A program made the translations under genes and the position numbers. The notes beneath the pieces are model-generated. The model was not told where the DNA came from. It saw only the letters and a program-made list of their open reading frames with translations, and ran no database searches. From positions 3,911 through 67,910 of the forward strand of contig JAHFOV010000003.1 in the NCBI GenBank assembly GCA_023261505.1: a DNA stretch of 64,000 nt, given 5' to 3'. Source of the stretch: Planctomycetota bacterium (lineage in GTDB: Bacteria; Planctomycetota; Brocadiia; Brocadiales; Bathyanammoxibiaceae). Positions 1 to 64,000 of the stretch are shown here, in pieces (position 1 is the first letter of the stretch; each line of letters begins with the position of its first letter).

Positions 1-1146
1 TACTCCAAATATGTTCAGGAAGATGCGAGAAATTATCTCCTCAGTAATTTCTATCAGCAAGCAATAGAACAGAATAAACTGGAACCTATCGGTGAGCCAG
101 AATTTACCGATATAGACTTTGACCCTTCCAAACCCCTTAGCTTTCAGGTCACCTTTGAGGTGAAGCCCAGTTTTGAACTGGACGGCTATAAAGGTCTCCA
201 GCTCTTTAGAAAATCTAGTGAGGTAACCCCTGAAGAGGTCCAATCTGCCCTGACCAGGACCAGCCTCAGTGCTACACAATTAGTGCCTGTAGACGGTGGT
301 GAGGTTCTAGCACAGGATCAGGTCTTGTGCGATTACCAAGTAGAGATAGATGGGAACATGATCCATCATGAAGAAGAAACACCGGTGTGGGTATCCAGCA
401 GACGTGTAAAAAACATCCCCGTGCCTGACCTGGCCAAACTCCTAGTGGGGGCCAAGGTAAGGGAAGGTAGGGAAACAAAAGTAAATTTAGGCCGCCTATT
501 TCATCTGGCTGAATACAGGAACAAGGAGGCCATACTGAAAATTTCTATAAAAGAAATAAAAAGGCCTAAAGTACCAGAAATTAATGATGCCCTTGCACAA
601 AAGCTGGGTTTTCCTGACCTGGAAAAAATGAAGGAGGCGGTACTCCACCAGCTAGAAGTAGAAAAAAAACAATGGGTGGAGAAAGACCTCGAGAACCAGG
701 TCTGTGCAAGACTACTGGAAATGGTTAATTTTGAGCTTCCTAAGGATTGGATACAGCGCCAGGCCGCGGAGAGGTTATATCGTTACCAATTAGACCTTCT
801 TAGGCACGGCGTACCTTTGGAAGAAATAGAAAAAAAGGCTGAGGAACTGAAGGAGTCCTCTGAGGAGAACGTAATAAAAGACCTTAAACTCTATCTCATT
901 TTGAAATACATTACAGATAAAGAAAAGATTTATGTAACAGAAAATGAGGTGGAATTAAAAATAAATGAAATGGCCCGAACTTCCGGTACTACCGCATCTC
1001 AGATAAGGCGTTACCTGGAAAAACAGGGTACTCTTCCAGCCCTCAGGCAGCAGATTAGAGAGGCCAAGGTAATTAGCTTACTCCTCAAGGAGGCCAACAT
1101 CACAGAAGAAAAACCAAAAGAAAAAGAAGTAATTAAAAAGGAGTGA
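1..1146 (+). CDS. tig: Trigger factor, 5'-truncated by the window edge
   Basis: Frame 1 is open from base 1 ([31 protein letters not shown]...) into the listed ORF 160..1146. The pattern matches the trigger-factor PPIase and C-terminal arm regions, and the gene sits in the classic tig-clpP adjacency. Confidence 0.8.
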
Positions 1147-1153
1147 TATAAAA

Positions 1154-1810
1154 ATGAGCGCAGAAAGAAAAGAGTCTTTATCCGCCTCAGGCGGAAAAAA
1201 TACACTTTTTGTCCCCTACGTTGTGGAGAAGACAGGCTATGGGGAAAGACATTATGACATCTTCTCCAGACTACTAAAGGACAGGATAATCTTTATCGGT
1301 ACTCCGATAGATGATACCGTCTCTAACCTGGTGGTTGCACAAATGCTATTTCTTCAAAACGAAAACAAGAACCAGGACATCAACCTGTACATTAACTCCC
1401 CCGGCGGCTCAATTACCGCTGGACTTGCCATCTACGACACCATGCAATTTGTTCACTGCGATGTGGCCACTTATTGTATAGGTTCGGCATTCAGCATGGC
1501 CGCTGTGCTCCTGGCAGCAGGAACAAAAGGAAAACGCCATGCCTTACCCCATACCAGAATCATGCTTCATCAGCCCTGGGGTGGTATGAAAGGTACGGCA
1601 ACAGATATAAGCATACAAGCTGAAGAAATCCTCCGCCTTAAACGCTATCTTAACAATATTCTTGTGCGTCATACAGGCCAACCCATAGAGAGGGTAGAGC
1701 GGGATGTAGACCGGGACTTCTATATGTCCTCCACCGAGGCGAAAGAGTATGGACTAATTGATGAGGTCGTGGAGTCCTTGAAGGAGAAGAAGGAATTGGT
1801 AGGGGTGTAA
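1154..1810 (+). CDS. clpP: ATP-dependent Clp protease proteolytic subunit
   Basis: 218 aa with GGAG about 10 nt upstream of the ATG. ClpP hallmarks are present: [12 protein letters not shown] (Ser region), MLHQP (His) and DRDFYMS..EA..YGLID (Asp region). Confidence 0.95.
1181..1195. repeat. 15-nt palindrome TCCGCCTCAGGCGGA (copy 1 of 4)
   Basis: Read directly from the sequence. It lies in clpP codons 10-14. The same 6-3-6 palindrome recurs at 15086, 18129 and 37038. Confidence 0.7.
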
Positions 1811-1908
1811 CCCGAATTCGGATTGCAGATTTCGGAATGCGGAATTCTCTTTTTCCATTCCGCACTCCAGATTCCGCATTCCGAAATCTGCAATCCGCAA
1901 TCTGCTAT
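1811..1908. repeat. Heptamer-periodic array (14 x 7 nt) containing a perfect 27-bp inverted repeat
   Basis: Splits exactly into cccgaat tcggatt gcagatt tcggaat gcggaat tctcttt ttccatt ccgcact ccagatt ccgcatt ccgaaat ctgcaat ccgcaat ctgctat. Bases 1819-1845 are the exact reverse complement of 1871-1897, with a 25-nt loop. The array starts 1 nt after the clpP stop, so it may act as a terminator. Confidence 0.85.
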
Positions 1909-2593
1909 GGACCCAAAGCTCTTAAAACTAGGTGGTTGGGGAGCTATAATTTATGCGCTCTCCACCGCCTTTTTTTATGCCTACCTTTATTGGCGCTGGC
2001 CCGTTTTGGGAAGACAGGATGCTGAGGCTGTATTGAAGGCGGTCGGACAAAATATAGCCTGGTGGCAGGCCTTCTGGTGGATGGGGATTTTTGTCTCCTT
2101 TTCTCTTATCCCAACCTTCCCAGCCCTTTGCCAGGCCCTTTTAAAGACAGAACCTGCATATGCTTATATTGCCCTGTTTTTTGCCTTCATTGCCATTATA
2201 TTGGGTACCCTCAGCCCCCTAAGGCACGCCACTATTACTCCTACACTGGCAGAACTTTACACCAAGACTACGGACGAAGGCATCAAACAGACAGTTGCCT
2301 TGATTTATAAGGCCCAGGAAGCCTATGGGCAGGGTCTCTTCTGCGTCTATGGCTCTACATGACTGGTAGGCTGGGTGGGCCTGGGAGGCCTTGCCATGCT
2401 CTCCAATCCTGACTTCCCACAATACCTGGGCTGGCTGGGTATCATTGTAAGTGTGCTGTGGATTCTAGGCATAATCTCACGCATACTATACCCCATCCAT
2501 CTACTACAAGGCCTCGTCCTCTTCTCTTTCCTCCTGTGGGTCTTCCTCACAGGGTTAAGGCTTATTAAACTCTCAGCCTGGCACGGGGTGTAG
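1907..2593 (+). pseudogene. Polytopic Trp-rich membrane protein interrupted by one in-frame TGA (2360-2362)
   Basis: ORFs 1823..2362 and 2375..2593 share a frame and are separated only by TGA (..CVYGST-TGA-LVGWVGLGG..). Both halves are hydrophobic. The start is probably ATG 1907, because 1823-1906 is the hairpin repeat. Confidence 0.5.
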
Positions 2594-2668
2594 GGACAGA
2601 AACTTGTGTCTGCCCAAATAAATCACATTACAGGAGGGCAAACACCGGGGTTCGCCCCCTAGTTTTGT

Positions 2669-3559
2669 TTACGATAAAAATATATCTAGAAGGGTTGCGA
2701 CCATCAATGCCAGGCTTATAAAACCATTCACTGTGAAGAAGGCTACGTTAATCCTGGAAAGGTCTCCTGGTTTTACTAGAGAATGTTCATAAAACAGTAA
2801 AACTGCTGTAAAGCATACACCTCCTAGATATATCTTTCCCAGCCCAGCATAACCGGCCAGTATCAAGAGCACTGCTATCATAAGGAAATGAAGGAGAGAG
2901 GAAAGCCGTAGGCCATTTTCTGTACCAAGACTTTTTGGTATGGAATTAAGACCCACTCTCTGGTCGTGTTCCACATCCTGGCAGGCGTAAATGATGTCAA
3001 AACCTGCTGTCCATAGAAGCACCGCCAGGGCCAAAAGGCAAGGAACTACATCAAAACTACCCCTAATGGCCACCCATGCACCCAATGGTGCCAGAGCCAG
3101 GGCCGTGCCCAGAAAGAAGTGAGAGAGGTTTGTAAATCTTTTGGTAAAGGAATACCCAATTATTACCAACAGGGCCACAGGTGAGAGAAGAAAAGTGAGC
3201 CAATTTAATGCCCAGGAAAAACCAACGAAGAGCAGGGCAGAAGCTAATGTGAAGGCTAAAAGAGTACGGCGCCCCACCTGATATTGAAGGATGTACCACC
3301 GTTTGGTTCGGGGATTTGTGCTGTCATACTGAGTATCTGCCAGGCGGTTAAAGCCCATAGCACAGTTTCTAGCCATGACCAGTGCGGCAAGTATTAAGAG
3401 GAGTTCCCTGATACCTGGCAAACCATCCGCGGCCAGAAAGGTACTCATCAATGCAAAAGGCATGGAAAATATAGTATGAGGAAACTTTACCAGCTCCAAC
3501 AGGCCCACTAACTTCTCAGGAAAACTTAGCTGTGTCCTTTCCACCCCTTCTATTCTCAT
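2669..3559 (-). CDS. UbiA-family aromatic prenyltransferase (4-hydroxybenzoate polyprenyltransferase / MqnP-like)
   Basis: 296-aa polytopic protein carrying both Asp-rich UbiA motifs: NRLADTQYDSTNPRT (NxxxDxxxD) and YACQDVEHDQRVG (DxxxD). Confidence 0.8.
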   Translation of the reverse strand: MRIEGVERTQLSFPEKLVGLLELVKFPHTIFSMPFALMSTFLAADGLPGIRELLLILAALVMARNCAMGFNRLADTQYDSTNPRTKRWYILQYQVGRRTLLAFTLASALLFVGFSWALNWLTFLLSPVALLVIIGYSFTKRFTNLSHFFLGTALALAPLGAWVAIRGSFDVVPCLLALAVLLWTAGFDIIYACQDVEHDQRVGLNSIPKSLGTENGLRLSSLLHFLMIAVLLILAGYAGLGKIYLGGVCFTAVLLFYEHSLVKPGDLSRINVAFFTVNGFISLALMVATLLDIFLS

Positions 3560-3745
3560 TTCCTCTCTCCATTTCTAAAACCCGGGTTAGATACCTTGCT
3601 TTTTTTTATCATTAGCACTCCTAACTGTCAAGGAATAGAAAATTTAATCTTTAACATTTTACTTTCCTCACGAAATAAGTATTCATATAATACCTCATAT
3701 TCAGACTTTTAAAAGCTAAGTTCTTAAAAAATCAACACTAAGCAC

Positions 3746-3773
3746 TTGCTATGAGCAATAAATTTTGTATAAT
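3746..3773 (+). promoter_or_regulatory. Candidate sigma70-type promoter TTGCTA-N16-TATAAT
   Basis: TTGCTA at 3746-3751 and TATAAT at 3768-3773, with TG directly upstream. It sits in an AT-rich divergent intergenic region. Confidence 0.3.
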
Positions 3774-3782
3774 TAAATGTAA

Positions 3783-5111
3783 TTGACTTATAAAAAAAGG
3801 ATTGGTAATATTGAAGGCTCAATTAGTTACAGTGATGACGTGGCAGGAGGATTAGCAAAGGGTATGGAAAAGGTCGAGAAAACAGCTTCTTTATCTGCTT
3901 ACGAACAGAATAAACTCCTCTATACTAACGCAATTACCAATCCTAAGAGAAGGACAACCACCGCCAATAAAAAAGTATCCAGGGAGGAGATGGACAAGCT
4001 AGTAGAGATAGCCAAAGCCAACCTCAAGGATAATGAAACATATCTCTGGAATGCCAATATTAATGGCGTAATAGTCCAACTCCTGACGAACTCTTTGCAT
4101 CAGTACGACTTCTGGGTGGAGAATTGGTTCCCTGCCCCATTTGATGCGACACCCGATGCTACAATATATTCTGTCCTTGGTATTCCTAGCAGAGACTCTG
4201 AGGCCCATTTCTGTAAGGCGACCAAGACCATCGTATTTTTAAACACAGATTATTATGGACAGTGTAAGAGCTGGGCACTGGGTTTGGCTGATTGCGTACT
4301 GAGAAATAAAGGCATACATTCCATTCATGGTTCCTGTGTAGATATCGACGGGGAAGGAACACTAATGATAGCCCCAACAGGAACTGGTAAGAGTACCCAC
4401 TCCTATAAGCTTTTGGAGTTACCGATAAGTAACGTCCACTCGGACGATTGGGTATATGTGACATACAAAGAAGAGAATGGGGCGTTGGTGGAGGCGAGTG
4501 CCGCTATCTCTGAAAGAAACTTTTACTTGCGGACAGATACGGCTAAGGATATCTCATACCTTCGTGACCTATTCAAGCGCTGCAAGACAGAGAATGTGGT
4601 AACCCATAGGGAAGAATGCGAGAACATTGCCTGTCTGGAAAAGGTTGCACAGGGTAAGTTTCGATGTGGCTTTGATGAAGGGGATGACCGTTGTTTCTGG
4701 TGTTTCCCTAATAGCAGAGCCATGTTAGACCCCACCTGGGTTGTAGGTAAACACAGGTTTGTGAAAGTAACCAATGTAAAGCACGTAATCTTCCTGACAA
4801 GAGATGCACAGGTTCTTCAAATAAAGAGATTAGACGCAGATGAGACCATTCAGGTTCTTAAAGAAGGTCGCTTTATGGTATTACCAGGTGCTGGGCCAAG
4901 GTCAGATTGGGGAAAGATGAAGAACGAGCCCTGGTTCAATCCCTATTTGCTTGATCCGGATGATGAGTTTCAGGAGCGTTCCTTCAGAAAGCTTTGTCAG
5001 GTGGCAGATTCTTATATGGTAAATACCGCAAAGGGTACTATTGTTGAGAACCAGGAACTCATTCGTAAAATCTCCCTGAGTAAAGAGGCTTGTGTTCCAT
5101 TGCCATGCTAG
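3783..5111 (+). CDS. Divergent PEP-carboxykinase/HprK-clan P-loop protein
   Basis: The segment YYGQCKSWALGLADCVLRNKGIHSIHGSCVDIDGEGTLMIAPTGTGKSTHSYKLLE..HSDDWVYV parallels the PEPCK(ATP) kinase-1a region (..[34 protein letters not shown]) and the HprK C-domain (HG..v...G.GvLi.G.SG.GKS). The start codon is uncertain (TTG 3783, GTG 3840 or ATG 3864). Confidence 0.5.
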   Translation: MTYKKRIGNIEGSISYSDDVAGGLAKGMEKVEKTASLSAYEQNKLLYTNAITNPKRRTTTANKKVSREEMDKLVEIAKANLKDNETYLWNANINGVIVQLLTNSLHQYDFWVENWFPAPFDATPDATIYSVLGIPSRDSEAHFCKATKTIVFLNTDYYGQCKSWALGLADCVLRNKGIHSIHGSCVDIDGEGTLMIAPTGTGKSTHSYKLLELPISNVHSDDWVYVTYKEENGALVEASAAISERNFYLRTDTAKDISYLRDLFKRCKTENVVTHREECENIACLEKVAQGKFRCGFDEGDDRCFWCFPNSRAMLDPTWVVGKHRFVKVTNVKHVIFLTRDAQVLQIKRLDADETIQVLKEGRFMVLPGAGPRSDWGKMKNEPWFNPYLLDPDDEFQERSFRKLCQVADSYMVNTAKGTIVENQELIRKISLSKEACVPLPC

Positions 5112-5929
5112 AAGACGCTAGACCTATAAACTATTACGCTGTATTGCAAGTTCATGAAGGAGCTGGTGCAGAGGAGATAAAACGCTCTTTCAGAAGACTG
5201 GTAAAAGAATATCACCCTGACCGAAATGGGAACGAACCCTGGGCAGCCGATAAAGTCAAGTTAGTTATTCAGGCCTATAAGACCTTAAGTGACGCTTCAA
5301 ACAGAAAACTCTATGACAGATTACTCAACTTGAGAAAGAGTGGTGCAGGTGTGGCAGGAAGACCTCTCAATAATCTCCAAACCCAGGCAAGGAACGTTTT
5401 GCTAGACCTTCTGGATGGGAAGGGCGCCCCTGCTCTAGAAACCTATGAGAGGCTAAAAAAGAACAACACGAATTTTCACCTCCTTAATTACTTCACCTTT
5501 AAGGATTACATAGACTGCACCTTCTTGCTGGCAGAAGAATATGAACGTCAGAGGAAGCACACATCGGCCCTTGAACTTTATGAAGAGGCCTACTACCAGC
5601 TACAGCAAAAGGCCAGAAAGCAGTATCTTTTCGATGAGATTAAAGACAGGATTCAGAGGATATACTGTAGGGTACTGGCCAGGAGGGCATCGCCCAAGGA
5701 GGCTATTCTTTACTATGAGAAGGCCCTGGAATTGGACCTTGGAAGGGCCGAGCGGGCATTTGTGCACAAGAAGATAGCCGAATGCCATTTTAAACAGGGA
5801 GACCTTTACTCAGCTTCAGGACACCTTAATATCGCCCTCTCCTTGAAGCCCAATCTACGGGGAGTTCACAGACTTCTAGCCTGGCTAAACCAGTCCCCTC
5901 CTCTTGGCAATTGCAGAGCCTCTAGGTGA
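5105..5929 (+). CDS. J-domain (DnaJ-like) protein with a TPR-like C-terminal half
   Basis: The J domain reads YYAVLQVHEGAGAEEIKRSFRRLVKEYHPDRN and includes the HPD tripeptide. ATG 5105 overlaps the upstream stop (5109-5111). The C-terminal part is helical-repeat (..YYEKALELD..GDLYSASGHLNIALSLKP). Confidence 0.8.
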   Translation: MLEDARPINYYAVLQVHEGAGAEEIKRSFRRLVKEYHPDRNGNEPWAADKVKLVIQAYKTLSDASNRKLYDRLLNLRKSGAGVAGRPLNNLQTQARNVLLDLLDGKGAPALETYERLKKNNTNFHLLNYFTFKDYIDCTFLLAEEYERQRKHTSALELYEEAYYQLQQKARKQYLFDEIKDRIQRIYCRVLARRASPKEAILYYEKALELDLGRAERAFVHKKIAECHFKQGDLYSASGHLNIALSLKPNLRGVHRLLAWLNQSPPLGNCRASR

Positions 5930-6825
5930 AACCAGGCTATGACATTCTCCTTGAGACCCACCTTCCAGTACCCCTTCTAAAGAGGGGAAAGGTCAGAGAT
6001 ATATATGAACTGAAGAATGATTTACTCATTGTTGCCACGGACAGGATATCTGTCTTTGATGTAATCCTCCCCTCCCCCATCCCCGGAAAGGGTAAAATCC
6101 TTACCGCTTTATCTGAGTTCTGGTTTAAGAAGTTAGAACACCTAGCACCTTCCCATCTTATTACCACGGACGTTAAAGAAATGGGCAAAACAGTACAGGC
6201 CTTTGCAGACATTCTTGAAGGCCGCTCTATGCTAGTAAAAAAGGCTGACCCGCTCCCTGTGGAATGCGTAGTTAGAGGGTACCTGGCAGGCTCCGCCTGG
6301 AAGGAGTACGAAACTACTGGAATGTGCCAGGGTGTGAAACTTCCCCCAGGCCTAAGGCAATCTGAAAGATTACCTGAACCTATATTTACTCCCGCTACCA
6401 AGGCCCCCACTGAACACGATGAAAATATCCCTATCAGCAGGGTAAAGGAGATGTTGGGAGAAAAATTCACTAGAGAAATAATGGAAAAAAGCATTGCACT
6501 GTTCAAAGAGGCCAGCACCTACGCCTTTGATAGACGTATCATTATTGCTGATGCTAAGCTTGAGTGGGGCAGGGTTGGAAATGGTTTGATACTTATTGAT
6601 GAGGTCTTTACCCCAGACAGTTCCCGTTTCTGGCCTCTGGAGAATTATACCCCAGGGCAACCTCAAGTCTCCTTTGATAAACAGTATGTACGTGACTTTG
6701 TGGAGCAGGTTGGTTGGGACAAAAACCCTCCTGCCCCTTTCCTTCCAAAAGAAGTGGTGCATAAAACGCTCGAAAAGTACCTCGAGGCCTATCGCAGACT
6801 AACAGGAAAAGAATTGTCCCTTTAG
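5926..6825 (+). CDS. purC: Phosphoribosylaminoimidazole-succinocarboxamide (SAICAR) synthase
   Basis: KRGKVRDIYE, LLIVATDRISVFDVILP and IPGKGKILT are typical PurC motifs. The GTG start overlaps the upstream stop (GTGA). Confidence 0.9.
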   Translation: MKPGYDILLETHLPVPLLKRGKVRDIYELKNDLLIVATDRISVFDVILPSPIPGKGKILTALSEFWFKKLEHLAPSHLITTDVKEMGKTVQAFADILEGRSMLVKKADPLPVECVVRGYLAGSAWKEYETTGMCQGVKLPPGLRQSERLPEPIFTPATKAPTEHDENIPISRVKEMLGEKFTREIMEKSIALFKEASTYAFDRRIIIADAKLEWGRVGNGLILIDEVFTPDSSRFWPLENYTPGQPQVSFDKQYVRDFVEQVGWDKNPPAPFLPKEVVHKTLEKYLEAYRRLTGKELSL

Positions 6826-6835
6826 TTATCTCTTC

Positions 6836-8005
6836 ATGGATAGCTCCCATGCCTTAAAGAAGTTGAAGGCCCTGGAGACTACTCTGAAGTCTACTCCAGA
6901 TGAACTCTCCTCCAGAGAAATCAAGGTACTCCTGGAAAGGGCGGAAAGGCTTCTCCAACAGAGTTACATGCTAAAAGGCGTGCAATCCCTCATCAAAAAA
7001 ATAATAAGCAGTAAGGGAAATAAAATCAGCCTATTTAATCATCTGGTTCAACTAAATCTGGTGTATCATTTTCAGGAAGTTAAAAACCGTGCACTTGCAG
7101 TGGAAAGGAAGGCAAGACCTGATAGCAACAAGCGTGTGGATATCGTAGTTTTTGGGCAAAGCGACTTTTACATAGAACTAAAGAACGTTAATGAACCAGA
7201 ACTGGCTACCCTGAAGGAAGAATTTGCGGAAAAGATTCCTCTTCCGCTCAGTAAAATTAAAGCTCCCTACTTTGTGCACTTTCGCTTTTTTAGGTCCCAA
7301 CTCCAAAGGCTTTCCCCACAAAATATCCAACCCTTGCCAGAGAGGATAGAAGAGGAAATAGAAAAAGGAGAAAAAAGGGAATGGATACCGTTCCCCTCCC
7401 AAAAGGAGGCTTTCTTAAGCTTTTCACTGGAGAAGTCGGCTCAACTTCTTCATTGCATTCTTGGACGTTATGGGTATGGAGAGGACTGGCCGTACTGTTT
7501 GTATTCAGAAGAATACCTGGAGAAGAAGTTAGAGAGCGAGAAAAAAATACTGGAAAAACCCTTTCCTAAAGAGGAACACCAAGCGTCACACCTTTATAAC
7601 CTTAAGAGATACGGCCTCCTTAGAGATAATAGCCCCTTCCTTGCAGAGTTGGAGCTGAAGATGAGTGTACTTAGGGGCATAAGGGACTCTGAGCTGAAAT
7701 TTTCCACCCCTTCGGAGAACATGCTAAACATATTGCTTCTCCACTTTAATGGGAAAAAGTCCCAGTCCATGGCTGACACCGTTGCGGGTGACCTGGCAAG
7801 ATGGTATTACTCACTGGGGGATGAAAGAGGTGAGGACAGGTGGCGAGAGTTTTATGAAATATGGGCTGGGGAGGAGGGCTTCCAGAGAGAGGGGAAGATA
7901 GATGCCTTTGTTAATCTAATTGGGAGGGGCATTGAAGAACCCTACCAGTGCAAAATTGTTTATGCCAGGAGGGATAGAAATGAGCTGGAGAGACTTTTGC
8001 CTTAA
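6836..8005 (+). CDS. Hypothetical protein with a PD-(D/E)xK-like motif
   Basis: 389-aa ORF with good coding appearance. The segment RVDIVVFGQSDFYIELKNV fits a D...(D/E)xK nuclease-fold core. I recognise no other family. Confidence 0.5.
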   Translation: MDSSHALKKLKALETTLKSTPDELSSREIKVLLERAERLLQQSYMLKGVQSLIKKIISSKGNKISLFNHLVQLNLVYHFQEVKNRALAVERKARPDSNKRVDIVVFGQSDFYIELKNVNEPELATLKEEFAEKIPLPLSKIKAPYFVHFRFFRSQLQRLSPQNIQPLPERIEEEIEKGEKREWIPFPSQKEAFLSFSLEKSAQLLHCILGRYGYGEDWPYCLYSEEYLEKKLESEKKILEKPFPKEEHQASHLYNLKRYGLLRDNSPFLAELELKMSVLRGIRDSELKFSTPSENMLNILLLHFNGKKSQSMADTVAGDLARWYYSLGDERGEDRWREFYEIWAGEEGFQREGKIDAFVNLIGRGIEEPYQCKIVYARRDRNELERLLP

Positions 8006-8046
8006 CAAGCTGAAAACAAGCCCTATGCCTAGGGTAAGGATCTCAT

Positions 8047-8691
8047 CTAACGGTGGCGCGTTATCCCTACCTTCTGACAATACCTTTCAACGGGGCATAT
8101 ACTGCACCTGGGGGAGATTGGGGTGCATATATTCTGCCCGTGTGTGACCAGAAGATCATTTAAAGGAATCCAGTAGCGTTGCGGAAGAACCTCCCGCAGG
8201 GCAAACTCAGTCTCCGTTGGGTTTTTTGTTCGAACGTAGCCTAGACGGTTTATAACCCTGTGCACATGGGTATCAACACAGATTCCTGGTTTGCCGTAAC
8301 CCAGTGTTATTACCAGGTTAGCCGTTTTCCTTCCTACACCCTTCAATTTAAGCAGTTCTTCCAGGGTATCAGGGACCTTTCCGTTATATTTTTCCAGGAG
8401 AACCTGGGAAATTTCTTTTATCCGTCTGGCCTTAGTTTTATAGAAACCTACTGGGTAAATAGCCTTTTCTATTGTGGGGACTTCTAGGGAGGCCATCTCC
8501 TGTGGGCTTTCTGCCAGACGGAACAATCTTTCTGAGGCCTGAGAAGTAACAGCGTCTTTGGTGCGGAGGCTCAGCAGGCAGGACACCAACACCTTAAAGG
8601 GGCTTCGGCTCCTAGCAACAACACTTACAGCGGGTTCCCTGTATTTTTGATTCTCCCGCTTCAAAATGATAAGCACTCGGGCAATATCCAC
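8047..8691 (-). CDS. nth: Endonuclease III (DNA-(apurinic/apyrimidinic site) lyase)
   Basis: HhH-GPD region [39 protein letters not shown], plus the C-terminal 4Fe-4S ligand pattern [17 protein letters not shown] (C-x6-C-x2-C-x5-C). Confidence 0.9.
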
Positions 8692-8768
8692 TAGATTCTC
8701 AGCGCCTGGAAGGGGCGAAAGAAAAAAAGAGCCTTGAGGAAGGAAAAGGAACGATTAATGAATTTAAA

Positions 8769-8798
8769 CCCCTCGTTCTCAGTTAGTTAACGAAGGGG
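8769..8798 (-). terminator. Stem-loop followed by a T-rich tract after the small ORF
   Basis: On the minus strand the sequence is CCCCTTCGTT-loop-AACGAGGGG followed by TTTAAATT. The stem includes the TAA stop of ORF 8787..8969. Confidence 0.45.
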
Positions 8799-8969
8799 GG
8801 TGTAAGAAAGATTATGGAAGTTTTCTTCCTCTTCCAGATCTTTGTCTAGTTCAAATGCGACTTCTTTCCTGGGTTCTAAGACTAGCTTCCTGTAGCGTTC
8901 CTTTATGAGTGCTAGTCTCGCCAGCTTTCGTTTTTTGTGTAGTTCCCCTGCCTTGGTCTTTGCCAGCAT
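8787..8969 (-). CDS. Small charged hypothetical protein (60 aa)
   Basis: An ORF with its own terminator-like hairpin. I recognise no family. Confidence 0.35.
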   Translation of the reverse strand: MLAKTKAGELHKKRKLARLALIKERYRKLVLEPRKEVAFELDKDLEEEENFHNLSYTPLR

Positions 8970-9281
8970 CTTACCTACCTCACCACTGTACCATTTGCAA
9001 ATTTATTGAAAACATTCAATAAAACTAAGATACAATACAGGGCGAGAAAAATCGGAAAGAATTATAACGCACAATATGAAGCTGTCAAGGTCAAGGAGAG
9101 TTAATTTGTAGTATATATATGGGTCATGTTCTTACCCTTGTTTTTTATCCTAAAATTTAAGGAGATGCATTATGGGTTGGGGTGATACACTACTTATTTA
9201 TAAATCAAGCTCCTACTCAATAGGTTAATACTCTTGCAAGGAAAAGGCGTGGCCTCTATAATCAAAAAACCAGGAGGAAGA

Positions 9282-10664
9282 ATGAAGTATAAGGCATGGT
9301 TCCAGTGCAGCGCTGGCTGTGGTGAGCGGCATGGGCTGAATGAGATTGTGTATAATTGTAGTCGCTGCGGCGAGCTACTGGAGGTAGCCCACGATATTGA
9401 CGCACTCAAGCAGAGAAAGCCCACCGCATGGAAACGTCTCTTTAACCGCCGCTATATGCGCACTAACTGGCCTTATGGAAGTTCTGTTTGGGGAAAGAAA
9501 GAGCTGGTATGTCCCAATGTGGAGAATAAGAACATAGTCTCCCTTTATGAGGGAGGGAGTAACCTTTTCTGGGCAGAGCGCCTCGGCAGGGAGATAGGGT
9601 TAAAGGACCTCTGGCTAAAACAGTGTGGTAATGCCCATACTGGGTCATTTAAAGATCTAGGCATGACTGTGTTGGTCTCTATGGTCAGGCAGATGCTCTA
9701 CGAGGGGAAAGAAATCCTTGGGGTAGCATGTGCTTCCACAGGGGATACCTCTGCTGCCCTGGCTGCATATTGTGCGGCGGCAGGGATTCCGGCCATTGTG
9801 TTTTTACCTAAGGACAAGGTTTCCAGTTCCCAGTTAGTTCAGCCACTGGCCAACAACGCCTTAACCCTCTCTATAGACACTGATTTTGATGGATGCATGA
9901 AGCTGGTGAAGGAGTTATGTGCCAGAAATAATATCTACCTGGCCAACTCTATGAATTCCTTGAGGATTGAGGGCCAAAAGACTATAAGCATAGAGATTGC
10001 CCAACAGTTTGATTGGGATGTACCAGATTGGGTAATAGTTCCAGGGGGTAATTTAGGAAACGTCACGGCCCTTGGGTTGGGCTTCTTGATTATGAGAGAC
10101 CTTGGTATTGTGAATAAGATACCCAGGATTGCCTGCGCTCAGGCCCAGAAGGCCAATCCCCTCTATCTCAGTTATCTCAAGGAGTTCAAGGAGTATAAGC
10201 CTATCCAGGCCCAAAAGACCCTGGCCAGCGCCATACAAATAGGTAACCCTGTAAGCATAAAAAAGGCCATAAAGATTATTCAACTCTTTAATGGGGTAGT
10301 GGAGCAGGCCTCAGAGGATGAACTGGCAAACGCCGCAGCCAGGGCCGATCGTACTGGCCTGTTTAACTGCCCTCATACAGGCGTAGCCCTGGCCGCCTTG
10401 ATAAAACTACTAAAGAGAGGAGAGATAAAACCCGATGAAAGGGTAGTAGTTATCTCCACAGCCCACGGGTTGAAGTTCCCAGATTTTAAGATTCATTATC
10501 ACGAAGGAACCCTGGAGGAAGTAACACCCCTATACAAGAACGAACCAGTCGATGTTCCGGCTGATTACGAGACCGTAAGAGGTTCTATTCTCAGAGCCCT
10601 TGAAAAAGGGTTTTACGACTATAAACCTACAGTTAGGCCGGGGCGCACACTGATAAAGGACTAA
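9282..10664 (+). CDS. thrC: Threonine synthase with an N-terminal Cys4 zinc-ribbon
   Basis: PLP-lysine motif [10 protein letters not shown]. The N-terminus is [28 protein letters not shown] lies just upstream of ATG 9282, so the ORF-track TTG 9234 is probably an over-extension. Confidence 0.9.
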
Positions 10665-11041
10665 TGTACAGAACGCAGAGTGCTAACCTTGCTCTTACCG
10701 GTCTGGTGTTCTGCTGTGTGTCTAGACTCGGCAACCTTTTGTCTTTGTATCTTATCCTCTTTTGGGGGATGTTTTGCTAGCTCTTCCTCGTACTTCTTTA
10801 TGAGTTCTTCGTTATTATATCCAGGGCATAGCCCATGGCGCCACTTTTCTCTGGGATTGGAAAAGAATGCACATCGCTCTCCCAAGTTTAACTTACATCC
10901 ACTACATTTGCGAACAGGTTTTAGCCACTTTTCCATTGGTTCCTCTAAACAAAAAGTTCTAAATAATAACACCCCTACCTGTCCAATAAACAAAGGATAA
11001 CAGAAAAGAAGGATCTTGGCAAATCCTTTCTGGAATGACAC
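10661..11041 (-). CDS. Small Cys-rich hypothetical protein
   Basis: [44 protein letters not shown] followed by a Lys/Glu-rich tail. The internal ATG at 10936 is a plausible true start. The 3' end overlaps the thrC stop by 4 nt in convergent orientation. Confidence 0.4.
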
Positions 11042-11104
11042 AATTCTACCCTCTGGTTTAGAACCTTTATCTGGAAAAACCCAAGGTAGAATTCTTTCCG
11101 TCCC

Positions 11105-12160
11105 TTATTTCAGTTCTCTCCAAAGGGACTCTGGCATGTCGTAAGCAAGCTTCAATGACCCATCGGCACCGGCATAAACAGGCTCTTCTACCCTGGCAAC
11201 CTTGCCTCCCCCGTACTCCTGCAGGCCTTCTTCAACAACGCTATCGAGTCCCCTGATTTGACTCATACCCCCCGCCAGTATTACATTATTGAGAATGAGC
11301 TGTTGAAATTCGGGGTCATAAGTTGCAATGAGATTTCCAACCGCCTCAAGAATAGGAGGTACAATAGACTTGCAAGCTCGCCGACACTCCTCTGTAATGT
11401 CTAACGTCCTGGGTTTACCTCCTACGGGGACTCTTATTAATGTCCTATCAGTTGTATCTGTTACAAAACCATACTTTTCCTTTGCCTCCCTGACCATGTT
11501 GATAGTAAGCTGGGCTTCGGGATGGTTTTCCTTTATTAACTGTAAGAATAGCTCATCCACATAATCTCCTGCTGTAGTAAGGGTTATCTGGTCCCCTTCC
11601 TCCGGGAGGCTTCCATGCATACGGCACAGATCCACCGTTCCAGCACCAATGTCTATTATCAATGCATCCCCTAGCTTATCTAACCCATAGGCCACTGCAA
11701 AGGGTTCCGAGACTATCATCACAGAGTCTAGGGTCTCAGAAGCAGCTTCTATGAGAGACTGCTTATTGACCACGCTGGCCTGGGCTGGGGCACCAATGAC
11801 CCCATATACCTTCTGTCCCTCCCTAGCGTTAACTAATCCAACTACATGCTTCACCAGTTCCTTGGCAGCCGCTTTATAATTCTCAACCTCCTCCGGACCT
11901 GCCAGACTGGAATTGTCGGAATACTTAATAACTCCTTTTTCAAAGGGCCTTACCAGGTTCAACGCAAGACGTCGCTGCATGGCCTCGTTTCCGAAAACCA
12001 CTCTACTGCCCAGTAATTTCCTTGAAACCTCATCCTTGGGCCAACCCACTACACTTAATACCGTTTGTCGTAGACCGTTACTAGCCGTTATAGAGGTTTT
12101 GAAAGTCCCAAGGTCTATACCCAGAAATAATGCTTCACTATGCTCCCGTAACTCCGTCAT
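11105..12160 (-). CDS. MamK-like actin-family (ASKHA) filament protein
   Basis: LFLGIDLGT, VVGWPKDEV, VIGAPAQASVVNK, IVSEPFAVAYGLDKL, IIDIGAGTVDLCRMHGSLPEEGDQITLTTAGDYVDE, YDPEFQQLILNNVILAGGMSQIRGL and a C-terminal ..ESLWREL all track, block by block, my recollection of Magnetospirillum MamK. AGGAGGG lies 5 nt before ATG 12160, so the ORF-track ATG 12175 is likely too long. Confidence 0.8.
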   Translation of the reverse strand: MTELREHSEALFLGIDLGTFKTSITASNGLRQTVLSVVGWPKDEVSRKLLGSRVVFGNEAMQRRLALNLVRPFEKGVIKYSDNSSLAGPEEVENYKAAAKELVKHVVGLVNAREGQKVYGVIGAPAQASVVNKQSLIEAASETLDSVMIVSEPFAVAYGLDKLGDALIIDIGAGTVDLCRMHGSLPEEGDQITLTTAGDYVDELFLQLIKENHPEAQLTINMVREAKEKYGFVTDTTDRTLIRVPVGGKPRTLDITEECRRACKSIVPPILEAVGNLIATYDPEFQQLILNNVILAGGMSQIRGLDSVVEEGLQEYGGGKVARVEEPVYAGADGSLKLAYDMPESLWRELK

Positions 12161-12174
12161 ATTAACCCTCCTCA

Positions 12175-12846
12175 TTATTGACTACTGAGTTTTACGCTCC
12201 TGAGGTCCTCTGATTTATTCCCTCGCAGCTGAAGATTTTCCTTAATAATACCGTCAAAAAAGCCTCCTCTGTTTCCCGTCTGCCTTGTCTCCTTCTCCGC
12301 TTTATGCTTAACAACAGGAATGGCACTGTAAATGGAAGGCTGTAAACCTGCCTCTAGTCCTCTCAGAAGACTTTCTTCCAGGTTTCTGATAAATTCCATC
12401 GGGATATCCTTTGCCCCAAGGCTTTCTTTTGCCCGTTCTATGGCTTCACTTATCTTTTCCTTTAACTTTCCACCCCGATCCGCTTTCACCCCCATAGGCC
12501 TGGCATTTTCTGTCTTCTTTAAGACCTCCAGTTCCTTCCTCAATCTGGACACTTCAGCCTCCAGAGCTATGCGGGCCTCCTTTTCTTTATCCAATCTCAT
12601 TGCCACTAGTCCCTCTACGGTAAGGTTTATTAATTCTTCAAGACTCTTTTGACTTATTACTTTTAACTCTTTTATTCCTTGCTTTTTGAATTCCTTGAGG
12701 GTGACGCAGGATAACTTTTTCTGCTGGAGGGCCTCATAAATCCCTTTAGGGAACAGCCGTGCTACCCCCTCTGCTGATTGGGAGGAATTATCCTTCTCAA
12801 CTTCCATTATCTTGTCCTTCTTGTGGAGGGACTTTTTTGCTTTCAA
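12175..12846 (-). CDS. Coiled-coil protein translationally coupled to the MamK-like gene
   Basis: Its TAA overlaps the downstream ATG (TAATG). The central heptad-like segment is LDKEKEARIALEAEVSRLRKELEVLKK. The true start is probably ATG 12807 (MEVEKDN..), which has AAGGA 8 nt upstream. Confidence 0.6.
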   Translation of the reverse strand: MKAKKSLHKKDKIMEVEKDNSSQSAEGVARLFPKGIYEALQQKKLSCVTLKEFKKQGIKELKVISQKSLEELINLTVEGLVAMRLDKEKEARIALEAEVSRLRKELEVLKKTENARPMGVKADRGGKLKEKISEAIERAKESLGAKDIPMEFIRNLEESLLRGLEAGLQPSIYSAIPVVKHKAEKETRQTGNRGGFFDGIIKENLQLRGNKSEDLRSVKLSSQ

Positions 12847-12851
12847 AGCGA

Positions 12852-12880
12852 AGTTTACTATAACTTATTCTCATTGTCAA
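12852..12880 (-). promoter_or_regulatory. Candidate promoter TTGACA-N17-TAAACT for the coiled-coil/MamK-like operon
   Basis: On the minus strand, TTGACA is at 12880-12875 and TAAACT at 12857-12852, with a 17-nt spacer. Confidence 0.35.
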
Positions 12881-13063
12881 CACAATAATTATCCTCCTGC
12901 ATAAATCCTTAATTTTCAACTAGGTACGACATAAGATAACCCTTACAAAAGTAATTATCATAAGTGGCTTTAAATTATCGTTGTGAACGCGGCATCATCC
13001 AATACTCAACAGGCAACGGTCCTCGAATTTCATTACATAAGCCAGGAGGAGCTTCAACGCTTA

Positions 13064-13092
13064 TTGACAGTACTAAGAGCCTGAACTACAAT
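13064..13092 (+). promoter_or_regulatory. Candidate promoter TTGACA-N17-TACAAT upstream of trpE
   Basis: TTGACA at 13064-13069 and TACAAT at 13087-13092, with an exact 17-nt spacer, 42 nt upstream of the trpE ATG. Confidence 0.45.
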
Positions 13093-13133
13093 GCATTGAA
13101 GTAAGGGCACGCTGCAGCGTACCCCTATCACGT

Positions 13134-14690
13134 ATGAAACCTACTTACCTCCCTGTTTATTCAGAATTTAAGGAGTTAGCTAAACAAGTCCTTGAGCGAA
13201 GCGAAGGAAAGGCCGGGTCGCTAGCACCGCAAGCAATAGTGCCTGTTTATCGCCAGCTAATGGCTGACACCCTTACTCCAGTCTCCGCCTTCCAAAAGAT
13301 AGTGGGGCCATCTCCAAAGGGTCTATCCGGGCACGCCTTTCTACTGGAGAGCGCAGCAGGAGGAGAAAAGATGGCTAAATCTTCATATTTAGGCGTTGGT
13401 CCTTTTATGGAGGTCTGGAGCAGTGGTAACCAAATGGAGATTCTAAATGGCCTTTCTAAAAAAATACTGAAGACTCAGGACCCTCTGGGCACCCTGGAAG
13501 GTTTGATAAGAAAGCATTCCCAGGCTACCCTTCCAGAATTGCGCCGCTCGGCAGTGGCAGTTGGATACATAAGTTACGATACTGTACGCTTCATTGAGAA
13601 ACTGCCCTACAAAGCTGTAGACGACCTTCGACTTCCAGACCTTCTTTTCATGTTTTTTGATTCCCTGGTCATCTTTGACCATCTAAATAAGACAGTGAAG
13701 GTCGTCTCCAATGCCCATCTGGAAGATGAGAAAGATCCCGCACCGGCTTACCGGGACGCCATCCAAAAGATTGACTCCCTTGTAGAAAAGCTCAGGACTC
13801 CCATCTTTACAATTAGTGATGATATTAATACTGACGGCGAGGTTACTTTACGCTTCTCTTCCAACTTCAAAAAAGAAGATTTTCTAAAGGCAGTTCAAAG
13901 ATGTAAGGAATACATTAAAGCAGGGGACGTTTTTCAGGTGGTTCTGTCACAGAGATTGGCTGTGAAGACGCAGGCCGATCCCTTCAACATATACCGAGCC
14001 TTAAGGGTGATAAACCCTTCTCCTTATATGTTCTATTTAGACATGGGTGAACTCAAGCTTATAGGTTCATCCCCTGAGGTAATGGTAAAGGTAGAAACGG
14101 GAAAAGTAACGGTCCGACCAATTGCAGGTACAAGAAAGCGTGGCTTCAATGAGGAAGAGGATGCAAGGCTCGAGAAAGAATTACTAGAAGACCCGAAGGA
14201 AAGGGCTGAACATATAATGTTAGTGGACTTAGGAAGGAACGATGTAGGAAGGGTGGCGGAGTACGGGAGCGTATCTTTAGAAGACAAGATGGTCATAGAG
14301 AAATACTCCCACGTCATGCATATCACTTCTTCCGTGACAGGCAAACTACGGCAGGATAAGAGTGCCTTTGATGCCCTGAAGGCCTGCTTACCAGCAGGCA
14401 CCTTATCAGGAGCACCAAAGGTAAGGGCCATGGAAATCATTGAAGAGCTGGAGCCTACCCGCCGAGGCCCTTATGGTGGTGCGGTGGGATACGTCGATTT
14501 CTCTGGAAATATGAACACATGCATAACCATTCGTACTATAACAATGAAAGGAGACACAGCCTACATTCAGGCAGGGGCTGGAATAGTAGCCGATTCTATA
14601 CCCGAGAGGGAGTACGAAGAAACCCTCAACAAGGCCAAAGGCCTCCTAAAGGCCATAGAAACGGCGGAGAGGATGGAAGCCGCCCAATAA
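13134..14690 (+). CDS. trpE: Anthranilate synthase component I (chorismate-utilising enzyme)
   Basis: 518 aa with the LLESA..GGE..SYLG N-terminal region, IAGTRKRG, AEHIMLVDLGRNDVGRV and GGAVGYVDFSGNMNTCITIRT motifs. No trpG follows. Confidence 0.85.
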   Translation: MKPTYLPVYSEFKELAKQVLERSEGKAGSLAPQAIVPVYRQLMADTLTPVSAFQKIVGPSPKGLSGHAFLLESAAGGEKMAKSSYLGVGPFMEVWSSGNQMEILNGLSKKILKTQDPLGTLEGLIRKHSQATLPELRRSAVAVGYISYDTVRFIEKLPYKAVDDLRLPDLLFMFFDSLVIFDHLNKTVKVVSNAHLEDEKDPAPAYRDAIQKIDSLVEKLRTPIFTISDDINTDGEVTLRFSSNFKKEDFLKAVQRCKEYIKAGDVFQVVLSQRLAVKTQADPFNIYRALRVINPSPYMFYLDMGELKLIGSSPEVMVKVETGKVTVRPIAGTRKRGFNEEEDARLEKELLEDPKERAEHIMLVDLGRNDVGRVAEYGSVSLEDKMVIEKYSHVMHITSSVTGKLRQDKSAFDALKACLPAGTLSGAPKVRAMEIIEELEPTRRGPYGGAVGYVDFSGNMNTCITIRTITMKGDTAYIQAGAGIVADSIPEREYEETLNKAKGLLKAIETAERMEAAQ

Positions 14691-14713
14691 TGCAAAATAA
14701 AAGGGTTTTAATT

Positions 14714-14742
14714 TTGACAGCTTTATTTCTTCATGCTAACAT
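14714..14742 (+). promoter_or_regulatory. Candidate promoter TTGACA-N17-TAACAT in front of the seven-gene operon
   Basis: TTGACA at 14714-14719 and TAACAT at 14737-14742. ATG 14751 lies 9 nt after the -10 box, which implies a near-leaderless first gene. Confidence 0.35.
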
Positions 14743-14750
14743 CGCCCACC

Positions 14751-15125
14751 ATGAGCTGGATACAACAAAGTCTTAAAAGGTTCAGAGAAGAAATGCGGCA
14801 AGCCTTTGCCATGGAAGGGAGGGAAGGTCTCACCGAGGAGGAGCGTGTCTTGCTAGAACGCATGGCTCAGGCCGTAGTCCGCCGTCGTATGGCCACCCCA
14901 GCTATACTGTTCCTGGAATCCCTAATGCCACTTAGTTATATTGGGAGCCAGGTCATGCACTTCCTCAGACCTTTCATGACCTTCCTCTTCTCACAGGAAG
15001 AATACGATAGACTGTCCCAGCTCCTTGAAAGACGTTCCACCATTGAGCACCTCATAGAGGCCATAAGGAGAGTTGAAGGCGGTAATCCGCCTCGGGCGGA
15101 GTGGCGAAAAAAAGATAATGGTTGA
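14751..15125 (+). CDS. Small hypothetical protein with a hydrophobic core segment (operon gene A)
   Basis: About 124 aa, with hydrophobic ATPAILFLESLMPLSYIGSQVMHFLRPFMTFLF flanked by charged helices. Its stop overlaps the next ATG (ATGGTTGA). Confidence 0.5.
   Translation: MSWIQQSLKRFREEMRQAFAMEGREGLTEEERVLLERMAQAVVRRRMATPAILFLESLMPLSYIGSQVMHFLRPFMTFLFSQEEYDRLSQLLERRSTIEHLIEAIRRVEGGNPPRAEWRKKDNG
15086..15100. repeat. 15-nt palindrome TCCGCCTCGGGCGGA (copy 2 of 4)
   Basis: Read directly from the sequence. It lies in the last codons of gene A, 18 nt before ATG 15118. Confidence 0.7.
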
Positions 15126-16908
15126 ACCCAAAGATCTTAAAGTAATCCTAGCTACCGACTGTGGTAGCACCACCACCAAAGCAATCCTTATAGAAAAAAA
15201 GGGGGAGGAATATAGGCAGACCTACCGTGGAGAGTCACCCACCACTGTGGAAGCCCCTTTTGAAGATGTCACTCGAGGGGCACTAAACGCCTTCGCAGAG
15301 TTGGAAGAGCTCTCTGGAAGGAAAATATTGGACGGAGAAAAGATTATAATGCCTGCCAGGGATAACGTGGGTGTGAACATCTATGTCTCTACTAGTAGCG
15401 CCGGTGGAGGGCTGCAGATGATGGTAGCCGGGGCAGTGAAGACTATGAGCGCCGAAAGTGCTCAAAGGGCCGCCCTGGGCGCCGGAGCTATTGTTACAGA
15501 TGTTATAGCCTCTAACGACAAAAGGCTCCCTCACGAGAGGATAGAGCTAATTCGGCAACACCGCCCTGACATGATACTCCTTTCGGGGGGGACGGACGGG
15601 GGTACTGTATCTCATGTTGTGGAACTGGCCGAACAAATCGCTGCCGCAAACCCTAAAGCTCGCCTTGGCACGACCTTCAAGCTACCTGTCCTTTATGCTG
15701 GAAATAAAGACGCAAGGGATATTATCAGTAAGGTGTTAGAAGAAAAAACCTACCTCCAGATAGCAGAAAACCTGCGCCCCACACTTGAGGCTGAAAACCT
15801 GATGCCAGCCCGACAAAAGATACAAGAACTCTTTTTGGAACATGTCATGGCCCATGCCCCTGGCTATAAGAAACTCATGACCTGGACCTCTACCCCAATA
15901 ATGCCCACTCCTGCGGCAGTAGGGGCAATCATAGAGAGCAAGGCAAAGAGAGACGGTATAAATATCGTGGGGGTGGATATCGGCGGCGCCACCACGGACG
16001 TATTCTCCGTCTTCGATGGCAACTTTACCAGAACGGTAAGTGCCAACCTGGGGCTTAGCTACAGCATCTCCAATGTCCTAGCCGAAGCAGGGGTGGAAAA
16101 CATACTCAGATGGATACCTTTTGATATGGATGAGGCAGACCTTCGCAATCGAGTAAAGAACAAGATGATACGACCAACTACAATACCTCAAACTCTGGAG
16201 GGGTTGCAGATGGAACAGGCCATTGCCAGGGAGGCCCTTCGTCTGGCTTTTGAACAACACAAGTCCTTGGCTGTAGGCCTGAAGGGTATCCAAAGGGTGA
16301 GGGACATCTCAGAGACCTTTAAAGAGGCAAAGGTGGAAACCCTGGTAGATATGCTGAAACTGGACCTCATCATTGGCAGCGGAGGGGTACTCTCTCATGC
16401 CCCCAGGCGCGCCCAGGCTGTGCTCATGCTTATAGATGCCTTCCTTCCAGAAGGCGTAACCCGGCTTGGAGTGGATAGCATCTTCATGATGCCTCACCTC
16501 GGAGTGCTATCATCCATACACCCAGAGGCTGCACAAGAAGTCTTTGAAAAAGATTGCCTCATTCCACTGGGAGCATGCCTGGCTGTCATCAACATAGGCA
16601 GGCTCGGTGAAAAATGCCTGGATATTAAAATACATTACCAAGACGGCAGAAAAATAGAGGAGAGCATCCCTTTTGGTGAATTGAAACTTTACCCCCTTGG
16701 TCCGAAGGAGGAAGCAGAGCTGGAGGCCCATCCCACCAGGCAATTTGACCTGGGTAAAGGCAAGGGCCATGCCCTAAAGACCAGGGTCCGTGGAGGCGTT
16801 GTTGGCCTTGTGGTAGACACTAGAGGAAGGCCCTTAAATATACCCAAAGACAAGGCCAAACGAATAGAACTCCTCAAGAGATGGGCTTCGGCCCTAGGGG
16901 CCTTTTGA
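15118..16908 (+). CDS. MutL/GlmL-family ASKHA ATPase (operon gene B)
   Basis: Two ASKHA phosphate-binding motifs, ILATDCGSTTTKAILI and VGVDIGGATTDVFSV, plus LLSGGTDGG. The protein resembles the glutamate-mutase accessory protein family. The start is taken at ATG 15118 (MVEPKDLKV..). Confidence 0.75.
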   Translation: MVEPKDLKVILATDCGSTTTKAILIEKKGEEYRQTYRGESPTTVEAPFEDVTRGALNAFAELEELSGRKILDGEKIIMPARDNVGVNIYVSTSSAGGGLQMMVAGAVKTMSAESAQRAALGAGAIVTDVIASNDKRLPHERIELIRQHRPDMILLSGGTDGGTVSHVVELAEQIAAANPKARLGTTFKLPVLYAGNKDARDIISKVLEEKTYLQIAENLRPTLEAENLMPARQKIQELFLEHVMAHAPGYKKLMTWTSTPIMPTPAAVGAIIESKAKRDGINIVGVDIGGATTDVFSVFDGNFTRTVSANLGLSYSISNVLAEAGVENILRWIPFDMDEADLRNRVKNKMIRPTTIPQTLEGLQMEQAIAREALRLAFEQHKSLAVGLKGIQRVRDISETFKEAKVETLVDMLKLDLIIGSGGVLSHAPRRAQAVLMLIDAFLPEGVTRLGVDSIFMMPHLGVLSSIHPEAAQEVFEKDCLIPLGACLAVINIGRLGEKCLDIKIHYQDGRKIEESIPFGELKLYPLGPKEEAELEAHPTRQFDLGKGKGHALKTRVRGGVVGLVVDTRGRPLNIPKDKAKRIELLKRWASALGAF

Positions 16909-16975
16909 ACTCTTAGGCCTTTAGAATTTATACTTTAATTCCTTTGAACTTTGAACCTTTAAACCCTTAAACTTT
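16909..16975. repeat. Degenerate 7-8-nt tandem array (CTTTGAA / CTTTAAA words)
   Basis: The sequence reads ..ggccttta gaattta tacttta attccttt gaacttt gaaccttt aaaccctt aaactttt and fills the whole B-C intergenic gap. Confidence 0.6.
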
Positions 16976-16981
16976 TTGTTT

Positions 16982-18103
16982 ATGGCCCACGCCTACACCC
17001 CAGGATTAAGAGTAGCCGAAAAGACAAAGATAAGGAAGGCCAGGGTGTTGCCCCTTCCCGGAGAGCTAGTAGTAAAAAAAGGGGACCGTGTAGAGGCGGA
17101 GGATGTCGTGGCCAGGACAGAACTCCCTGGGAAGGTCTTTTCCGTAAATGTGGCAGGACGACTGGGCATACCACCCGAGGAAGTGGTAAAATATATGATT
17201 AGAAAAGAGGGAGACCCTGTAGCAAAGGATGAAATCTTAGCCGAAAGTAAGTCCCTCCTTGCCTGGCTAAAGGCTACATGCACCTCCCCCATAAAAGGAA
17301 CAGTAGAGACCATATCAAATATAACAGGTCAGGTACTTTTAAGGGAACCACCTCAGCCCATAGAGGTCAGGGCCTATATTGGCGGGCGGGTGGTGGAGGT
17401 GATGGAAAAGGAGGGGGTTGTGGTGGAAACCACTGCCAGTTTTGTTCAAGGTATTTTCGGTGTAGGAGGGGAGGCGGTAGGTCTCCTGGAGATGGGTGTA
17501 AACTCCCCAGAGGAGGTGCTAGAACCTAAAGGGATAAGGCAAGAACATGAAGGAAAGATCCTTGTAGCTGGCTCATTGGTAACCTGGGAGGCTATGGATA
17601 AGGCTAGGAAGGCAGGGGTGAAAGGAATTGTCACGGGAGGGGTGTACGATGAGGATCTTAAAGCACTCCTGGGTTATGATCTGGGTGTGGCAATCACTGG
17701 TTCTGAGGAGATAGGGCTAACCCTGATAGTTACAGAAGGTTTCTCCAGGATTAATATGGCTAAAAAAACTTTCGAACTCCTCCAGTCAAAGCGTGGCATG
17801 AAGGCCTCCATAAATGGTGCCACTCAGATAAGGGCAGGTGTAGTACGCCCGGAGATAATTATCCCCCTTAATAAAGAGGCGACTGGAGAAGAAGAAACCC
17901 CTGCGGAAACGGGCATGACAATAGGAGATATGGTCAGGGTCATTAGAGAACCTCACTTTGGCAAAATAGGCAAGGTGAAGAGCCTCCCAGTAGAACTGCA
18001 AACGATTGAAACAGAGGCAAAGGTAAGGGTAGTGGAAATAGAACTGACCGAAGGCTCTACCATTTTAATTCCTAGAGCCAACGTGGAGGTGATTAAACTT
18101 TGA
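16982..18103 (+). CDS. Hybrid-barrel (lipoyl/EIIA-like) plus KOW-like protein (operon gene C)
   Basis: KKGDRVEAEDVVA and EGDPVAKDEILAE..TSPIKGTVETISNITGQVLL resemble barrel-sandwich hybrid motifs. The C-terminal IGDMVRVIREPHFGKIGKVKSL is KOW-like. No biotinyl AMKM motif is present. Confidence 0.6.
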   Translation: MAHAYTPGLRVAEKTKIRKARVLPLPGELVVKKGDRVEAEDVVARTELPGKVFSVNVAGRLGIPPEEVVKYMIRKEGDPVAKDEILAESKSLLAWLKATCTSPIKGTVETISNITGQVLLREPPQPIEVRAYIGGRVVEVMEKEGVVVETTASFVQGIFGVGGEAVGLLEMGVNSPEEVLEPKGIRQEHEGKILVAGSLVTWEAMDKARKAGVKGIVTGGVYDEDLKALLGYDLGVAITGSEEIGLTLIVTEGFSRINMAKKTFELLQSKRGMKASINGATQIRAGVVRPEIIIPLNKEATGEEETPAETGMTIGDMVRVIREPHFGKIGKVKSLPVELQTIETEAKVRVVEIELTEGSTILIPRANVEVIKL

Positions 18104-19377
18104 GACTTGGGGTGAGCCTAAACCCCAATCCGCCTCAGGCGGACAAGGGGGAAGCGAATCTATTGGGTAGACTTTTTTTGATAATTGTGTTAATGGGGAT
18201 TATTCAGCCTATAATTCCCCTTGGTGCCGCCGAACTGGTTCCTCCCGAAGGATTCAGGGCCTATGATACCCCATGGGATGGAGGGGAGTCAATTAGCCTA
18301 ACATGGCGTGTTTCTCCAAGCGAGTCCCCAGAGGTAAACTACATCATATACATAGCTAGCTCCCCCCAAGGGCCATGGATAGAGGCCATGAAGATAAGGT
18401 CAGATGCCTTTTACAAGACCGGTGCTCTTGAGCGGTTTGGTTTCCGCAAGAAGAGCAAGGACTTTCATGAACTACAGATAGACCCTAGACGCTATTTTGC
18501 TTCAGATAAAAACCGGCAGGCCATCTACTATTTTAAGCTAGCCACGGCCAGGGGGGAGGAGTTTGTACCAACAGAACAGGTGGTATCGGCCACGGCCAAG
18601 GGAAACTGGTTTAACATTTACAAGATAAACAACCTTATAATTATGATGGCCTTTTCAGGGGTGGTAATATTTTTCATAATCCATGCCAGGAGGAATCCCA
18701 ACCTCTTTTTACGGAAGATAAGCGGGCTGGATGCGGTAGACGAGGCCCTGGGCAGGGCCACAGAGATGGGTAGGCCAGTCCTCTTTGTTCATGGTCTAAC
18801 CAGCATGGGCAGCATATCCACTATGGCCGCCGTAAATATCCTGAGCCGTATAGCGCGCCGCATAGCTGAGTATGATGCTATATTAAAAGTAGTAAACAAT
18901 GACCCTATCGTCCTTTCAGTCAGCCAGGAGGTGGTCAAAGAGGCCTACCTTGAGGCTGGGCGCCCCGACGCTTATAACCCGGATTATGTGGTGATGGTTG
19001 CCTCGGAACAGTTCCCTTATGTGGCAGCGGTCAGTGGTATTATGACCAGAGAGCGGCCAGCGGCAAACTTCTTTATTGGCTATTTTTTTGCTGAGAGTCT
19101 TATCCTAGCAGAGACGGGTGCCGCCACAGGGGCCATTCAGATAGCCGGCACAGACGCTTATACCCAACTCCCTTTTTTTATAACTACCTGTGATTATACC
19201 CTTATGGGAGAAGAACTCTACGCCGCCAGCGCTTATCTGTCTAGAGAGCCTATGCTTTTAGGTACCCTCAGGGCACAGGACGTGGGCAAGGCCGCTATCA
19301 TAGTTATCCTCTTTTTTGGGACAATCCTTTCCAGCTTTGGTATACAGTTTGTCAGCCAGGTCTTTAGGGCATTTTAA
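18100..19377 (+). CDS. Membrane protein with signal peptide, FN3-like ectodomain and a large membrane-associated domain (operon gene D)
   Basis: The signal-like N-terminus is ..GRLFLIIVLMGIIQPIIPLGAA-ELV. The ectodomain contains ESISLTWRVSPSESPEVNYIIYIASS. There is a TM at LIIMMAFSGVVIFFII and a C-terminal TM. The start is ambiguous: either TTG 18100 (TTGA overlap with gene C) or TTG 18165. Confidence 0.6.
   Translation: MRLGVSLNPNPPQADKGEANLLGRLFLIIVLMGIIQPIIPLGAAELVPPEGFRAYDTPWDGGESISLTWRVSPSESPEVNYIIYIASSPQGPWIEAMKIRSDAFYKTGALERFGFRKKSKDFHELQIDPRRYFASDKNRQAIYYFKLATARGEEFVPTEQVVSATAKGNWFNIYKINNLIIMMAFSGVVIFFIIHARRNPNLFLRKISGLDAVDEALGRATEMGRPVLFVHGLTSMGSISTMAAVNILSRIARRIAEYDAILKVVNNDPIVLSVSQEVVKEAYLEAGRPDAYNPDYVVMVASEQFPYVAAVSGIMTRERPAANFFIGYFFAESLILAETGAATGAIQIAGTDAYTQLPFFITTCDYTLMGEELYAASAYLSREPMLLGTLRAQDVGKAAIIVILFFGTILSSFGIQFVSQVFRAF
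18129..18143. repeat. 15-nt palindrome TCCGCCTCAGGCGGA (copy 3 of 4)
   Basis: Read directly from the sequence. It lies between the gene C stop and the probable signal peptide of gene D. Confidence 0.7.
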
Positions 19378-19392
19378 CCCAGGAGGAACAAC

Positions 19393-20046
19393 TTGATCTT
19401 CTTGCGTCGAACTTTACCTTTAGCCATAGCATTTGTTATAGGAGTGCTTATGACCTTTCAATATTTTGTCCCACATCCCTACTCCAAGGCATTCCTGGAG
19501 CTAATGACCCGCTGGGATAGGATAATTGCAGGCTTTGCGGTGTTCATAGGGGTCTACAGCCTGTTCCACCTACACTGGACCCGCATCCGTAGAAAGGCGG
19601 CAGGATGGGGTTACAGTATCTTTGTCTTCCTGGGTGCATTTATTACCATTGCCTTTGGCCTTTATAATGGCGGGGAGGCCTTCTGGCACGATAAAAAAGA
19701 GGGCACCATGTTTGATTGGCTCTTCCTTTACATTCAGGTTCCGGCAGGGGCTACCATCTTTTCCATCCTTGCCTTCTTTATGGCCTCGGCAGCCTACCGA
19801 ACCTTCAGGGCCAGGACAGTAGAATCCACTGTACTGCTGCTAGCAGCTATAATTGTCATGCTGGGAAGGGTACCTGTTGGGGCCCTCATCTCTCAGTACA
19901 TCCCTTTAGCTGCAGACTGGATTATGGGGGTGCCAAATATGGCCGCCAAGCGGGGGATACTCCTGGGCGTTAGCCTCGGCGCCATTGCCACATCTATCAA
20001 GATTATCTTAGGTGTCGAAAGACAGTATCTGGGTGGAGGAGATTAA
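19393..20046 (+). CDS. Polytopic membrane protein, about 6 TM (operon gene E)
   Basis: AGGAGG lies 6 nt upstream of TTG 19393. I read six hydrophobic segments by eye. Confidence 0.65.
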   Translation: MIFLRRTLPLAIAFVIGVLMTFQYFVPHPYSKAFLELMTRWDRIIAGFAVFIGVYSLFHLHWTRIRRKAAGWGYSIFVFLGAFITIAFGLYNGGEAFWHDKKEGTMFDWLFLYIQVPAGATIFSILAFFMASAAYRTFRARTVESTVLLLAAIIVMLGRVPVGALISQYIPLAADWIMGVPNMAAKRGILLGVSLGAIATSIKIILGVERQYLGGGD

Positions 20047-20151
20047 AAATTAAAGTTCAAAGTTTAAGAGTTCAAGTGGTTAAGGGGTTAAAAGTTCAAG
20101 AGTTAAAATGTAGCCGCAGGCTTTAGCCTGCGTTCAAGGATCAAAAGTTAA
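20047..20151. repeat. Degenerate 8-nt tandem array (AGTTCAAG words) with an embedded 7-bp GC hairpin
   Basis: The sequence reads aaagttca aagtttaag agttcaag tggttaag gggttaaa agttcaag agttaaaa. The hairpin CGCAGGC-TTTA-GCCTGCG is at 20115-20132. The word set is the reverse complement of the 16909-16975 array. Confidence 0.6.
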
Positions 20152-20982
20152 ATGCAAAGGCTACTTAATATAGATAGGCGAATAATCTTTGCAGCAGTGG
20201 GCCTGGCGGTCATAGCATCACTTATTATTAAATTCAGTCTGCCTGTGCCCGCTAGTCCTCCCGTGCAAAGAATTTATGACAAGATAGAGTCCCTGCCCGT
20301 GGGGGCTCATCTGCTAATTTCTTTTGATTACGACCCTTCTAGCAAGGAAGAGCTTCAGCCCATGGCCCTTGCCTTACTTCACCACAGCTTTCGCAAGGGG
20401 TTAAAGGTTATTGGCATGACCCATAACCCAAGTGGGACAGGGCTTGCTGAACAGGCCATGAACTCTGTTGCCTCATTGTATCAGAAGAAATACAAGGAGG
20501 ATTACGTCTTCCTGGGCTACAAACCGGGAGGGGCCTCATTGATTATGAATATGGGAGAGGATATCCATACTGCCTTCTTAAAGGATTTTTACGGCAACGA
20601 TACTACTATGCTTCCAGCATTAGAAGGCGTTGAAAGCCTCAAAGATATAGACTACTTAATTGACCTAGCAGCTGGGGTTACGATAGAGACCTGGATTGCC
20701 TTCGGGAAGGAGAAATATCAGTTTGAAATGGGAGCCGGTTGCACGGCAGTTATTGGTCCAGATATGTATCCCTATCTAGATAGTCGCCAGATAAACGGCC
20801 TCATGGCAGGGTTGAAGGGGGCTGCAGAATACGAGACTCTGGCAGAATGTAAAGCACAGGCCTTTAAGGGTATGCTCCCCCAGAGTGTGACCCATTGCCT
20901 GGTAGTCCTCTTCGTCCTTTTTGGAAATGTAGTCTTCTTTATCAGCGGCGGCTTCAGATCCAAAAGGAGACAGAGTAGATGA
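20152..20982 (+). CDS. Bitopic protein: N-terminal TM, about 210-aa soluble domain, C-terminal TM (operon gene F)
   Basis: The TMs are IIFAAVGLAVIASLIIKF and CLVVLFVLFGNVVFFISGGF. The architecture parallels the C-terminal two thirds of gene D. Confidence 0.6.
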   Translation: MQRLLNIDRRIIFAAVGLAVIASLIIKFSLPVPASPPVQRIYDKIESLPVGAHLLISFDYDPSSKEELQPMALALLHHSFRKGLKVIGMTHNPSGTGLAEQAMNSVASLYQKKYKEDYVFLGYKPGGASLIMNMGEDIHTAFLKDFYGNDTTMLPALEGVESLKDIDYLIDLAAGVTIETWIAFGKEKYQFEMGAGCTAVIGPDMYPYLDSRQINGLMAGLKGAAEYETLAECKAQAFKGMLPQSVTHCLVVLFVLFGNVVFFISGGFRSKRRQSR

Positions 20983-21731
20983 TAAACATGAAAAATAAGA
21001 GCATTGACTTCTGGATCCTAACAGGTACCCTTAGCCTCTTCGCACTGGTAAACCTACTCTTTTTCCTCCTGGGAAGGTTGAGTTTTAGCTGGGAAGGCAT
21101 TGGTACAATGATCGCCGCTGGTCTCACCCTGGCAATATACAGCTTTCTTTATAAGGATAACCCCACCTTTAAGGTGGTAGAAAATCTATACGTTGGAGTG
21201 GCTCTGGGCTATACAGTTATAATCACCTGGTTTAATGCCCTGAAACCCGACCTATATGACCCACTCCTTGTCCCCCTTTTTACAGGGAAGCATGCGCAGT
21301 ACCTTCTTCTCGTGCCCATGTTTCTCGGCATATTCATGCTCCTCAGGTTCACAAGGAGGCTTGTCTGGTTGAGCCGCTTGACATTTGCCTTTGTGATAGG
21401 GTTGGGAGCCGGAGTAACCATCCCTAATTACATCCACACCTTTATCCTCAAACAGCTAGAACCTTCCATGCGGCCTGTGTTTTATGGAGGTGAGACGCTA
21501 CTGCCAAGTATCAACACCCTACTCATCCTCCTGGGGGTTATATCCGTCCTAATTTACTTTTTCTTCTCTGTGGAGCATAAGGGTCCTGTCGGCTGGCTAT
21601 CAAGGATAGGCATTTGGTTCCTGATGATCTCTTTTGGCGCATCCTTCGGCTACACAGTTATGGGCCGTATGTCTCTCCTTATAGGTAGGGTGATATTCTT
21701 GATGAGGGATTGGTTAGGAGTAATACAGTAG
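20979..21731 (+). CDS. Polytopic membrane protein, about 7-8 TM (operon gene G)
   Basis: An ATGA overlap with gene F indicates translational coupling. The protein is hydrophobic throughout. Confidence 0.65.
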   Translation: MINMKNKSIDFWILTGTLSLFALVNLLFFLLGRLSFSWEGIGTMIAAGLTLAIYSFLYKDNPTFKVVENLYVGVALGYTVIITWFNALKPDLYDPLLVPLFTGKHAQYLLLVPMFLGIFMLLRFTRRLVWLSRLTFAFVIGLGAGVTIPNYIHTFILKQLEPSMRPVFYGGETLLPSINTLLILLGVISVLIYFFFSVEHKGPVGWLSRIGIWFLMISFGASFGYTVMGRMSLLIGRVIFLMRDWLGVIQ

Positions 21732-21773
21732 CTAGAGATTAGGGGGTAAGGATTGGGGGAAATAGTATAAAGA
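21732..21773. repeat. TAGGGG-type heptamer array
   Basis: The sequence ctagaga ttagggg gtaagga ttggggg aaatagt ataaaga begins immediately after the gene G stop. Confidence 0.6.
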
Positions 21774-21836
21774 ACTTAAATGGCTTTATCCCCCCATGTA
21801 ATTTTACTTCATAAATGATGTCTTAAGGGAAAGAGA

Positions 21837-21912
21837 TGGTAGCGGGGAGAGGATTCGAACCTCCGACCCGCGGCTTATGAGTCCGCTGCTCTGCCAACTG
21901 AGCTACCCCGCC
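21837..21912 (-). tRNA. tRNA with CAU anticodon (elongator Met, or Ile2 if lysidine-modified), CCA encoded
   Basis: The reverse complement folds as a cloverleaf: acceptor GGCGGGG/CCCCGCU (G1-U72), U8 A9, D arm GCUC-AGUUGGCA-GAGC, anticodon arm GCGGA-CUCAUAA-GCCGC, variable loop GGGUC, T arm GGAGG-UUCGAAU-CCUCU, then ACCA. It has no initiator features. Confidence 0.9.
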
Positions 21913-21914
21913 AC

Positions 21915-21935
21915 CGGTTAGGGGTTAGGGTTCAG
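21915..21935. repeat. TTAGGG-type heptamers (ggttagg ggttagg gttcagt)
   Basis: Read directly from the sequence. It abuts the 5' end of the tRNA gene. Confidence 0.55.
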
Positions 21936-22104
21936 TCAATTTTAGTAGGATTTGCGCCCTAAACCCAGATACTTTTAAAATATGAGATTACTTCGCTCGC
22001 ACGACGGTTCATGTTTTATGGTTATTGCGAAGGCGAAGCCTTGAAACAATTTTACTCCTTGTAACAAAGTTTAATACAACTTTTGAGAGTTTTCAAGGGG
22101 TAAA

Positions 22105-22167
22105 CTAGGGGTTAGGGAATAGGGTTTAGGGGCTAGGGATTAGGAATTAGCGAGTAGGCGGAGAGGA
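22105..22167. repeat. Nine-unit TTAGGG-type heptamer array
   Basis: ctagggg ttaggga atagggt ttagggg ctaggga ttaggaa ttagcga gtaggcg gagagga. It is inverted relative to the array at 22571-22598. Confidence 0.7.
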
Positions 22168-22177
22168 CAAGTTAGTC

Positions 22178-22492
22178 TTACGTTCTAAACTTAAGTTTGG
22201 ATAGCAAAGAATTTATCATTTTACTTAGTTCTTCTATTTCTTTCTGCAACGGAATGATTTTGCCTTGATGCGTAAATTTTAATTCAACAGCCAGCACTAA
22301 CAATGTCTCCATTTCAGCTAAAGAACCTAGGGCAACATACAAGAATTGCCTAAACTCTTTTGTGTACTTTCTTGTATGCCCTTCAGCAATATTTGAAGGT
22401 ACAGATATGGCAGCACGCCATAGCTGATTAGTTAAGCCATAAAGCTCGATTTTAGGAAAGATTTCTGAAATAATATATATTTGTTTTGCCAA
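22178..22492 (-). CDS. Four-helix-bundle protein (23S rRNA intervening-sequence protein family)
   Basis: YGLTNQLWRAAISVPSNIAEGHTRKYTKEFRQFLYVALGSLAEMETLL is the signature region of this family. Confidence 0.9.
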   Translation of the reverse strand: MAKQIYIISEIFPKIELYGLTNQLWRAAISVPSNIAEGHTRKYTKEFRQFLYVALGSLAEMETLLVLAVELKFTHQGKIIPLQKEIEELSKMINSLLSKLKFRT

Positions 22493-22570
22493 CCTTATAG
22501 ACCTTTTTCAAATATCAAGGTCTTTAAAGTTCTTTATTCTGTTTGCCATCTATAGATAATAGACGCTTCT

Positions 22571-22598
22571 TCTCTAGTCCCTAACCCCTAGCCCCTAA
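22571..22598. repeat. Inverted TTAGGG-type heptamers (tctctag tccctaa cccctag cccctaa)
   Basis: This is the reverse complement of the word set at 22105-22167. It overlaps the last 6 codons of purD (..RLGARG-stop). Confidence 0.65.
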
Positions 22599-23888
22599 TC
22601 TTGCGATGGCACGCCATCCTATGTCCTTTCGATAATAGGCACCGTCGAAGCTAATTTTTTCAGCCGCACTATAGGCCTTTTTCTGGGCCTCGGGCAAATC
22701 CTTACCTAGAGCGGTAACGCCCAAAATCCTTCCCCCTGTGGTAACAACCTTCTTCTGCCTTAGAGCAGTACCAGCGTGGAAGACCATCAGATCCTCAGCT
22801 CCAGATAAGGCCTCAAGCCCCTTTATCTCTTTTCCTTTTTCATAATTGCCTGGATAACCTGCGGAGGCTATGACTACACATAGGGCCGCCCTTGGATCCC
22901 ACCCATATTCCACCTTCTCCAGTCGTCCTTCTACAGTGGCAAGAAGGAGACTCAAGAAATCTCCCTGCAATCTCATTAGTAAGGGCTGCGTCTCAGGGTC
23001 TCCAAACCGCACGTTATACTCTAATACCCTTGGGCCAGCAGCGGTTAGCATCAAACCTACATAAAGCACCCCCTTAAAGGGTCTTCCCTCACGTTTCATG
23101 GCATGCACAGTGGGGACGAGAATCTCTTTCTCTACCTTGATCGAGAGTTCTTGAGTGAACTTGGGCACTGGTGTATAAGCTCCCATGCCTCCTGTGTTTG
23201 GCCCCTTATCTCCCTCATACAGCGCCTTATGGTCTTGGACCGGTTCCAGAGGTATAATACTTTTTCCATTAGTAAGGGCCATGATGGAGACCTCTTCCCC
23301 TTCCAGATACTCCTCAATTATTACCCTCTCTCCCGCTGGCCCAAAGACCTTTTCTCTCATAATTAAATCGACGGCCTTCAGGGCCTCTTCTGGACTCTTG
23401 CAGACAAAGGAACCCTTCCCCCCTGCCAACCCATCCACTTTTACCACCAAAGAGCCGTTAATACACTCTATATGCCTCTTGGCAGGTGTAATCTCGCTAA
23501 AGATGCGAAACTCGGCGCTGGGAATACCGTACTTCCTCATAAGGGTCTTGGAAAAGGCCTTACTCCCTTCCAGGAGAGCTGCTTTCTTCGTGGGGCCAAA
23601 GGCCCTTAATCCGTTAGCCTGGAAGCGGTCTACCAGTCCTGCTACCAAAGGTACCTCCGGGCCAACTACTGTAAAATCCACTTTCTCTTTAAGAGCGAAG
23701 TTACAAAGGGATCCTATATCATCTGAGGTAATGTCCACGCAGTCTGCCACAGATGCGATACCTGGGTTCCCAGGGGTACAGTAGAGCTTTTTAAGTCTGG
23801 GAGACTGGGCGATCTTCCACGCCAGACAATGTTCCCTCCCCCCGCTTCCAATCACTAACACTCTCAACGGCGATTCCTCCAGTTTCAA
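22581..23888 (-). CDS. purD: Phosphoribosylamine--glycine ligase
   Basis: RVLVIGSGGREHCLAWKIAQSP N-terminus, an ATP-grasp core and GPNTGGMGAY. Confidence 0.92.
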   Translation of the reverse strand: MKLEESPLRVLVIGSGGREHCLAWKIAQSPRLKKLYCTPGNPGIASVADCVDITSDDIGSLCNFALKEKVDFTVVGPEVPLVAGLVDRFQANGLRAFGPTKKAALLEGSKAFSKTLMRKYGIPSAEFRIFSEITPAKRHIECINGSLVVKVDGLAGGKGSFVCKSPEEALKAVDLIMREKVFGPAGERVIIEEYLEGEEVSIMALTNGKSIIPLEPVQDHKALYEGDKGPNTGGMGAYTPVPKFTQELSIKVEKEILVPTVHAMKREGRPFKGVLYVGLMLTAAGPRVLEYNVRFGDPETQPLLMRLQGDFLSLLLATVEGRLEKVEYGWDPRAALCVVIASAGYPGNYEKGKEIKGLEALSGAEDLMVFHAGTALRQKKVVTTGGRILGVTALGKDLPEAQKKAYSAAEKISFDGAYYRKDIGWRAIARLGARG

Positions 23889-23978
23889 TTTAACAAAACA
23901 ATTTTACTTACTACTGTAGAGAAGACAAAGGCTTTTTTAAAAACTGATTTGAAATTAGCTTCACTCTCATTTTTAGTC

Positions 23979-24008
23979 TTGGAAAAGAGGCTGAAAATGT
24001 GGTATAGT
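23979..24008 (+). promoter_or_regulatory. Candidate promoter TTGGAA-N18-TATAGT upstream of htrA
   Basis: TTGGAA at 23979-23984 and TATAGT at 24003-24008, preceded by TGG (extended -10-like). Confidence 0.3.
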
Positions 24009-24045
24009 AAAATGCGTTTTATTAAACCTAAAGGTTAGCAAAAAT

Positions 24046-25557
24046 ATGAAAAAATACACAGCATTGTTAACCATCGCCACTCTAATATTTTCGTGCCTTT
24101 TAGGATTAGTTCTATCCGCCGCAGATGGCCAGGCTAACTCAAGAGATAGCATTAAAAAGGAGCTAAAAGAGTTAGAGCAAAAGATAAAGCCTCTAGTTGA
24201 GACCTTTCATAAGGTATCGCAACTGGTGAGCCCCTCAGTAGTAAGCATAAGTACAAGAAGCAAGGGAGCAAAAGATGTTGAACACAGGGGACCAGGCTTT
24301 GAGCCTTTTGAACCTGAAGGAGGGGGTGATCCGCATCGTGGTTTTGATATTCCGCAATGGGGTCAGGGCTCCGGTGTGATTATAGATGAAAAGGGCCGTA
24401 TCCTTACAAACCTCCACGTAATAGAGGGTCATGAGGAGGGGACAATTCTTGTAACCACTGCTAATGGTAAGACTTATGAAGGCAAGGTGGTAGGGGTAGA
24501 CTCAAAGACTGACCTGGCTGTGCTAAAAGTAGATGGAAGCGGCCTTGAGCCTGCGGAGTTTGGTGACTCGGAACTAGTACAGGTGGGAGATTGGATAATA
24601 GCCATAGGAAGCCCTTTTGGTTACCAGCAAACTGTATCGGCTGGGATAGTAAGTGCTGTAGGCAGGCAAGGTGTTGTTCCTTTTCAGAAGCCCTTTGCAT
24701 ATGAGGATTTTATTCAGACAGATGCGGCAATCAACCCTGGTAATAGTGGTGGGCCACTGGTAAACCTCCGTGGAGAGGTGATAGGCATAAATACTGCCAT
24801 CGCCACCCGTACTGGCGGGTTCCAAGGAGTAGGTTTTGCCATATCCTCAAATATAGCAAAAGAGGTCAGCCGTAGCCTGATAGAGAAGGGAAGGGTGGTA
24901 AGGGGCTACTTGGGAGTGGGCATACTTGATATCGATGACGAATTGGCCAAGAGCCTGGGCTTCAAGAATGAAACGGAGATGCTTATAGAATACGGCCTTC
25001 CCTCTTGCCAAGGGGCCTTTGTTTCAGAGGTTTGGGATGATACACCAGCCTCTAAGGGCGGTATAAAACCTGGCGACGTCATTTTAGCAATAGGGGATAA
25101 AAAAATGACGGATCCCAGCTACCTGCAGAAATATATCAGCCACCTCAATGTGGAGAGCGTGGTAAATGTTTCTATCCTAAGGGACAAGGGCTTTCTAACC
25201 ATTCCAATAAAAATTGAGGAACAACCAGAAGACCTGGGAGATAGGAAATTTGTTTCGGTTGCCAGGAAAGGTGCTCCTGAGGAAGTTGGACTTGGCTTAA
25301 CCCTTCAAGAATTAACTGCTGAGGTTGCTCAATCCCTGGGATACCAGGGGGAAAAGGGCCTGGTAGTTACCGGTGTAGAAGTTGGAAGCCCTGCTGAAAA
25401 GGCAAATATGGGACCCGGCGACCTTATACTTCAATTAGGGCGGAAACCTGTTAAAACCCCCTCGGAATTTCGTCAAGCCTTAATTGAGGCACAAAAAGCA
25501 GGAGAGCCGATAGCCTTGCTACTGAAGAGCAGGGGTTTCATCACCATAAAACCATAG
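24046..25557 (+). CDS. htrA: Periplasmic HtrA/DegP/DegQ-family serine protease with two PDZ domains
   Basis: Signal peptide, catalytic His (TNLHVIEG), Asp (DLAVLKV) and Ser (GNSGGPLVN). There are two PDZ-like regions (..GYLGVGILDI.., ..LGLTLQELT..). Confidence 0.9.
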   Translation: MKKYTALLTIATLIFSCLLGLVLSAADGQANSRDSIKKELKELEQKIKPLVETFHKVSQLVSPSVVSISTRSKGAKDVEHRGPGFEPFEPEGGGDPHRGFDIPQWGQGSGVIIDEKGRILTNLHVIEGHEEGTILVTTANGKTYEGKVVGVDSKTDLAVLKVDGSGLEPAEFGDSELVQVGDWIIAIGSPFGYQQTVSAGIVSAVGRQGVVPFQKPFAYEDFIQTDAAINPGNSGGPLVNLRGEVIGINTAIATRTGGFQGVGFAISSNIAKEVSRSLIEKGRVVRGYLGVGILDIDDELAKSLGFKNETEMLIEYGLPSCQGAFVSEVWDDTPASKGGIKPGDVILAIGDKKMTDPSYLQKYISHLNVESVVNVSILRDKGFLTIPIKIEEQPEDLGDRKFVSVARKGAPEEVGLGLTLQELTAEVAQSLGYQGEKGLVVTGVEVGSPAEKANMGPGDLILQLGRKPVKTPSEFRQALIEAQKAGEPIALLLKSRGFITIKP

Positions 25558-25569
25558 GCCTAACAACAT

Positions 25570-25625
25570 ATTACAAATTACAGATTACACATTTGGAATT
25601 TACAATTTGAAATTTGTAATTTGGT
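25570..25625. repeat. Eight-unit heptamer array (ATTWSNN)
   Basis: attacaa attacag attacac atttgga atttaca atttgaa atttgta atttggt. It lies between the convergent htrA and topA stops. Confidence 0.75.
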
Positions 25626-25629
25626 GTCT

Positions 25630-27747
25630 TTAGCTGGCAGCCGTTTCCTGGGCTGGGGTTTTTTCTGGCAGCTTGTAAGTAACGTACTTACATTGGGGGT
25701 ATTTACTGCAACCAAAGAATTTTCGACCCTTCTTGGACCGTCTCTGTACTAGCTCTCCATCACAACCCTCCTGGGGGCACTTAACCCCGGTGGTAACGGG
25801 TTTGACATTCTTACATTTTGGATAGGATGTACATCCCCAGAAATTCCCATAGGGACCACTTTTAATGGCCATGGGGCTTCCACATTTGTCACAAGGAGTA
25901 CCCTCCATTACAGGCTGATGATCTGTAGGAAGTGGCATAGTGAATTCACATTTTGGATAAGTGGAGCACCCAAGAAACTTTCCTGTCTTACTCCAGCGAA
26001 TCACCATAGGAGAACCACAGAGCTTACAGGTGTGTTCGCTCTCCTCCGCAGTGCCCTTTTCGCTACGCATCTCTTCCATAGCCTTTCCCAGTTCCACTTT
26101 AAAAGGGCCGTAGAATTCCTTCAAGATACTCACCCAATCGGCCTTGGCCTCTTCAATCTCATCAAGCCTCTCCTCCATAGAGGAGGTGAATTCCACGTCC
26201 AAAATCCTAGGAAAATGCTGAACAAGTTTGTCTGTGACCAGGATACCTAGTTCAGTAGGGATGAGGGTGCTATTTTCCTTCTTTACGTAACCCCTATCCT
26301 GGATAGTGGAGATAATGGGGGCATAGGTGCTGGGCCTGCCTATACCATTTTTTTCCAGGGCCTTTACTAGGGTGGCTTCGGTGTACCTTGGGGGAGGCTC
26401 TGTGAAGTGTTGGCTCGGTTCTAGCTCCAGAAGTTCTAACTCTTTCCCTACTTCTAACTCTGGAAGGGCCTCTTCTTCCATAGACCCAGTGAGCAAGGTA
26501 TGACCAGGAAAGATAAGTACTCTGCCCTTAGCCCTGAAGATGCAATTATTGGCCGTTATCTTTACATCTGTAAGGTCATATAGCGCGGGTGTCATCTGAC
26601 AGGCTACGAAACGCCTCCAGATAAGCTCGTATAGTTTGTACTGGTCTTCTGTAAGATAAGGTTTTACCCTTCCGGGGGTAAGTTCTACATAAGTGGGGCG
26701 TATTGCCTCATGGGCCTCCTGGGCTCCTTTTCTGGAAGGGAAATGATTAGGCGCAGGGGGTAAGTAATCTTTTCCGAATTCTTGGAGGATGAGGCTTCTT
26801 ACAGCCTCAAGGGCCCCCTGGGCGAGATGATATGAATCCGTTCTCATATACGTAATAAGCCCCACCGGACCTTCTGCTAGATCAACACCCTCATAAAGCT
26901 GTTGGGCCAGGAGCATTGTCTTTTTTGTACTAAAGCGGAGCTGGATAGAGGCCTGCTGCTGTAACTGGCTGGTTATAAAGGGCGGTGGAGGTGCATTACG
27001 CCTCCTCTGTTTAGTTACCTCGCTGACTACGAACTTAGAGTTTTTAAGAAACCCTACCAATCTCCTGGCTTCGGCCTCGTTATGGAGGGCAACCTCTTTT
27101 TCACCCTCTTTCCAGAGCTTGGCAAAAAACTCGTCTTCCTTAGAGCCTTTAGGCCTAAGCCTTGCCGTAATTTCCCAATACTCCTGGGGTTTGAAGGCCT
27201 GGATTTCCTTCTCCCTTTCCACCAGAAGTCTTACGGCTACTGACTGCACCCTCCCTGCACTTAGCCCCTTAGCTACCTTCTTCCATAAAATTGGGCTTAT
27301 TTGATAGCCTACCAGTCGGTCCAATATCCTCCTTGCCTGCTGGGCATTCACCTTGTTCATGTCTATGGTACTAGGATATTGGAAAGCCTTTTCAATAGCC
27401 TCAGGGGTAATCTCGTTAAAGACGACCCTACGTACCTTATCCTCAGGTAGCTTCAGGGCATGGCATAGGTGCCAGGCGATCGCCTCCCCTTCCCTATCTT
27501 TATCAGGGGCAAGATAGACCAGTTCGGCGCCCTTCGTTTCCTCCTTTAAGGTCTTTACCACTTCCCTACGGCTAGGAATAATCTGGTACTGTGGTTCAAA
27601 GTCCTTCTCCACATCCACAGCCAGCTTGCTTTCAGGCAGGTCTCTTACGTGCCCCATTGAAGAACATACTTTGTACTTGGAGCCCAAGAACTTATTTATG
27701 GTCTTTGCCTTTGTAGGTGATTCGACTATAACTATTCTTTTACCCAT
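25630..27747 (-). CDS. topA: DNA topoisomerase I with C-terminal zinc-ribbon repeats
   Basis: Toprim N-terminus KRIVIVESPTKAKTINKFLG, active-site region ITYMRTDS and several C-x2-C..C-x2-C fingers at the C-terminus. Confidence 0.95.
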   Translation of the reverse strand: MGKRIVIVESPTKAKTINKFLGSKYKVCSSMGHVRDLPESKLAVDVEKDFEPQYQIIPSRREVVKTLKEETKGAELVYLAPDKDREGEAIAWHLCHALKLPEDKVRRVVFNEITPEAIEKAFQYPSTIDMNKVNAQQARRILDRLVGYQISPILWKKVAKGLSAGRVQSVAVRLLVEREKEIQAFKPQEYWEITARLRPKGSKEDEFFAKLWKEGEKEVALHNEAEARRLVGFLKNSKFVVSEVTKQRRRNAPPPPFITSQLQQQASIQLRFSTKKTMLLAQQLYEGVDLAEGPVGLITYMRTDSYHLAQGALEAVRSLILQEFGKDYLPPAPNHFPSRKGAQEAHEAIRPTYVELTPGRVKPYLTEDQYKLYELIWRRFVACQMTPALYDLTDVKITANNCIFRAKGRVLIFPGHTLLTGSMEEEALPELEVGKELELLELEPSQHFTEPPPRYTEATLVKALEKNGIGRPSTYAPIISTIQDRGYVKKENSTLIPTELGILVTDKLVQHFPRILDVEFTSSMEERLDEIEEAKADWVSILKEFYGPFKVELGKAMEEMRSEKGTAEESEHTCKLCGSPMVIRWSKTGKFLGCSTYPKCEFTMPLPTDHQPVMEGTPCDKCGSPMAIKSGPYGNFWGCTSYPKCKNVKPVTTGVKCPQEGCDGELVQRRSKKGRKFFGCSKYPQCKYVTYKLPEKTPAQETAAS

Positions 27748-27892
27748 AAGATATGCGCTTTCTATCCTCTATATAAAACACAACCAAGAATGAATTCTAA
27801 TAAAAATTGGTAAAAAGTGTCAAGGATAAATCGATTTCTAATCACAAATTATAGGTCATAAATCTATTTGAAATTTGTTCTTAAAGTGGGGA

Positions 27893-27920
27893 TTGCCTCT
27901 CTCTTTTAATAGGGTATACT
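27893..27920 (+). promoter_or_regulatory. Candidate promoter TTGCCT-N16-TATACT for hom (near-leaderless)
   Basis: The -10 box ends 7 nt before ATG 27928, and no Shine-Dalgarno is present. Confidence 0.3.
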
Positions 27921-27927
27921 ATACACA

Positions 27928-29301
27928 ATGGCAAACAAGGTAGTAAAAATAGGACTGCTTGGTTCTGGAACTGTGGGCAATGGTGTACAGGATATCCTTT
28001 TCCAGGATAGTCAGGAATTGGAAAAGAAGCTAGGCCTTCGCCTAGAGATAGAGAAGATATACACAAGAAGCCCACAAAAGAAGCCCTGGTTCTCCAGTCT
28101 GCCTCAAAAATTCACAACCCGACCTGCCGAGGTAACAAAGCATCCAGAGATATCTATAGTAGTAGAGGTTCTGGGTCTCGAAAGGCAGGAGGATGCCAAA
28201 AATGTAGCAAATTACATTATAGACGCCTTTAGGGCAGGCAAGGCAGTGGTAACTGCCAACAAGGCTGTCCTGGCCAGCTATGGAGAAGAGATTCATCGAG
28301 CCGCTACAGAGGCTAATAGGGACCTACGTTTTGAGGCCTCTGTGGCTGGGGGTATCCCAATAATACGTTCCCTGGGTGAAGGACTTCTACCAGACCACAT
28401 AAATCAACTCTACGGTATTCTGAACGGCACTTGCAACTATATACTTTCTAGCATCAGCAATCAGGGTAAGACATTTGAATCAGCCCTCCAGGAAGCCCAA
28501 AAGTTGGGCTACGCAGAGACCGATCCTACAGCCGATATAAGAGGCTATGACACCAGAGATAAGCTAATTGTCCTCCTGCAGCTCCTTTACGGCCTTTTTG
28601 TAAAAAGAGAGGATGTCACCACAGAAGGTATAGACCACCTTGAAAAAGTTGATTTTGACTACGCGCAACAAAAACTGCATTCAAACGTAAAACTCTTGGG
28701 ATATATCAGGAGAAAAGATAATGATGTAGTCGCAAGGGTGTCTCCAATCATGATGAAGAGCGACCATGTACTGGCACGGGTGGACGGTGCCCTAAATGCA
28801 ATCCTGGTAGACAGTCAATATTGTGAGACCATGTGCTTTGTGGGAAAAGGGGCAGGAGCAGGACCTACGGCTAACTCCGTCGTTTCAGACGTCGTCTCCA
28901 TCGCCATGGGACATCATATCCAGCGCAGGCCAATAGGCTTCCAGCACAATAAGCTCCTTGAGGAAAAAGAGGAAAACAAATACTACATAAGATTTGTGGT
29001 CAAGGACAGGCCAGGTATAGTGAGTGAAATCCTGAGCTACCTCAAAGAGAACATGGTCAATGTAGATGAGGTTCTCCAACTTCGACATTCTCAGGAGGAA
29101 AGGACCTATTTTAAGAAAAAATGCGGCTTCACGGGCGCGGCAGACAAAATACTTCCTTTCATCCTGACTGTAGAACCCTGCCGTGAGATCCCTTTGAGAA
29201 AAGCCCTTGACGGTATAAAAAGGCAGGACTTTCTCCTTACCGAACCAGTGGTAATAAAAATGCTACCTAGTTTACCAGATGTGGTAACCCATCAAGTCTA
29301 A
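27928..29301 (+). CDS. hom: Homoserine dehydrogenase with a C-terminal ACT-like domain
   Basis: VKIGLLGSGTVGNGV Rossmann motif, LYGILNGTCNYILS, and the ACT-like YYIRFVVKDRPGIVSEI. Confidence 0.9.
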   Translation: MANKVVKIGLLGSGTVGNGVQDILFQDSQELEKKLGLRLEIEKIYTRSPQKKPWFSSLPQKFTTRPAEVTKHPEISIVVEVLGLERQEDAKNVANYIIDAFRAGKAVVTANKAVLASYGEEIHRAATEANRDLRFEASVAGGIPIIRSLGEGLLPDHINQLYGILNGTCNYILSSISNQGKTFESALQEAQKLGYAETDPTADIRGYDTRDKLIVLLQLLYGLFVKREDVTTEGIDHLEKVDFDYAQQKLHSNVKLLGYIRRKDNDVVARVSPIMMKSDHVLARVDGALNAILVDSQYCETMCFVGKGAGAGPTANSVVSDVVSIAMGHHIQRRPIGFQHNKLLEEKEENKYYIRFVVKDRPGIVSEILSYLKENMVNVDEVLQLRHSQEERTYFKKKCGFTGAADKILPFILTVEPCREIPLRKALDGIKRQDFLLTEPVVIKMLPSLPDVVTHQV

Positions 29302-29341
29302 ATCTTGTAGTGAAAGAAGTGAATCTATTGGAGGTATAAAA

Positions 29342-30811
29342 ATGATTACAGCAACCACTCCACAGCCAACAAAGATAAAACCGGGGAAGATGCTTATTGA
29401 TGGGAAATGGGCAGATTCTCTTTCCGGCAAGACCTTCGAGACCATTAACCCTGCTACTGGTGAGGTTATTACGAAAATAGCCGAAGGAGATAAAGAGGAC
29501 GTGGCTTTAGCAGTTAAGGCCGCCAGGAAGGCCTTTGAGGTGGGGCCGTGGCCTAAAATGGATGCAAGGGACAGGGGCAAAATCCTGGCAAAGGTGGCTG
29601 AACTCATTATGAAGAACCTGGAAGAACTTGCCGTCATGGAGACCGTGGATAGCGGCAAACCTATTACCCAAAGCCGTAAAGGGGATGTTCCTTACACGGC
29701 GGAAACCTTCTTCTATTATGCGGGCTGGCCGGACAAGATCCATGGAGAGACCATCCCTGTCAGGGGTAACTATTTCAACTATACACTTAGAGAACCTGTG
29801 GGTGTGGTAGGACAAATAATACCATGGAACTTCCCTCTAGTTTTGGCATCCTGGAAGCTAGGGCCTGCCCTGGCCTGCGGCAATACGGTGGTGCTTAAGC
29901 CCTCCAAGTTGGCGCCGCTAACTTGCCTCCGCCTTGGAGAGCTTTTTATGGAGGCGGGGCTACCTGAGGGCGTGCTTAACATACTAACTGGTTCTGGGGA
30001 GACGGTTGGTACCGCTATAGCTCAGCACCCAGGAATTGATGTGGTAGCCTTAACCGGAGAAACCATCACTGGTAAATCCATCATGCGGAACGCCGCAGAC
30101 ACACTGAAGAGGGTATCCATGGAGCTTGGCGGCAAAAGCCCTAATATAGTATTTGCCGATGCTGATATTGAGTCCGCAATAAAAGGTTCCCTCTTTGGTA
30201 TTTTTTTTAACCAGGGGGAGTGCTGCAATGCGGGCAGCAGGTTACTTTTAGAAAAGAAGCTTCACGATGAGTTCATTGAGAAGATGACTACCTTCGCCAA
30301 CAAATTGAAGGTGGGAGATACATTAGACCCCGAGACAGAGATTGGGCCTTTGATATCTCAGGGTCAGTTTAACAAGGTCATAAGATACATTGAGGAGGGG
30401 AAAAAAGAGGGCTGCAGGTTAGCCTGCGGTGGCGAACCTCTTGGTGGTAAGGGCTACTTCATAAAGCCTACCATCTTTGATAATGTGAAAAACGACATGA
30501 AGATTGCCAGGGAAGAAATCTTTGGCCCCGTGCTAGCTACCGTCACCTTTAAGGATATAGATGAAGCAATAGAGGCGGGGAATCTGAGCGACTACGGCCT
30601 AGCGGCGGGGGTATGGACCAGGGATATAAGGAAAGCGCACCTGGTGGCCCGCCGTTTAAGGGCAGGCACCGTCTGGATCAACACCTACGCCGCCTTTGAT
30701 CCTGCAAGTCCCTTCGGAGGCTACAAACAGTCTGGCTTCGGCAGGGAACAGGGCATCCACAGCCTGGAACTCTATACCCAGGTAAAAAGCGTGTGGGTGA
30801 ATCTGGAGTAA
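29342..30811 (+). CDS. NAD(P)+-dependent aldehyde dehydrogenase
   Basis: ELGGKSP, FFNQGECCNAGSR (catalytic Cys), EEIFGPV and PFGGYKQSGFGRE. GGAGG lies upstream of the ATG. Confidence 0.9.
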   Translation: MITATTPQPTKIKPGKMLIDGKWADSLSGKTFETINPATGEVITKIAEGDKEDVALAVKAARKAFEVGPWPKMDARDRGKILAKVAELIMKNLEELAVMETVDSGKPITQSRKGDVPYTAETFFYYAGWPDKIHGETIPVRGNYFNYTLREPVGVVGQIIPWNFPLVLASWKLGPALACGNTVVLKPSKLAPLTCLRLGELFMEAGLPEGVLNILTGSGETVGTAIAQHPGIDVVALTGETITGKSIMRNAADTLKRVSMELGGKSPNIVFADADIESAIKGSLFGIFFNQGECCNAGSRLLLEKKLHDEFIEKMTTFANKLKVGDTLDPETEIGPLISQGQFNKVIRYIEEGKKEGCRLACGGEPLGGKGYFIKPTIFDNVKNDMKIAREEIFGPVLATVTFKDIDEAIEAGNLSDYGLAAGVWTRDIRKAHLVARRLRAGTVWINTYAAFDPASPFGGYKQSGFGREQGIHSLELYTQVKSVWVNLE

Positions 30812-30873
30812 GAAATTCTAGGGATAGGTACTAATGTATAACCTCAAGCCCTTTAGCCTAACAGGAGAGTAAA

Positions 30874-31173
30874 ATGCCCGTTCTCAGCTTGTTTACTATG
30901 GAGATTAAACCAGAGGGATTGGGAGAATTTTTAAACGATCTCTGCGAATTTTTGCCAATAGCCAACCAGGCAAAAGGATTGCTTTCCTCAGAAATCTTTA
31001 CAAGTACGGACAACAAATACAAGTACCTCTTTGTCTCAGAGTGGGAAAGCGAGGAGGACATACAGGCCTGGCTTCTTCAGCCCGACCACAGAAGGCTGAT
31101 AGTCAAGAGTAAACAGACTTATCAGATAAGACACGTCCGCAGGCGATTCTTGGAGATACCAAAAATAAAATAG
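30874..31173 (+). CDS. ABM-domain (antibiotic biosynthesis monooxygenase-like) small protein
   Basis: 99 aa with a ferredoxin-like pattern and FVSEWESEEDIQAWLLQPDH. Confidence 0.7.
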   Translation: MPVLSLFTMEIKPEGLGEFLNDLCEFLPIANQAKGLLSSEIFTSTDNKYKYLFVSEWESEEDIQAWLLQPDHRRLIVKSKQTYQIRHVRRRFLEIPKIK

Positions 31174-31240
31174 CTTCTTTGTGCAGAACAATTTCGATGA
31201 GCCGTTGGTGATTAAGAAAATCTAAGTTTAAGATATAGGC

Positions 31241-31870
31241 ATGATAGATCCAGTACCAGTTGACACAATTATAAAAGGAATTTTAGAAGCTCCATTTGAA
31301 AGTCGTTCAGTGGAATTAAAGCCGTCTATCCCTTGGAACGACCTTAATCAGCAACAACAGCTTCAGGAAATTGTCAAATCAATCTTAGGAATGTCAAATA
31401 TAAAGGATGGTGGAAAAATAATTTTAGGTGTTAAGCAGAATCCAGATAAATCTTTTGAAATTGAAGGAATGGAAGAAAATCATTTAAAGACATACGATCA
31501 AGAGAAGATTTATCAAGATGTTAGAAATATTGGAGAACCAGAACCAAGATTTGAGATAAAGAATATGGAATATGGCGGTAAATGTTTTATTGTATTTTTA
31601 ATTCAAGAGTTTTTGTATTCTCCTATTATTTGTAGAAAGGATGGAAAAAATCTTGGAAAGGAACCCTTAGTTAAAGGGGCTTTATATATCAGAACGCACA
31701 AGCCTGAGACGAAAAAGGTAGATAATGAGACAGAAATGAGAGAGATTATTAACTTAGCTGTAGATAAAGAATTGGACCAGTTTCTAAAAAGAAAACAGCG
31801 ACTCGAGATTTCCAAAAGCTGGGAAGATGATAAAGAACAATTTTATGCAGAAATAAAAGACATCCTATGA
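31241..31870 (+). CDS. AlbA_2 (Schlafen-type divergent AAA/DNA-binding)-like domain protein
   Basis: ESRSVELKPSI..(25 aa)..ILGMSNIKDGGKIILGV fits the E..lEfK...AfaNt.GG.lliGv pattern. The gene is AT-rich. Confidence 0.5.
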   Translation: MIDPVPVDTIIKGILEAPFESRSVELKPSIPWNDLNQQQQLQEIVKSILGMSNIKDGGKIILGVKQNPDKSFEIEGMEENHLKTYDQEKIYQDVRNIGEPEPRFEIKNMEYGGKCFIVFLIQEFLYSPIICRKDGKNLGKEPLVKGALYIRTHKPETKKVDNETEMREIINLAVDKELDQFLKRKQRLEISKSWEDDKEQFYAEIKDIL

Positions 31871-32580
31871 ACCAAAAAGATAAAACCATAAACAAAATCA
31901 AATCAAAAGGATATTGGGTCATTAACATCCACCCAGAGGTTTATCAAGAAAAAAGAATTGAACAAAGAAGCAAAATTAAAGACGTTGTTCGTAATGCTGT
32001 GGTCGGTTTGCGCGGTTGGGATTATCCGCACTATTTTAGCGTTGGCGAGCATGAACCTTATATTATTGGAAACTGTATGGAAAGCTTTAAAGATTGGGAA
32101 AACCATATTGAATTTTGGAGGATGACTCAAAGCGCTAATTTTGTTCACTTACTAGCACTCAGAGAGGATTGGTCGGGTAATATCAAATATCAAAATGTTT
32201 GGGCACCTGGAGATAAGTCGACGGTGGAAAAAATACTGAGTGTGTTCAATACTTTATACACACTAACCGAAATTTTTGAATTTGCTAAACGTTTAGTGCA
32301 ACAGAACATTTTTGACCCAAATGTGGTAATTCAACTTACATTGTATGACCTTTTAGACCGTCATTTGCTTGCAGATTCATGGCCACGTATCATGCCCCAT
32401 GTTTCAAAAACATATAGCTGGCCATGGATTAATACTTATCCTGTGGAAGATATACTAAATAAAACTTATGAATTTGCTTTTGACGCTTTTAGAGACCTTA
32501 TAGACCTTTTTGGATGGGATAATCCACCCATAGATATGTTAAAAAACGAGCAACAGAAATTTGTGCAGGGAAAGATATAG
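31867..32580 (+). CDS. Hypothetical protein coupled to the AlbA_2-like gene
   Basis: ATGA overlap with the upstream gene. 237 aa, Trp-rich, with no recognisable motif. Confidence 0.5.
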   Translation: MNQKDKTINKIKSKGYWVINIHPEVYQEKRIEQRSKIKDVVRNAVVGLRGWDYPHYFSVGEHEPYIIGNCMESFKDWENHIEFWRMTQSANFVHLLALREDWSGNIKYQNVWAPGDKSTVEKILSVFNTLYTLTEIFEFAKRLVQQNIFDPNVVIQLTLYDLLDRHLLADSWPRIMPHVSKTYSWPWINTYPVEDILNKTYEFAFDAFRDLIDLFGWDNPPIDMLKNEQQKFVQGKI

Positions 32581-32775
32581 ATTATGCAAGTGGTTGAGTT
32601 ACTATTACATTCTTTTAGCACTTGCCCAATACTTTGAGAAATATATCGTTTAATAAGAAAAAGATAAATTTTTGCTTCTAAGCTACACAGTTATCTTTGA
32701 GCCACAGCCTGAGTGGGGCTACACAGTTGTAGCTGCTAAAGGATAAGGTCTTGGTGGGTCGGAAGTGCCGCTGCT

Positions 32776-34011
32776 TTAGTCTATATAATTCTTTACCATC
32801 CCGTGTTGTATTAGTACATTTGGGTTGTAATAGTATTGAGACGTTTGAAACTTTGAGGGTAGTAGGAGATACCTTCCGGGGCTACCGTCATTCCTTACAT
32901 AGAAGATAAAAGCGTAAGGGGGGAATATCCCTTCAGGGCATATCCATCCCCCGGTGTTCCATAGATTTATGTATTTTTTGCCTTTTTCTGTTTCTATAAA
33001 ACATTTCTGCCTGGAGGCCCCTATTCGGCCGCCAATATGGGTGTGACCACAGACGTAGTGAAACTCAATGTCTTGAGGGTCAGGTATAAGCTTCGGCACA
33101 TTGCACCTCTTTATAAACCAGGCAATATCTTCAGGTTCACGTTCGTCCACGCCCTGTGCGTCTATCTGATAGTACGTTCCAACATTTGAGGGCCAAATAC
33201 GGCTAGTTAAGGATTCTCTAACATTTTGATAAATCCCGTAAGGGTACAGGTAACCCCACTCCTTGATTAACCTCCATTGTCTTTTTATAAAATCTTCTTT
33301 AGCGCTGGTTCCCCAAAGCGTATAGATGATAGAATGGGCCATGGATTCAAGTTCTTCAACGTCACGGGCTTCCTTAATTCCCTTCTTGCCTCCCAGAACG
33401 AGGGAAGAGGTAAGATGGCCATGGTGGAACATATAGAAGTGATTTTTAACCTGGAAGCAGTAAAACGGATAAACCACCTTAGTATTATATGTGCTCTGGT
33501 AAGAGACAATCTTGAAGGGATTATTAGTAATAACGGAGTACTCAACATCCCACTTGCCATTCTTTTCAACAACCTTAAAGTTTGTTTTAAGACATTCGGA
33601 ATAAGGTTTGGGTTTATATTTTTCCTCTACTGCGTCGACCCAAAGTCCGTAGTCATGATTTCCTGGCACATAGACGACTGTCCCTATATCAAGCTTTGCC
33701 TTATCAAACGATTCCAATAGTGCCTTGACGTTCTCTCTCGAATCCCTGTAAGGCCCTTGTGCATCCTTACTTTCATCTAATATGAGGTCCAGGATGTCAC
33801 CCAAAAGGATAAGTTCATCAATTTTAGGCTCCTCAGTCCCTTTGTTTGAAGCTATATTCAATATAACATTGGTGAGGTCATCTATGGCATTATTGATTGG
33901 CGAGTTCAAATTTATTTTGTCTGGCGGGGCATTGTTAGGATTTTGATTGCAGAGGATGCTCGCATAAGCGCCAAGGTGCAAGTCTGAAAGGACTACCGCC
34001 TTTACCCCCAT
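32776..34011 (-). CDS. Calcineurin-like metallophosphoesterase (411 aa)
   Basis: Ordered metal-ligand motifs: VLSDLHLG (DxH), LLGDILD (GDxxD), VPGNHD (GNHD), FHHGH and CGHTHIGG (GHxH). AAGGAG lies upstream of the ATG. Confidence 0.75.
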   Translation of the reverse strand: MGVKAVVLSDLHLGAYASILCNQNPNNAPPDKINLNSPINNAIDDLTNVILNIASNKGTEEPKIDELILLGDILDLILDESKDAQGPYRDSRENVKALLESFDKAKLDIGTVVYVPGNHDYGLWVDAVEEKYKPKPYSECLKTNFKVVEKNGKWDVEYSVITNNPFKIVSYQSTYNTKVVYPFYCFQVKNHFYMFHHGHLTSSLVLGGKKGIKEARDVEELESMAHSIIYTLWGTSAKEDFIKRQWRLIKEWGYLYPYGIYQNVRESLTSRIWPSNVGTYYQIDAQGVDEREPEDIAWFIKRCNVPKLIPDPQDIEFHYVCGHTHIGGRIGASRQKCFIETEKGKKYINLWNTGGWICPEGIFPPYAFIFYVRNDGSPGRYLLLPSKFQTSQYYYNPNVLIQHGMVKNYID

Positions 34012-34022
34012 AATAGTCTCCT

Positions 34023-34050
34023 TTCTTTAAAGAATTACCGTCTTTAAAGA
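34023..34050. promoter_or_regulatory. Two palindromic operator-like sites (TTCTTTAAAGAA and TCTTTAAAGA), 17 bp centre to centre
   Basis: Perfect 12-bp palindrome at 34023-34034 and perfect 10-bp palindrome at 34041-50. The first abuts or overlaps the AAGGAG RBS of the metallophosphoesterase gene. Confidence 0.45.
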
Positions 34051-34123
34051 ATACGGGCCTAGATAAATCCCTATGCCAGTGTAACCTTCTCTACTGCGGC
34101 GCAGACCTCATATTCTGGAGTTG

Positions 34124-34200
34124 TGGTCACAGGTCACAAGGAACATGAAAAAGAGAAAATCTTTACTTAGTACCTGTTTCCTGTTTCCTGTCCCCTGTTG
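34124..34200. repeat. Heptamer array with inverted halves (GGTCACA... / ...CCTGTTT)
   Basis: tggtcac aggtcac aaggaac atgaaaa agagaaa atcttta cttagta cctgttt cctgttt cctgtcc cctgttg. The right half encodes the last 13 codons of fdhA. Confidence 0.7.
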
Positions 34201-36916
34201 ATACTTTTACTAATCTACCTTCTCCTACCCTCTCCACCCTTGCAGCGCAGACTTTGTACTCGGGGGTCATAGTGATGTTATCGTAGGCGCTTACGGTGAG
34301 GCGGTTGGCGGCAGCCTCGGCGTAGTGCATTGGCATCCAGATAACCCCTTCCTTTATGTCTACCACATGGGCCCTGGCCAGCACTTCTCCACGGCGAGAG
34401 ATTACCCTCACCACATCTCCATCTTGAACTCCATACATTGAGGCATCATAGGGGCTTATCTCCACAAAACATTCGGATTCCATCTGAGTGCACCCCGCAG
34501 AGCGGCGGCTCATAGTCCCCGCATTGTATTGGAAGAGGGTACGGCCTGTAGAAAGGATAAGGGGGAATTCACTGTCCGTCTTCTCTGCTGGTGGGCGGCA
34601 GGGCGGTGCATAGAACTGGCCTAATCCTCTAGCAAAGGTATCTTTGTGCAGGTACTGGGTGCCGGGATGGTCTTTAGTGGGACATGGCCACTGGATACCT
34701 ACCTTTTCTATCCTGTCGTAAGAAATGCCTCCAAAGAGGTTAGGTGCAAGAGAGGCCAGTTCGTCCCATATCTCACTGGGATGATTGTATTTCATAGGAT
34801 AACCCATCCTTGTTGCTAGCTCACATATAATCTGCCAGTCTGCCCTAGAGTTGCCTATGGGTTCCACGGCCTTTCTGACCCGCTGCACTCTCCGCTCGGA
34901 GTTGGTGAAGGTCCCGTCCTTCTCGGCGGCACTGGCTGCGGGAAGGATAACCTGGGCGTACTTTGCCGTCTCGTTCAGGAATATGTCCACTGCTACAACG
35001 AATTCCAGGTTCTTGAGTCCACTTATTATATGTTCCTGATTAGGCTGGCTCATGACAGGGTCTTCGCCCATGATGAAAAGGGCTTTAAGTTTTCCTTCAT
35101 TAGCGGCGTCAAACATCTCAGGGGACATTAGCCCCTTAATGGCGGGCAATTTAACCCCCCAGGCCTTCTCAAACTTCTCTCTTACCGCCCTGTCAGCTAC
35201 CAACTGGTATCCATGGAATTTGTCGGGTGTAGTACCCATATCTGTGGCACCCTGGACATTGTTCTGTCCTCTCAGGGGGTTCACACCTGAGCTAGGTTTT
35301 CCTATGTGCCCTGTAAGCATGGCAAGGTTGGCTATGGTGCGCACGGTTTCAGTACCGCAGACGTGCTCCGTTATTCCGAGGGTATAAAATATGGCGCCCT
35401 TATCCGCTTCGGCGTAAAGTCTTGCGGCCTCTTTAATATCCCTAGCTGGTACACCAGTTATCCTCTCGGCCTTCTCAGGGGTGATGTCTTTACAATATTC
35501 CTTAAGGGCCTCAAAGCCTTCTGTTCTATTGCGGATGAATTCCTTATCCTCCAGCCCCTCAGAGATAATGACATTCATTATGGCATTAAGGAGGATACAA
35601 TCTGTTCCTGGTCTTACCTGTAAGTGATAGTGTGCCCTCTCCGCCAGCCAGGTCTTTCTTGGGTCTACCACAATGAATTTGGCACCCCTCCGGAGGGCGG
35701 CCCGCATCTGTAGTCCTATAATAGGATGGGCCTCTGTGGGGTTGGCTCCAAGGAGGAAGAGTACATCGGCGGAGGGTATCTCCCCAATGGAATTGGTCAT
35801 AGACCCACTACCAAAGCTTGCGGCCAGACCGGCCACAGTGGGGGCGTGTCAGGTACGGGCGCACATATCCATGCTATTGGTTCCCACCACTGCACGGGCA
35901 AACTTCATCATCAAATAATTCTCTTCGTTTGTGCACCTGGCGGAACCAATGCAGGCTATGCTCTGGGAACCGTATTTTTCCTTGATTTCCAGTAATCTGG
36001 AGGCAACGAGGCTCATGGCCTCCTCCCAACTGGCCTCCTCCAATCTTCCACCTCTTCTTATCAGGGGCTCTGTGAGGCGGTCGGGATGATGGACAAAGTC
36101 GTATCCGAAGCGACCTTTTATACAGAGATTCCCATTATTGGGTACTGTGCCTACTTCTGAGGTCACTTTTACTAACTTGCCTGTATTTGTATTTACGTTC
36201 AGGAAGAGGTTACAGCCAACCCCACAATAGGCGCAGACGGTTTGCGTCTTTTTTAGCTCCCATGCCCTGCCCTTGCCTTCTGCCTGTTTTTCCCTAAGTG
36301 CCCCTACTGGACAGGTGGAAACGCACTGCCCACAGAACTCACAGGTGGTTCCCAATAGGGTATCGCCATAAGCCGGACCTACTACAGAATCGAAACCGCG
36401 GTTTATAAAGTCCAGGGCCTCAGCCTGTTCCACCTCATCACATATCCTGACACAGCGACCACAGAGGATACACTTAGAGTCATCCCTCAGTATCATGGTG
36501 TTTGGGTCTGGGACTATCCCTCTCTGCGGCTGTCTGAAGAAGCGGCTCTCTTTTATTCCATACTCATAGGCGAGGTCTTGCAGTGTACAGGTGCCACACT
36601 TATCGCAGGTCATGCAATCAAGGGGATGGTCAGAAAGGATGAGTTCCAGTATGAAACGGCGGGAATCCATGACCTTTTTGGTGTTAGTTCTGACCACCAT
36701 GCCTTCCTGTATCTCTGCGGAGCAGGCAGTCTGGAGGGTACGCGCCTTTTCCACCTCCACAAGGCATACCCTACATGCCCCAAAGGGTTTCAGCCTGGGG
36801 TCGTGGCATAGAGTGGGAATCTTTATACCTAAACGGCTAGCTACTTCTAGGATGGTCTGCCCTGGAGTGGCCTCTACTTGCCTATCATCAATAGTGAGCC
36901 TAATCTTCTGCACCAA
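34163..36916 (-). CDS. fdhA: Selenocysteine-containing formate dehydrogenase alpha subunit (NuoG-like Fe-S N-terminus plus molybdopterin domain)
   Basis: ORFs 35849..36916 and 34163..35836 are in frame across TGA (35851-35849): ..[30 protein letters not shown].., the canonical FDH Sec context. The N-terminus has 2Fe-2S (CHDPRLKPFGACRVCLVEV) and 4Fe-4S motifs. Confidence 0.9.
35804..35851 (-). promoter_or_regulatory. UGA(Sec) codon plus SECIS-like stem-loop
   Basis: Downstream RNA: lower stem CCCACU/AGUGGG (35842-35837 / 35809-35804), upper stem GUGGCC/GGCCGC with apical loop GGUCU (35830-35826). The loop begins 19 nt after the UGA. Confidence 0.65.
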
Positions 36917-37027
36917 ATTTCCTTTCTATTTAAACCAAATAATAGCATTTTCAGATTTTTAGGTCAAGGCAGGATTACAATGTCATTTAAATTGAGCTTT
37001 CTGAAAAGTGAGTCATTGATACTTCGT

Positions 37028-37121
37028 GTCATTGCGATCCGCCTTAGGCGGAGAAGCAACCTCATGTTTTCAAGCAAATAACTTAGGAGATCGCTTCGGG
37101 GCTTAGCCCCCTCGCAATGAC
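37028..37121. repeat. Composite REP-like element: outer 10-bp inverted repeat enclosing two GC hairpins
   Basis: GTCATTGCGA (37028-37037) pairs with TCGCAATGAC (37112-37121). The inner hairpins are TCCGCC-TTA-GGCGGA (37038-37052, copy 4 of the palindrome) and GGGGC-TTA-GCCCC (37098-37110). Confidence 0.65.
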
Positions 37122-37216
37122 GTCTCTGCCCTGGATTTTTCCAGAAACCTCTATGTTCTAATTGAACTTGCTCTCTATTGCACAACAAAACAAATCCCCT
37201 TAAAATACCCGACACC

Positions 37217-39199
37217 ATGAGATATTTCCTATCCCTACTATTTTTATGTGGGCTATTTTTGACCCAATTAATTGGAGAAAACATGACTACCTCTGCCTCC
37301 CCAAGGATACGGGCGCCAGAATTCCCAGAAGGTATTGAATGGCTCAATACCGATAGGCCCCTCAGGTTAGCAGACCTAAAGGGGAAGTTTGTCCTCTTAG
37401 ACTTCTGGACATACTGCTGTATAAACTGCATGCACATCATCCCCGACCTTAAAAAGCTAGAAAAGAGTTATCCTAATGAACTGGCAGTAATCGGCGTTCA
37501 TTCTGCCAAATTTTCTAATGAGAGGGTAACGGAGAATATCCGCCAGGCCATCATGCGCTACGAGATTGAACATCCTGTTGTGAATGATAAGGAACTACAA
37601 ATCTGGTGGTCTTATGCCGTTAGGGCCTGGCCAACACAGGTGCTCATTGACCCCGAGGGTTATGTGCTTGGGATATACACAGGGGAGGGGAACTATGAGT
37701 CTATAGACAGGCAGATAAGGGAGACCCTGCCCTATTTCCGTTCAAAAGGGCTAGTTAAAGAAGGGCCACTGGAACTACCCTTGGAGAGGAACCGTCTGGG
37801 GCCAAGCCCACTTTCATTTCCAGGAAAGATACTTGCAGACCCAGAAAAGGATAGACTTTTCATCAGCGATTCTAATCATAACCGTATAGTTATTACTACC
37901 AGGGAGGGCAGGTTAATAGATGTGGCAGGCTCCGGTGAGATGGGAAAACAGGATGGCCCTTTTAACCAGGCCAGCTTCTTCCGTCCCCAGGGCATGGCGC
38001 TTCAGGGGGAAACCCTTTACGTGGCAGATACTGAGAATCATCTTATTAGAAAACTAGACCTCCAGGCTAGAACAGTTACCACCATCGCAGGGACAGGCAG
38101 ACAAGGGGGCTTCCTTAGCCTTGGAGGGCTTGGCACCAAAGCCGACCTAAATTCCCCATGGGACCTTTGCCTTTTGGAGGACAAACTCTATATTGCCATG
38201 GCAGGGAACCATCAGATATGGGTAATGGACTTGGCCACTAGCCTTGTCCAGCCCTTTGCAGGCAGCGGCAGGGAAGGCCGGATAGATGGCTCTTTAGAAG
38301 GGAGCGCCTTTGCCCAGCCCAGCGGCCTCACCACCGATGGAAACAGCCTGTTTGTGGCCGACAGCGAGACTAGCTCTATAAGAGGGATAAATCTTAAGTC
38401 TGAGAGGGTGAGTACCATTGTGGGGGTTGACCTCTTTGAGTTCGGCGATGTGGATGGGCAAGGGAACATAGTACGTCTCCAGCACCCCCTGGGAGTCCTC
38501 TTTCACGAAGGATTGCTCTATGTGGCAGACACCTATAATCATAAAATCAAACTAATCGAACCTGAGAAAAGGACCGCCCGAACCCTGCTTGGAGACGGCA
38601 AGCCAGGGTACAAGGACGGAAAAGAGCCAAGGTTTTACGAGCCAGGGGGATTGGCCTTTACAGGCGGCAAGTTATACATAGCAGATAGCAATAACCATAC
38701 CATACGAATATTTGAAACCAATGAGGTAAACACATTAGAGCTTAAAATGGGAGTGGCCCTCGCCACCCTCAAACCTCCTGAGCAGAAACCTACTGTTGGA
38801 CTTCTTTTCCCCGGTGCAAAAGAGATTACTCTGCCCCCGCAAACCCTTTCTGCCAACAGCTCTGGAGAATTAGTTATCAACCTTAATTTTCCAGAAGGCT
38901 ATCACCTCTCTCCTTTGGCACCCTTTATGTACAGCATAGATTCTAAAAGAAGTCTTACCTTTGAAAAAGAGGGAGAAATTGTAAGACTAGAAGGCCCGGG
39001 TATTCCTGTGCGAATCCCTTTTAAGACGCTTGAGGCAACTGAATTTCCTTTAAAGGTTTCTATTACCTTCTATTACTGCCGAGAGGACAATCAGGGCGTC
39101 TGCCTGGCATATTCTGTAGTGTGGCATGTACCAATAAAGCTGGCAGCCCAGGGAGAAACTGCTCTGAGGCTGGATTATACAGCCAGGTCTCCACTTTGA
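37217..39199 (+). CDS. Secreted thioredoxin-fold (TlpA-like) protein fused to an NHL-repeat beta-propeller
   Basis: Signal peptide MRYFLSLLFLCGLFLTQL. The thioredoxin-fold motif is FVLLDFWTYCCINCMH. Repeated NHL units are present (..PQGMALQGETLYVADTENHLIRK.., ..PSGLTTDGNSLFVADSETSSIRG.., ..PGGLAFTGGKLYIADSNNHTIRI..). Confidence 0.85.
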   Translation: MRYFLSLLFLCGLFLTQLIGENMTTSASPRIRAPEFPEGIEWLNTDRPLRLADLKGKFVLLDFWTYCCINCMHIIPDLKKLEKSYPNELAVIGVHSAKFSNERVTENIRQAIMRYEIEHPVVNDKELQIWWSYAVRAWPTQVLIDPEGYVLGIYTGEGNYESIDRQIRETLPYFRSKGLVKEGPLELPLERNRLGPSPLSFPGKILADPEKDRLFISDSNHNRIVITTREGRLIDVAGSGEMGKQDGPFNQASFFRPQGMALQGETLYVADTENHLIRKLDLQARTVTTIAGTGRQGGFLSLGGLGTKADLNSPWDLCLLEDKLYIAMAGNHQIWVMDLATSLVQPFAGSGREGRIDGSLEGSAFAQPSGLTTDGNSLFVADSETSSIRGINLKSERVSTIVGVDLFEFGDVDGQGNIVRLQHPLGVLFHEGLLYVADTYNHKIKLIEPEKRTARTLLGDGKPGYKDGKEPRFYEPGGLAFTGGKLYIADSNNHTIRIFETNEVNTLELKMGVALATLKPPEQKPTVGLLFPGAKEITLPPQTLSANSSGELVINLNFPEGYHLSPLAPFMYSIDSKRSLTFEKEGEIVRLEGPGIPVRIPFKTLEATEFPLKVSITFYYCREDNQGVCLAYSVVWHVPIKLAAQGETALRLDYTARSPL

Positions 39200-39325
39200 A
39201 AACCAGCTTTCCTTTTCTACCAAAATGCATTTAAACTCCTTGAATATAAATCCTTCGTGGAGTAAACATATAGGAACTTCGTATGAACTAGTTATGCGCC
39301 ATTCACTTTTATTATAGGAGTCCCT

Positions 39326-39910
39326 ATGGAACCTACTCTCTGGTTTGTTGATGATTTAGACTCAAATCTGTTGAAGTTTGAAACTAGCCACAGGAATAAA
39401 TTCAAGATGAGGTTCTTTAACAATCCCAATGAAGTCCTTGCGGCTCTTAAAACCGGGCATCCCGATGTCCTTCTCTGTGACATTTACTTTTTTGAAAAGG
39501 ATAAGGCTCAGGAGATCGAAGATAAGGTTCGTACTAAAGTCGAGGAACTCCAAAAGTTAGCGTCTGAACTTGCTGTAGATAAACACCAGGCTGGTGTAAC
39601 CCTAATAGAAGAGATTCAAAGTCAGTTTAATAATTCTCCACCATTCCCTGTTTTTGCTTACTCATCGAAGGCCCCTTATGTTATGCAGGCAAGCGGTTTT
39701 GACCGTCTCAGCCGTGCTGGTGCCTGTTGGCTATTCAAAGGCCGGCATAGTCCCGAAGCGGAACGCATGCTCATTAATCGACAACTTGAAGATTTTAAAC
39801 TACTTCACGGCTGGCGTAGGAAGTTTTTGACACATTTTAAAACATTCCTATTAATCACAGGATTTCTTGGTTGGGCTATCGGTTACGTAATTGCATCGTT
39901 ACTGAAGTGA
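39326..39910 (+). CDS. Receiver (CheY-like) domain protein with a C-terminal transmembrane anchor
   Basis: FVDDLDSN acidic pocket, LLCDIYF phospho-Asp position, AYSSKAP and FKG. The C-terminal TM is FLLITGFLGWAIGYVIASLL. Confidence 0.5.
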   Translation: MEPTLWFVDDLDSNLLKFETSHRNKFKMRFFNNPNEVLAALKTGHPDVLLCDIYFFEKDKAQEIEDKVRTKVEELQKLASELAVDKHQAGVTLIEEIQSQFNNSPPFPVFAYSSKAPYVMQASGFDRLSRAGACWLFKGRHSPEAERMLINRQLEDFKLLHGWRRKFLTHFKTFLLITGFLGWAIGYVIASLLK

Positions 39911-40028
39911 GCAACGTAGCGGTCCCAATAAGACTGATAACCCAATAAAAAGCAAGCTAAGGCTAGATTATGCAGTCATACCTACCTTTGGGAATTTGTT
40001 TCATTTTTATCACCAAGTAAATCAAGAT

Positions 40029-40057
40029 TTGACACTGTGGATTAGCTAGTATACAAT
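40029..40057 (+). promoter_or_regulatory. Candidate promoter TTGACA-N17-TACAAT
   Basis: TTGACA at 40029-40034 and TACAAT at 40052-40057, about 45 nt upstream of ORF 40100. Confidence 0.4.
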
Positions 40058-40099
40058 ACGTAGCATTAAATAAAAAAACAATTCAATTTAATTGGATAT

Positions 40100-40693
40100 A
40101 TGGTTATGGAATTTGCAAATAGGAAGTTGCCACTTCAAGCTGTCACAACGGGCCTTGGAGTTTTTTGCGGAATTTCCATATTTTACATTATCTTAGATAT
40201 AGTCCGCCTTTTATTAGCTCATCATATGGGACTACCCTTAACACCATTTATTATAAAATTGAGCTTCTCAGTTCTCCTCTTGGGCAATTTAGCGATACTC
40301 GCTTGTTTACTCGAAATAGAGTGGCGGAACTTATGGAAGATAATATCTGCCGGCTTTCTTTTGTTTGGTTTTTTCTTTCAATTCTATTCAAGAATATTTG
40401 ATGTTTGGGTTTGGGTTAAAATTAGTAATTTTGAATTTTGGGGAATCTTAATAGGAGCCGACCTTGTATCAATAATACTCATAATCCTTGCCACGCTGGA
40501 ATTTGTTAAATATCGAAGGCTAACTAAGAAATTGTGCGAGCTTATGCGCTTAATAAATTCCGTGTGTAAGAAAGACCCAGAGGCTGGGGAAGTTTTAAAG
40601 AACAGTATCCGGCAAAGGATAGAAAAAAAGGGACTGCTGGAATTTCACGAAAAACAATGGCTAAAGGCAACTGGGGATAAATTTAGTAATTAA
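40100..40693 (+). CDS. Hypothetical membrane protein (about 4-5 TM) with a charged C-terminal tail
   Basis: AT-rich ORF with hydrophobic segments read by eye. I recognise no family. Confidence 0.5.
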   Translation: MVMEFANRKLPLQAVTTGLGVFCGISIFYIILDIVRLLLAHHMGLPLTPFIIKLSFSVLLLGNLAILACLLEIEWRNLWKIISAGFLLFGFFFQFYSRIFDVWVWVKISNFEFWGILIGADLVSIILIILATLEFVKYRRLTKKLCELMRLINSVCKKDPEAGEVLKNSIRQRIEKKGLLEFHEKQWLKATGDKFSN

Positions 40694-40749
40694 AAAGAGG
40701 CATTCTTCACCTGCTTCGTACAGAGTGCAGGCTGTTACTGCTGATTAGT

Positions 40750-41559
40750 ATGATTCCAAAGCTCATCATCCACGGCGGTGCCGGAAAAAGACCACCATCA
40801 AACAGGCAAAGAGAAATACAAAAGGTCCTGGAGAAACTTCTTGAGGCAGCTTATCCTGTGCTTTTAGAGAAGGGGGCGGTAGAGGGGGTGGTGTCCGCCG
40901 TAGGCGGACTGGAGGATAATCCCCTTTTTAATGCCGGGACTGGCTCAAGATTACAAGCTGATGGTAAGGCAAGGCTTACGGCCTCTTTAATGGATGGGCA
41001 GAGACAAAGATTCTCGGCTGTGATAAACATCGAGAGGGTGAAGAATCCTATCAGGGTTGCTCACCTCTTACAAGATGAAATGTTCACAGTGCTAGCTGGG
41101 AGGGAAGCCATGGCCGTTGCCAGGGCTAAGGGTTTCAGGCCCTATAACCCGATTACCAAAGAAAGATTGGCAGAATGGCAGAAACACTATAAGGGTGAAG
41201 GTACGGTAGGGGCAGTAGCAATAGATAGTAATGGTAATATCTCATCTGCCACCTCCACTGGAGGGAGAGGTTTTGAGACGCCGGGAAGGGTGAGTGATGT
41301 AGCCTCTCCATGCGGGACCTATGCCGACAAGCTAGTGGGTTTATCCTGTTCAGGACTGGGAGAGGACATAGTTAATGTGGCCCTGGCTGTAAGGGTTGCG
41401 ATGAGAGTAAATGATGGCATGGGGCTAAAGGAGGCTATGAAGTTATCTCTTAAGGAATTGGAGGCAATTGATGGAAAAGCTGGGATGATAGCTATAGATA
41501 AAGAGGGAAATGCCCTGTGTATATACAACACACAGTTTATGTCCTATGCAGTTAAATGA
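40750..41559 (+). CDS. Isoaspartyl peptidase / plant-type L-asparaginase (Ntn hydrolase)
   Basis: IIHGGAG, NAGTGS, autoprocessing site EGTVGAVAID and ATSTGG. Confidence 0.85.
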   Translation: MIPKLIIHGGAGKRPPSNRQREIQKVLEKLLEAAYPVLLEKGAVEGVVSAVGGLEDNPLFNAGTGSRLQADGKARLTASLMDGQRQRFSAVINIERVKNPIRVAHLLQDEMFTVLAGREAMAVARAKGFRPYNPITKERLAEWQKHYKGEGTVGAVAIDSNGNISSATSTGGRGFETPGRVSDVASPCGTYADKLVGLSCSGLGEDIVNVALAVRVAMRVNDGMGLKEAMKLSLKELEAIDGKAGMIAIDKEGNALCIYNTQFMSYAVK

Positions 41560-41617
41560 GATTGCTTCGTCGCTCCGCTCCTCGCAATGACAGATTCTTC
41601 GCTTCGCTCAGAATGAC
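41560..41617. repeat. Two tandem REP-like hairpin units, each ending in AATGAC
   Basis: gattgcttcgtcgctccgctcctcgcaatgac plus agattcttcgcttcgctcagaatgac. The 12-mer CCTCGCAATGAC is shared with 37110-37121. Confidence 0.6.
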
Positions 41618-41663
41618 ACGAATTGTTAGGGCAACTTTCTCAGAAGGCTCGTTTCCTTTTGCA

Positions 41664-41996
41664 CTACTCATTGCACCCTTTCTTTTGTCTGGAAAAATAG
41701 TTTAGCAGAGATTCAAGTGTCTTATGGGCTTCTTTCTGTGTAGCGTGCAAGTTTAGCTCGCACGTTTGACGTGCCAGGCAAGCTGGCACGCTACATCTCA
41801 AGGGATCCTGATTCTTTGAGAGGTGTGACATGATAGCCTCGATGGCCTTAAGAGTCTCCTCCAGGTCTTTTTCCTGGGAATATGCCCCAGGCTGGCAGGC
41901 CCTTTCTAAAAGGGCCAATGCCTCTTTCCGCTCCTCCATAGGAATGAGGCCTTCCAGGGTAGATGACACCTTTAGTAGTAAAGACTCTGGGGACAT
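41664..41996 (-). CDS. Hypothetical protein (110 aa)
   Basis: ORF only. It overlaps the upstream gene end by 25 nt. Confidence 0.35.
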   Translation of the reverse strand: MSPESLLLKVSSTLEGLIPMEERKEALALLERACQPGAYSQEKDLEETLKAIEAIMSHLSKNQDPLRCSVPACLARQTCELNLHATQKEAHKTLESLLNYFSRQKKGCNE

Positions 41997-42394
41997 GACT
42001 GGCAGTGTGAGACCTTATCGATGCCCGTTTCTTCCTTGCTATCGGTAACAATTAAAGAGACGCTGTAAGAACCGGGTTTATCATAGGCGTGATTAGCCGT
42101 CAAAATAGCAAAACAGCCGTATCTGTAGGGACTGCACCTGCCAGGGTTGGCATAGGCATCGTGGGTGGTATGGAGGGTTTTAGTCCTCACTGTTCCATCG
42201 CCCATATCCCACTTTATTGAGTAACCTTCCCCAGTATCAGGGTCACTAAAATAGGCCTTCAGAAAGATTTCTTGCCCGGGAAGGATTGGCGTATACGGAG
42301 ACGCAAGAGAGTATATTTTGGGCGCGGGTGGGCTGGCAAGGGCAGAAACTGTGTTAAAAAGTAGGATAAAAAACAAACAGAGATAGCGTCCCAT
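41972..42394 (-). CDS. Secreted PKD-domain protein
   Basis: Signal peptide MGRYLCLFFILLFNTVSALA. The PKD pattern is IKWDMGDGT...ANHAYDKPGSYSVSLIVTD. Confidence 0.6.
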   Translation of the reverse strand: MGRYLCLFFILLFNTVSALASPPAPKIYSLASPYTPILPGQEIFLKAYFSDPDTGEGYSIKWDMGDGTVRTKTLHTTHDAYANPGRCSPYRYGCFAILTANHAYDKPGSYSVSLIVTDSKEETGIDKVSHCQSCPQSLYY

Positions 42395-42396
42395 AG

Positions 42397-42990
42397 TTAT
42401 TTAATTTTTGATAAGTCAAATTTGAATTCTACCTTTTTTCCTTTGGGATATGTGACAACAAGGGTTACCGTTTCATTAGGGTCTATACGATGGAGGTCAA
42501 AGTAATAATAGCAGATAGCCCTGTAGGCAGGCGATTGAGGCCAGGATTTCGTACTTTCTGCGACTCCGGTATGCCGCTGTTCTACAGGCTTTATAGTCTG
42601 ATTTGGGCATGTTAGTACAGCACGACAGTCCTTAGCGAAGTACAAATCGTCCCCGTATAGGGACACTCCAAAGGCCAGCCTGTCTTTTAGCTCTTCCAGG
42701 GCCCTATTTATATCATCCTTTGTAATTTTGACAGATTCAAAGGGGATATTTTTTGCCTCAAAGGCTATTTTGGAGAAAGGAGTAACGACCCTTGCAGCAC
42801 CCTTGCCATAACCTAAATCCACCCGCCATTCCTTAAAGAAGGTCAGGTAATCTGCCTCCTTATTAGTCTGGCCATAGGCGATGGCCAGGTTGATTTGTTC
42901 TTCAGTTAGGTCCACCCATACTGCCGCAGATGGCAGAGGAAAGAGCATTAACAAAAAGATTGTCAGGGAAATGGATATTATCTTACCCAT
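42397..42990 (-). CDS. Secreted hypothetical protein (197 aa)
   Basis: Signal peptide ..LLMLFPLPSAA-VW. I recognise no family. Confidence 0.5.
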   Translation of the reverse strand: MGKIISISLTIFLLMLFPLPSAAVWVDLTEEQINLAIAYGQTNKEADYLTFFKEWRVDLGYGKGAARVVTPFSKIAFEAKNIPFESVKITKDDINRALEELKDRLAFGVSLYGDDLYFAKDCRAVLTCPNQTIKPVEQRHTGVAESTKSWPQSPAYRAICYYYFDLHRIDPNETVTLVVTYPKGKKVEFKFDLSKIK

Positions 42991-43017
42991 ATTTTTTCTA
43001 TAATTCTTGGGGTCGAG

Positions 43018-43260
43018 TCATGCCTTCGGCAGATCCCTAGTCGTAGACCTGTTCGGCTTTTGGGTTCGCCCAGGGCGAATAAACTCTGCCACTACATTTT
43101 CTTCTAGTTCCTCGGGCGCGGGTTTCTTTATGCGTTTTGTACCTTTGGCCTTGAAGACCTTGGGACTGGGGCACTTGAGCCTGGGAAATTTGTCTTTTAT
43201 CTCTTTCTTCCTCATGGTGACAAAGCAAAAACCTAATAGCTTAAAGGGTTTAAGCACCAT
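43018..43260 (-). CDS. Small basic hypothetical protein
   Basis: ORF only. It is Lys/Arg/Pro-rich and the start is uncertain. Confidence 0.25.
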   Translation of the reverse strand: MVLKPFKLLGFCFVTMRKKEIKDKFPRLKCPSPKVFKAKGTKRIKKPAPEELEENVVAEFIRPGRTQKPNRSTTRDLPKA

Positions 43261-43311
43261 CAGTAATCTTTCTTTATAATAGAATAATTATAAGCTTCTT
43301 GTAAAATAATT

Positions 43312-43845
43312 CTAGTGGGGCGCCGCAGAGGTTTCCTTTTTAGGCTCCTTACTTACCCTGTCCAGTATGCGAAGCATAAGGGTATTATAATCAGAGAGTT
43401 GAGTCCTGAGTTTTTCCAGCTCTGCATGCATTTCTTCCTTCGTTTTTTTGGAATCCTTATTTGCTTCTCCCATAAGAAATTCCAGCATGGAGACCTTATC
43501 CTTTAAGAATCGGTAGTCTCGTTCCAGAGAACTCAGGCGGCTCAAGAGGTCATCGTACAACTCTTGTCTCTCTACAGGAAGCTCCTGAGTTTCTTTAACT
43601 TTTTCTGTCGCCTGAGTAGGTGGGGGAGGTGGAGAGGAAGCTTTGGGCATCGTAACAGGTTGAGGAACGGTTGCTACCTCGCTGGGGGTCTCTTTTTTCC
43701 CTCCAAAGAGGCACCCTGAAAAGAAAAAAACTAGAAATAATGCTAATATTTGTATAGGCTTATTGTAATAAGGCCCTACAAGCTGGGGTGTGGCAGGCAG
43801 GTGGAAAATTCCCTTATACAACAGAAACCTCAAGAGTTTTCTCAC
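43312..43845 (-). CDS. Putative lipoprotein with a Pro-rich linker and coiled-coil C-terminus
   Basis: The lipobox-like segment LALFLVFFFSGC is followed by SSPPPPPTQ and then a heptad-like region. The start is ambiguous (GTG 43845, TTG 43833 or TTG 43821). Confidence 0.4.
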   Translation of the reverse strand: MRKLLRFLLYKGIFHLPATPQLVGPYYNKPIQILALFLVFFFSGCLFGGKKETPSEVATVPQPVTMPKASSPPPPPTQATEKVKETQELPVERQELYDDLLSRLSSLERDYRFLKDKVSMLEFLMGEANKDSKKTKEEMHAELEKLRTQLSDYNTLMLRILDRVSKEPKKETSAAPH

Positions 43846-44398
43846 CTTTTAGATACACCTTTTTTACGTACTCTTTACCTCGCAGGAGGGCAAGCTTGTT
43901 TATCTCAAAAAGTGGGGCCTTCCTCCCACTGAGGGAGCTTTTGAGGCAGTCCAAGAACAGCGGTAGAGGAACAAGGTTTTTAACAGTATTGTATGCCCCC
44001 ATCATCACCATGTTAGAAGCTACTACATTACCTAGTTCATTGGCAATTTCTGTGGCAGGGATACGATAGATATTTTTTACCTCCCCAAAGGATTCCGCCT
44101 CTTTGACCAACGAAGAGTTTAGGAAGAGGTGGCTAGAAGGCATTAAATAGTTCTTTAGTTTAAGATACGAGGGTTGGTTCATAACTATAATTGTATCGGC
44201 CTCTTCAACTACGGGGGAGAATATCTCTTCTGTGGAGACAATGAGGTGGTAGCAAGCAGCACCCCCCCTCACCTCAGTCCCATAGGAAGGGAAAAAGGTA
44301 ACTTGTTTACCGTCCAGCATGGCAACCCTTGCCAGGAGTCTTCCAAAGAGCATCATCCCCTGTCCCCCATAACCTATCAATATCATCCTTTCTATCAT
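43814..44398 (-). CDS. 2-oxoacid:ferredoxin oxidoreductase, gamma subunit
   Basis: MIERMILIGYGGQGMM..FPSYGTEVRGG. The ATGA overlap with the beta-subunit stop places the start at 44398. Confidence 0.85.
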   Translation of the reverse strand: MIERMILIGYGGQGMMLFGRLLARVAMLDGKQVTFFPSYGTEVRGGAACYHLIVSTEEIFSPVVEEADTIIVMNQPSYLKLKNYLMPSSHLFLNSSLVKEAESFGEVKNIYRIPATEIANELGNVVASNMVMMGAYNTVKNLVPLPLFLDCLKSSLSGRKAPLFEINKLALLRGKEYVKKVYLKGEKTLEVSVV

Positions 44399-45144
44399 AA
44401 TTCCTTTTTTCCCCAATCCTTAAATACCCCTAAAGGATACGTCTGTGTCATTTTTTCTTCTATGAATTTCAGTGAGTCTACTGGACTCATCCTCCAATAT
44501 ACAGGACATGGGGAAAGTACTTCAATGAGGGAAAAACCCTTTTTTTCTATCTGAGTTTTAAAACCTTTCTTTATGGCCTCTTTGGTTTGTAAGACGTTTT
44601 TGGGGGAGGAAAGAGAGGTTCTTGCTATAAAGCTGGCACCATCCAGGGTAGCCAAGAGTTCACATACGCGCAACGGATAGCCATGGGTTAGGGGGTTTCT
44701 CCCCTCAGGTGTGGTGGTAGTCCTCTGATTCAGCAACGTTGTAGGGGCTAATTGGCCGTTGGTCATCCCATAGATTGCGTTATTTGCGAAAATTACCGTT
44801 ATGTTTTCAGCCCTGCTTGCTGCATGGATTATTTCTGCCATTCCGATTGCCGCCAGGTCACCGTCTCCCTGGTATGAAAAGACAATATTATCTGGGTACA
44901 CCCTCTTAATCCCGGTGGCCACGGCGGGAGGCCTGCCATGGGCCGCCTCGCTCATATCTATATCAAGGTAATTGTAAGCCAGCACAGCGCAACCAACAGG
45001 AGCGAGGCCAATAGTCTTTCCTCTTATGCCCCACTCATCAATTATTTCTGCAAGGAGACGTTGAACAATCCCATGACCACAGCCCGGACAATAATGGGTT
45101 GGTACTCTAAGGAGGGTTTCTGGAGCACGATAAAGGGCCTGCAT
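44395..45144 (-). CDS. 2-oxoacid:ferredoxin oxidoreductase, beta (TPP-binding) subunit
   Basis: HYCPGCGHGIV and GDGDLAAIG (TPP motif GDG). Confidence 0.9.
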   Translation of the reverse strand: MQALYRAPETLLRVPTHYCPGCGHGIVQRLLAEIIDEWGIRGKTIGLAPVGCAVLAYNYLDIDMSEAAHGRPPAVATGIKRVYPDNIVFSYQGDGDLAAIGMAEIIHAASRAENITVIFANNAIYGMTNGQLAPTTLLNQRTTTTPEGRNPLTHGYPLRVCELLATLDGASFIARTSLSSPKNVLQTKEAIKKGFKTQIEKKGFSLIEVLSPCPVYWRMSPVDSLKFIEEKMTQTYPLGVFKDWGKKEL

Positions 45145-45159
45145 AACTTATGTAAACTC

Positions 45160-46302
45160 CTATGGAATAGTAGAAAAATACAATCCTTTGCCCAATTCTT
45201 GAGATATTTCTGACATCTCCAATTCCAGGGTACTCTCTTCTGGGGCAAGGATATTTAACACCTTTTTGATAACCTCTTTGGAAGAAGGAACCCCACCACC
45301 CATACGCCCATAGAAATGGACTGGGCAACGGTTCAAGACGGCCAGTTTTACATCTTCTAACATCTGCCCGGAGCTCATTTCAACCACACAGAAGGCCTTA
45401 GCCTTCTTTGCCAACCTTCTGAGTGGTTCTTTAGGAAAAGGCCATAGGGAGATGGGCCTCAGTAATCCAATCTGTAACCCTGTCCCTGAAATCCGCCTTA
45501 GCGCCTCTTTGCATATCCTGGCGCAGGTTCCGTAGGCTACCAGGATAATCTCAGCCCTCTCGGTGTTTACTTCCTCATAACGAACCTCTTTTTGTTCTAC
45601 TACTTTATATTTTCTTTGAAGGCGTATGTTAAACGCCTCCAACTCCCCCTTCACGGGGTAGAAGGATTTAATTATATTCCTGGCCCTTCCTTCCGCTCCA
45701 GTAACTGCCCACCTCGGAGTCTGCTGAGTCCTGGGTATTTTTTTAAGCTCTACTGGTTCCATCATCTGCCCCAGCTGCGCATCCCCCAGGAGCATGACTG
45801 GGTTTCTGTAGCGATCGGCCAGGTCAAAGGCATCGTAGACCAGGTCTGCAATCTCTTGGACAGAAGCCGGCGCAAGGACTATGGTACGATAATCGCCATG
45901 GCCCCCTCCTTTTACGGCCTGGAAATAATCGGCCTGGGAAGGCGATATGTCGCCGAGTCCAGGTCCACCCCTTTGCATATTTACTATAACACATGGTAGT
46001 TCGCTACCTGCCAGGTAAGATATACCTTCCTGCATGAGGCTGATGCCAGGGCTGGAGGAGCTCGTCATAACCCTAGCCCCGGCGGCGGCACTACCGTAGG
46101 CCATATATATAGCGGCTATCTCACTTTCTGCCTGAAGGAAGGTACCCCCTACCTGGGGCATTCTTATAGCCATGTGGTTTACAAGCTCATTCTGGGGTGT
46201 AATGGGATAGCCGTAGTAGTAGCGGCAGCCTGCCAGGATAGCAGCCTCTGCCGCAGCCTCATTTCCTGTTAGGAGTTGTTTCTTGTTATTCGAGGATTTC
46301 AA
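45160..46302 (-). CDS. 2-oxoacid:ferredoxin oxidoreductase, alpha subunit
   Basis: LLTGNEAAAEAAILAGCRYYYGYPITPQNE is the typical N-terminus. Confidence 0.9.
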   Translation of the reverse strand: MKSSNNKKQLLTGNEAAAEAAILAGCRYYYGYPITPQNELVNHMAIRMPQVGGTFLQAESEIAAIYMAYGSAAAGARVMTSSSSPGISLMQEGISYLAGSELPCVIVNMQRGGPGLGDISPSQADYFQAVKGGGHGDYRTIVLAPASVQEIADLVYDAFDLADRYRNPVMLLGDAQLGQMMEPVELKKIPRTQQTPRWAVTGAEGRARNIIKSFYPVKGELEAFNIRLQRKYKVVEQKEVRYEEVNTERAEIILVAYGTCARICKEALRRISGTGLQIGLLRPISLWPFPKEPLRRLAKKAKAFCVVEMSSGQMLEDVKLAVLNRCPVHFYGRMGGGVPSSKEVIKKVLNILAPEESTLELEMSEISQELGKGLYFSTIP

Positions 46303-46489
46303 TGGCTGCCTCCGGGCACATCACTGCGCAGTGTCTGCATCCGCTGCAGGGATGGCCTTCTTTAAAATAGACCGTTGGGAGCCCATATTCGTTCAAGTTT
46401 CTAGACATATTTAGGGAGTTATACGGACAGAAGGGGATGCAAAGTTCACATCCCTTGCACAGTTCCTTGTCTATCCTAACCATTACCAT
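46286..46489 (-). CDS. 2-oxoacid:ferredoxin oxidoreductase, delta subunit (2x[4Fe-4S] ferredoxin)
   Basis: CKGCELCIPFCP and CSGCRHCAVMCP. Confidence 0.85.
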   Translation of the reverse strand: MVMVRIDKELCKGCELCIPFCPYNSLNMSRNLNEYGLPTVYFKEGHPCSGCRHCAVMCPEAAIEILE

Positions 46490-47312
46490 ATTTTGGACTG
46501 CCTCCCCATGCCAGTTTCTCTCTTAGCACTTCGTAGAAGCTTCTTATCCCGGTATCCACTATCCGAAGGCGGACATCAGCCCTTTCTACCTTTACCCTGT
46601 CACCATTAAGGAGACCCTCATAAAGCTGACCGTCAACGGTAAGGCCCATCTCGACCCCTTCGGTGTAAGGCTCCATCTCTATCTTTGAGTCTCCTGATAT
46701 AACTAAAGGACGATTAGTTAGGGTGTGCGGACATATAAGAGAAATTATAAAAGCATCCATCTCCGGAGAGAGGATGGGTCCACCAGCAGCCAGAGAATGG
46801 GCTGTGGAACCTACAGGAGTAGATATTATGATGCCGTCGCAACTGTAATTAGTTACCTCTTCTTCGTTGATAAACAATTTTACAGATATAAGCCTTGACA
46901 GGGAGGCCCTGGATATTACTGCATCGTTAATGCCAAGGGTCTCTTTTACTACTTTTCCTTCGCGCACTAGCTGACACCTCAAAAGGATTCTGTTAGGGAG
47001 CTTGTATTGACCTTCAAGCACCTTCTCCAAGTGGAGGTACATGTCTTTGGGTGTTAGCTCCGAAAGGAAGCCAAAAGTACCCAGATGTATACCCAGGATG
47101 GGTATTCCGTAAGCACTTATATATCTTGAGACTCTCAGGAATGTGCCATCTCCACCCAGGGCAATGGCCAGGTCTCCGGAAAAAGGTCCTTTCGGCTCTC
47201 CTGCCAGATCGAAGACGACGGTCTCCGCCCTCTTTTTTAGCCAAACTTCTAGTTCCTTTACGGTATTATTGACCCTTGCCTTCCTTGTGTTACCAAAGAG
47301 TAGTAGCCTCAC
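46476..47312 (-). CDS. nadK: NAD+ kinase
   Basis: GGDGTFL motif, and STPVGSTAHSLAAGGPI. Confidence 0.9.
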   Translation of the reverse strand: MRLLLFGNTRKARVNNTVKELEVWLKKRAETVVFDLAGEPKGPFSGDLAIALGGDGTFLRVSRYISAYGIPILGIHLGTFGFLSELTPKDMYLHLEKVLEGQYKLPNRILLRCQLVREGKVVKETLGINDAVISRASLSRLISVKLFINEEEVTNYSCDGIIISTPVGSTAHSLAAGGPILSPEMDAFIISLICPHTLTNRPLVISGDSKIEMEPYTEGVEMGLTVDGQLYEGLLNGDRVKVERADVRLRIVDTGIRSFYEVLREKLAWGGSPKYGNG

Positions 47313-47315
47313 CTT

Positions 47316-49244
47316 TTATTGACGCCTAGCGATCTTTAAAGGATGATAAGACCCTAGACGGTTCCACTCTTGCATGAAACGTTTATATATACCATCTGCA
47401 TCCAGGCCCAGCCCCTCAAGCAGCACCTTCCTTGGACCCTGCTCAATAAAACGATCTGGAATGCCCATCCTGCGGACCTTGCTGGCATCCTCCCCTTCCT
47501 CACAAACCATCTCTAAAACACTTGAACCAAAACCTCCCGCCAGGGTATGGTCTTCTACAGTTAATACAAACGGGTGTTCCCTTAATAGCTCAAGTATTAA
47601 TGCCTTATCCAAAGGCTTGGCAAAACGTGCACTAATAACAGCGGCTTCAACGCCCTCTGCACTGAGCCTTTCTGCTGCCATGTAGGCGGGGCAAACCATC
47701 GCCCCGTAGGCAATGATTGCCCCCTCAGAACCCTCTTTCAACACTTCTGCCATCCCTACAGATAGAGGCCCTGAAGGAAGGTCGATATCTTCATCGGGTA
47801 TATCCTCCTTTGGATAGCGTATGGCAACGGGGCGGTTGCACTCTACCGCTAGTTTTAACATCTGCTTTAACTCTCTTCCATCCTTTGGAGCCATAAGGAT
47901 AATGCCGGGCAGATGTCTAAGATAGGCAATGTCAAATACCCCATGGTGGGTAGGGCCGTCGTTACCCACCAGCCCGGCCCTATCCATGCAGAAGACAACG
48001 GCGTTGTCCCTTTCCTGGAGGCAGATGTCATGGAAGACCTGGTCATACGCTCGTTGTAGGAAAGTGGAATATATGGCCACTACAGGCTTCATTCCAGTGT
48101 ACACCAGTCCGCTAGATAGACCAACAGCATGTTGCTCACATATCCCTACATCAAAGTATCTATCAGGAAATTTTTCTCTGAAGGAAGTTAGGCCTGTTCC
48201 ATCTGGCATGGCCGCAGTGATGGCTACAATTTTAGGATTTGTCTTGGCCAATTCCACCAGGGCCTGACCAAAGACCTTGGTGTAAGAGGTTTTGCTGGAT
48301 TTAGAAGCCTCTACTATCTTTCCATTGCATAGTTGGAAGTCCCCAGCGCTATGGAACTTGGTGGGGTTTTGAGAGGCTGGCTCAAAACCTTTACCTTTTT
48401 GAGTGATAGCATGAAGAAGTACTGGTCCAGAAAGATTCTTTATACGGTTTATTGTGCTAATGAGCAGTGAAATGTTGTGACCATCCACTGGCCCATAGTA
48501 CTGGAAGCCAAGTTCAGTAAATATCTGACCAGGGGTCATGCCCCTTTTTATAGCCTCTACAAGGTGTTCCAGGACGTTCTCCACGGGTCGCCCCAGCACT
48601 GGCAGTATCTTGAGGATGTGGTGCACTTCCTTTTTTAAGTCGTTGTAAAGAGGAAAAGTACGGAGCTGAGTAAAATACTTTGAGAAGGCCCCTACTGTTT
48701 CCGATATTGCCAGTTTATTGTCATTAAGAACCACAAGGATGTCCTTCTTTAGGTCACCCGCATGGTTGAGGGCCTCCAGGGACATCCCAGCTACAATACC
48801 ACCATCACCCACCACTACCACTATTTTGCGATTCTTACCCTGGATGGTATCGCCACAAGCGAGCCCCAGGGAAGAAGAAAGGGCATTTCCGCTGTGACCG
48901 CAGGTAAATGGGTCGTAAATTGGGCTTTCTTTTCTGTCCGGAAAGCCACTTATCCCTTTGTACTGGCGTAGCTTCTGAAAGGCCTCTCTGCGACCGGTCA
49001 GTAATTTATGTACGTAGCACTGGTGGCCTACGTCCCACGTTAACCTGTCCACTTTGAAGTTAAAGCAGTAATGGAGGGCTAAAGTAAGTTCAACCACCCC
49101 AAGGTTGGAAGATAAATGGCCGGGATTCTTTGAGACAACCTCTATAATTGTCTCCCTTATCTCCTCTGCTACCCTTGGGAGCTCTTCTATAGGCAAACGC
49201 TTCAAGTCCTCTGGACTGTTTATCTTATCTAGAAGTCTTGTCAT
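47316..49244 (-). CDS. dxs: 1-deoxy-D-xylulose-5-phosphate synthase
   Basis: LLDKINSPEDLKRL N-terminus, GHSGNALSSSLG, VVVVGDGG and DVGICEQHAV. GAGGG lies 7 nt upstream of ATG 49244, so the ORF-track TTG 49268 is less likely. Confidence 0.93.
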   Translation of the reverse strand: MTRLLDKINSPEDLKRLPIEELPRVAEEIRETIIEVVSKNPGHLSSNLGVVELTLALHYCFNFKVDRLTWDVGHQCYVHKLLTGRREAFQKLRQYKGISGFPDRKESPIYDPFTCGHSGNALSSSLGLACGDTIQGKNRKIVVVVGDGGIVAGMSLEALNHAGDLKKDILVVLNDNKLAISETVGAFSKYFTQLRTFPLYNDLKKEVHHILKILPVLGRPVENVLEHLVEAIKRGMTPGQIFTELGFQYYGPVDGHNISLLISTINRIKNLSGPVLLHAITQKGKGFEPASQNPTKFHSAGDFQLCNGKIVEASKSSKTSYTKVFGQALVELAKTNPKIVAITAAMPDGTGLTSFREKFPDRYFDVGICEQHAVGLSSGLVYTGMKPVVAIYSTFLQRAYDQVFHDICLQERDNAVVFCMDRAGLVGNDGPTHHGVFDIAYLRHLPGIILMAPKDGRELKQMLKLAVECNRPVAIRYPKEDIPDEDIDLPSGPLSVGMAEVLKEGSEGAIIAYGAMVCPAYMAAERLSAEGVEAAVISARFAKPLDKALILELLREHPFVLTVEDHTLAGGFGSSVLEMVCEEGEDASKVRRMGIPDRFIEQGPRKVLLEGLGLDADGIYKRFMQEWNRLGSYHPLKIARRQ

Positions 49245-49539
49245 ATTTTTACCCTCGCTCCGCAGCAAGCGGATGTGCCTTTTTCAAGGCCTTAATTGCT
49301 ACTTTTCAGCCAATTCCTTTTAACTTGCCTTTTATCCCTCACCATTACCCTTTTAGCTACCGCTATATGAGCGTAGTAAGCAAAGCTTACTTTACTTAAG
49401 ACTAAATAAGTTTAGCTTATAACGTGGGCCGATATATTCTAATATCCTTTTCTTATTTTGCAAGAAGATTGTATGCAAGCCAGTGTGTTATAAGTAGAAA
49501 TCTTTCCCAAGGGTGTTACGGTAATATTGAAATTACACA

Positions 49540-50331
49540 TCAGTGGTCCTCATGTACTACAAGTCTTTTAACTTCAAGGGCCTTTCCAGTAGAGGAGTCC
49601 ACAGTAATGACAGCCCCGCTCATCCGTACATCTTTTTCCGCAACTTCAAAACGTGTAGGCATTTGGGTAATAATGGCTTTAAGCACCCTGTTTATGTCTC
49701 TGCCTAATACGGACTTATAAGGACCCGTCATACCCAGGTCTGTAATGTAAGCAGTGCCATTGGGAAGTATTCTCTCATCAGCTGTCTGGACGTGGGTGTG
49801 AGTACCTACTACAGCACTTACCCTGCCATCCAGATACCATCCCATCGCAATCTTTTCAGAGGTGGCCTCGGCGTGCATATCCACGATGATAATCTTGGTC
49901 TTTTTGGAGACCTCCTTTAGAACCTCGTCTACAGCACGGAAGGGACAATCCATTGGCTGCATAAATACCCTACCCAGCAGGTTTATCACACCTACCGGGA
50001 TACCACATCGGCTTTCCACCACTGTCCAGCCCCTACCAAGCGCCATTGGAGAATAATTAGCAGGTCTGATGATACGTGGCTCCGATTCCAGTAGTTGTAT
50101 CACCTCTTTCTTTTTCCATACATGATCTCCGGTTGTTATTACATCCAGACCGCAGGCAAAAAGCTTTTCGGCCACCTCCGGGGTAATCCCGGAGCCTCCC
50201 GAAGCGTTCTCGCCATTTGCTACTGTAAAGTGTATGCCTTCTTGCTGTACGAAGGCCGATAACTGTTTTTCCACAACCTCCCTTCCTGGTCTGCCGACGA
50301 TATCACCCAGGACAAGGGCCTTAAATATCAT
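49540..50331 (-). CDS. ymdB: YmdB-family metallophosphoesterase (2',3'-cyclic-nucleotide phosphodiesterase-like)
   Basis: Near-collinear with my recollection of B. subtilis YmdB: LGDIVGRPGR, NGENASGG, DMHAEATSEK, VVGTHTHVQTADERILP.GTAYITDLGMTGPY. Confidence 0.88.
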   Translation of the reverse strand: MIFKALVLGDIVGRPGREVVEKQLSAFVQQEGIHFTVANGENASGGSGITPEVAEKLFACGLDVITTGDHVWKKKEVIQLLESEPRIIRPANYSPMALGRGWTVVESRCGIPVGVINLLGRVFMQPMDCPFRAVDEVLKEVSKKTKIIIVDMHAEATSEKIAMGWYLDGRVSAVVGTHTHVQTADERILPNGTAYITDLGMTGPYKSVLGRDINRVLKAIITQMPTRFEVAEKDVRMSGAVITVDSSTGKALEVKRLVVHEDH

Positions 50332-50377
50332 AAAGTAACTCTGCGTTGTTTCTTAAAGGGTAAACCACTTCACCTCT

Positions 50378-50866
50378 TTAACCGGTTTTTTTCTTTAATT
50401 TAGCAATTAACTGCTTTTCTACTTCTGGAGGAACAAACTTACTCACATTCCCTCCAAGACTTACCGCTTCCTTTATTAACCTTGAGTTAAGGAATGAATA
50501 TTGCTCGCTTGTCATAATGAAGACTGTCTCTATATCGCTCTTAATGGCACGATTTGTTAGGGCACGCTGAAATTCCTCTTCAAAGTCAGAGACGGTTCTT
50601 ATACCTCTAAGAATAATGTTTGTGCCCTGTTTCTGAAGATAATCTACCAGCATACCAGTAAAGGCCTCTACTTTCACGTTTTTGAGGTGCCGGGTGTGTT
50701 GCTCTAGCATCTTCTTTCGTTCTGCAACAGTAAACAGGGGTACTTTCAAGGGATTTTCACCTATAGCTACTATAAGTTCATCAAAGACCTTGCTACCCCT
50801 CTCAATGATGTCCAAATGACCAAACGTTGGAGGGTCAAAAGTACCTGGATAAATCGCCTTGGTCAT
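50378..50866 (-). CDS. coaD: Phosphopantetheine adenylyltransferase
   Basis: AIYPGTFDPPTFGHLDIIERG. Confidence 0.93.
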   Translation of the reverse strand: MTKAIYPGTFDPPTFGHLDIIERGSKVFDELIVAIGENPLKVPLFTVAERKKMLEQHTRHLKNVKVEAFTGMLVDYLQKQGTNIILRGIRTVSDFEEEFQRALTNRAIKSDIETVFIMTSEQYSFLNSRLIKEAVSLGGNVSKFVPPEVEKQLIAKLKKKTG

Positions 50867-50876
50867 AAGTCTTCTC

Positions 50877-53642
50877 CTAAAAGGAATATCTCCGTCCAGT
50901 GGGACTTTTAAGACCTACGGGTATTATGTCAAACTTAACACTAGTGTTTCTATTTACAACGTCAAAACGTAAAGACAACATACCAATCCAGTCATGAGAG
51001 CGCCTGAATAGATTTAATCCAGTGCCTAGGTTTCTTGTACTTGTAACCCCAGTGGCATCCACTGCCCTTAAATCATATGATTCTGTGAAATTCATACCCC
51101 ATTTGTCTTTCAACACTAAATTTGTGCCAAGTATCACACTGGAACTAATATCCTTAAGAAAGCGGTAGCCTAGGAATTGGGAAAAATTAGGTGAATATTG
51201 GTACTTTACACCAAAGCTAAATATATTGAAAGTTAAATCCTTTAGTTCAAACTCATTCCTCTCAGAGACCAGTTCAATCCTATCAGTAAGTTGTGATTTA
51301 AATTCAGGCTGAATGAAAGTATCTTTCTCGGGAATAAGGAAACCTTCAGCATTACCCACAGTATGGGTTACAAAGCTGTCAGTGTTTTTCGGAGACGGTA
51401 GAACATGCAATTCTAAATTCAAATCTAGCAAGTCTACTGTTTTTAGCATTGAAGGAACTCCCCTGCGGGTCTGCAGGCGGTTTCTAATGCCAATAATAAA
51501 CGAATTGTATGTGTCAAGGCCATCAGCCATAGGGTTCTGTTGAAGGTTTTCGGGGTCTCTTGACGGATAGTACTGGAGAAGCTTATCGGGGTTTTCTGTT
51601 ACAACTGGGCCTGCCTCCCAACGGAATTCTGGTGTAATGATATGCCTTAGTTTGTTTATGTGTAAGAGCTTACTCTCCAGGCTGTAGATACGCCAGAATG
51701 TGGTACTTGCATCCATACCCAGGGAGGCAGCCAGCCTTCCTACAGGTGGTCCATCGTTAGGCCCCTCGCTCCTCAAACTTTTACTGTAGGCAGTTATCCT
51801 GCCCCCCACAAATGGCTTCAAATTCCATATCCAGAGCTGAAAAGGCCAGGCCAGGACATTATTGTTATCCATTCTAAAACTGTTCCCAGTTGTCCTCTGG
51901 AGTTTTGTGAAGAGGGCTGGGGCTCTTGTGTTCAGTTCATCGTCCAGTTTAAAGTCCAGATACCCAAGCTCAGACTGAGAGGTAAAGTTCAACCTGTCTT
52001 CCCAGAGGGGCTGGCTGATTAGCTGGTAACTTAACTGAGGTAAGGCCTCAAGTCCTGTATCAAATTTTTCTATCTGCTTCTTAACGAGAAAGGTAAAGCT
52101 TTTATTATCCTCTAATCTCCTAATATAAAGGTCGGTCTCCTGCTCTTTTCCTTCCTTAAACTCCCTCTCGTAGAATTCCCTTAAGAAGTCCCTATCACTC
52201 AAGAAAGATAATTCCGTATCTGCCCTCCAGTATTCACCCAGTTTCACCCTATCACGCCAGAGGACCCTTCCCCTATTGGGATTCTCTATAGGTTCCTCTG
52301 TAATATTTATGTCATGCTTAAGTTTATCTCTAAGGTAAAAAGTCTCCAGGCTACCTAATATGTTTGGCCTTTTATAATTAAACTCAGACCCGACTGATGG
52401 CCCCCTTTTAGAATAATAGTCGCCCTTAACGACCATGTCGCTCCACCGGTTCAAACCCGAAAGGAAGCCTAGATTAAGGGGGTCCCAGTTGGTAGAAACA
52501 AAGGTGCCTAAACGGCTGGAGCTGCCCGGACTTATCCCCCTAAAAACACCCGGTTTGGTACGAGTACTAAATGTATACTTAGGAAAGTAGGCTACAGGGT
52601 GCTCTCCCACAAGGAAGGTATCTTGCCTTGCTTCAATCTCTGAGTAAGACTCAGTGGGGGTATGCCTCCGCGTAACAGTAACATTACGACTCTTAAAGCG
52701 ATAATGGGGATGACCGAAGCTGCATGTGGTAAAGTAGCAATTCTTTACAAGCATACGATCCTGATCTATCAGTTTAGCCTCTTCTCCTCCTATATAAATT
52801 GGGGTCTTAACCGGCAATGGAATCAGGGTCTTTATTCGCGGGTTTATGAATATACCCTTTTTTTCAGGGAGGTTTTGAAATACCTTATCGGCTTTTATAA
52901 CGTCCTCTTTGGATTGTAAGGTGATATTTCCCTCGGCATAAAGTTCCTTAAATACTTGTTTTTTCTTTCCCTTAAATTCTTCTTGTTCAAACCATAAGAT
53001 TACATTATCGGCCTCTAGCGTGGTATCGTCCCTACGCAGTACCACGTTCCCCAGGGCACTCACTATCCTTTTGTCCCCTTCCACCCAGCTATCTATGTCA
53101 TCGGCTTCTATATCCACTAAACCCGGCTCTTTTGTCACTTGTGGCACTGGTTCCTTTAAGGCAAATTCTCCTTTCCACTGTCCTCTCGCTCTCACTGCTT
53201 GTAGGTAGGACGCTATGGGCTGTTCCTCCTCAAAGGTCTTCACCTTATCAATATAAGGGTTTACCACAAGCCCTGCCGCAGTAGTCAGGCGAACAAGGAG
53301 TTGTTCGTAATGTTGTACATCCTTATCCTGAACTAGTGAGACCTTCCCTTCACAATACACCTCTATTCTTGCTTCTTTCTGTTGTAAGGCCTCCTGTTCG
53401 TAGAACCAAAAGGTGGCATTATCGGCAGTTATTAGAACCTTTCCTTGGGTAATCCACACATCTCCCTGAGCCATGAAGACTCTGACTCCTTCTTTTTGCC
53501 AGGTACTTATATCGTGTGCAGTTATGGTAATAGGAAAAGGAGTTGTCTCTACGGTTATGATCCCTTGAGAGAGGGCTTCAGGTTGAAAAACCAACCAGGC
53601 AAGAAACAGTAAACCTAAAGACGGTACTATCTTCTCTTTCAT
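50877..53642 (-). CDS. lptD: LPS-assembly outer-membrane protein LptD/OstA-like
   Basis: Signal peptide and two OstA-like N-terminal segments (..ITADNATFWFYEQE.., ..LEADNVILWFEQEE..). A long beta-rich C-terminal region ends in the OMP signature ..RRYSF. Confidence 0.65.
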   Translation of the reverse strand: MKEKIVPSLGLLFLAWLVFQPEALSQGIITVETTPFPITITAHDISTWQKEGVRVFMAQGDVWITQGKVLITADNATFWFYEQEALQQKEARIEVYCEGKVSLVQDKDVQHYEQLLVRLTTAAGLVVNPYIDKVKTFEEEQPIASYLQAVRARGQWKGEFALKEPVPQVTKEPGLVDIEADDIDSWVEGDKRIVSALGNVVLRRDDTTLEADNVILWFEQEEFKGKKKQVFKELYAEGNITLQSKEDVIKADKVFQNLPEKKGIFINPRIKTLIPLPVKTPIYIGGEEAKLIDQDRMLVKNCYFTTCSFGHPHYRFKSRNVTVTRRHTPTESYSEIEARQDTFLVGEHPVAYFPKYTFSTRTKPGVFRGISPGSSSRLGTFVSTNWDPLNLGFLSGLNRWSDMVVKGDYYSKRGPSVGSEFNYKRPNILGSLETFYLRDKLKHDINITEEPIENPNRGRVLWRDRVKLGEYWRADTELSFLSDRDFLREFYEREFKEGKEQETDLYIRRLEDNKSFTFLVKKQIEKFDTGLEALPQLSYQLISQPLWEDRLNFTSQSELGYLDFKLDDELNTRAPALFTKLQRTTGNSFRMDNNNVLAWPFQLWIWNLKPFVGGRITAYSKSLRSEGPNDGPPVGRLAASLGMDASTTFWRIYSLESKLLHINKLRHIITPEFRWEAGPVVTENPDKLLQYYPSRDPENLQQNPMADGLDTYNSFIIGIRNRLQTRRGVPSMLKTVDLLDLNLELHVLPSPKNTDSFVTHTVGNAEGFLIPEKDTFIQPEFKSQLTDRIELVSERNEFELKDLTFNIFSFGVKYQYSPNFSQFLGYRFLKDISSSVILGTNLVLKDKWGMNFTESYDLRAVDATGVTSTRNLGTGLNLFRRSHDWIGMLSLRFDVVNRNTSVKFDIIPVGLKSPTGRRYSF

Positions 53643-53818
53643 AAGACCTTCCTTAAACGAGTAAGATTATATCCTCATGTTGACGTGAGTCAAACAAAAA
53701 GTAATGAGTACAACGATGTCTTTATCGCCTGAAAGAGAACCTTCTGAGATGACAAAAACTATTGCCAATAACCCAAAGAAAGTTAAAATAAAGACACCAT
53801 AATTAAAACAAAAAATTT

Positions 53819-54430
53819 ATGATTAATCCGCTCACTATCTTTTTTCTTCAAGTCGCTTCCCTGGTTCCCTCCCTATGGGCACAGGCTGCTGAAGAAAATT
53901 CCAGACCTCACCAGTTGCTGGTACAAACGGAGGTTTCCAGGCAGGAGGAATTCCCCTTGAAAGTTAAGGGGACACTCCTGATAGAGGCCCAACCAGAAGT
54001 CGTGTGGAACATACTGACCGATTACGAACACCTAGAAGGGGTTTTCCCAGGACTGGTGAGAAGCCAAATCATTAGGAAAGAGGCAAATGAAGTAGTTGTG
54101 GAACAGGAATATCATGGACTTCTATTTTTCTCCAAAAACATGATATTTAGAAACAAAGAGACCCGTATCCAAAGGATAGATTTTAGGCGCGAGGGTGGAA
54201 AATCCAAGGTTGCAGGCAATTGGAGCTTGGAGCCGGCAGCAGGGGGCTCTACGCTGCTAAAAATTGAAGTAAGAGTGAGGCCAAGGCGGTTTTTATTTTG
54301 GTTGATAGAAGACATGCTCAGAAGACAGGTCCCCAGTGGACTTATAACCATTAGGGAAAAAAGCTTAAACAAGGTCAATAAAGATAGTACCGAAGACCCA
54401 GAGATAATCTATCTCGAAGAAGAACGATAG
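53819..54430 (+). CDS. Secreted SRPBCC (START/polyketide-cyclase-like) domain protein
   Basis: Signal peptide, then PEVVWNILTDYEHLEGVFPGLVRSQII. Confidence 0.6.
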   Translation: MINPLTIFFLQVASLVPSLWAQAAEENSRPHQLLVQTEVSRQEEFPLKVKGTLLIEAQPEVVWNILTDYEHLEGVFPGLVRSQIIRKEANEVVVEQEYHGLLFFSKNMIFRNKETRIQRIDFRREGGKSKVAGNWSLEPAAGGSTLLKIEVRVRPRRFLFWLIEDMLRRQVPSGLITIREKSLNKVNKDSTEDPEIIYLEEER

Positions 54431-54443
54431 GATAATCTTTCCC

Positions 54444-55676
54444 ATGAGGACTAGTAGGGGCGTTCAAATTGAACGCCCACACCTAGCAATACATACTTCT
54501 CCGCCTAAGTCATTTACGTTGTTAGAGATAATAACGGTCATAGCCATCATAGCTATCCTTGGAGGAGCGATTGTACCCCTGGCCTTTCAAGACCTGAACA
54601 ATAAGAAAATAAAAGCCACAGAAAATAAGCTTTTAGAATTTAAGAGTGCAATAATAGGTAACCCCTTCTTTGTTGATGGCGAAGTAAGAACCTCTTTTGG
54701 ATACTTGGGGGACATGGGGAATCTACCCGGCAGATTAGAAGATCTTTATATAAAAGGCACACAGCCAAGTTATACATATAACGCGGCGCTGAAAACGGGA
54801 GCTGGTTGGCGCGGGCCATATCTAGACCCTAAGATTCTTGAGGATCTGACCGCCGTAAAACTGGATGGTTACGGCAAGGAACTAGCATATACCACTACAG
54901 AATTCATTGATGCACAAATAGGGGCATCCGTAACGGGAGAAGTCATCAGCTTTGGCCCAGACCGTGAAATGGGTGGAATAGATGACCTTAGCGTGGAGGT
55001 CTTCCGCTCAGAGGTCTTTTCTACAGTCTCTGGTTACGTTAAAGATATGGAAGGGAAAAGGGTGCCAGGAATTACGGTAAGAATGAATTCCCCTATAAAT
55101 GGCCTCCTCGTACAGTCCATCGCTACAACCAACGACGCAGGTTTCTTTAGCTTTACCAACACCCCCTACGGAATCCGCAGCATCACTTTAGAACCGAGGC
55201 TGGTGTATGCCCCGGACAGTGCCAAGACTGCTGGAGATGCACAGGATAACCTTGAGTTTAAAATAACTAATCTTTATTCTCAGAATCTGAGTATAAACTC
55301 CATAATAGTAAACTTCAGTTTATTTCCAGAGGCCTATTTCAGCGAGTTGTGGATTGCCGGACAGCGGGTCTTTAACGCCTCCGCTCAGCGAGCAAGGAGT
55401 GGACAGCTTATAAACTATACTCCAGTTACCATCAGCGGCAGTGGAGCCACCCCTTCGGGGCAGAGCCATGTTATCCAGGTTCAATCCCCCCAGACACAGC
55501 TTGGTGATTTCAGCCTGGAAAACGTTGCTGCTGGAGGTACGGTAAGTTTAGAGATAAGAGGCTTCAAGGATCGTCCTACAAGCGGGGGTGATAACCCAGT
55601 AAATGTGAGTGGCACTACTTTTGAAATTTCCTTCAGCGATGGTTCAACAATCATTTTTACCCCTACCAGGCACTAG
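54444..55676 (+). CDS. Giant GspG-like pseudopilin paralog 1 (N-terminal pilin helix, GspG-like head, CarboxypepD_reg-like domain, unknown C-terminal domain)
   Basis: ..PPKS-FTLLEIITVIAIIAILGGAIVP, GWRGPYL, VSGYVKDMEGKRVPGITVRM...TTNDAGFFSFTNTPYG, and a C-terminal ..TFEISFSDGSTIIFTP. Confidence 0.75.
   Translation: MRTSRGVQIERPHLAIHTSPPKSFTLLEIITVIAIIAILGGAIVPLAFQDLNNKKIKATENKLLEFKSAIIGNPFFVDGEVRTSFGYLGDMGNLPGRLEDLYIKGTQPSYTYNAALKTGAGWRGPYLDPKILEDLTAVKLDGYGKELAYTTTEFIDAQIGASVTGEVISFGPDREMGGIDDLSVEVFRSEVFSTVSGYVKDMEGKRVPGITVRMNSPINGLLVQSIATTNDAGFFSFTNTPYGIRSITLEPRLVYAPDSAKTAGDAQDNLEFKITNLYSQNLSINSIIVNFSLFPEAYFSELWIAGQRVFNASAQRARSGQLINYTPVTISGSGATPSGQSHVIQVQSPQTQLGDFSLENVAAGGTVSLEIRGFKDRPTSGGDNPVNVSGTTFEISFSDGSTIIFTPTRH
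54458..54478. repeat. Perfect 21-nt palindrome GGGCGTTCAA-A-TTGAACGCCC
   Basis: Read directly from the sequence. It lies 28 nt after the SRPBCC stop, inside the nominal leader of pseudopilin 1. Confidence 0.7.
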
Positions 55677-55677
55677 G

Positions 55678-56835
55678 ATGAGACAAAGGGGCTTTACTCT
55701 TATAGATGTAATAATTATCCTGGCAGTGACAGGCATCCTGGCCAGCGGCATGGTCACCTTCGTTTTCCAGGCCGTAAATAAAGAGCGAGAAGATAAGACT
55801 ATTGAACACCTGAATCGTTTGAAGGTGGTGGTAACTGGCAAGCCCCTTAGCATGCGCCATGGAGAACAAACGTCTTTCGGTTACTTTGGTGATATGGGGG
55901 GTCTGCCTTCTCAATTGGCTGACTTATATGTCAGTGGCACGCAACCGATCTACACTTTCTTCCCCTCCCTTAAGGCAGGGGCTGGTTGGAATGGGCCTTA
56001 TCTTGACCCAGAAATAGTTGAATACATTACTAACCTAGATAAGGACTGTTTTGGTAGGGATCTCCAGTATTCTACTACCCCCTTTGTGGACGCTACTGTA
56101 GGGGAGACAGTGGAAGGCATGATTATCAGCCTGGGAAAGGATGGTAAGCCCGGTACAGGTGACGACCTTTCAGTAGAATTTTTTACCAACGAACTGTATT
56201 CCAGCGTCTCAGGCTTTATTAAGGACATAGACGGTAAAGGTATAGGTAGTGTTACTGTGACAATTAATTACCCCAGTAATGGCACCCTCACTAGCTTTAT
56301 AGCAATTACGGATGCAGATGGTTTCTATAGCTTTAACCGCGTTCCTTCCGGCAATCACAGTTTGAGCCTTACCCCTGGGCTTATTCTGGCCTCAGGCAGT
56401 GGCCGTACCCTGGAGAATGGGACTATAGTTGCCTTTTCTATAGTTAACACTTCAACCAATAGCGTTACTATAAGCGCCTTTCGTGCCATATATAACGTTA
56501 ACCCTCCTGCCTTCTACCAGAGGGTCAGTATAGGTGGGGCATCAGTCTTTAACAGGCCCAACCCAATGGTGGCCAGTGGTGAGACAATATCTTTCCCTCC
56601 AATAACTCTGCCAGGAGCTCCTGGCACTCTCGAAGCAGTTCCTATCCGTGTCCGGTCTCCTGTTACAGAGGTTCCAGATATTTTTCCGAACAATCTGGGT
56701 AGAGGCCAAACTATTGAAGTAAGGATCGAACATTTTAATAATACCCAAAACGGCTCAGGCGGCGATGCAAATATGCGTGGTATACCTTTTGAGATAACCT
56801 TCAGTGACGGTTCTATAGTTACTTTCACCCCGTGA
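55678..56835 (+). CDS. Giant GspG-like pseudopilin paralog 2
   Basis: MRQRG-FTLIDVIIILAVTGILASGMV, GWNGPYL, VSGFIKDIDGKGIGSVTV...TDADGFYSFNRVPSG, ..PFEITFSDGSIVTFTP. ATG 55678 lies 1 nt after the paralog-1 stop. Confidence 0.8.
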   Translation: MRQRGFTLIDVIIILAVTGILASGMVTFVFQAVNKEREDKTIEHLNRLKVVVTGKPLSMRHGEQTSFGYFGDMGGLPSQLADLYVSGTQPIYTFFPSLKAGAGWNGPYLDPEIVEYITNLDKDCFGRDLQYSTTPFVDATVGETVEGMIISLGKDGKPGTGDDLSVEFFTNELYSSVSGFIKDIDGKGIGSVTVTINYPSNGTLTSFIAITDADGFYSFNRVPSGNHSLSLTPGLILASGSGRTLENGTIVAFSIVNTSTNSVTISAFRAIYNVNPPAFYQRVSIGGASVFNRPNPMVASGETISFPPITLPGAPGTLEAVPIRVRSPVTEVPDIFPNNLGRGQTIEVRIEHFNNTQNGSGGDANMRGIPFEITFSDGSIVTFTP

Positions 56836-56983
56836 GGCTTTGAGGTATATGCATTCTGAAAAAAAGCTACATGTTAAAAAACATAGGACTAGACCCATCG
56901 GCCTGTACGATACGATCCAACTTAAACGAATTCAAAATTCTCTCACAGTGAATCTATCCGTCTCTGACGGAGGCGTCCTATCC

Positions 56984-58156
56984 TTGCACTCATATTCTAT
57001 TGGATTCACAATCCTGGAGATTATTATGGTACTAGCAATATTAGGTGTTCTAGCTGGTGCTATTACTCCTGTAGCTTTACACGTGACGCGGCAAAAGAAG
57101 GAGCTTGCTACCAGCGAAGAACTGCAGACCCTAAAAAAGGCAATAATAGGAAACACGCAATCCATTCAATTTGGTGCGGAGCCCACCTTTGGGTATATTA
57201 AAGATATTGGTAGTCTTCCACAAAACCTTCAAGACCTGTACATTCAGCCTACTGGAATACCCTCTTTTTCCTTTAACAGCACCTTGGGAATAGGTTCCGG
57301 CTGGAGGGGACCCTATGTAGCAAAAAAGGCCTATGCCAGCGTCACAGACTTTATTCAGGACCCATACGGAAGACCTTATGCCTATTCTACCGCTAGTGCT
57401 ATTAATACTACCCTGGGTGTAGAAGTGAGAGGCACCATAAAAAGTCTGGGCAGTGACGGCATCGACGATACCCAGGATGACCTCACTATAGAGATCTTTA
57501 AACCAGAGATCCTAGCCGATGTGGCAGGTAAGGTAAGGGATGTCAGTGGTATTGGTGTATCTACTGTTTACGTGACTATCTATTATCCCAGGGATGGTAC
57601 CCTTACCTCCTCCACTACCCAAACAGACCTGGAGGGGAGGTATCAATTCTCCAATATACCCATTGGAGAGAGGGCCATTACCCTTCAACCAGGACTCGTT
57701 TTTATCCCAGGAACGGCCTTTGCCAAAGGTACTACACAAACAGAGGTGGGGTTTTCTGTGGCCAACCTATCTACCAACGCTATTACCGTCTCCTCCATTA
57801 CCACTTATTATGATACCATGCCGCCCGCCTACTATCGTAGAGTAAGGATTAACGGAAGCATCCTCAGGGATGCCCTTCCAGGGATAGGTACCGGTGAGGT
57901 AGCGAGTTTTGCACCCTTGGTTGTTGTCCCAAGTACTTTACAGAGGGAAGCATTCCACTTCCTGCTCAGGTCTGCCAGTATGGAAATCCCCGATATGGAA
58001 CTAAACACCATAGGGGCTGGCGGCGTAATGACAGTAGAACTAGAAGACTTTACTACTGTCAGGACAGGGGGTTCTCCCGTGGATATGGCAGGGGTTCCTT
58101 TTACTGTAATCTTCAGTAATGGGTCAACAGTTTCATTTACCCCTCAGAGGCAGTAA
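56984..58156 (+). CDS. Giant GspG-like pseudopilin paralog 3
   Basis: TTG 56984 gives the leader MHSYSIG-FTILEIIMVLAILGVLAGAI and has GGAGG 10 nt upstream. ATG 56849 is the alternative and would add 45 aa. Also GWRGPYV, VAGKVRDVSGIGVSTVYV...TDLEGRYQFSNIPIG and ..PFTVIFSNGSTVSFTP. Confidence 0.75.
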   Translation: MHSYSIGFTILEIIMVLAILGVLAGAITPVALHVTRQKKELATSEELQTLKKAIIGNTQSIQFGAEPTFGYIKDIGSLPQNLQDLYIQPTGIPSFSFNSTLGIGSGWRGPYVAKKAYASVTDFIQDPYGRPYAYSTASAINTTLGVEVRGTIKSLGSDGIDDTQDDLTIEIFKPEILADVAGKVRDVSGIGVSTVYVTIYYPRDGTLTSSTTQTDLEGRYQFSNIPIGERAITLQPGLVFIPGTAFAKGTTQTEVGFSVANLSTNAITVSSITTYYDTMPPAYYRRVRINGSILRDALPGIGTGEVASFAPLVVVPSTLQREAFHFLLRSASMEIPDMELNTIGAGGVMTVELEDFTTVRTGGSPVDMAGVPFTVIFSNGSTVSFTPQRQ

Positions 58157-58160
58157 CAGT

Positions 58161-59408
58161 ATGCAACATACCGTAGACAGTAGGCAGGAAAAAAATTCCT
58201 ATATTCTTTCTACTATCTACTGTCTACTACCTACTTTCTACTGTCTACTTAATAAAGGGGGCTTCACTCTTCTTACAGTAATTATAATCCTCACCCTAAT
58301 GGGGGTAGCCGCCGGCATAGCCACTACCTTTATAGGTAAGATTCTAACCGAACGCCGCGAGCTGACTACTGAAGAGGAATTGATGGCCTTAAAGGAGGCA
58401 ATAATTGGTAATCCCAGTCATAAACAAGACAAGAATAATTTTGGGTACCTTGGTAACATGGGAAATCTTCCTGTCACACTGCAAGACCTTTATATGAGAG
58501 GTGACCAACCAGGGTACATCCTGGACCCTGTGGCCCGACTGGGGGCAGGATGGGCAGGTCCTTACATTACACCCCTCCTCAGGGAGGAGCTTTCCAGTCT
58601 TCTTACGGATGCCTTTGGTAACATTTACGAGTATACGACAACTGAATACATCCGTGCGGATGGAGAGATTGTCTCGGCAAGGATACTGAGCTACGGCGAT
58701 GACAAGAAGCCCGGAACGGAAGACGATAAAGAGGTAGAAATTCTACGTAGGGAGATTTATTCCACTGTGTCGGGGTTTGTTACGGATTCAGCAGGAACGC
58801 CCATAGGTGGGGCACCAGTTACTTTGTACTATCCTTATAGAGGCAGCGTCCATAGTCTTAGCATAACTACCAATGTTGAGGGTCTTTTCCAGTTTACAAA
58901 CGTCCCAAATGGTATCAGAACCGTTAAAGCCGCGGGGGGTGGCCTCAGGTATGTTGAAGGTTCGGCACTGGCCACGGGGGAAAATAAGGACAACCTAACC
59001 TTTAAGATAACCAATTGGGGAGAAGGTGCTGTAACTTTAAATTCGATAAGATTGGTGTTCACTCTTTCACCAGCCTATTACGAGGAAGTTTATGTAGGAA
59101 GTACCAGGGTATTCAATTATCTTGATTTCAATGGCCAGAGAGGAACGAGCAACAGATTAATAAACTTTTCTGATACTACAATTCCCGGGGGTGAAAGTGT
59201 AAACATCACAAGGGTTCCAATAAATTCTGATAATATTCTCTTACCCAATATTGTCTTATACCCAAGGGGGGGTACCTTGCTTATCAAGTATGTTAACTTC
59301 AAGAACGATGTCTCCGGGCCTTCCAGCCCTGTTTCTGTTTATGGCGCCAGCTTCACAGTAACCTTTAGCAACGGCTCTCAGTTCTCTTTTATCGCTCAGA
59401 CGCCGTAA
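58161..59408 (+). CDS. Giant GspG-like pseudopilin paralog 4
   Basis: ..LNKGG-FTLLTVIIILTLMGVAAGIA, GWAGPYI, VSGFVTDSAGTPIGGAPV...TNVEGLFQFTNVPNG, ..SFTVTFSNGSQFSFIA. The only canonical start is ATG 58161, which gives a 34-aa leader that includes the heptamer array. Confidence 0.75.
   Translation: MQHTVDSRQEKNSYILSTIYCLLPTFYCLLNKGGFTLLTVIIILTLMGVAAGIATTFIGKILTERRELTTEEELMALKEAIIGNPSHKQDKNNFGYLGNMGNLPVTLQDLYMRGDQPGYILDPVARLGAGWAGPYITPLLREELSSLLTDAFGNIYEYTTTEYIRADGEIVSARILSYGDDKKPGTEDDKEVEILRREIYSTVSGFVTDSAGTPIGGAPVTLYYPYRGSVHSLSITTNVEGLFQFTNVPNGIRTVKAAGGGLRYVEGSALATGENKDNLTFKITNWGEGAVTLNSIRLVFTLSPAYYEEVYVGSTRVFNYLDFNGQRGTSNRLINFSDTTIPGGESVNITRVPINSDNILLPNIVLYPRGGTLLIKYVNFKNDVSGPSSPVSVYGASFTVTFSNGSQFSFIAQTP
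58171..58252. repeat. Heptamer array (TACTNNC x6) with an upstream complementary arm
   Basis: ttctttc tactatc tactgtc tactacc tactttc tactgtc tacttaa. GTAGACAGTAG (58173-58183) is complementary to the two CTACTGTCTAC copies. Confidence 0.7.
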
Positions 59409-59411
59409 GAT

Positions 59412-60116
59412 TCAGGGGCGTATTGAAATAGGCCCTACCTCATTGAAGAAGGAAACCACCTCTTTAGCGATCTCTTTTTCACTGCCAATATAGAAATGGC
59501 TTACATTAGTTTTGACAGTTAGCCTTTTTGGCTCAGAAAATTTTTCAAAATTGCGTCGTACGTCCTCTACATTTGTAGCAAAATCACAGTCGGAACATAT
59601 AAAGAGCTTGGGTTTCTTACAATAAGAGAGACAATTTAAATTATATATCCCAACAGGGGTAGCTATCCCTGCAATGGCGATAACGCCGTCGTCATCGGCC
59701 CCCAGCCTCATCGCCATCACCGCTCCAAAAGAGTAACCCGCTAAAAACAATCTTAGGGTCTTTACGCTACTAGCAAAGGTTTTCAGAAAGGAAAGGGCAG
59801 ATCTGGTATCTTCTAGCGCTCCCTCCAGATTCCCCTCCCCGAAGGTGCTCTCCCAGTAGTGGAATCTCTCAGCCACATCCTTAAAGGAACCTTCACTTCC
59901 CCCAACCCCACGATAGTTAAACCTAAGGGTAACGTAGCCCCTCTCACTCAACTCCTGAGCCAGGGCGACAATGACGTTATTATTCATGTCACCGCCAAGA
60001 TTGGGATGCGGGGAACACAGCAGGACCATAGGAGGGGCTACTAAACTCTCCTCATAACTTAACACCCCTTCCAATTGCATTCTATCCGAACTAAAGTGAA
60101 CTATTTCATCTATCAT
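59412..60116 (-). CDS. Alpha/beta-fold hydrolase
   Basis: Nucleophile elbow LAGYSFGAV (GxSxG) and an HPNLGGDM oxyanion-region-like segment. 234 aa. Confidence 0.7.
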   Translation of the reverse strand: MIDEIVHFSSDRMQLEGVLSYEESLVAPPMVLLCSPHPNLGGDMNNNVIVALAQELSERGYVTLRFNYRGVGGSEGSFKDVAERFHYWESTFGEGNLEGALEDTRSALSFLKTFASSVKTLRLFLAGYSFGAVMAMRLGADDDGVIAIAGIATPVGIYNLNCLSYCKKPKLFICSDCDFATNVEDVRRNFEKFSEPKRLTVKTNVSHFYIGSEKEIAKEVVSFFNEVGPISIRP

Positions 60117-60174
60117 ATAAAATCCGTAGGGGCGTATCGCAATACGCTCCTATTCTATACAATTACTGTCTAAC

Positions 60175-61425
60175 TTAGGGTGGGCCCATTTCAAGATGGA
60201 CGTTTTTTTCTCCCACATACTTAGAATCCTTTTCAAGTAAAGATAGTATCCTCCGGGCGTAAGAAAAGTTATGAAGCCCATATTGCTCCAAATAATCTAA
60301 CAGTCCAGGGCTAGAAGCAGTTTCCTCTTCGCAGGTTCTTTCATTGACATTTACCCCTCTGTCCCTCCACATATAGGTCTGTGCAGGGGAAGCTAAGGTC
60401 TTTCTCAACCTGTCTAGGCAGGATAATATCGTGCCTCTTTGCGCAACAAGAAGTTCTGCATAATGTTTGTTATGACAGCGGGCACACTCCTCACCTACTT
60501 CCGAAAACCCCTTCCCTCCCTCTATGGTTTTATGGCAATCCTCACACTTCAGCACCCTTGACATCTTATCTGGAATGGGTGTGGTACCATTTAGAGGCAG
60601 CTTACCGCTAAAGAACTCGTAAACTGTCTGATGGCACTTATGACAATCTGCCTTTTCCTTGTGATGACACTGACTGCAGTTGACTTGATATTCCGCCACA
60701 CCTTTGGCCCTATCTTTCCTTGGAGGATGGCATTCCTGACAAGAGAGTTCAACCTCGGGATGTTGATAATGTAAAAATTCTGTGGTCCAGCCCAGATGAT
60801 TTATCTCGGCTGGCCTTGGGTAATAAGCCCTTTTTAATGACTCCTCATGGCATCCCTGGCAAGTTATGTGTGGCCTTGCGTGGTGGCATTTATCACAATT
60901 TACACCCTCTTTCATGCTGGCTCTGGCATTGGGCTGATGACATTCCCTGCAATCAATGTCACTATCTACACTAAAACCGTGAACGAAGGGTTCTCTCTTA
61001 TATTCCATAGGTTTTACATCAATATCTTTGTGACAGCGGGCACAACTCATGCCTCTGTTATCCACATGGTGGCAGCTAAGACAATCTTTTTTGTTAATAA
61101 TGAGCCTCCCATGGCCTTCTGTGTTAACTTCCTTATCTTCATGGCAGTCAACACAATGAAGTCCGATAACGGAAGGCTCGACTACAGGATTTTCTGCCTT
61201 GGGTCCGCCTGAAGCGGATCTCAAATCCAGGGTCACTGAATGGGTGTCATGCCGAAATACCTCCCCTTCAAAGTCGTTCTTATAAGAGAGGCTGTTGACG
61301 TGGCATCGGTCTGTGCAGTATGCGTCTCTCAAGTCAAGAAATAGAAAATCCAAGTCCGATCCCGTCACAGAGGAGTTCAAAGAAAATATAACAGCCAATA
61401 AAATAAGGACTATCCTTCTAGGCAT
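60175..61425 (-). CDS. Periplasmic multihaem cytochrome c (11 CxxCH plus one CxxxCH)
   Basis: Signal peptide, then the motifs CVDCH, CLSCH, CARCH, CRECH, CDKCH, CQGCH, CQECH, CSQCH, CHKCH, CEDCH and CARCH, plus CTDRCH. Confidence 0.9.
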   Translation of the reverse strand: MPRRIVLILLAVIFSLNSSVTGSDLDFLFLDLRDAYCTDRCHVNSLSYKNDFEGEVFRHDTHSVTLDLRSASGGPKAENPVVEPSVIGLHCVDCHEDKEVNTEGHGRLIINKKDCLSCHHVDNRGMSCARCHKDIDVKPMEYKREPFVHGFSVDSDIDCRECHQPNARASMKEGVNCDKCHHARPHITCQGCHEESLKRAYYPRPAEINHLGWTTEFLHYQHPEVELSCQECHPPRKDRAKGVAEYQVNCSQCHHKEKADCHKCHQTVYEFFSGKLPLNGTTPIPDKMSRVLKCEDCHKTIEGGKGFSEVGEECARCHNKHYAELLVAQRGTILSCLDRLRKTLASPAQTYMWRDRGVNVNERTCEEETASSPGLLDYLEQYGLHNFSYARRILSLLEKDSKYVGEKNVHLEMGPP

Positions 61426-61427
61426 CT

Positions 61428-62813
61428 TCAGCTATCCAGTGCCTCTTTAAGCTGGCGAATACTTAATTCAAGGAGCGCCTTGGTGTATTTAATATTATGG
61501 ACTCCAAAACTCCCGTCAGAGACAATAAACCCATAATTATGTTTGGCTTCCATTGCCTCCACCGTCTCATCCCTACCCATTTCTTGGGCAGTCTCCAGGA
61601 GTACCTTGAGGACATCCATCTGATCGGTAATAACGTCCCTCTGTTCTTTATAAATCTTTTCAAAACCCTTCTCATGACAGTTGTTGCACACTTTGGGAGC
61701 TACTGCATTTCTACCTACGGAGGGTTTATGACAAGCTGTACAGCTCACCGTGCCCAGAAACATGGGGTCTGGACTGCCTTTGATACCCTTACCGCCTTCC
61801 CCTTTCATCATTTGCCTCTGAGTGAATCCTGTAATCGGGCGTTGGGCTACCGGTTCGTCTGATTGAAGTTCATCTAAGTCATATTCCCAAACTTTTGAAA
61901 GGAAGTTTTTACATGACTCGCAGTCCTCCAATTCCCTATCATCCTTATAGATTTTGTGGGTTATCTCGTTGTGGCAGGGGTTGCAGCTTACCTTGTGCCT
62001 GGCCGTGTGGTCATGATGCATATCTACAGCTGAGTTGTAGTCTTCGGGGACGCTATCATGACAATAGTAACACTGCTTCCTTTCCACTTTTCCTACTCCA
62101 TGAACTGTCTCATTATTATGACAGTCCATGCACTCCAGCCGGCCCCTTCCTTCGGCTGTACTTTCCATACGCTCAGGATTTTGACTCAGGACCAGCTTCT
62201 CGTAGAAAGTGTGGTCAAATTCCTTATCGTATATCTGAACCTCTTTCTCAACATTTTTGTGACACAATATGCACTGGCTGAGTCTTTGTTCCCCTCCATC
62301 TACCGGTTTTGTATTCTCTTTTCTGGGAATAAAGTGGCAGAGGTTACAGGCCTTTTCATCTATATCAAAATGTTTATCTCCTCCTTGGTAGGAATGGCAG
62401 GCAGTGCAACGCATCTTCAGGCCAGGTGGGTCTTCCTTCAGGTGTGTCTCGTGGCTAAAAGGAAGCGTCTTTTTGTAGGGTTCCTTTTTTGCGAAGAGTT
62501 TTTCCCGGGTGTGGCATCCTCCATTCATACAATTGGAGTCTTCTATTTCCCTGGATAAACAAATGCCTCCTTTCGTGCCTGTATGGCACTCTACACAACT
62601 TACCTCTTTGCAAGCTGTTCTGGCCCACCTATCGTAGGCTGGCCGCATGCTATGGCAACTGGCACAGTATTTGGGCCTCTGAGGATAATAAGCAATAGTG
62701 GCCCCTATAGCGCCCCCGGCCCCAAGAAAGGCCAGTATTACCAGGGCCAGGAGTTTAAGGCTTAAACCCCCTTCCTGCCTACTATGGAAAAGATTAAAGA
62801 TAACTTTCACCAT
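61428..62813 (-). CDS. Membrane-anchored multihaem cytochrome c with a NapC/NirT/NrfH-like N-terminus (10 CxxCH plus one Cx4CH)
   Basis: N-terminal TM LLALVILAFLGAGGAIGATIAYY is followed by CASCH..CVECH. Further motifs are CTACH, CNLCH, CILCH, CMDCH, CYYCH, CNPCH, CTACH and CNNCH, plus CMNGGCH. Confidence 0.88.
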   Translation of the reverse strand: MVKVIFNLFHSRQEGGLSLKLLALVILAFLGAGGAIGATIAYYPQRPKYCASCHSMRPAYDRWARTACKEVSCVECHTGTKGGICLSREIEDSNCMNGGCHTREKLFAKKEPYKKTLPFSHETHLKEDPPGLKMRCTACHSYQGGDKHFDIDEKACNLCHFIPRKENTKPVDGGEQRLSQCILCHKNVEKEVQIYDKEFDHTFYEKLVLSQNPERMESTAEGRGRLECMDCHNNETVHGVGKVERKQCYYCHDSVPEDYNSAVDMHHDHTARHKVSCNPCHNEITHKIYKDDRELEDCESCKNFLSKVWEYDLDELQSDEPVAQRPITGFTQRQMMKGEGGKGIKGSPDPMFLGTVSCTACHKPSVGRNAVAPKVCNNCHEKGFEKIYKEQRDVITDQMDVLKVLLETAQEMGRDETVEAMEAKHNYGFIVSDGSFGVHNIKYTKALLELSIRQLKEALDS

Positions 62814-63050
62814 GGGGCTGTGCGAAAACTAACAGGTAATTTAGTCCGATATAATTTGTTTAAATAAGACAGCTTTCTTTTTTCATTGGTTAGCTAGAAT
62901 GGACAAGTCATCTAATTTGCCCCTCTCCTTCGATGGGACGGGGAAGGGAAAGGGTTGGCATCGCCGCTTCTAACCGTTTGGCTGAACCAAAAGCCTTCTA
63001 CCATCAAGGAGGAGGGAATTTGGGTTGTCTTAACTTTTCATGAGATCTTA

Positions 63051-64000
63051 TTACATTGATGTTTTTTTGTGTGTCACTACACCATCGCCTTCCTTCTCTA
63101 AGGGAAATTCTTCACAAGCAAGTACCAGCTTGGTTTCTCCCTGGAAGGTTTTGCGCATAAGTTCTACGGTTAGGGAGGTATTTTCCTTTAAGTCACTCCT
63201 GGGAATAGAAAGACAGAATGCCCTTTTTTCTCCGGACTTGAGAGAGGTTTCCATTTCTACAAAGAAGCTTTCCTCTTTTATTAGGATTCCATCGCCTCCC
63301 GGCCCTTTTAAACTTATCTTCAATACTACCTCCCTGTAACCATAATCCCCAGTAGGGAGCGAGTGGGGTATTGAGGTATTTTCTACAACTACTTTGCCCT
63401 GAAAGTTGGGGCCTCCTGCTCCTTCAGCTTCACCCTGGACAAGCTTCAGTCCTTCCAGGTCTATCCTTACAAGCCTCTCTGAGGCGAGTTTCCCTGAGGC
63501 TGACTCCACAGGAGAGAATGTATGTCTTTTTATGTCTTTTCCCCTATACAGCCGCTGCCATGGGTCGTCCTGGATAAGTTTCCTTTTTACCGCTGGCATA
63601 TGACAGTGCTGACAAGTCTTTTTGTCCTTTTGAGCAGACTCTTGCCACTCCTTAAAGGTTTTTATATGGCATTTTCCGCAGAGCTTACTCTTAAGGTAAA
63701 GTTTATATTCCTGTCCCACCGGATGAGGTGACCTAGACTTTAAAGGTCCGGCCAACTTACAATCCTCTGTCAGGTGGCAACTATCGCAATTTACCCCTTC
63801 TTCCAGTTTTGTTGTTCTTGGCCTTGGTTCCCCCTCCACATACATACTCTCAGGAACATGGCAACCCAGGCAGAACTTAAAGCTGTAGTCTTGGGTGCCC
63901 TCCTTAAAGTCCTCACTTGAAAAGCTGCTGGCATGAGGCGAGGTTTCCCATTCCTTATAAATTTCTACGTGGCATTCGCCGCACCTCTCTGCAGGCGGAG
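63051..64000 (-). CDS. Multihaem cytochrome c with a haem-free beta-rich C-terminal domain, 5'-truncated by the window edge
   Basis: The frame stays open to base 64000 (..PPAERCGECHVEIYKEWETSPHA..FCLGCHVPES-MYVEG..). Five CxxCH motifs are visible: CGECH, CLGCH, CDSCH, CGKCH and CQHCH. Confidence 0.85.
   Translation of the reverse strand, partial: PPAERCGECHVEIYKEWETSPHASSFSSEDFKEGTQDYSFKFCLGCHVPESMYVEGEPRPRTTKLEEGVNCDSCHLTEDCKLAGPLKSRSPHPVGQEYKLYLKSKLCGKCHIKTFKEWQESAQKDKKTCQHCHMPAVKRKLIQDDPWQRLYRGKDIKRHTFSPVESASGKLASERLVRIDLEGLKLVQGEAEGAGGPNFQGKVVVENTSIPHSLPTGDYGYREVVLKISLKGPGGDGILIKEESFFVEMETSLKSGEKRAFCLSIPRSDLKENTSLTVELMRKTFQGETKLVLACEEFPLEKEGDGVVTHKKTSM

Follow-up and report, generated by a model that had tools for sequence, protein, structure and literature searches.

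What would four consecutive genes for outsized pilin-like proteins build when no pilus or secretion machinery is encoded beside them? The question is raised by a locus of a Brocadiia bacterium (Planctomycetota; Bathyanammoxibiaceae), lying in a stretch of 64,000 nucleotides that we refer to as the window. Minor-pilin tip complexes decide when the growth of a type IV filament starts and what the filament binds, and those known so far combine four small pilins of dissimilar kind, in many cases together with a separate adhesin. In the window, positions 54444-59408 (+ strand) hold four tandem ORFs encoding paralogous three-domain pilin-like proteins of 385-435 aa (Table 1), with gene boundaries that follow public gene calls on this contig together with our reading of the start codons. 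The intergenic gaps between the called genes are 1-12 nt, the ATG of gene #2 lying 1 nt past the stop of gene #1. Long leaders (23-52 aa) with uncertain starts are predicted for #1, #3, and #4; for #3, an internal GTG at 56948 is a possible alternative to the ATG, while for #4 a 99% identical public protein has the same length as the called gene. The tandem array in the leader-coding part of #4 has a higher-order period of 21.

Table 1. Features of the four-gene locus (positions in the window).
Feature	Position	Strand	Description
Gene #1	54444..55676	+	410 aa, class-1 subunit; GspG-like head, CarboxypepD_reg-like domain, C-terminal beta-sandwich
Gene #1 leader			23 aa predicted; cleavage motif PKS|FTLLE; Ser at -1, Glu5 kept
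Gene #2	55678..56835	+	385 aa, class-2 subunit
Gene #2 leader			short, MRQRG|FTLID; Asp5
Gene #3	56849..58156	+	435 aa from ATG 56849, class-3 subunit
Gene #3 cleavage motif			IG|FTILE; Glu5
Gene #4	58161..59408	+	415 aa, class-4 subunit; 429 aa if read from 58119
Gene #4 cleavage motif			GG|FTLLT; Thr5, no Glu5; predicted cap subunit
Gene #4 mature N-terminal alpha1 helix	58263..58406	+	residues 49-96 of the 429-aa ORF; AlphaFold helix 51-96; PDB matches to pilin alpha1 helices
Gene #4 GspG-like head	58407..58757	+	..FGYLGNMGNLP..GAGWAGPY..DAFGNIYEY..SYGDDKKPGTEDD..
Gene #4 CarboxypepD_reg-like beta-sandwich core	58758..58931	+	PF13620 match, AlphaFold strands
Gene #4 C-terminal beta-sandwich	58932..59405	+	no annotation; end ..ASFTVTFSNGSQFSF..; AlphaFold
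Heptanucleotide tandem array TCTACTA x 5.9	58209..58249	.	in the leader-coding part of gene #4

The four proteins are mutually 35-39% identical over nearly their full length (BLASTP E = 3e-71 for #1 against #4 and 7e-91 for #2 against #3). The earlier note is borne out in describing four consecutive paralogous pilin-like genes of one architecture, each protein being roughly three times as large as an ordinary pilin. Its FTLLE-type N-termini apply strictly to #1 and #3, but not to #2 (FTLID) or #4 (FTLLT). The N-termini do match pilin profiles: the curated cut-off of N_methyl (Pfam) was reached by #2 only (22.2 bits vs 21.2) and that of TIGR02532 by #3 only (18.1 vs 16.3), while the N-terminus of #1 stayed sub-threshold and carries Ser instead of Gly at -1 (Ala in other Brocadiia). 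Profile matches in the PDB relate the N-termini to the alpha1 helices of solved type IV pilins (E = 1e-7 to 5e-4), and a GspG profile matches them as well. A class III signal peptide, defined by a polar leader of short length, Gly at -1, Phe1, Glu5, and a stretch of ~20 hydrophobic residues, is recognizable across the quartet, with the Ser at -1 of #1 and the missing Glu5 of #4 as exceptions. In the AlphaFold model of #4 (pLDDT 80.6), a long helix at the N-terminus is predicted to lead into a small alpha/beta head, with pLDDT 75-90 in this part, and two beta-sandwiches follow. Judging from the sequence matches, all four proteins resemble type IV pilins or pseudopilins.

The likeness extends beyond the helix. 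T2SSG (PF08334) matched #2-#4 below the Pfam threshold (E = 0.008-0.02; 15.3-16.6 bits vs 21), the head of #4 giving the E = 0.008, and no T2SSG match was found by Pfam for #1. TIGR01710 scored 16.5-37.4 bits against a cut-off of 88.85, mostly over the N-terminus, and a full-length GspG was not recognized. When aligned by hhalign with the T2SSG/N_methyl-matching pilins of related loci, the quartet gave a probability of 98.4% (E = 4.9e-15, 147 columns) over helix and head, including W.GPY...DPWGN.Y...S.G.(D/N)G..(D/G)T. On this alignment the head is homologous to T2SSG-type pilins, as the earlier note had proposed, although Pfam T2SSG itself is sub-threshold. A standard GspG is a single-domain protein of ~140 aa from a gsp operon with GspC-M, whereas these proteins have three domains and 385-435 aa, and no gsp genes lie in the window.

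Behind the head, the CarboxypepD_reg-like beta-sandwich that had been read from the sequence was detected in all four proteins (PF13620, E = 1.6e-9 to 2e-5), the cut-off of 32.3 bits being passed by #4 only (38.4 bits, E = 1.6e-9; residues 216-295, to about 59003), with #1, #2, and #3 below it at 28.9, 31.6, and 25.2 bits (E = 2e-7 to 2e-5). The C-terminal ~150 aa, previously called unassigned, indeed matched no sequence in Pfam or the PDB; its AlphaFold model is a beta-sandwich predicted with confidence (pLDDT 89, pTM 0.82), for which Foldseek gave no significant match in the PDB. A weak likeness of this fold to archaeal pilin and FlaF beta-sandwiches was seen by Foldseek. The C-terminal beta-sandwich is common to all four paralogues and to the whole family. 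Each protein has the make-up of a modular pilin, that is, a pilin module followed by a CarboxypepD_reg-like domain and a further beta-sandwich. Most family members fall below the Pfam thresholds, and public records name these proteins merely "carboxypeptidase regulatory-like domain-containing protein."

Other Brocadiia and Acidobacteriota carry these four genes in an unchanged order. The tandem paralogues are found at the Brocadiia loci L001/L007, L002-L004, L005, L021, and L022 and at the Acidobacteriota loci L010, L011, L013, and L014, with L023 of Acidobacteria type; not counting the window, at least nine locus types have the four genes adjacent or nearly so. A high-GC lineage has a related set of one short ordinary pilin and three large family members. 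Within each phylum, reciprocal best matches pair the genes by position (1-1, 2-2, 3-3, and 4-4); between the phyla, 4-4 pairs prevail, and 2-2 and 3-3 agree in part. By sequence comparison, then, the quartet is a conserved cassette of four ordered subfamilies. Every well-assigned class-4 protein lacks Glu5, having T, S, A, G, or V instead, while 78 of the 87 class 1-3 proteins with a located motif have Glu5. L023 shows the same pattern, with S5 in its last gene, and the last gene of the high-GC operons has Q5. Core minor pilins form a tip-located complex whose cap subunit lacks Glu5 (PMC10191384), and the absence of Glu5 from the last gene product is what marks out a cap subunit of the GspK/PilX type. 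Because the conserved set has a last member without Glu5, the quartet most likely belongs to a pilus tip and not to a shaft.

The earlier note had suggested that giant pseudopilins could decorate a fibre; on such a view the quartet would be the major subunits of a thick heteropolymeric filament with two extra domains per subunit along its shaft. We consider this unlikely. It would suit the GspG-like head of all four, which is of the major-pseudopilin type, the Glu5 or Asp5 in three of the four subunits, and the lack of an adjacent ordinary major pilin gene in Brocadiia, and heteropolymeric pili built from two major pilins are on record (PMC10628169). Class 4, however, lacks the residue that docks subunits in the filament body, four strictly ordered subfamilies better suit a complex of fixed stoichiometry, ordinary pilins of ~200 aa are neighbours of the cassette both in Acidobacteriota and in the high-GC lineage, and the published view places bulky modular pilins at tips, where they are probably exposed (PMC8179133). 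A minor-pilin tip or priming complex is the better fit because the set is a fixed four with positional orthology across phyla, because class 4 lacks Glu5, and because ordinary pilins adjoin the cassette in other lineages.

As for the machinery, Pfam scans of the 54 window ORFs of at least 130 aa and a six-frame motif scan agree with the earlier note: no secretin, T2SSE, T2SSF, Peptidase_A24, or further pilin was found in the window. The flanks had also been correctly named as LptD with an SRPBCC gene upstream and multihaem cytochromes downstream, but an alpha/beta-hydrolase gene (59412-60116, - strand) between the quartet and the cytochromes had been omitted. In five Brocadiia locus types, no machinery, ordinary pilin, or peptidase genes lie within 10 kb. 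We nevertheless do not favour the weight that the earlier note gave to the lack of machinery in the window, since relatives in other lineages adjoin a secretin, ATPase, and platform, or a prepilin peptidase. In L018/L019 of the high-GC lineage, an operon of a 197-aa pilin and three family members is flanked by two machinery blocks, one with an MshL-like secretin (E = 2.6e-62), an ExeA-like ATPase, and a TPR/SLT protein, and the other with a GspF/PilC platform and a GspE/PilB ATPase that has the MshE c-di-GMP motif. Around the L023 cassette are Peptidase_A24, a PAS-HisKA protein and a sigma-54 response regulator (a PilS/PilR-like pair), and five ordinary pilins. Neither HIJK-type minor pilin genes nor PilY1 were seen in the gene clusters of related loci with pilins or machinery.

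These neighbourhoods bear on two further readings. In the first, the quartet would be the tip of a type II secretion-like pseudopilus, a piston confined to the periplasm, whose beta-sandwiches engage a specific secreted cargo and do not serve as an external adhesin; the GspG-like head would agree with this, as would the L018 ATPase and platform, whose scores are a little higher with GspE/GspF than with PilB/PilC, and a secreted-type CarboxypepD_reg/TIG protein of ~1036 aa that follows the pilin cluster in Acidobacteria-type loci. It is nonetheless improbable, given that the secretin is most similar to MshL and the ATPase has the MshE c-di-GMP domain, that a PilS/PilR-like pair and multiple pilins, typical of pili, surround the cassette, and that genes for GspC, L, or M were not seen. 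In the second, which we regard as very unlikely, the proteins would not form filaments, and their pilin-like N-terminus would only anchor them in the membrane or direct their export as periplasmic or cell-surface proteins, in the manner of comparable archaeal sugar-binding proteins with class III signals. The lack of machinery nearby in Brocadiia, the atypical -1 residue of #1, and the several sub-threshold N_methyl scores are in line with it, but it leaves unaccounted for an entire GspG-type head conserved beyond the helix, a position-specific Glu5 pattern, and the recurrent proximity of pilins, a peptidase, and a full machine.

We therefore lean toward the view that the quartet is a modular minor-pilin complex for the priming or the tip of a type IV filament. 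This filament is most likely of the MSHA-like type IVa kind, and its machinery would be encoded elsewhere in the genome. The hydrophobic alpha1 helix would insert each protein in the inner membrane, and we infer that a prepilin peptidase removes the leader. All four alpha1 helices, together with their GspG-like heads, would then stack into one helical turn with #4, lacking Glu5, on top as the cap, and the addition of major pilins beneath would carry the complex to the filament tip. Eight beta-sandwich modules, two per subunit, would project from this tip; by analogy they are probably adhesive or ligand-binding, in place of PilY1 or other tip adhesins. Several observations speak against such a tip complex. 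Beyond the N-terminal helix, the quartet shows no likeness to GspH, I, J, or K or to PilV, W, or X: GspH matched the N-terminal helix only (17-22 bits vs a cut-off of 80), GspK gave 10.5 bits vs 130, and the profile search returned no matches to GspI or GspJ. All four also share the GspG-like head, while known tip complexes are built of structurally different subunits, and #1 has its Ser at -1 and #1, #3, and #4 their long leaders. The lack of machinery, ordinary pilin, and peptidase genes near the five Brocadiia locus types counts against it as well. A bolder proposal, which we advance tentatively and hold to be somewhat doubtful, is that the quartet works as a tip machine that is self-sufficient and independent of PilY1 and that replaces H-I-J-K and the adhesin, with an eight-domain beta-sandwich crown, formed in part by the undescribed C-terminal domain, as its ligand-binding end, in an unrecognized class of MSHA-like pili of Brocadiia, Acidobacteriota, and other uncultured lineages. 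If so, the weak fold likeness of the crown domain to archaeal pilin and FlaF beta-sandwiches might be real ancestry.

Among known systems, GspH-I-J-K and PilH-I-J-K (FimU-PilV-PilW-PilX) resemble the quartet in that a single operon encodes four pilins, in many cases at a distance from the machinery genes, and one subunit is without Glu5. In these sets that subunit is the cap, and they prime assembly and end at the tip (PMC10191384), a role that is predicted for the quartet. They are, however, four structurally different small pilins, whereas the quartet consists of paralogues of one three-domain architecture without sequence similarity to the H, I, J, and K families beyond alpha1. PilA-PilB-PilC of Streptococcus sanguinis likewise has functional modules grafted on minor pilins, takes the place of HIJK, and displays its adhesive domains on the tip (PMC10191384; PMC8179133), but it comprises three subunits, two of them modular (vWA and lectin), in a monoderm, against four with the same beta-sandwich pair in diderms. 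CofB/TcpB, the type IVb initiator minor pilins, also carry two beta-rich domains (beta-repeat and beta-sandwich) behind their pilin module, with a predicted tip site and a predicted part in assembly initiation (PMC8179133; PMC5207764); they are one gene product forming a homotrimer, and the quartet has no detectable sequence or fold match to them. In cyanobacteria, minor-pilin priming sets include a PilX with a beta-solenoid "tip plug," an extra domain proposed to replace PilY1 (bioRxiv 10.64898/2026.02.12.705559), but there the PilX-type subunit alone is enlarged, and with another fold, while all four are enlarged here.

The pilin and PF13620 fusion itself is not new. It is listed as an architecture class of modular pilins (PMC8179133), and IPR012902 + PF13620 proteins, in which a CarboxypepD_reg-like domain follows the pilin motif as in the quartet, were catalogued in a database survey (Raynaud et al., 2021) that describes neither the third domain nor the cassette of four genes nor the Glu5 pattern. 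As to whether such a fusion is already common and characterized, it is thus catalogued but not characterized. What is new is the paralogous quartet and its C-terminal domain, neither of which has been described.

If the tip-complex reading is true, a single modular pilin gave rise by duplication to four ordered, specialized copies, one of which became a cap without Glu5, and each copy bears its own pair of surface modules, a solution different from that of known tip complexes. A new domain of ~150 residues is defined for annotation. The cassette would also give a first handle on the pilus biology of the hard-to-grow, anammox-related subsurface Brocadiia and of soil Acidobacteriota, in which attachment and aggregation matter for ecology and reactor performance.

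The four consecutive genes described in the earlier note are present as a tandem array of plus-strand open reading frames. The window belongs to contig DBJWYO010000001.1 (assembly GCA_052360645.1), a MAG labeled Candidatus Hypogeohydataceae, a family name that is also used in a preprint on anammox-related Brocadiia of the subsurface. Their products share 35-39% identity over nearly their full length, and pairwise BLASTP between members of the quartet gave E = 3e-71 and 7e-91; judging from this similarity, genes #1-#4 are true paralogues. A scan for promoters and terminators gave a result no better than that for shuffled sequence.

Coordinates of the cassette and of related features (L001-L023, loci of relatives; boundaries of genes #1-#4 from public gene calls and start-codon context)
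Feature	Locus	Position	Strand	Remark
Cassette	window	54444-59408	+	
Gene #1	window	54444-55676	+	410 aa
Gene #2	window	55678-56835	+	385 aa
Gene #3	window	56849-58156	+	435 aa, start uncertain
Gene #4	window	58161-59408	+	415 aa
Broken gene #1	L014	6000-7422		two ORFs
Interrupted array	L012	12369-14111		
Cyclase/kinase-type gene	L010	3761-5596	-	conserved position
~600-aa gene	L014	3025-4839	-	conserved position
Cyclase/kinase-type gene	L023	6479-8284	-	conserved position
~600-aa gene	L012	7195-9000	-	conserved position
CarboxypepD_reg + IPT/TIG protein	L014	11911-15021		~1036 aa
CarboxypepD_reg + IPT/TIG protein	L023	15815-18931		~1036 aa
Tad-like locus	L001	15900-21320	-	
Leader heptamer arrays	window	58209-58249		
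Leader heptamer arrays	L009	372-434, 464-489, 1942-2014		
Leader heptamer arrays	L008	43-111, 1340-1445		
Leader heptamer arrays	L005	4779-4831		
Leader heptamer arrays	L002	8605-8675, 9908-9934		
Intergenic heptamer arrays	window	1856-1905, 22106-22158 with 22574-22597, 25566-25624, 34173-34199		
Intergenic heptamer arrays	L002	1801-1885, 2816-2886, 4183-4334		
Split formate dehydrogenase	window	34163-36916	-	
MreB/actin-like cluster	window	11105-19377		
GC dip	window	30000-34000		
Schlafen/AlbA_2 gene	window	31241-31870		

The N-termini read PKS/FTLLE (#1), RG/FTLID (#2), IG/FTILE (#3) and GG/FTLLT (#4), the slash marking the cleavage motif at which processing would occur, and about 20 hydrophobic residues follow in each. 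A family cut-off was reached by #2 (Pfam N_methyl) and #3 (TIGR02532), the other two proteins being sub-threshold. A profile of the family matched the alpha1 helices of solved type IV pilins, namely Geobacter PilA-N (E = 1e-7), M. xanthus PilA (8e-5), and GspG (5wda; 5e-4). Pfam T2SSG was sub-threshold on the heads (E = 0.008-0.02). Profile-profile comparison with ordinary ~200 aa pilins of related loci, tested representatives of which match T2SSG and N_methyl, gave 98.4% probability and E = 4.9e-15 over 147 columns spanning the helix and the head motifs W.GPY, D.(F/W)GN.Y, and S.G.D..GT.DD; the proposed GspG-like head is therefore a real homology. The quartet falls outside the GspG equivalog (16-37 bits against a cut-off of 88.85).

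The CarboxypepD_reg-like middle domain was detected as expected (E = 1.6e-9 to 2e-5; above threshold only in #4), and the last ~150 aa, already listed as unassigned, have no Pfam or PDB sequence match. The AlphaFold model of #4 (pLDDT 80.6) consists of a helix (residues 51-96), a small head, and two beta-sandwiches, and the C-terminal domain modeled alone reached pLDDT 89 and pTM 0.82. Foldseek of this domain against the PDB gave no match at E <= 1e-3; the weak top matches were beta-sandwiches of archaeal type IV pilins and FlaF (E ~1e-2, TM 0.3-0.43), a possible resemblance that we treat as a lead only. The whole-model search against the PDB was uninformative, returning only generic tandem beta-sandwiches (SpaD, alpha-2-macroglobulin, DUF3823; TM < 0.25). 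In P0014, a homologous protein of 536 aa resembling class 4 (products of the last gene), the C-terminal domain occurs twice, the additional copy lying beyond a Pro/Thr-rich linker, and the domain is therefore an independent, duplicable module.

The family was badly underestimated by the word-indexed homologue search (12-16 matches), and an exhaustive profile search gave 347 cluster representatives at E <= 1e-30, each standing for one cluster at 50% identity. Of the 150 best, about 90 are as long as the members of the family (roughly 370-500 aa), the rest being mostly very long proteins matched through repeated CarboxypepD_reg-type stretches, plus fragments. Inspection of gene neighborhoods showed four tandem family genes in other Brocadiia (L001/L007; L002-L004, labeled Ca. 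Tripitaka californicus; L005; and L021) and in Acidobacteriota of the groups Terriglobia, Solibacteraceae, and Ca. Sulfopaludibacter (L010, L011 with two arrays, L013, and L014), plus the Acidobacteria-type L023. The taxonomic survey is narrow in that the scan of genome contigs followed class-4 orthologues only. Within each phylum, positional orthology is strict (best matches 1-1, 2-2, 3-3, 4-4); between phyla, 4-4 pairs predominate among the best matches, and the 2-2 and 3-3 pairings hold in part. Positional orthology therefore argues that either the quadruplication is old or the cassette was transferred as a unit and, on the sequence evidence, the four copies are not interchangeable whichever origin holds. 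Some arrays look damaged: gene #1 is broken in L014, and in L012 an unrelated 404-aa ORF, possibly an insertion, comes after an array that breaks off within its third gene.

The last gene lacks Glu5, the fifth residue of the mature pilin, in every array (T here; T, S, A, G, or V elsewhere), and Glu5 is present in 78 of the 87 class 1-3 proteins with a detectable motif. Glu5 is described in the literature on type IV filaments as neutralizing the N-terminal amine of the neighboring subunit within the filament core. The best-supported reading, toward which we lean slightly, is that the quartet makes up a complex of modular minor pilins that primes, or forms the tip of, an MSHA-like type IV filament. 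What the earlier note observed was confirmed as a real feature, and its interpretation is partly supported; a decorated heteropolymeric shaft as such seems improbable. We regard it as very unlikely that the four are anchored proteins belonging to no filament.

The absence of assembly machinery was borne out, since Pfam scans of 54 ORFs of the window gave no secretin, T2SSE, T2SSF, or Peptidase_A24, the genes identified being all of housekeeping or respiratory type; nor did a motif scan in six frames reveal an additional pilin N-terminus in the window. The flanks are also as described, with LptD and an SRPBCC protein upstream and the multihaem cytochromes downstream; an alpha/beta-hydrolase precedes these cytochromes, and cytochrome b genes follow them outside the window. 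A tie to the multihaem cytochrome cluster was rejected: synteny is confined to the close relatives L005, L021, and L022, and the neighborhood is missing in L001, L002, and all Acidobacteriota loci. Brocadiia cassettes stand alone among neighbors that vary by lineage; the cassette acts like a self-contained operon, and the genes for its machinery must lie elsewhere. Minor-pilin operons usually lie apart from machinery genes. A Tad-like locus (TadZ/ParA, T2SSE, two T2SSF, and a TPR protein) begins ~4.6 kb downstream of the L001 cassette (Ca. Brocadiia JP1); because it is absent from other loci, we judged it coincidental.

Machinery is linked to the family in a high-GC lineage (L018, L019/L020; 73-75% GC), where an operon of a 197-aa GspG-like pilin and three family members, the last again without Glu5 (Q5), is flanked by two blocks. 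One encodes an MshL-like secretin (E = 2.6e-62), an ExeA-like AAA ATPase, a TPR/SLT protein, a histidine kinase, a sigma-54 response regulator, and two further pilins; the other encodes a GspF/PilC platform and a GspE/PilB ATPase with an MshE-type c-di-GMP-binding motif, together with three unannotated genes, one for a small protein with a weak T2SSB match. We think it unlikely that the quartet forms the tip of a secretion pseudopilus rather than of an MSHA-like filament. The L023 cassette lies inside a cluster with Peptidase_A24, a PAS histidine kinase, a sigma-54 regulator, and five ordinary pilins, and L010 and L014 have the same pilin cluster. The CarboxypepD_reg + IPT/TIG protein encoded after the cluster in L014 and L023 could be a partner, cargo, or PilY1-like tip protein. 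Just upstream of the cassette, inside Acidobacteria-type clusters, lies a conserved ~600-aa gene on the opposite strand, which where scanned (L010, L023) encodes a guanylate/adenylate cyclase fused to a Ser/Thr kinase; together with the sigma-54 response regulator in both these clusters, it suggests nucleotide second-messenger control of these pili.

Every Brocadiia cassette carries heptanucleotide tandem arrays located between start codon and cleavage site in genes #3 and/or #4, the unit varying by lineage (TCTACTA, TCAGCAG, CAGCAAT, CGGAGTT, and others). Since 7 is not divisible by 3, gaining or losing copies would alter the reading frame of the predicted cap subunit, and phase variation could result. 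We did not adopt this idea for the gene #4 leader, because heptamer arrays also occur commonly between genes in these Brocadiia genomes. The intergenic arrays are often paired and apparently reverse-complementary (e.g., GACTATA beside TAGTCTA), could form hairpins, and recall cyanobacterial STRR elements.

Elsewhere in the window, a single TGA divides the gene for a molybdopterin oxidoreductase of the formate dehydrogenase alpha type into two in-frame ORFs. The surrounding sequence (..CART-TGA-HAPTVAG..) matches the classical selenocysteine site of FdhA; the gene probably encodes a selenoprotein and is no pseudogene. A cluster with an MreB/actin-like protein, a PF13941 'MutL'-type protein (E = 2e-126), DUF6754 (E = 2e-118), and several ORFs without Pfam match may be an uncharacterized cytoskeletal or membrane system. 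A GC dip (0.41 versus about 0.46) around a Schlafen/AlbA_2-domain gene, an ORF without annotation, and the gene for a large metallophosphoesterase may mark an acquired or defense islet.

Functionally, the systems nearest to the quartet are the GspHIJK/PilHIJK sets, the PilABC complex of S. sanguinis, and CofB/TcpB, in which a pilin module is joined to two beta-rich domains. When tested, the quartet fell outside the H, I, J, and K families; it belongs to the type IV pilin superfamily and to the 'modular pilin' class. Our literature search found no description of the ordered paralogous quartet with its Glu5-less last member, of the C-terminal domain, or of the spread over Brocadiia, Acidobacteriota, and the high-GC lineage. 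In the priming or tip complex that we favor, the four alpha1 helices and GspG-like heads would form the first helical turn with subunit #4 as the cap, and the eight beta-sandwich modules would build a tip structure that, by analogy with modular pilins and PilY1, may bind a ligand and serve in adhesion.
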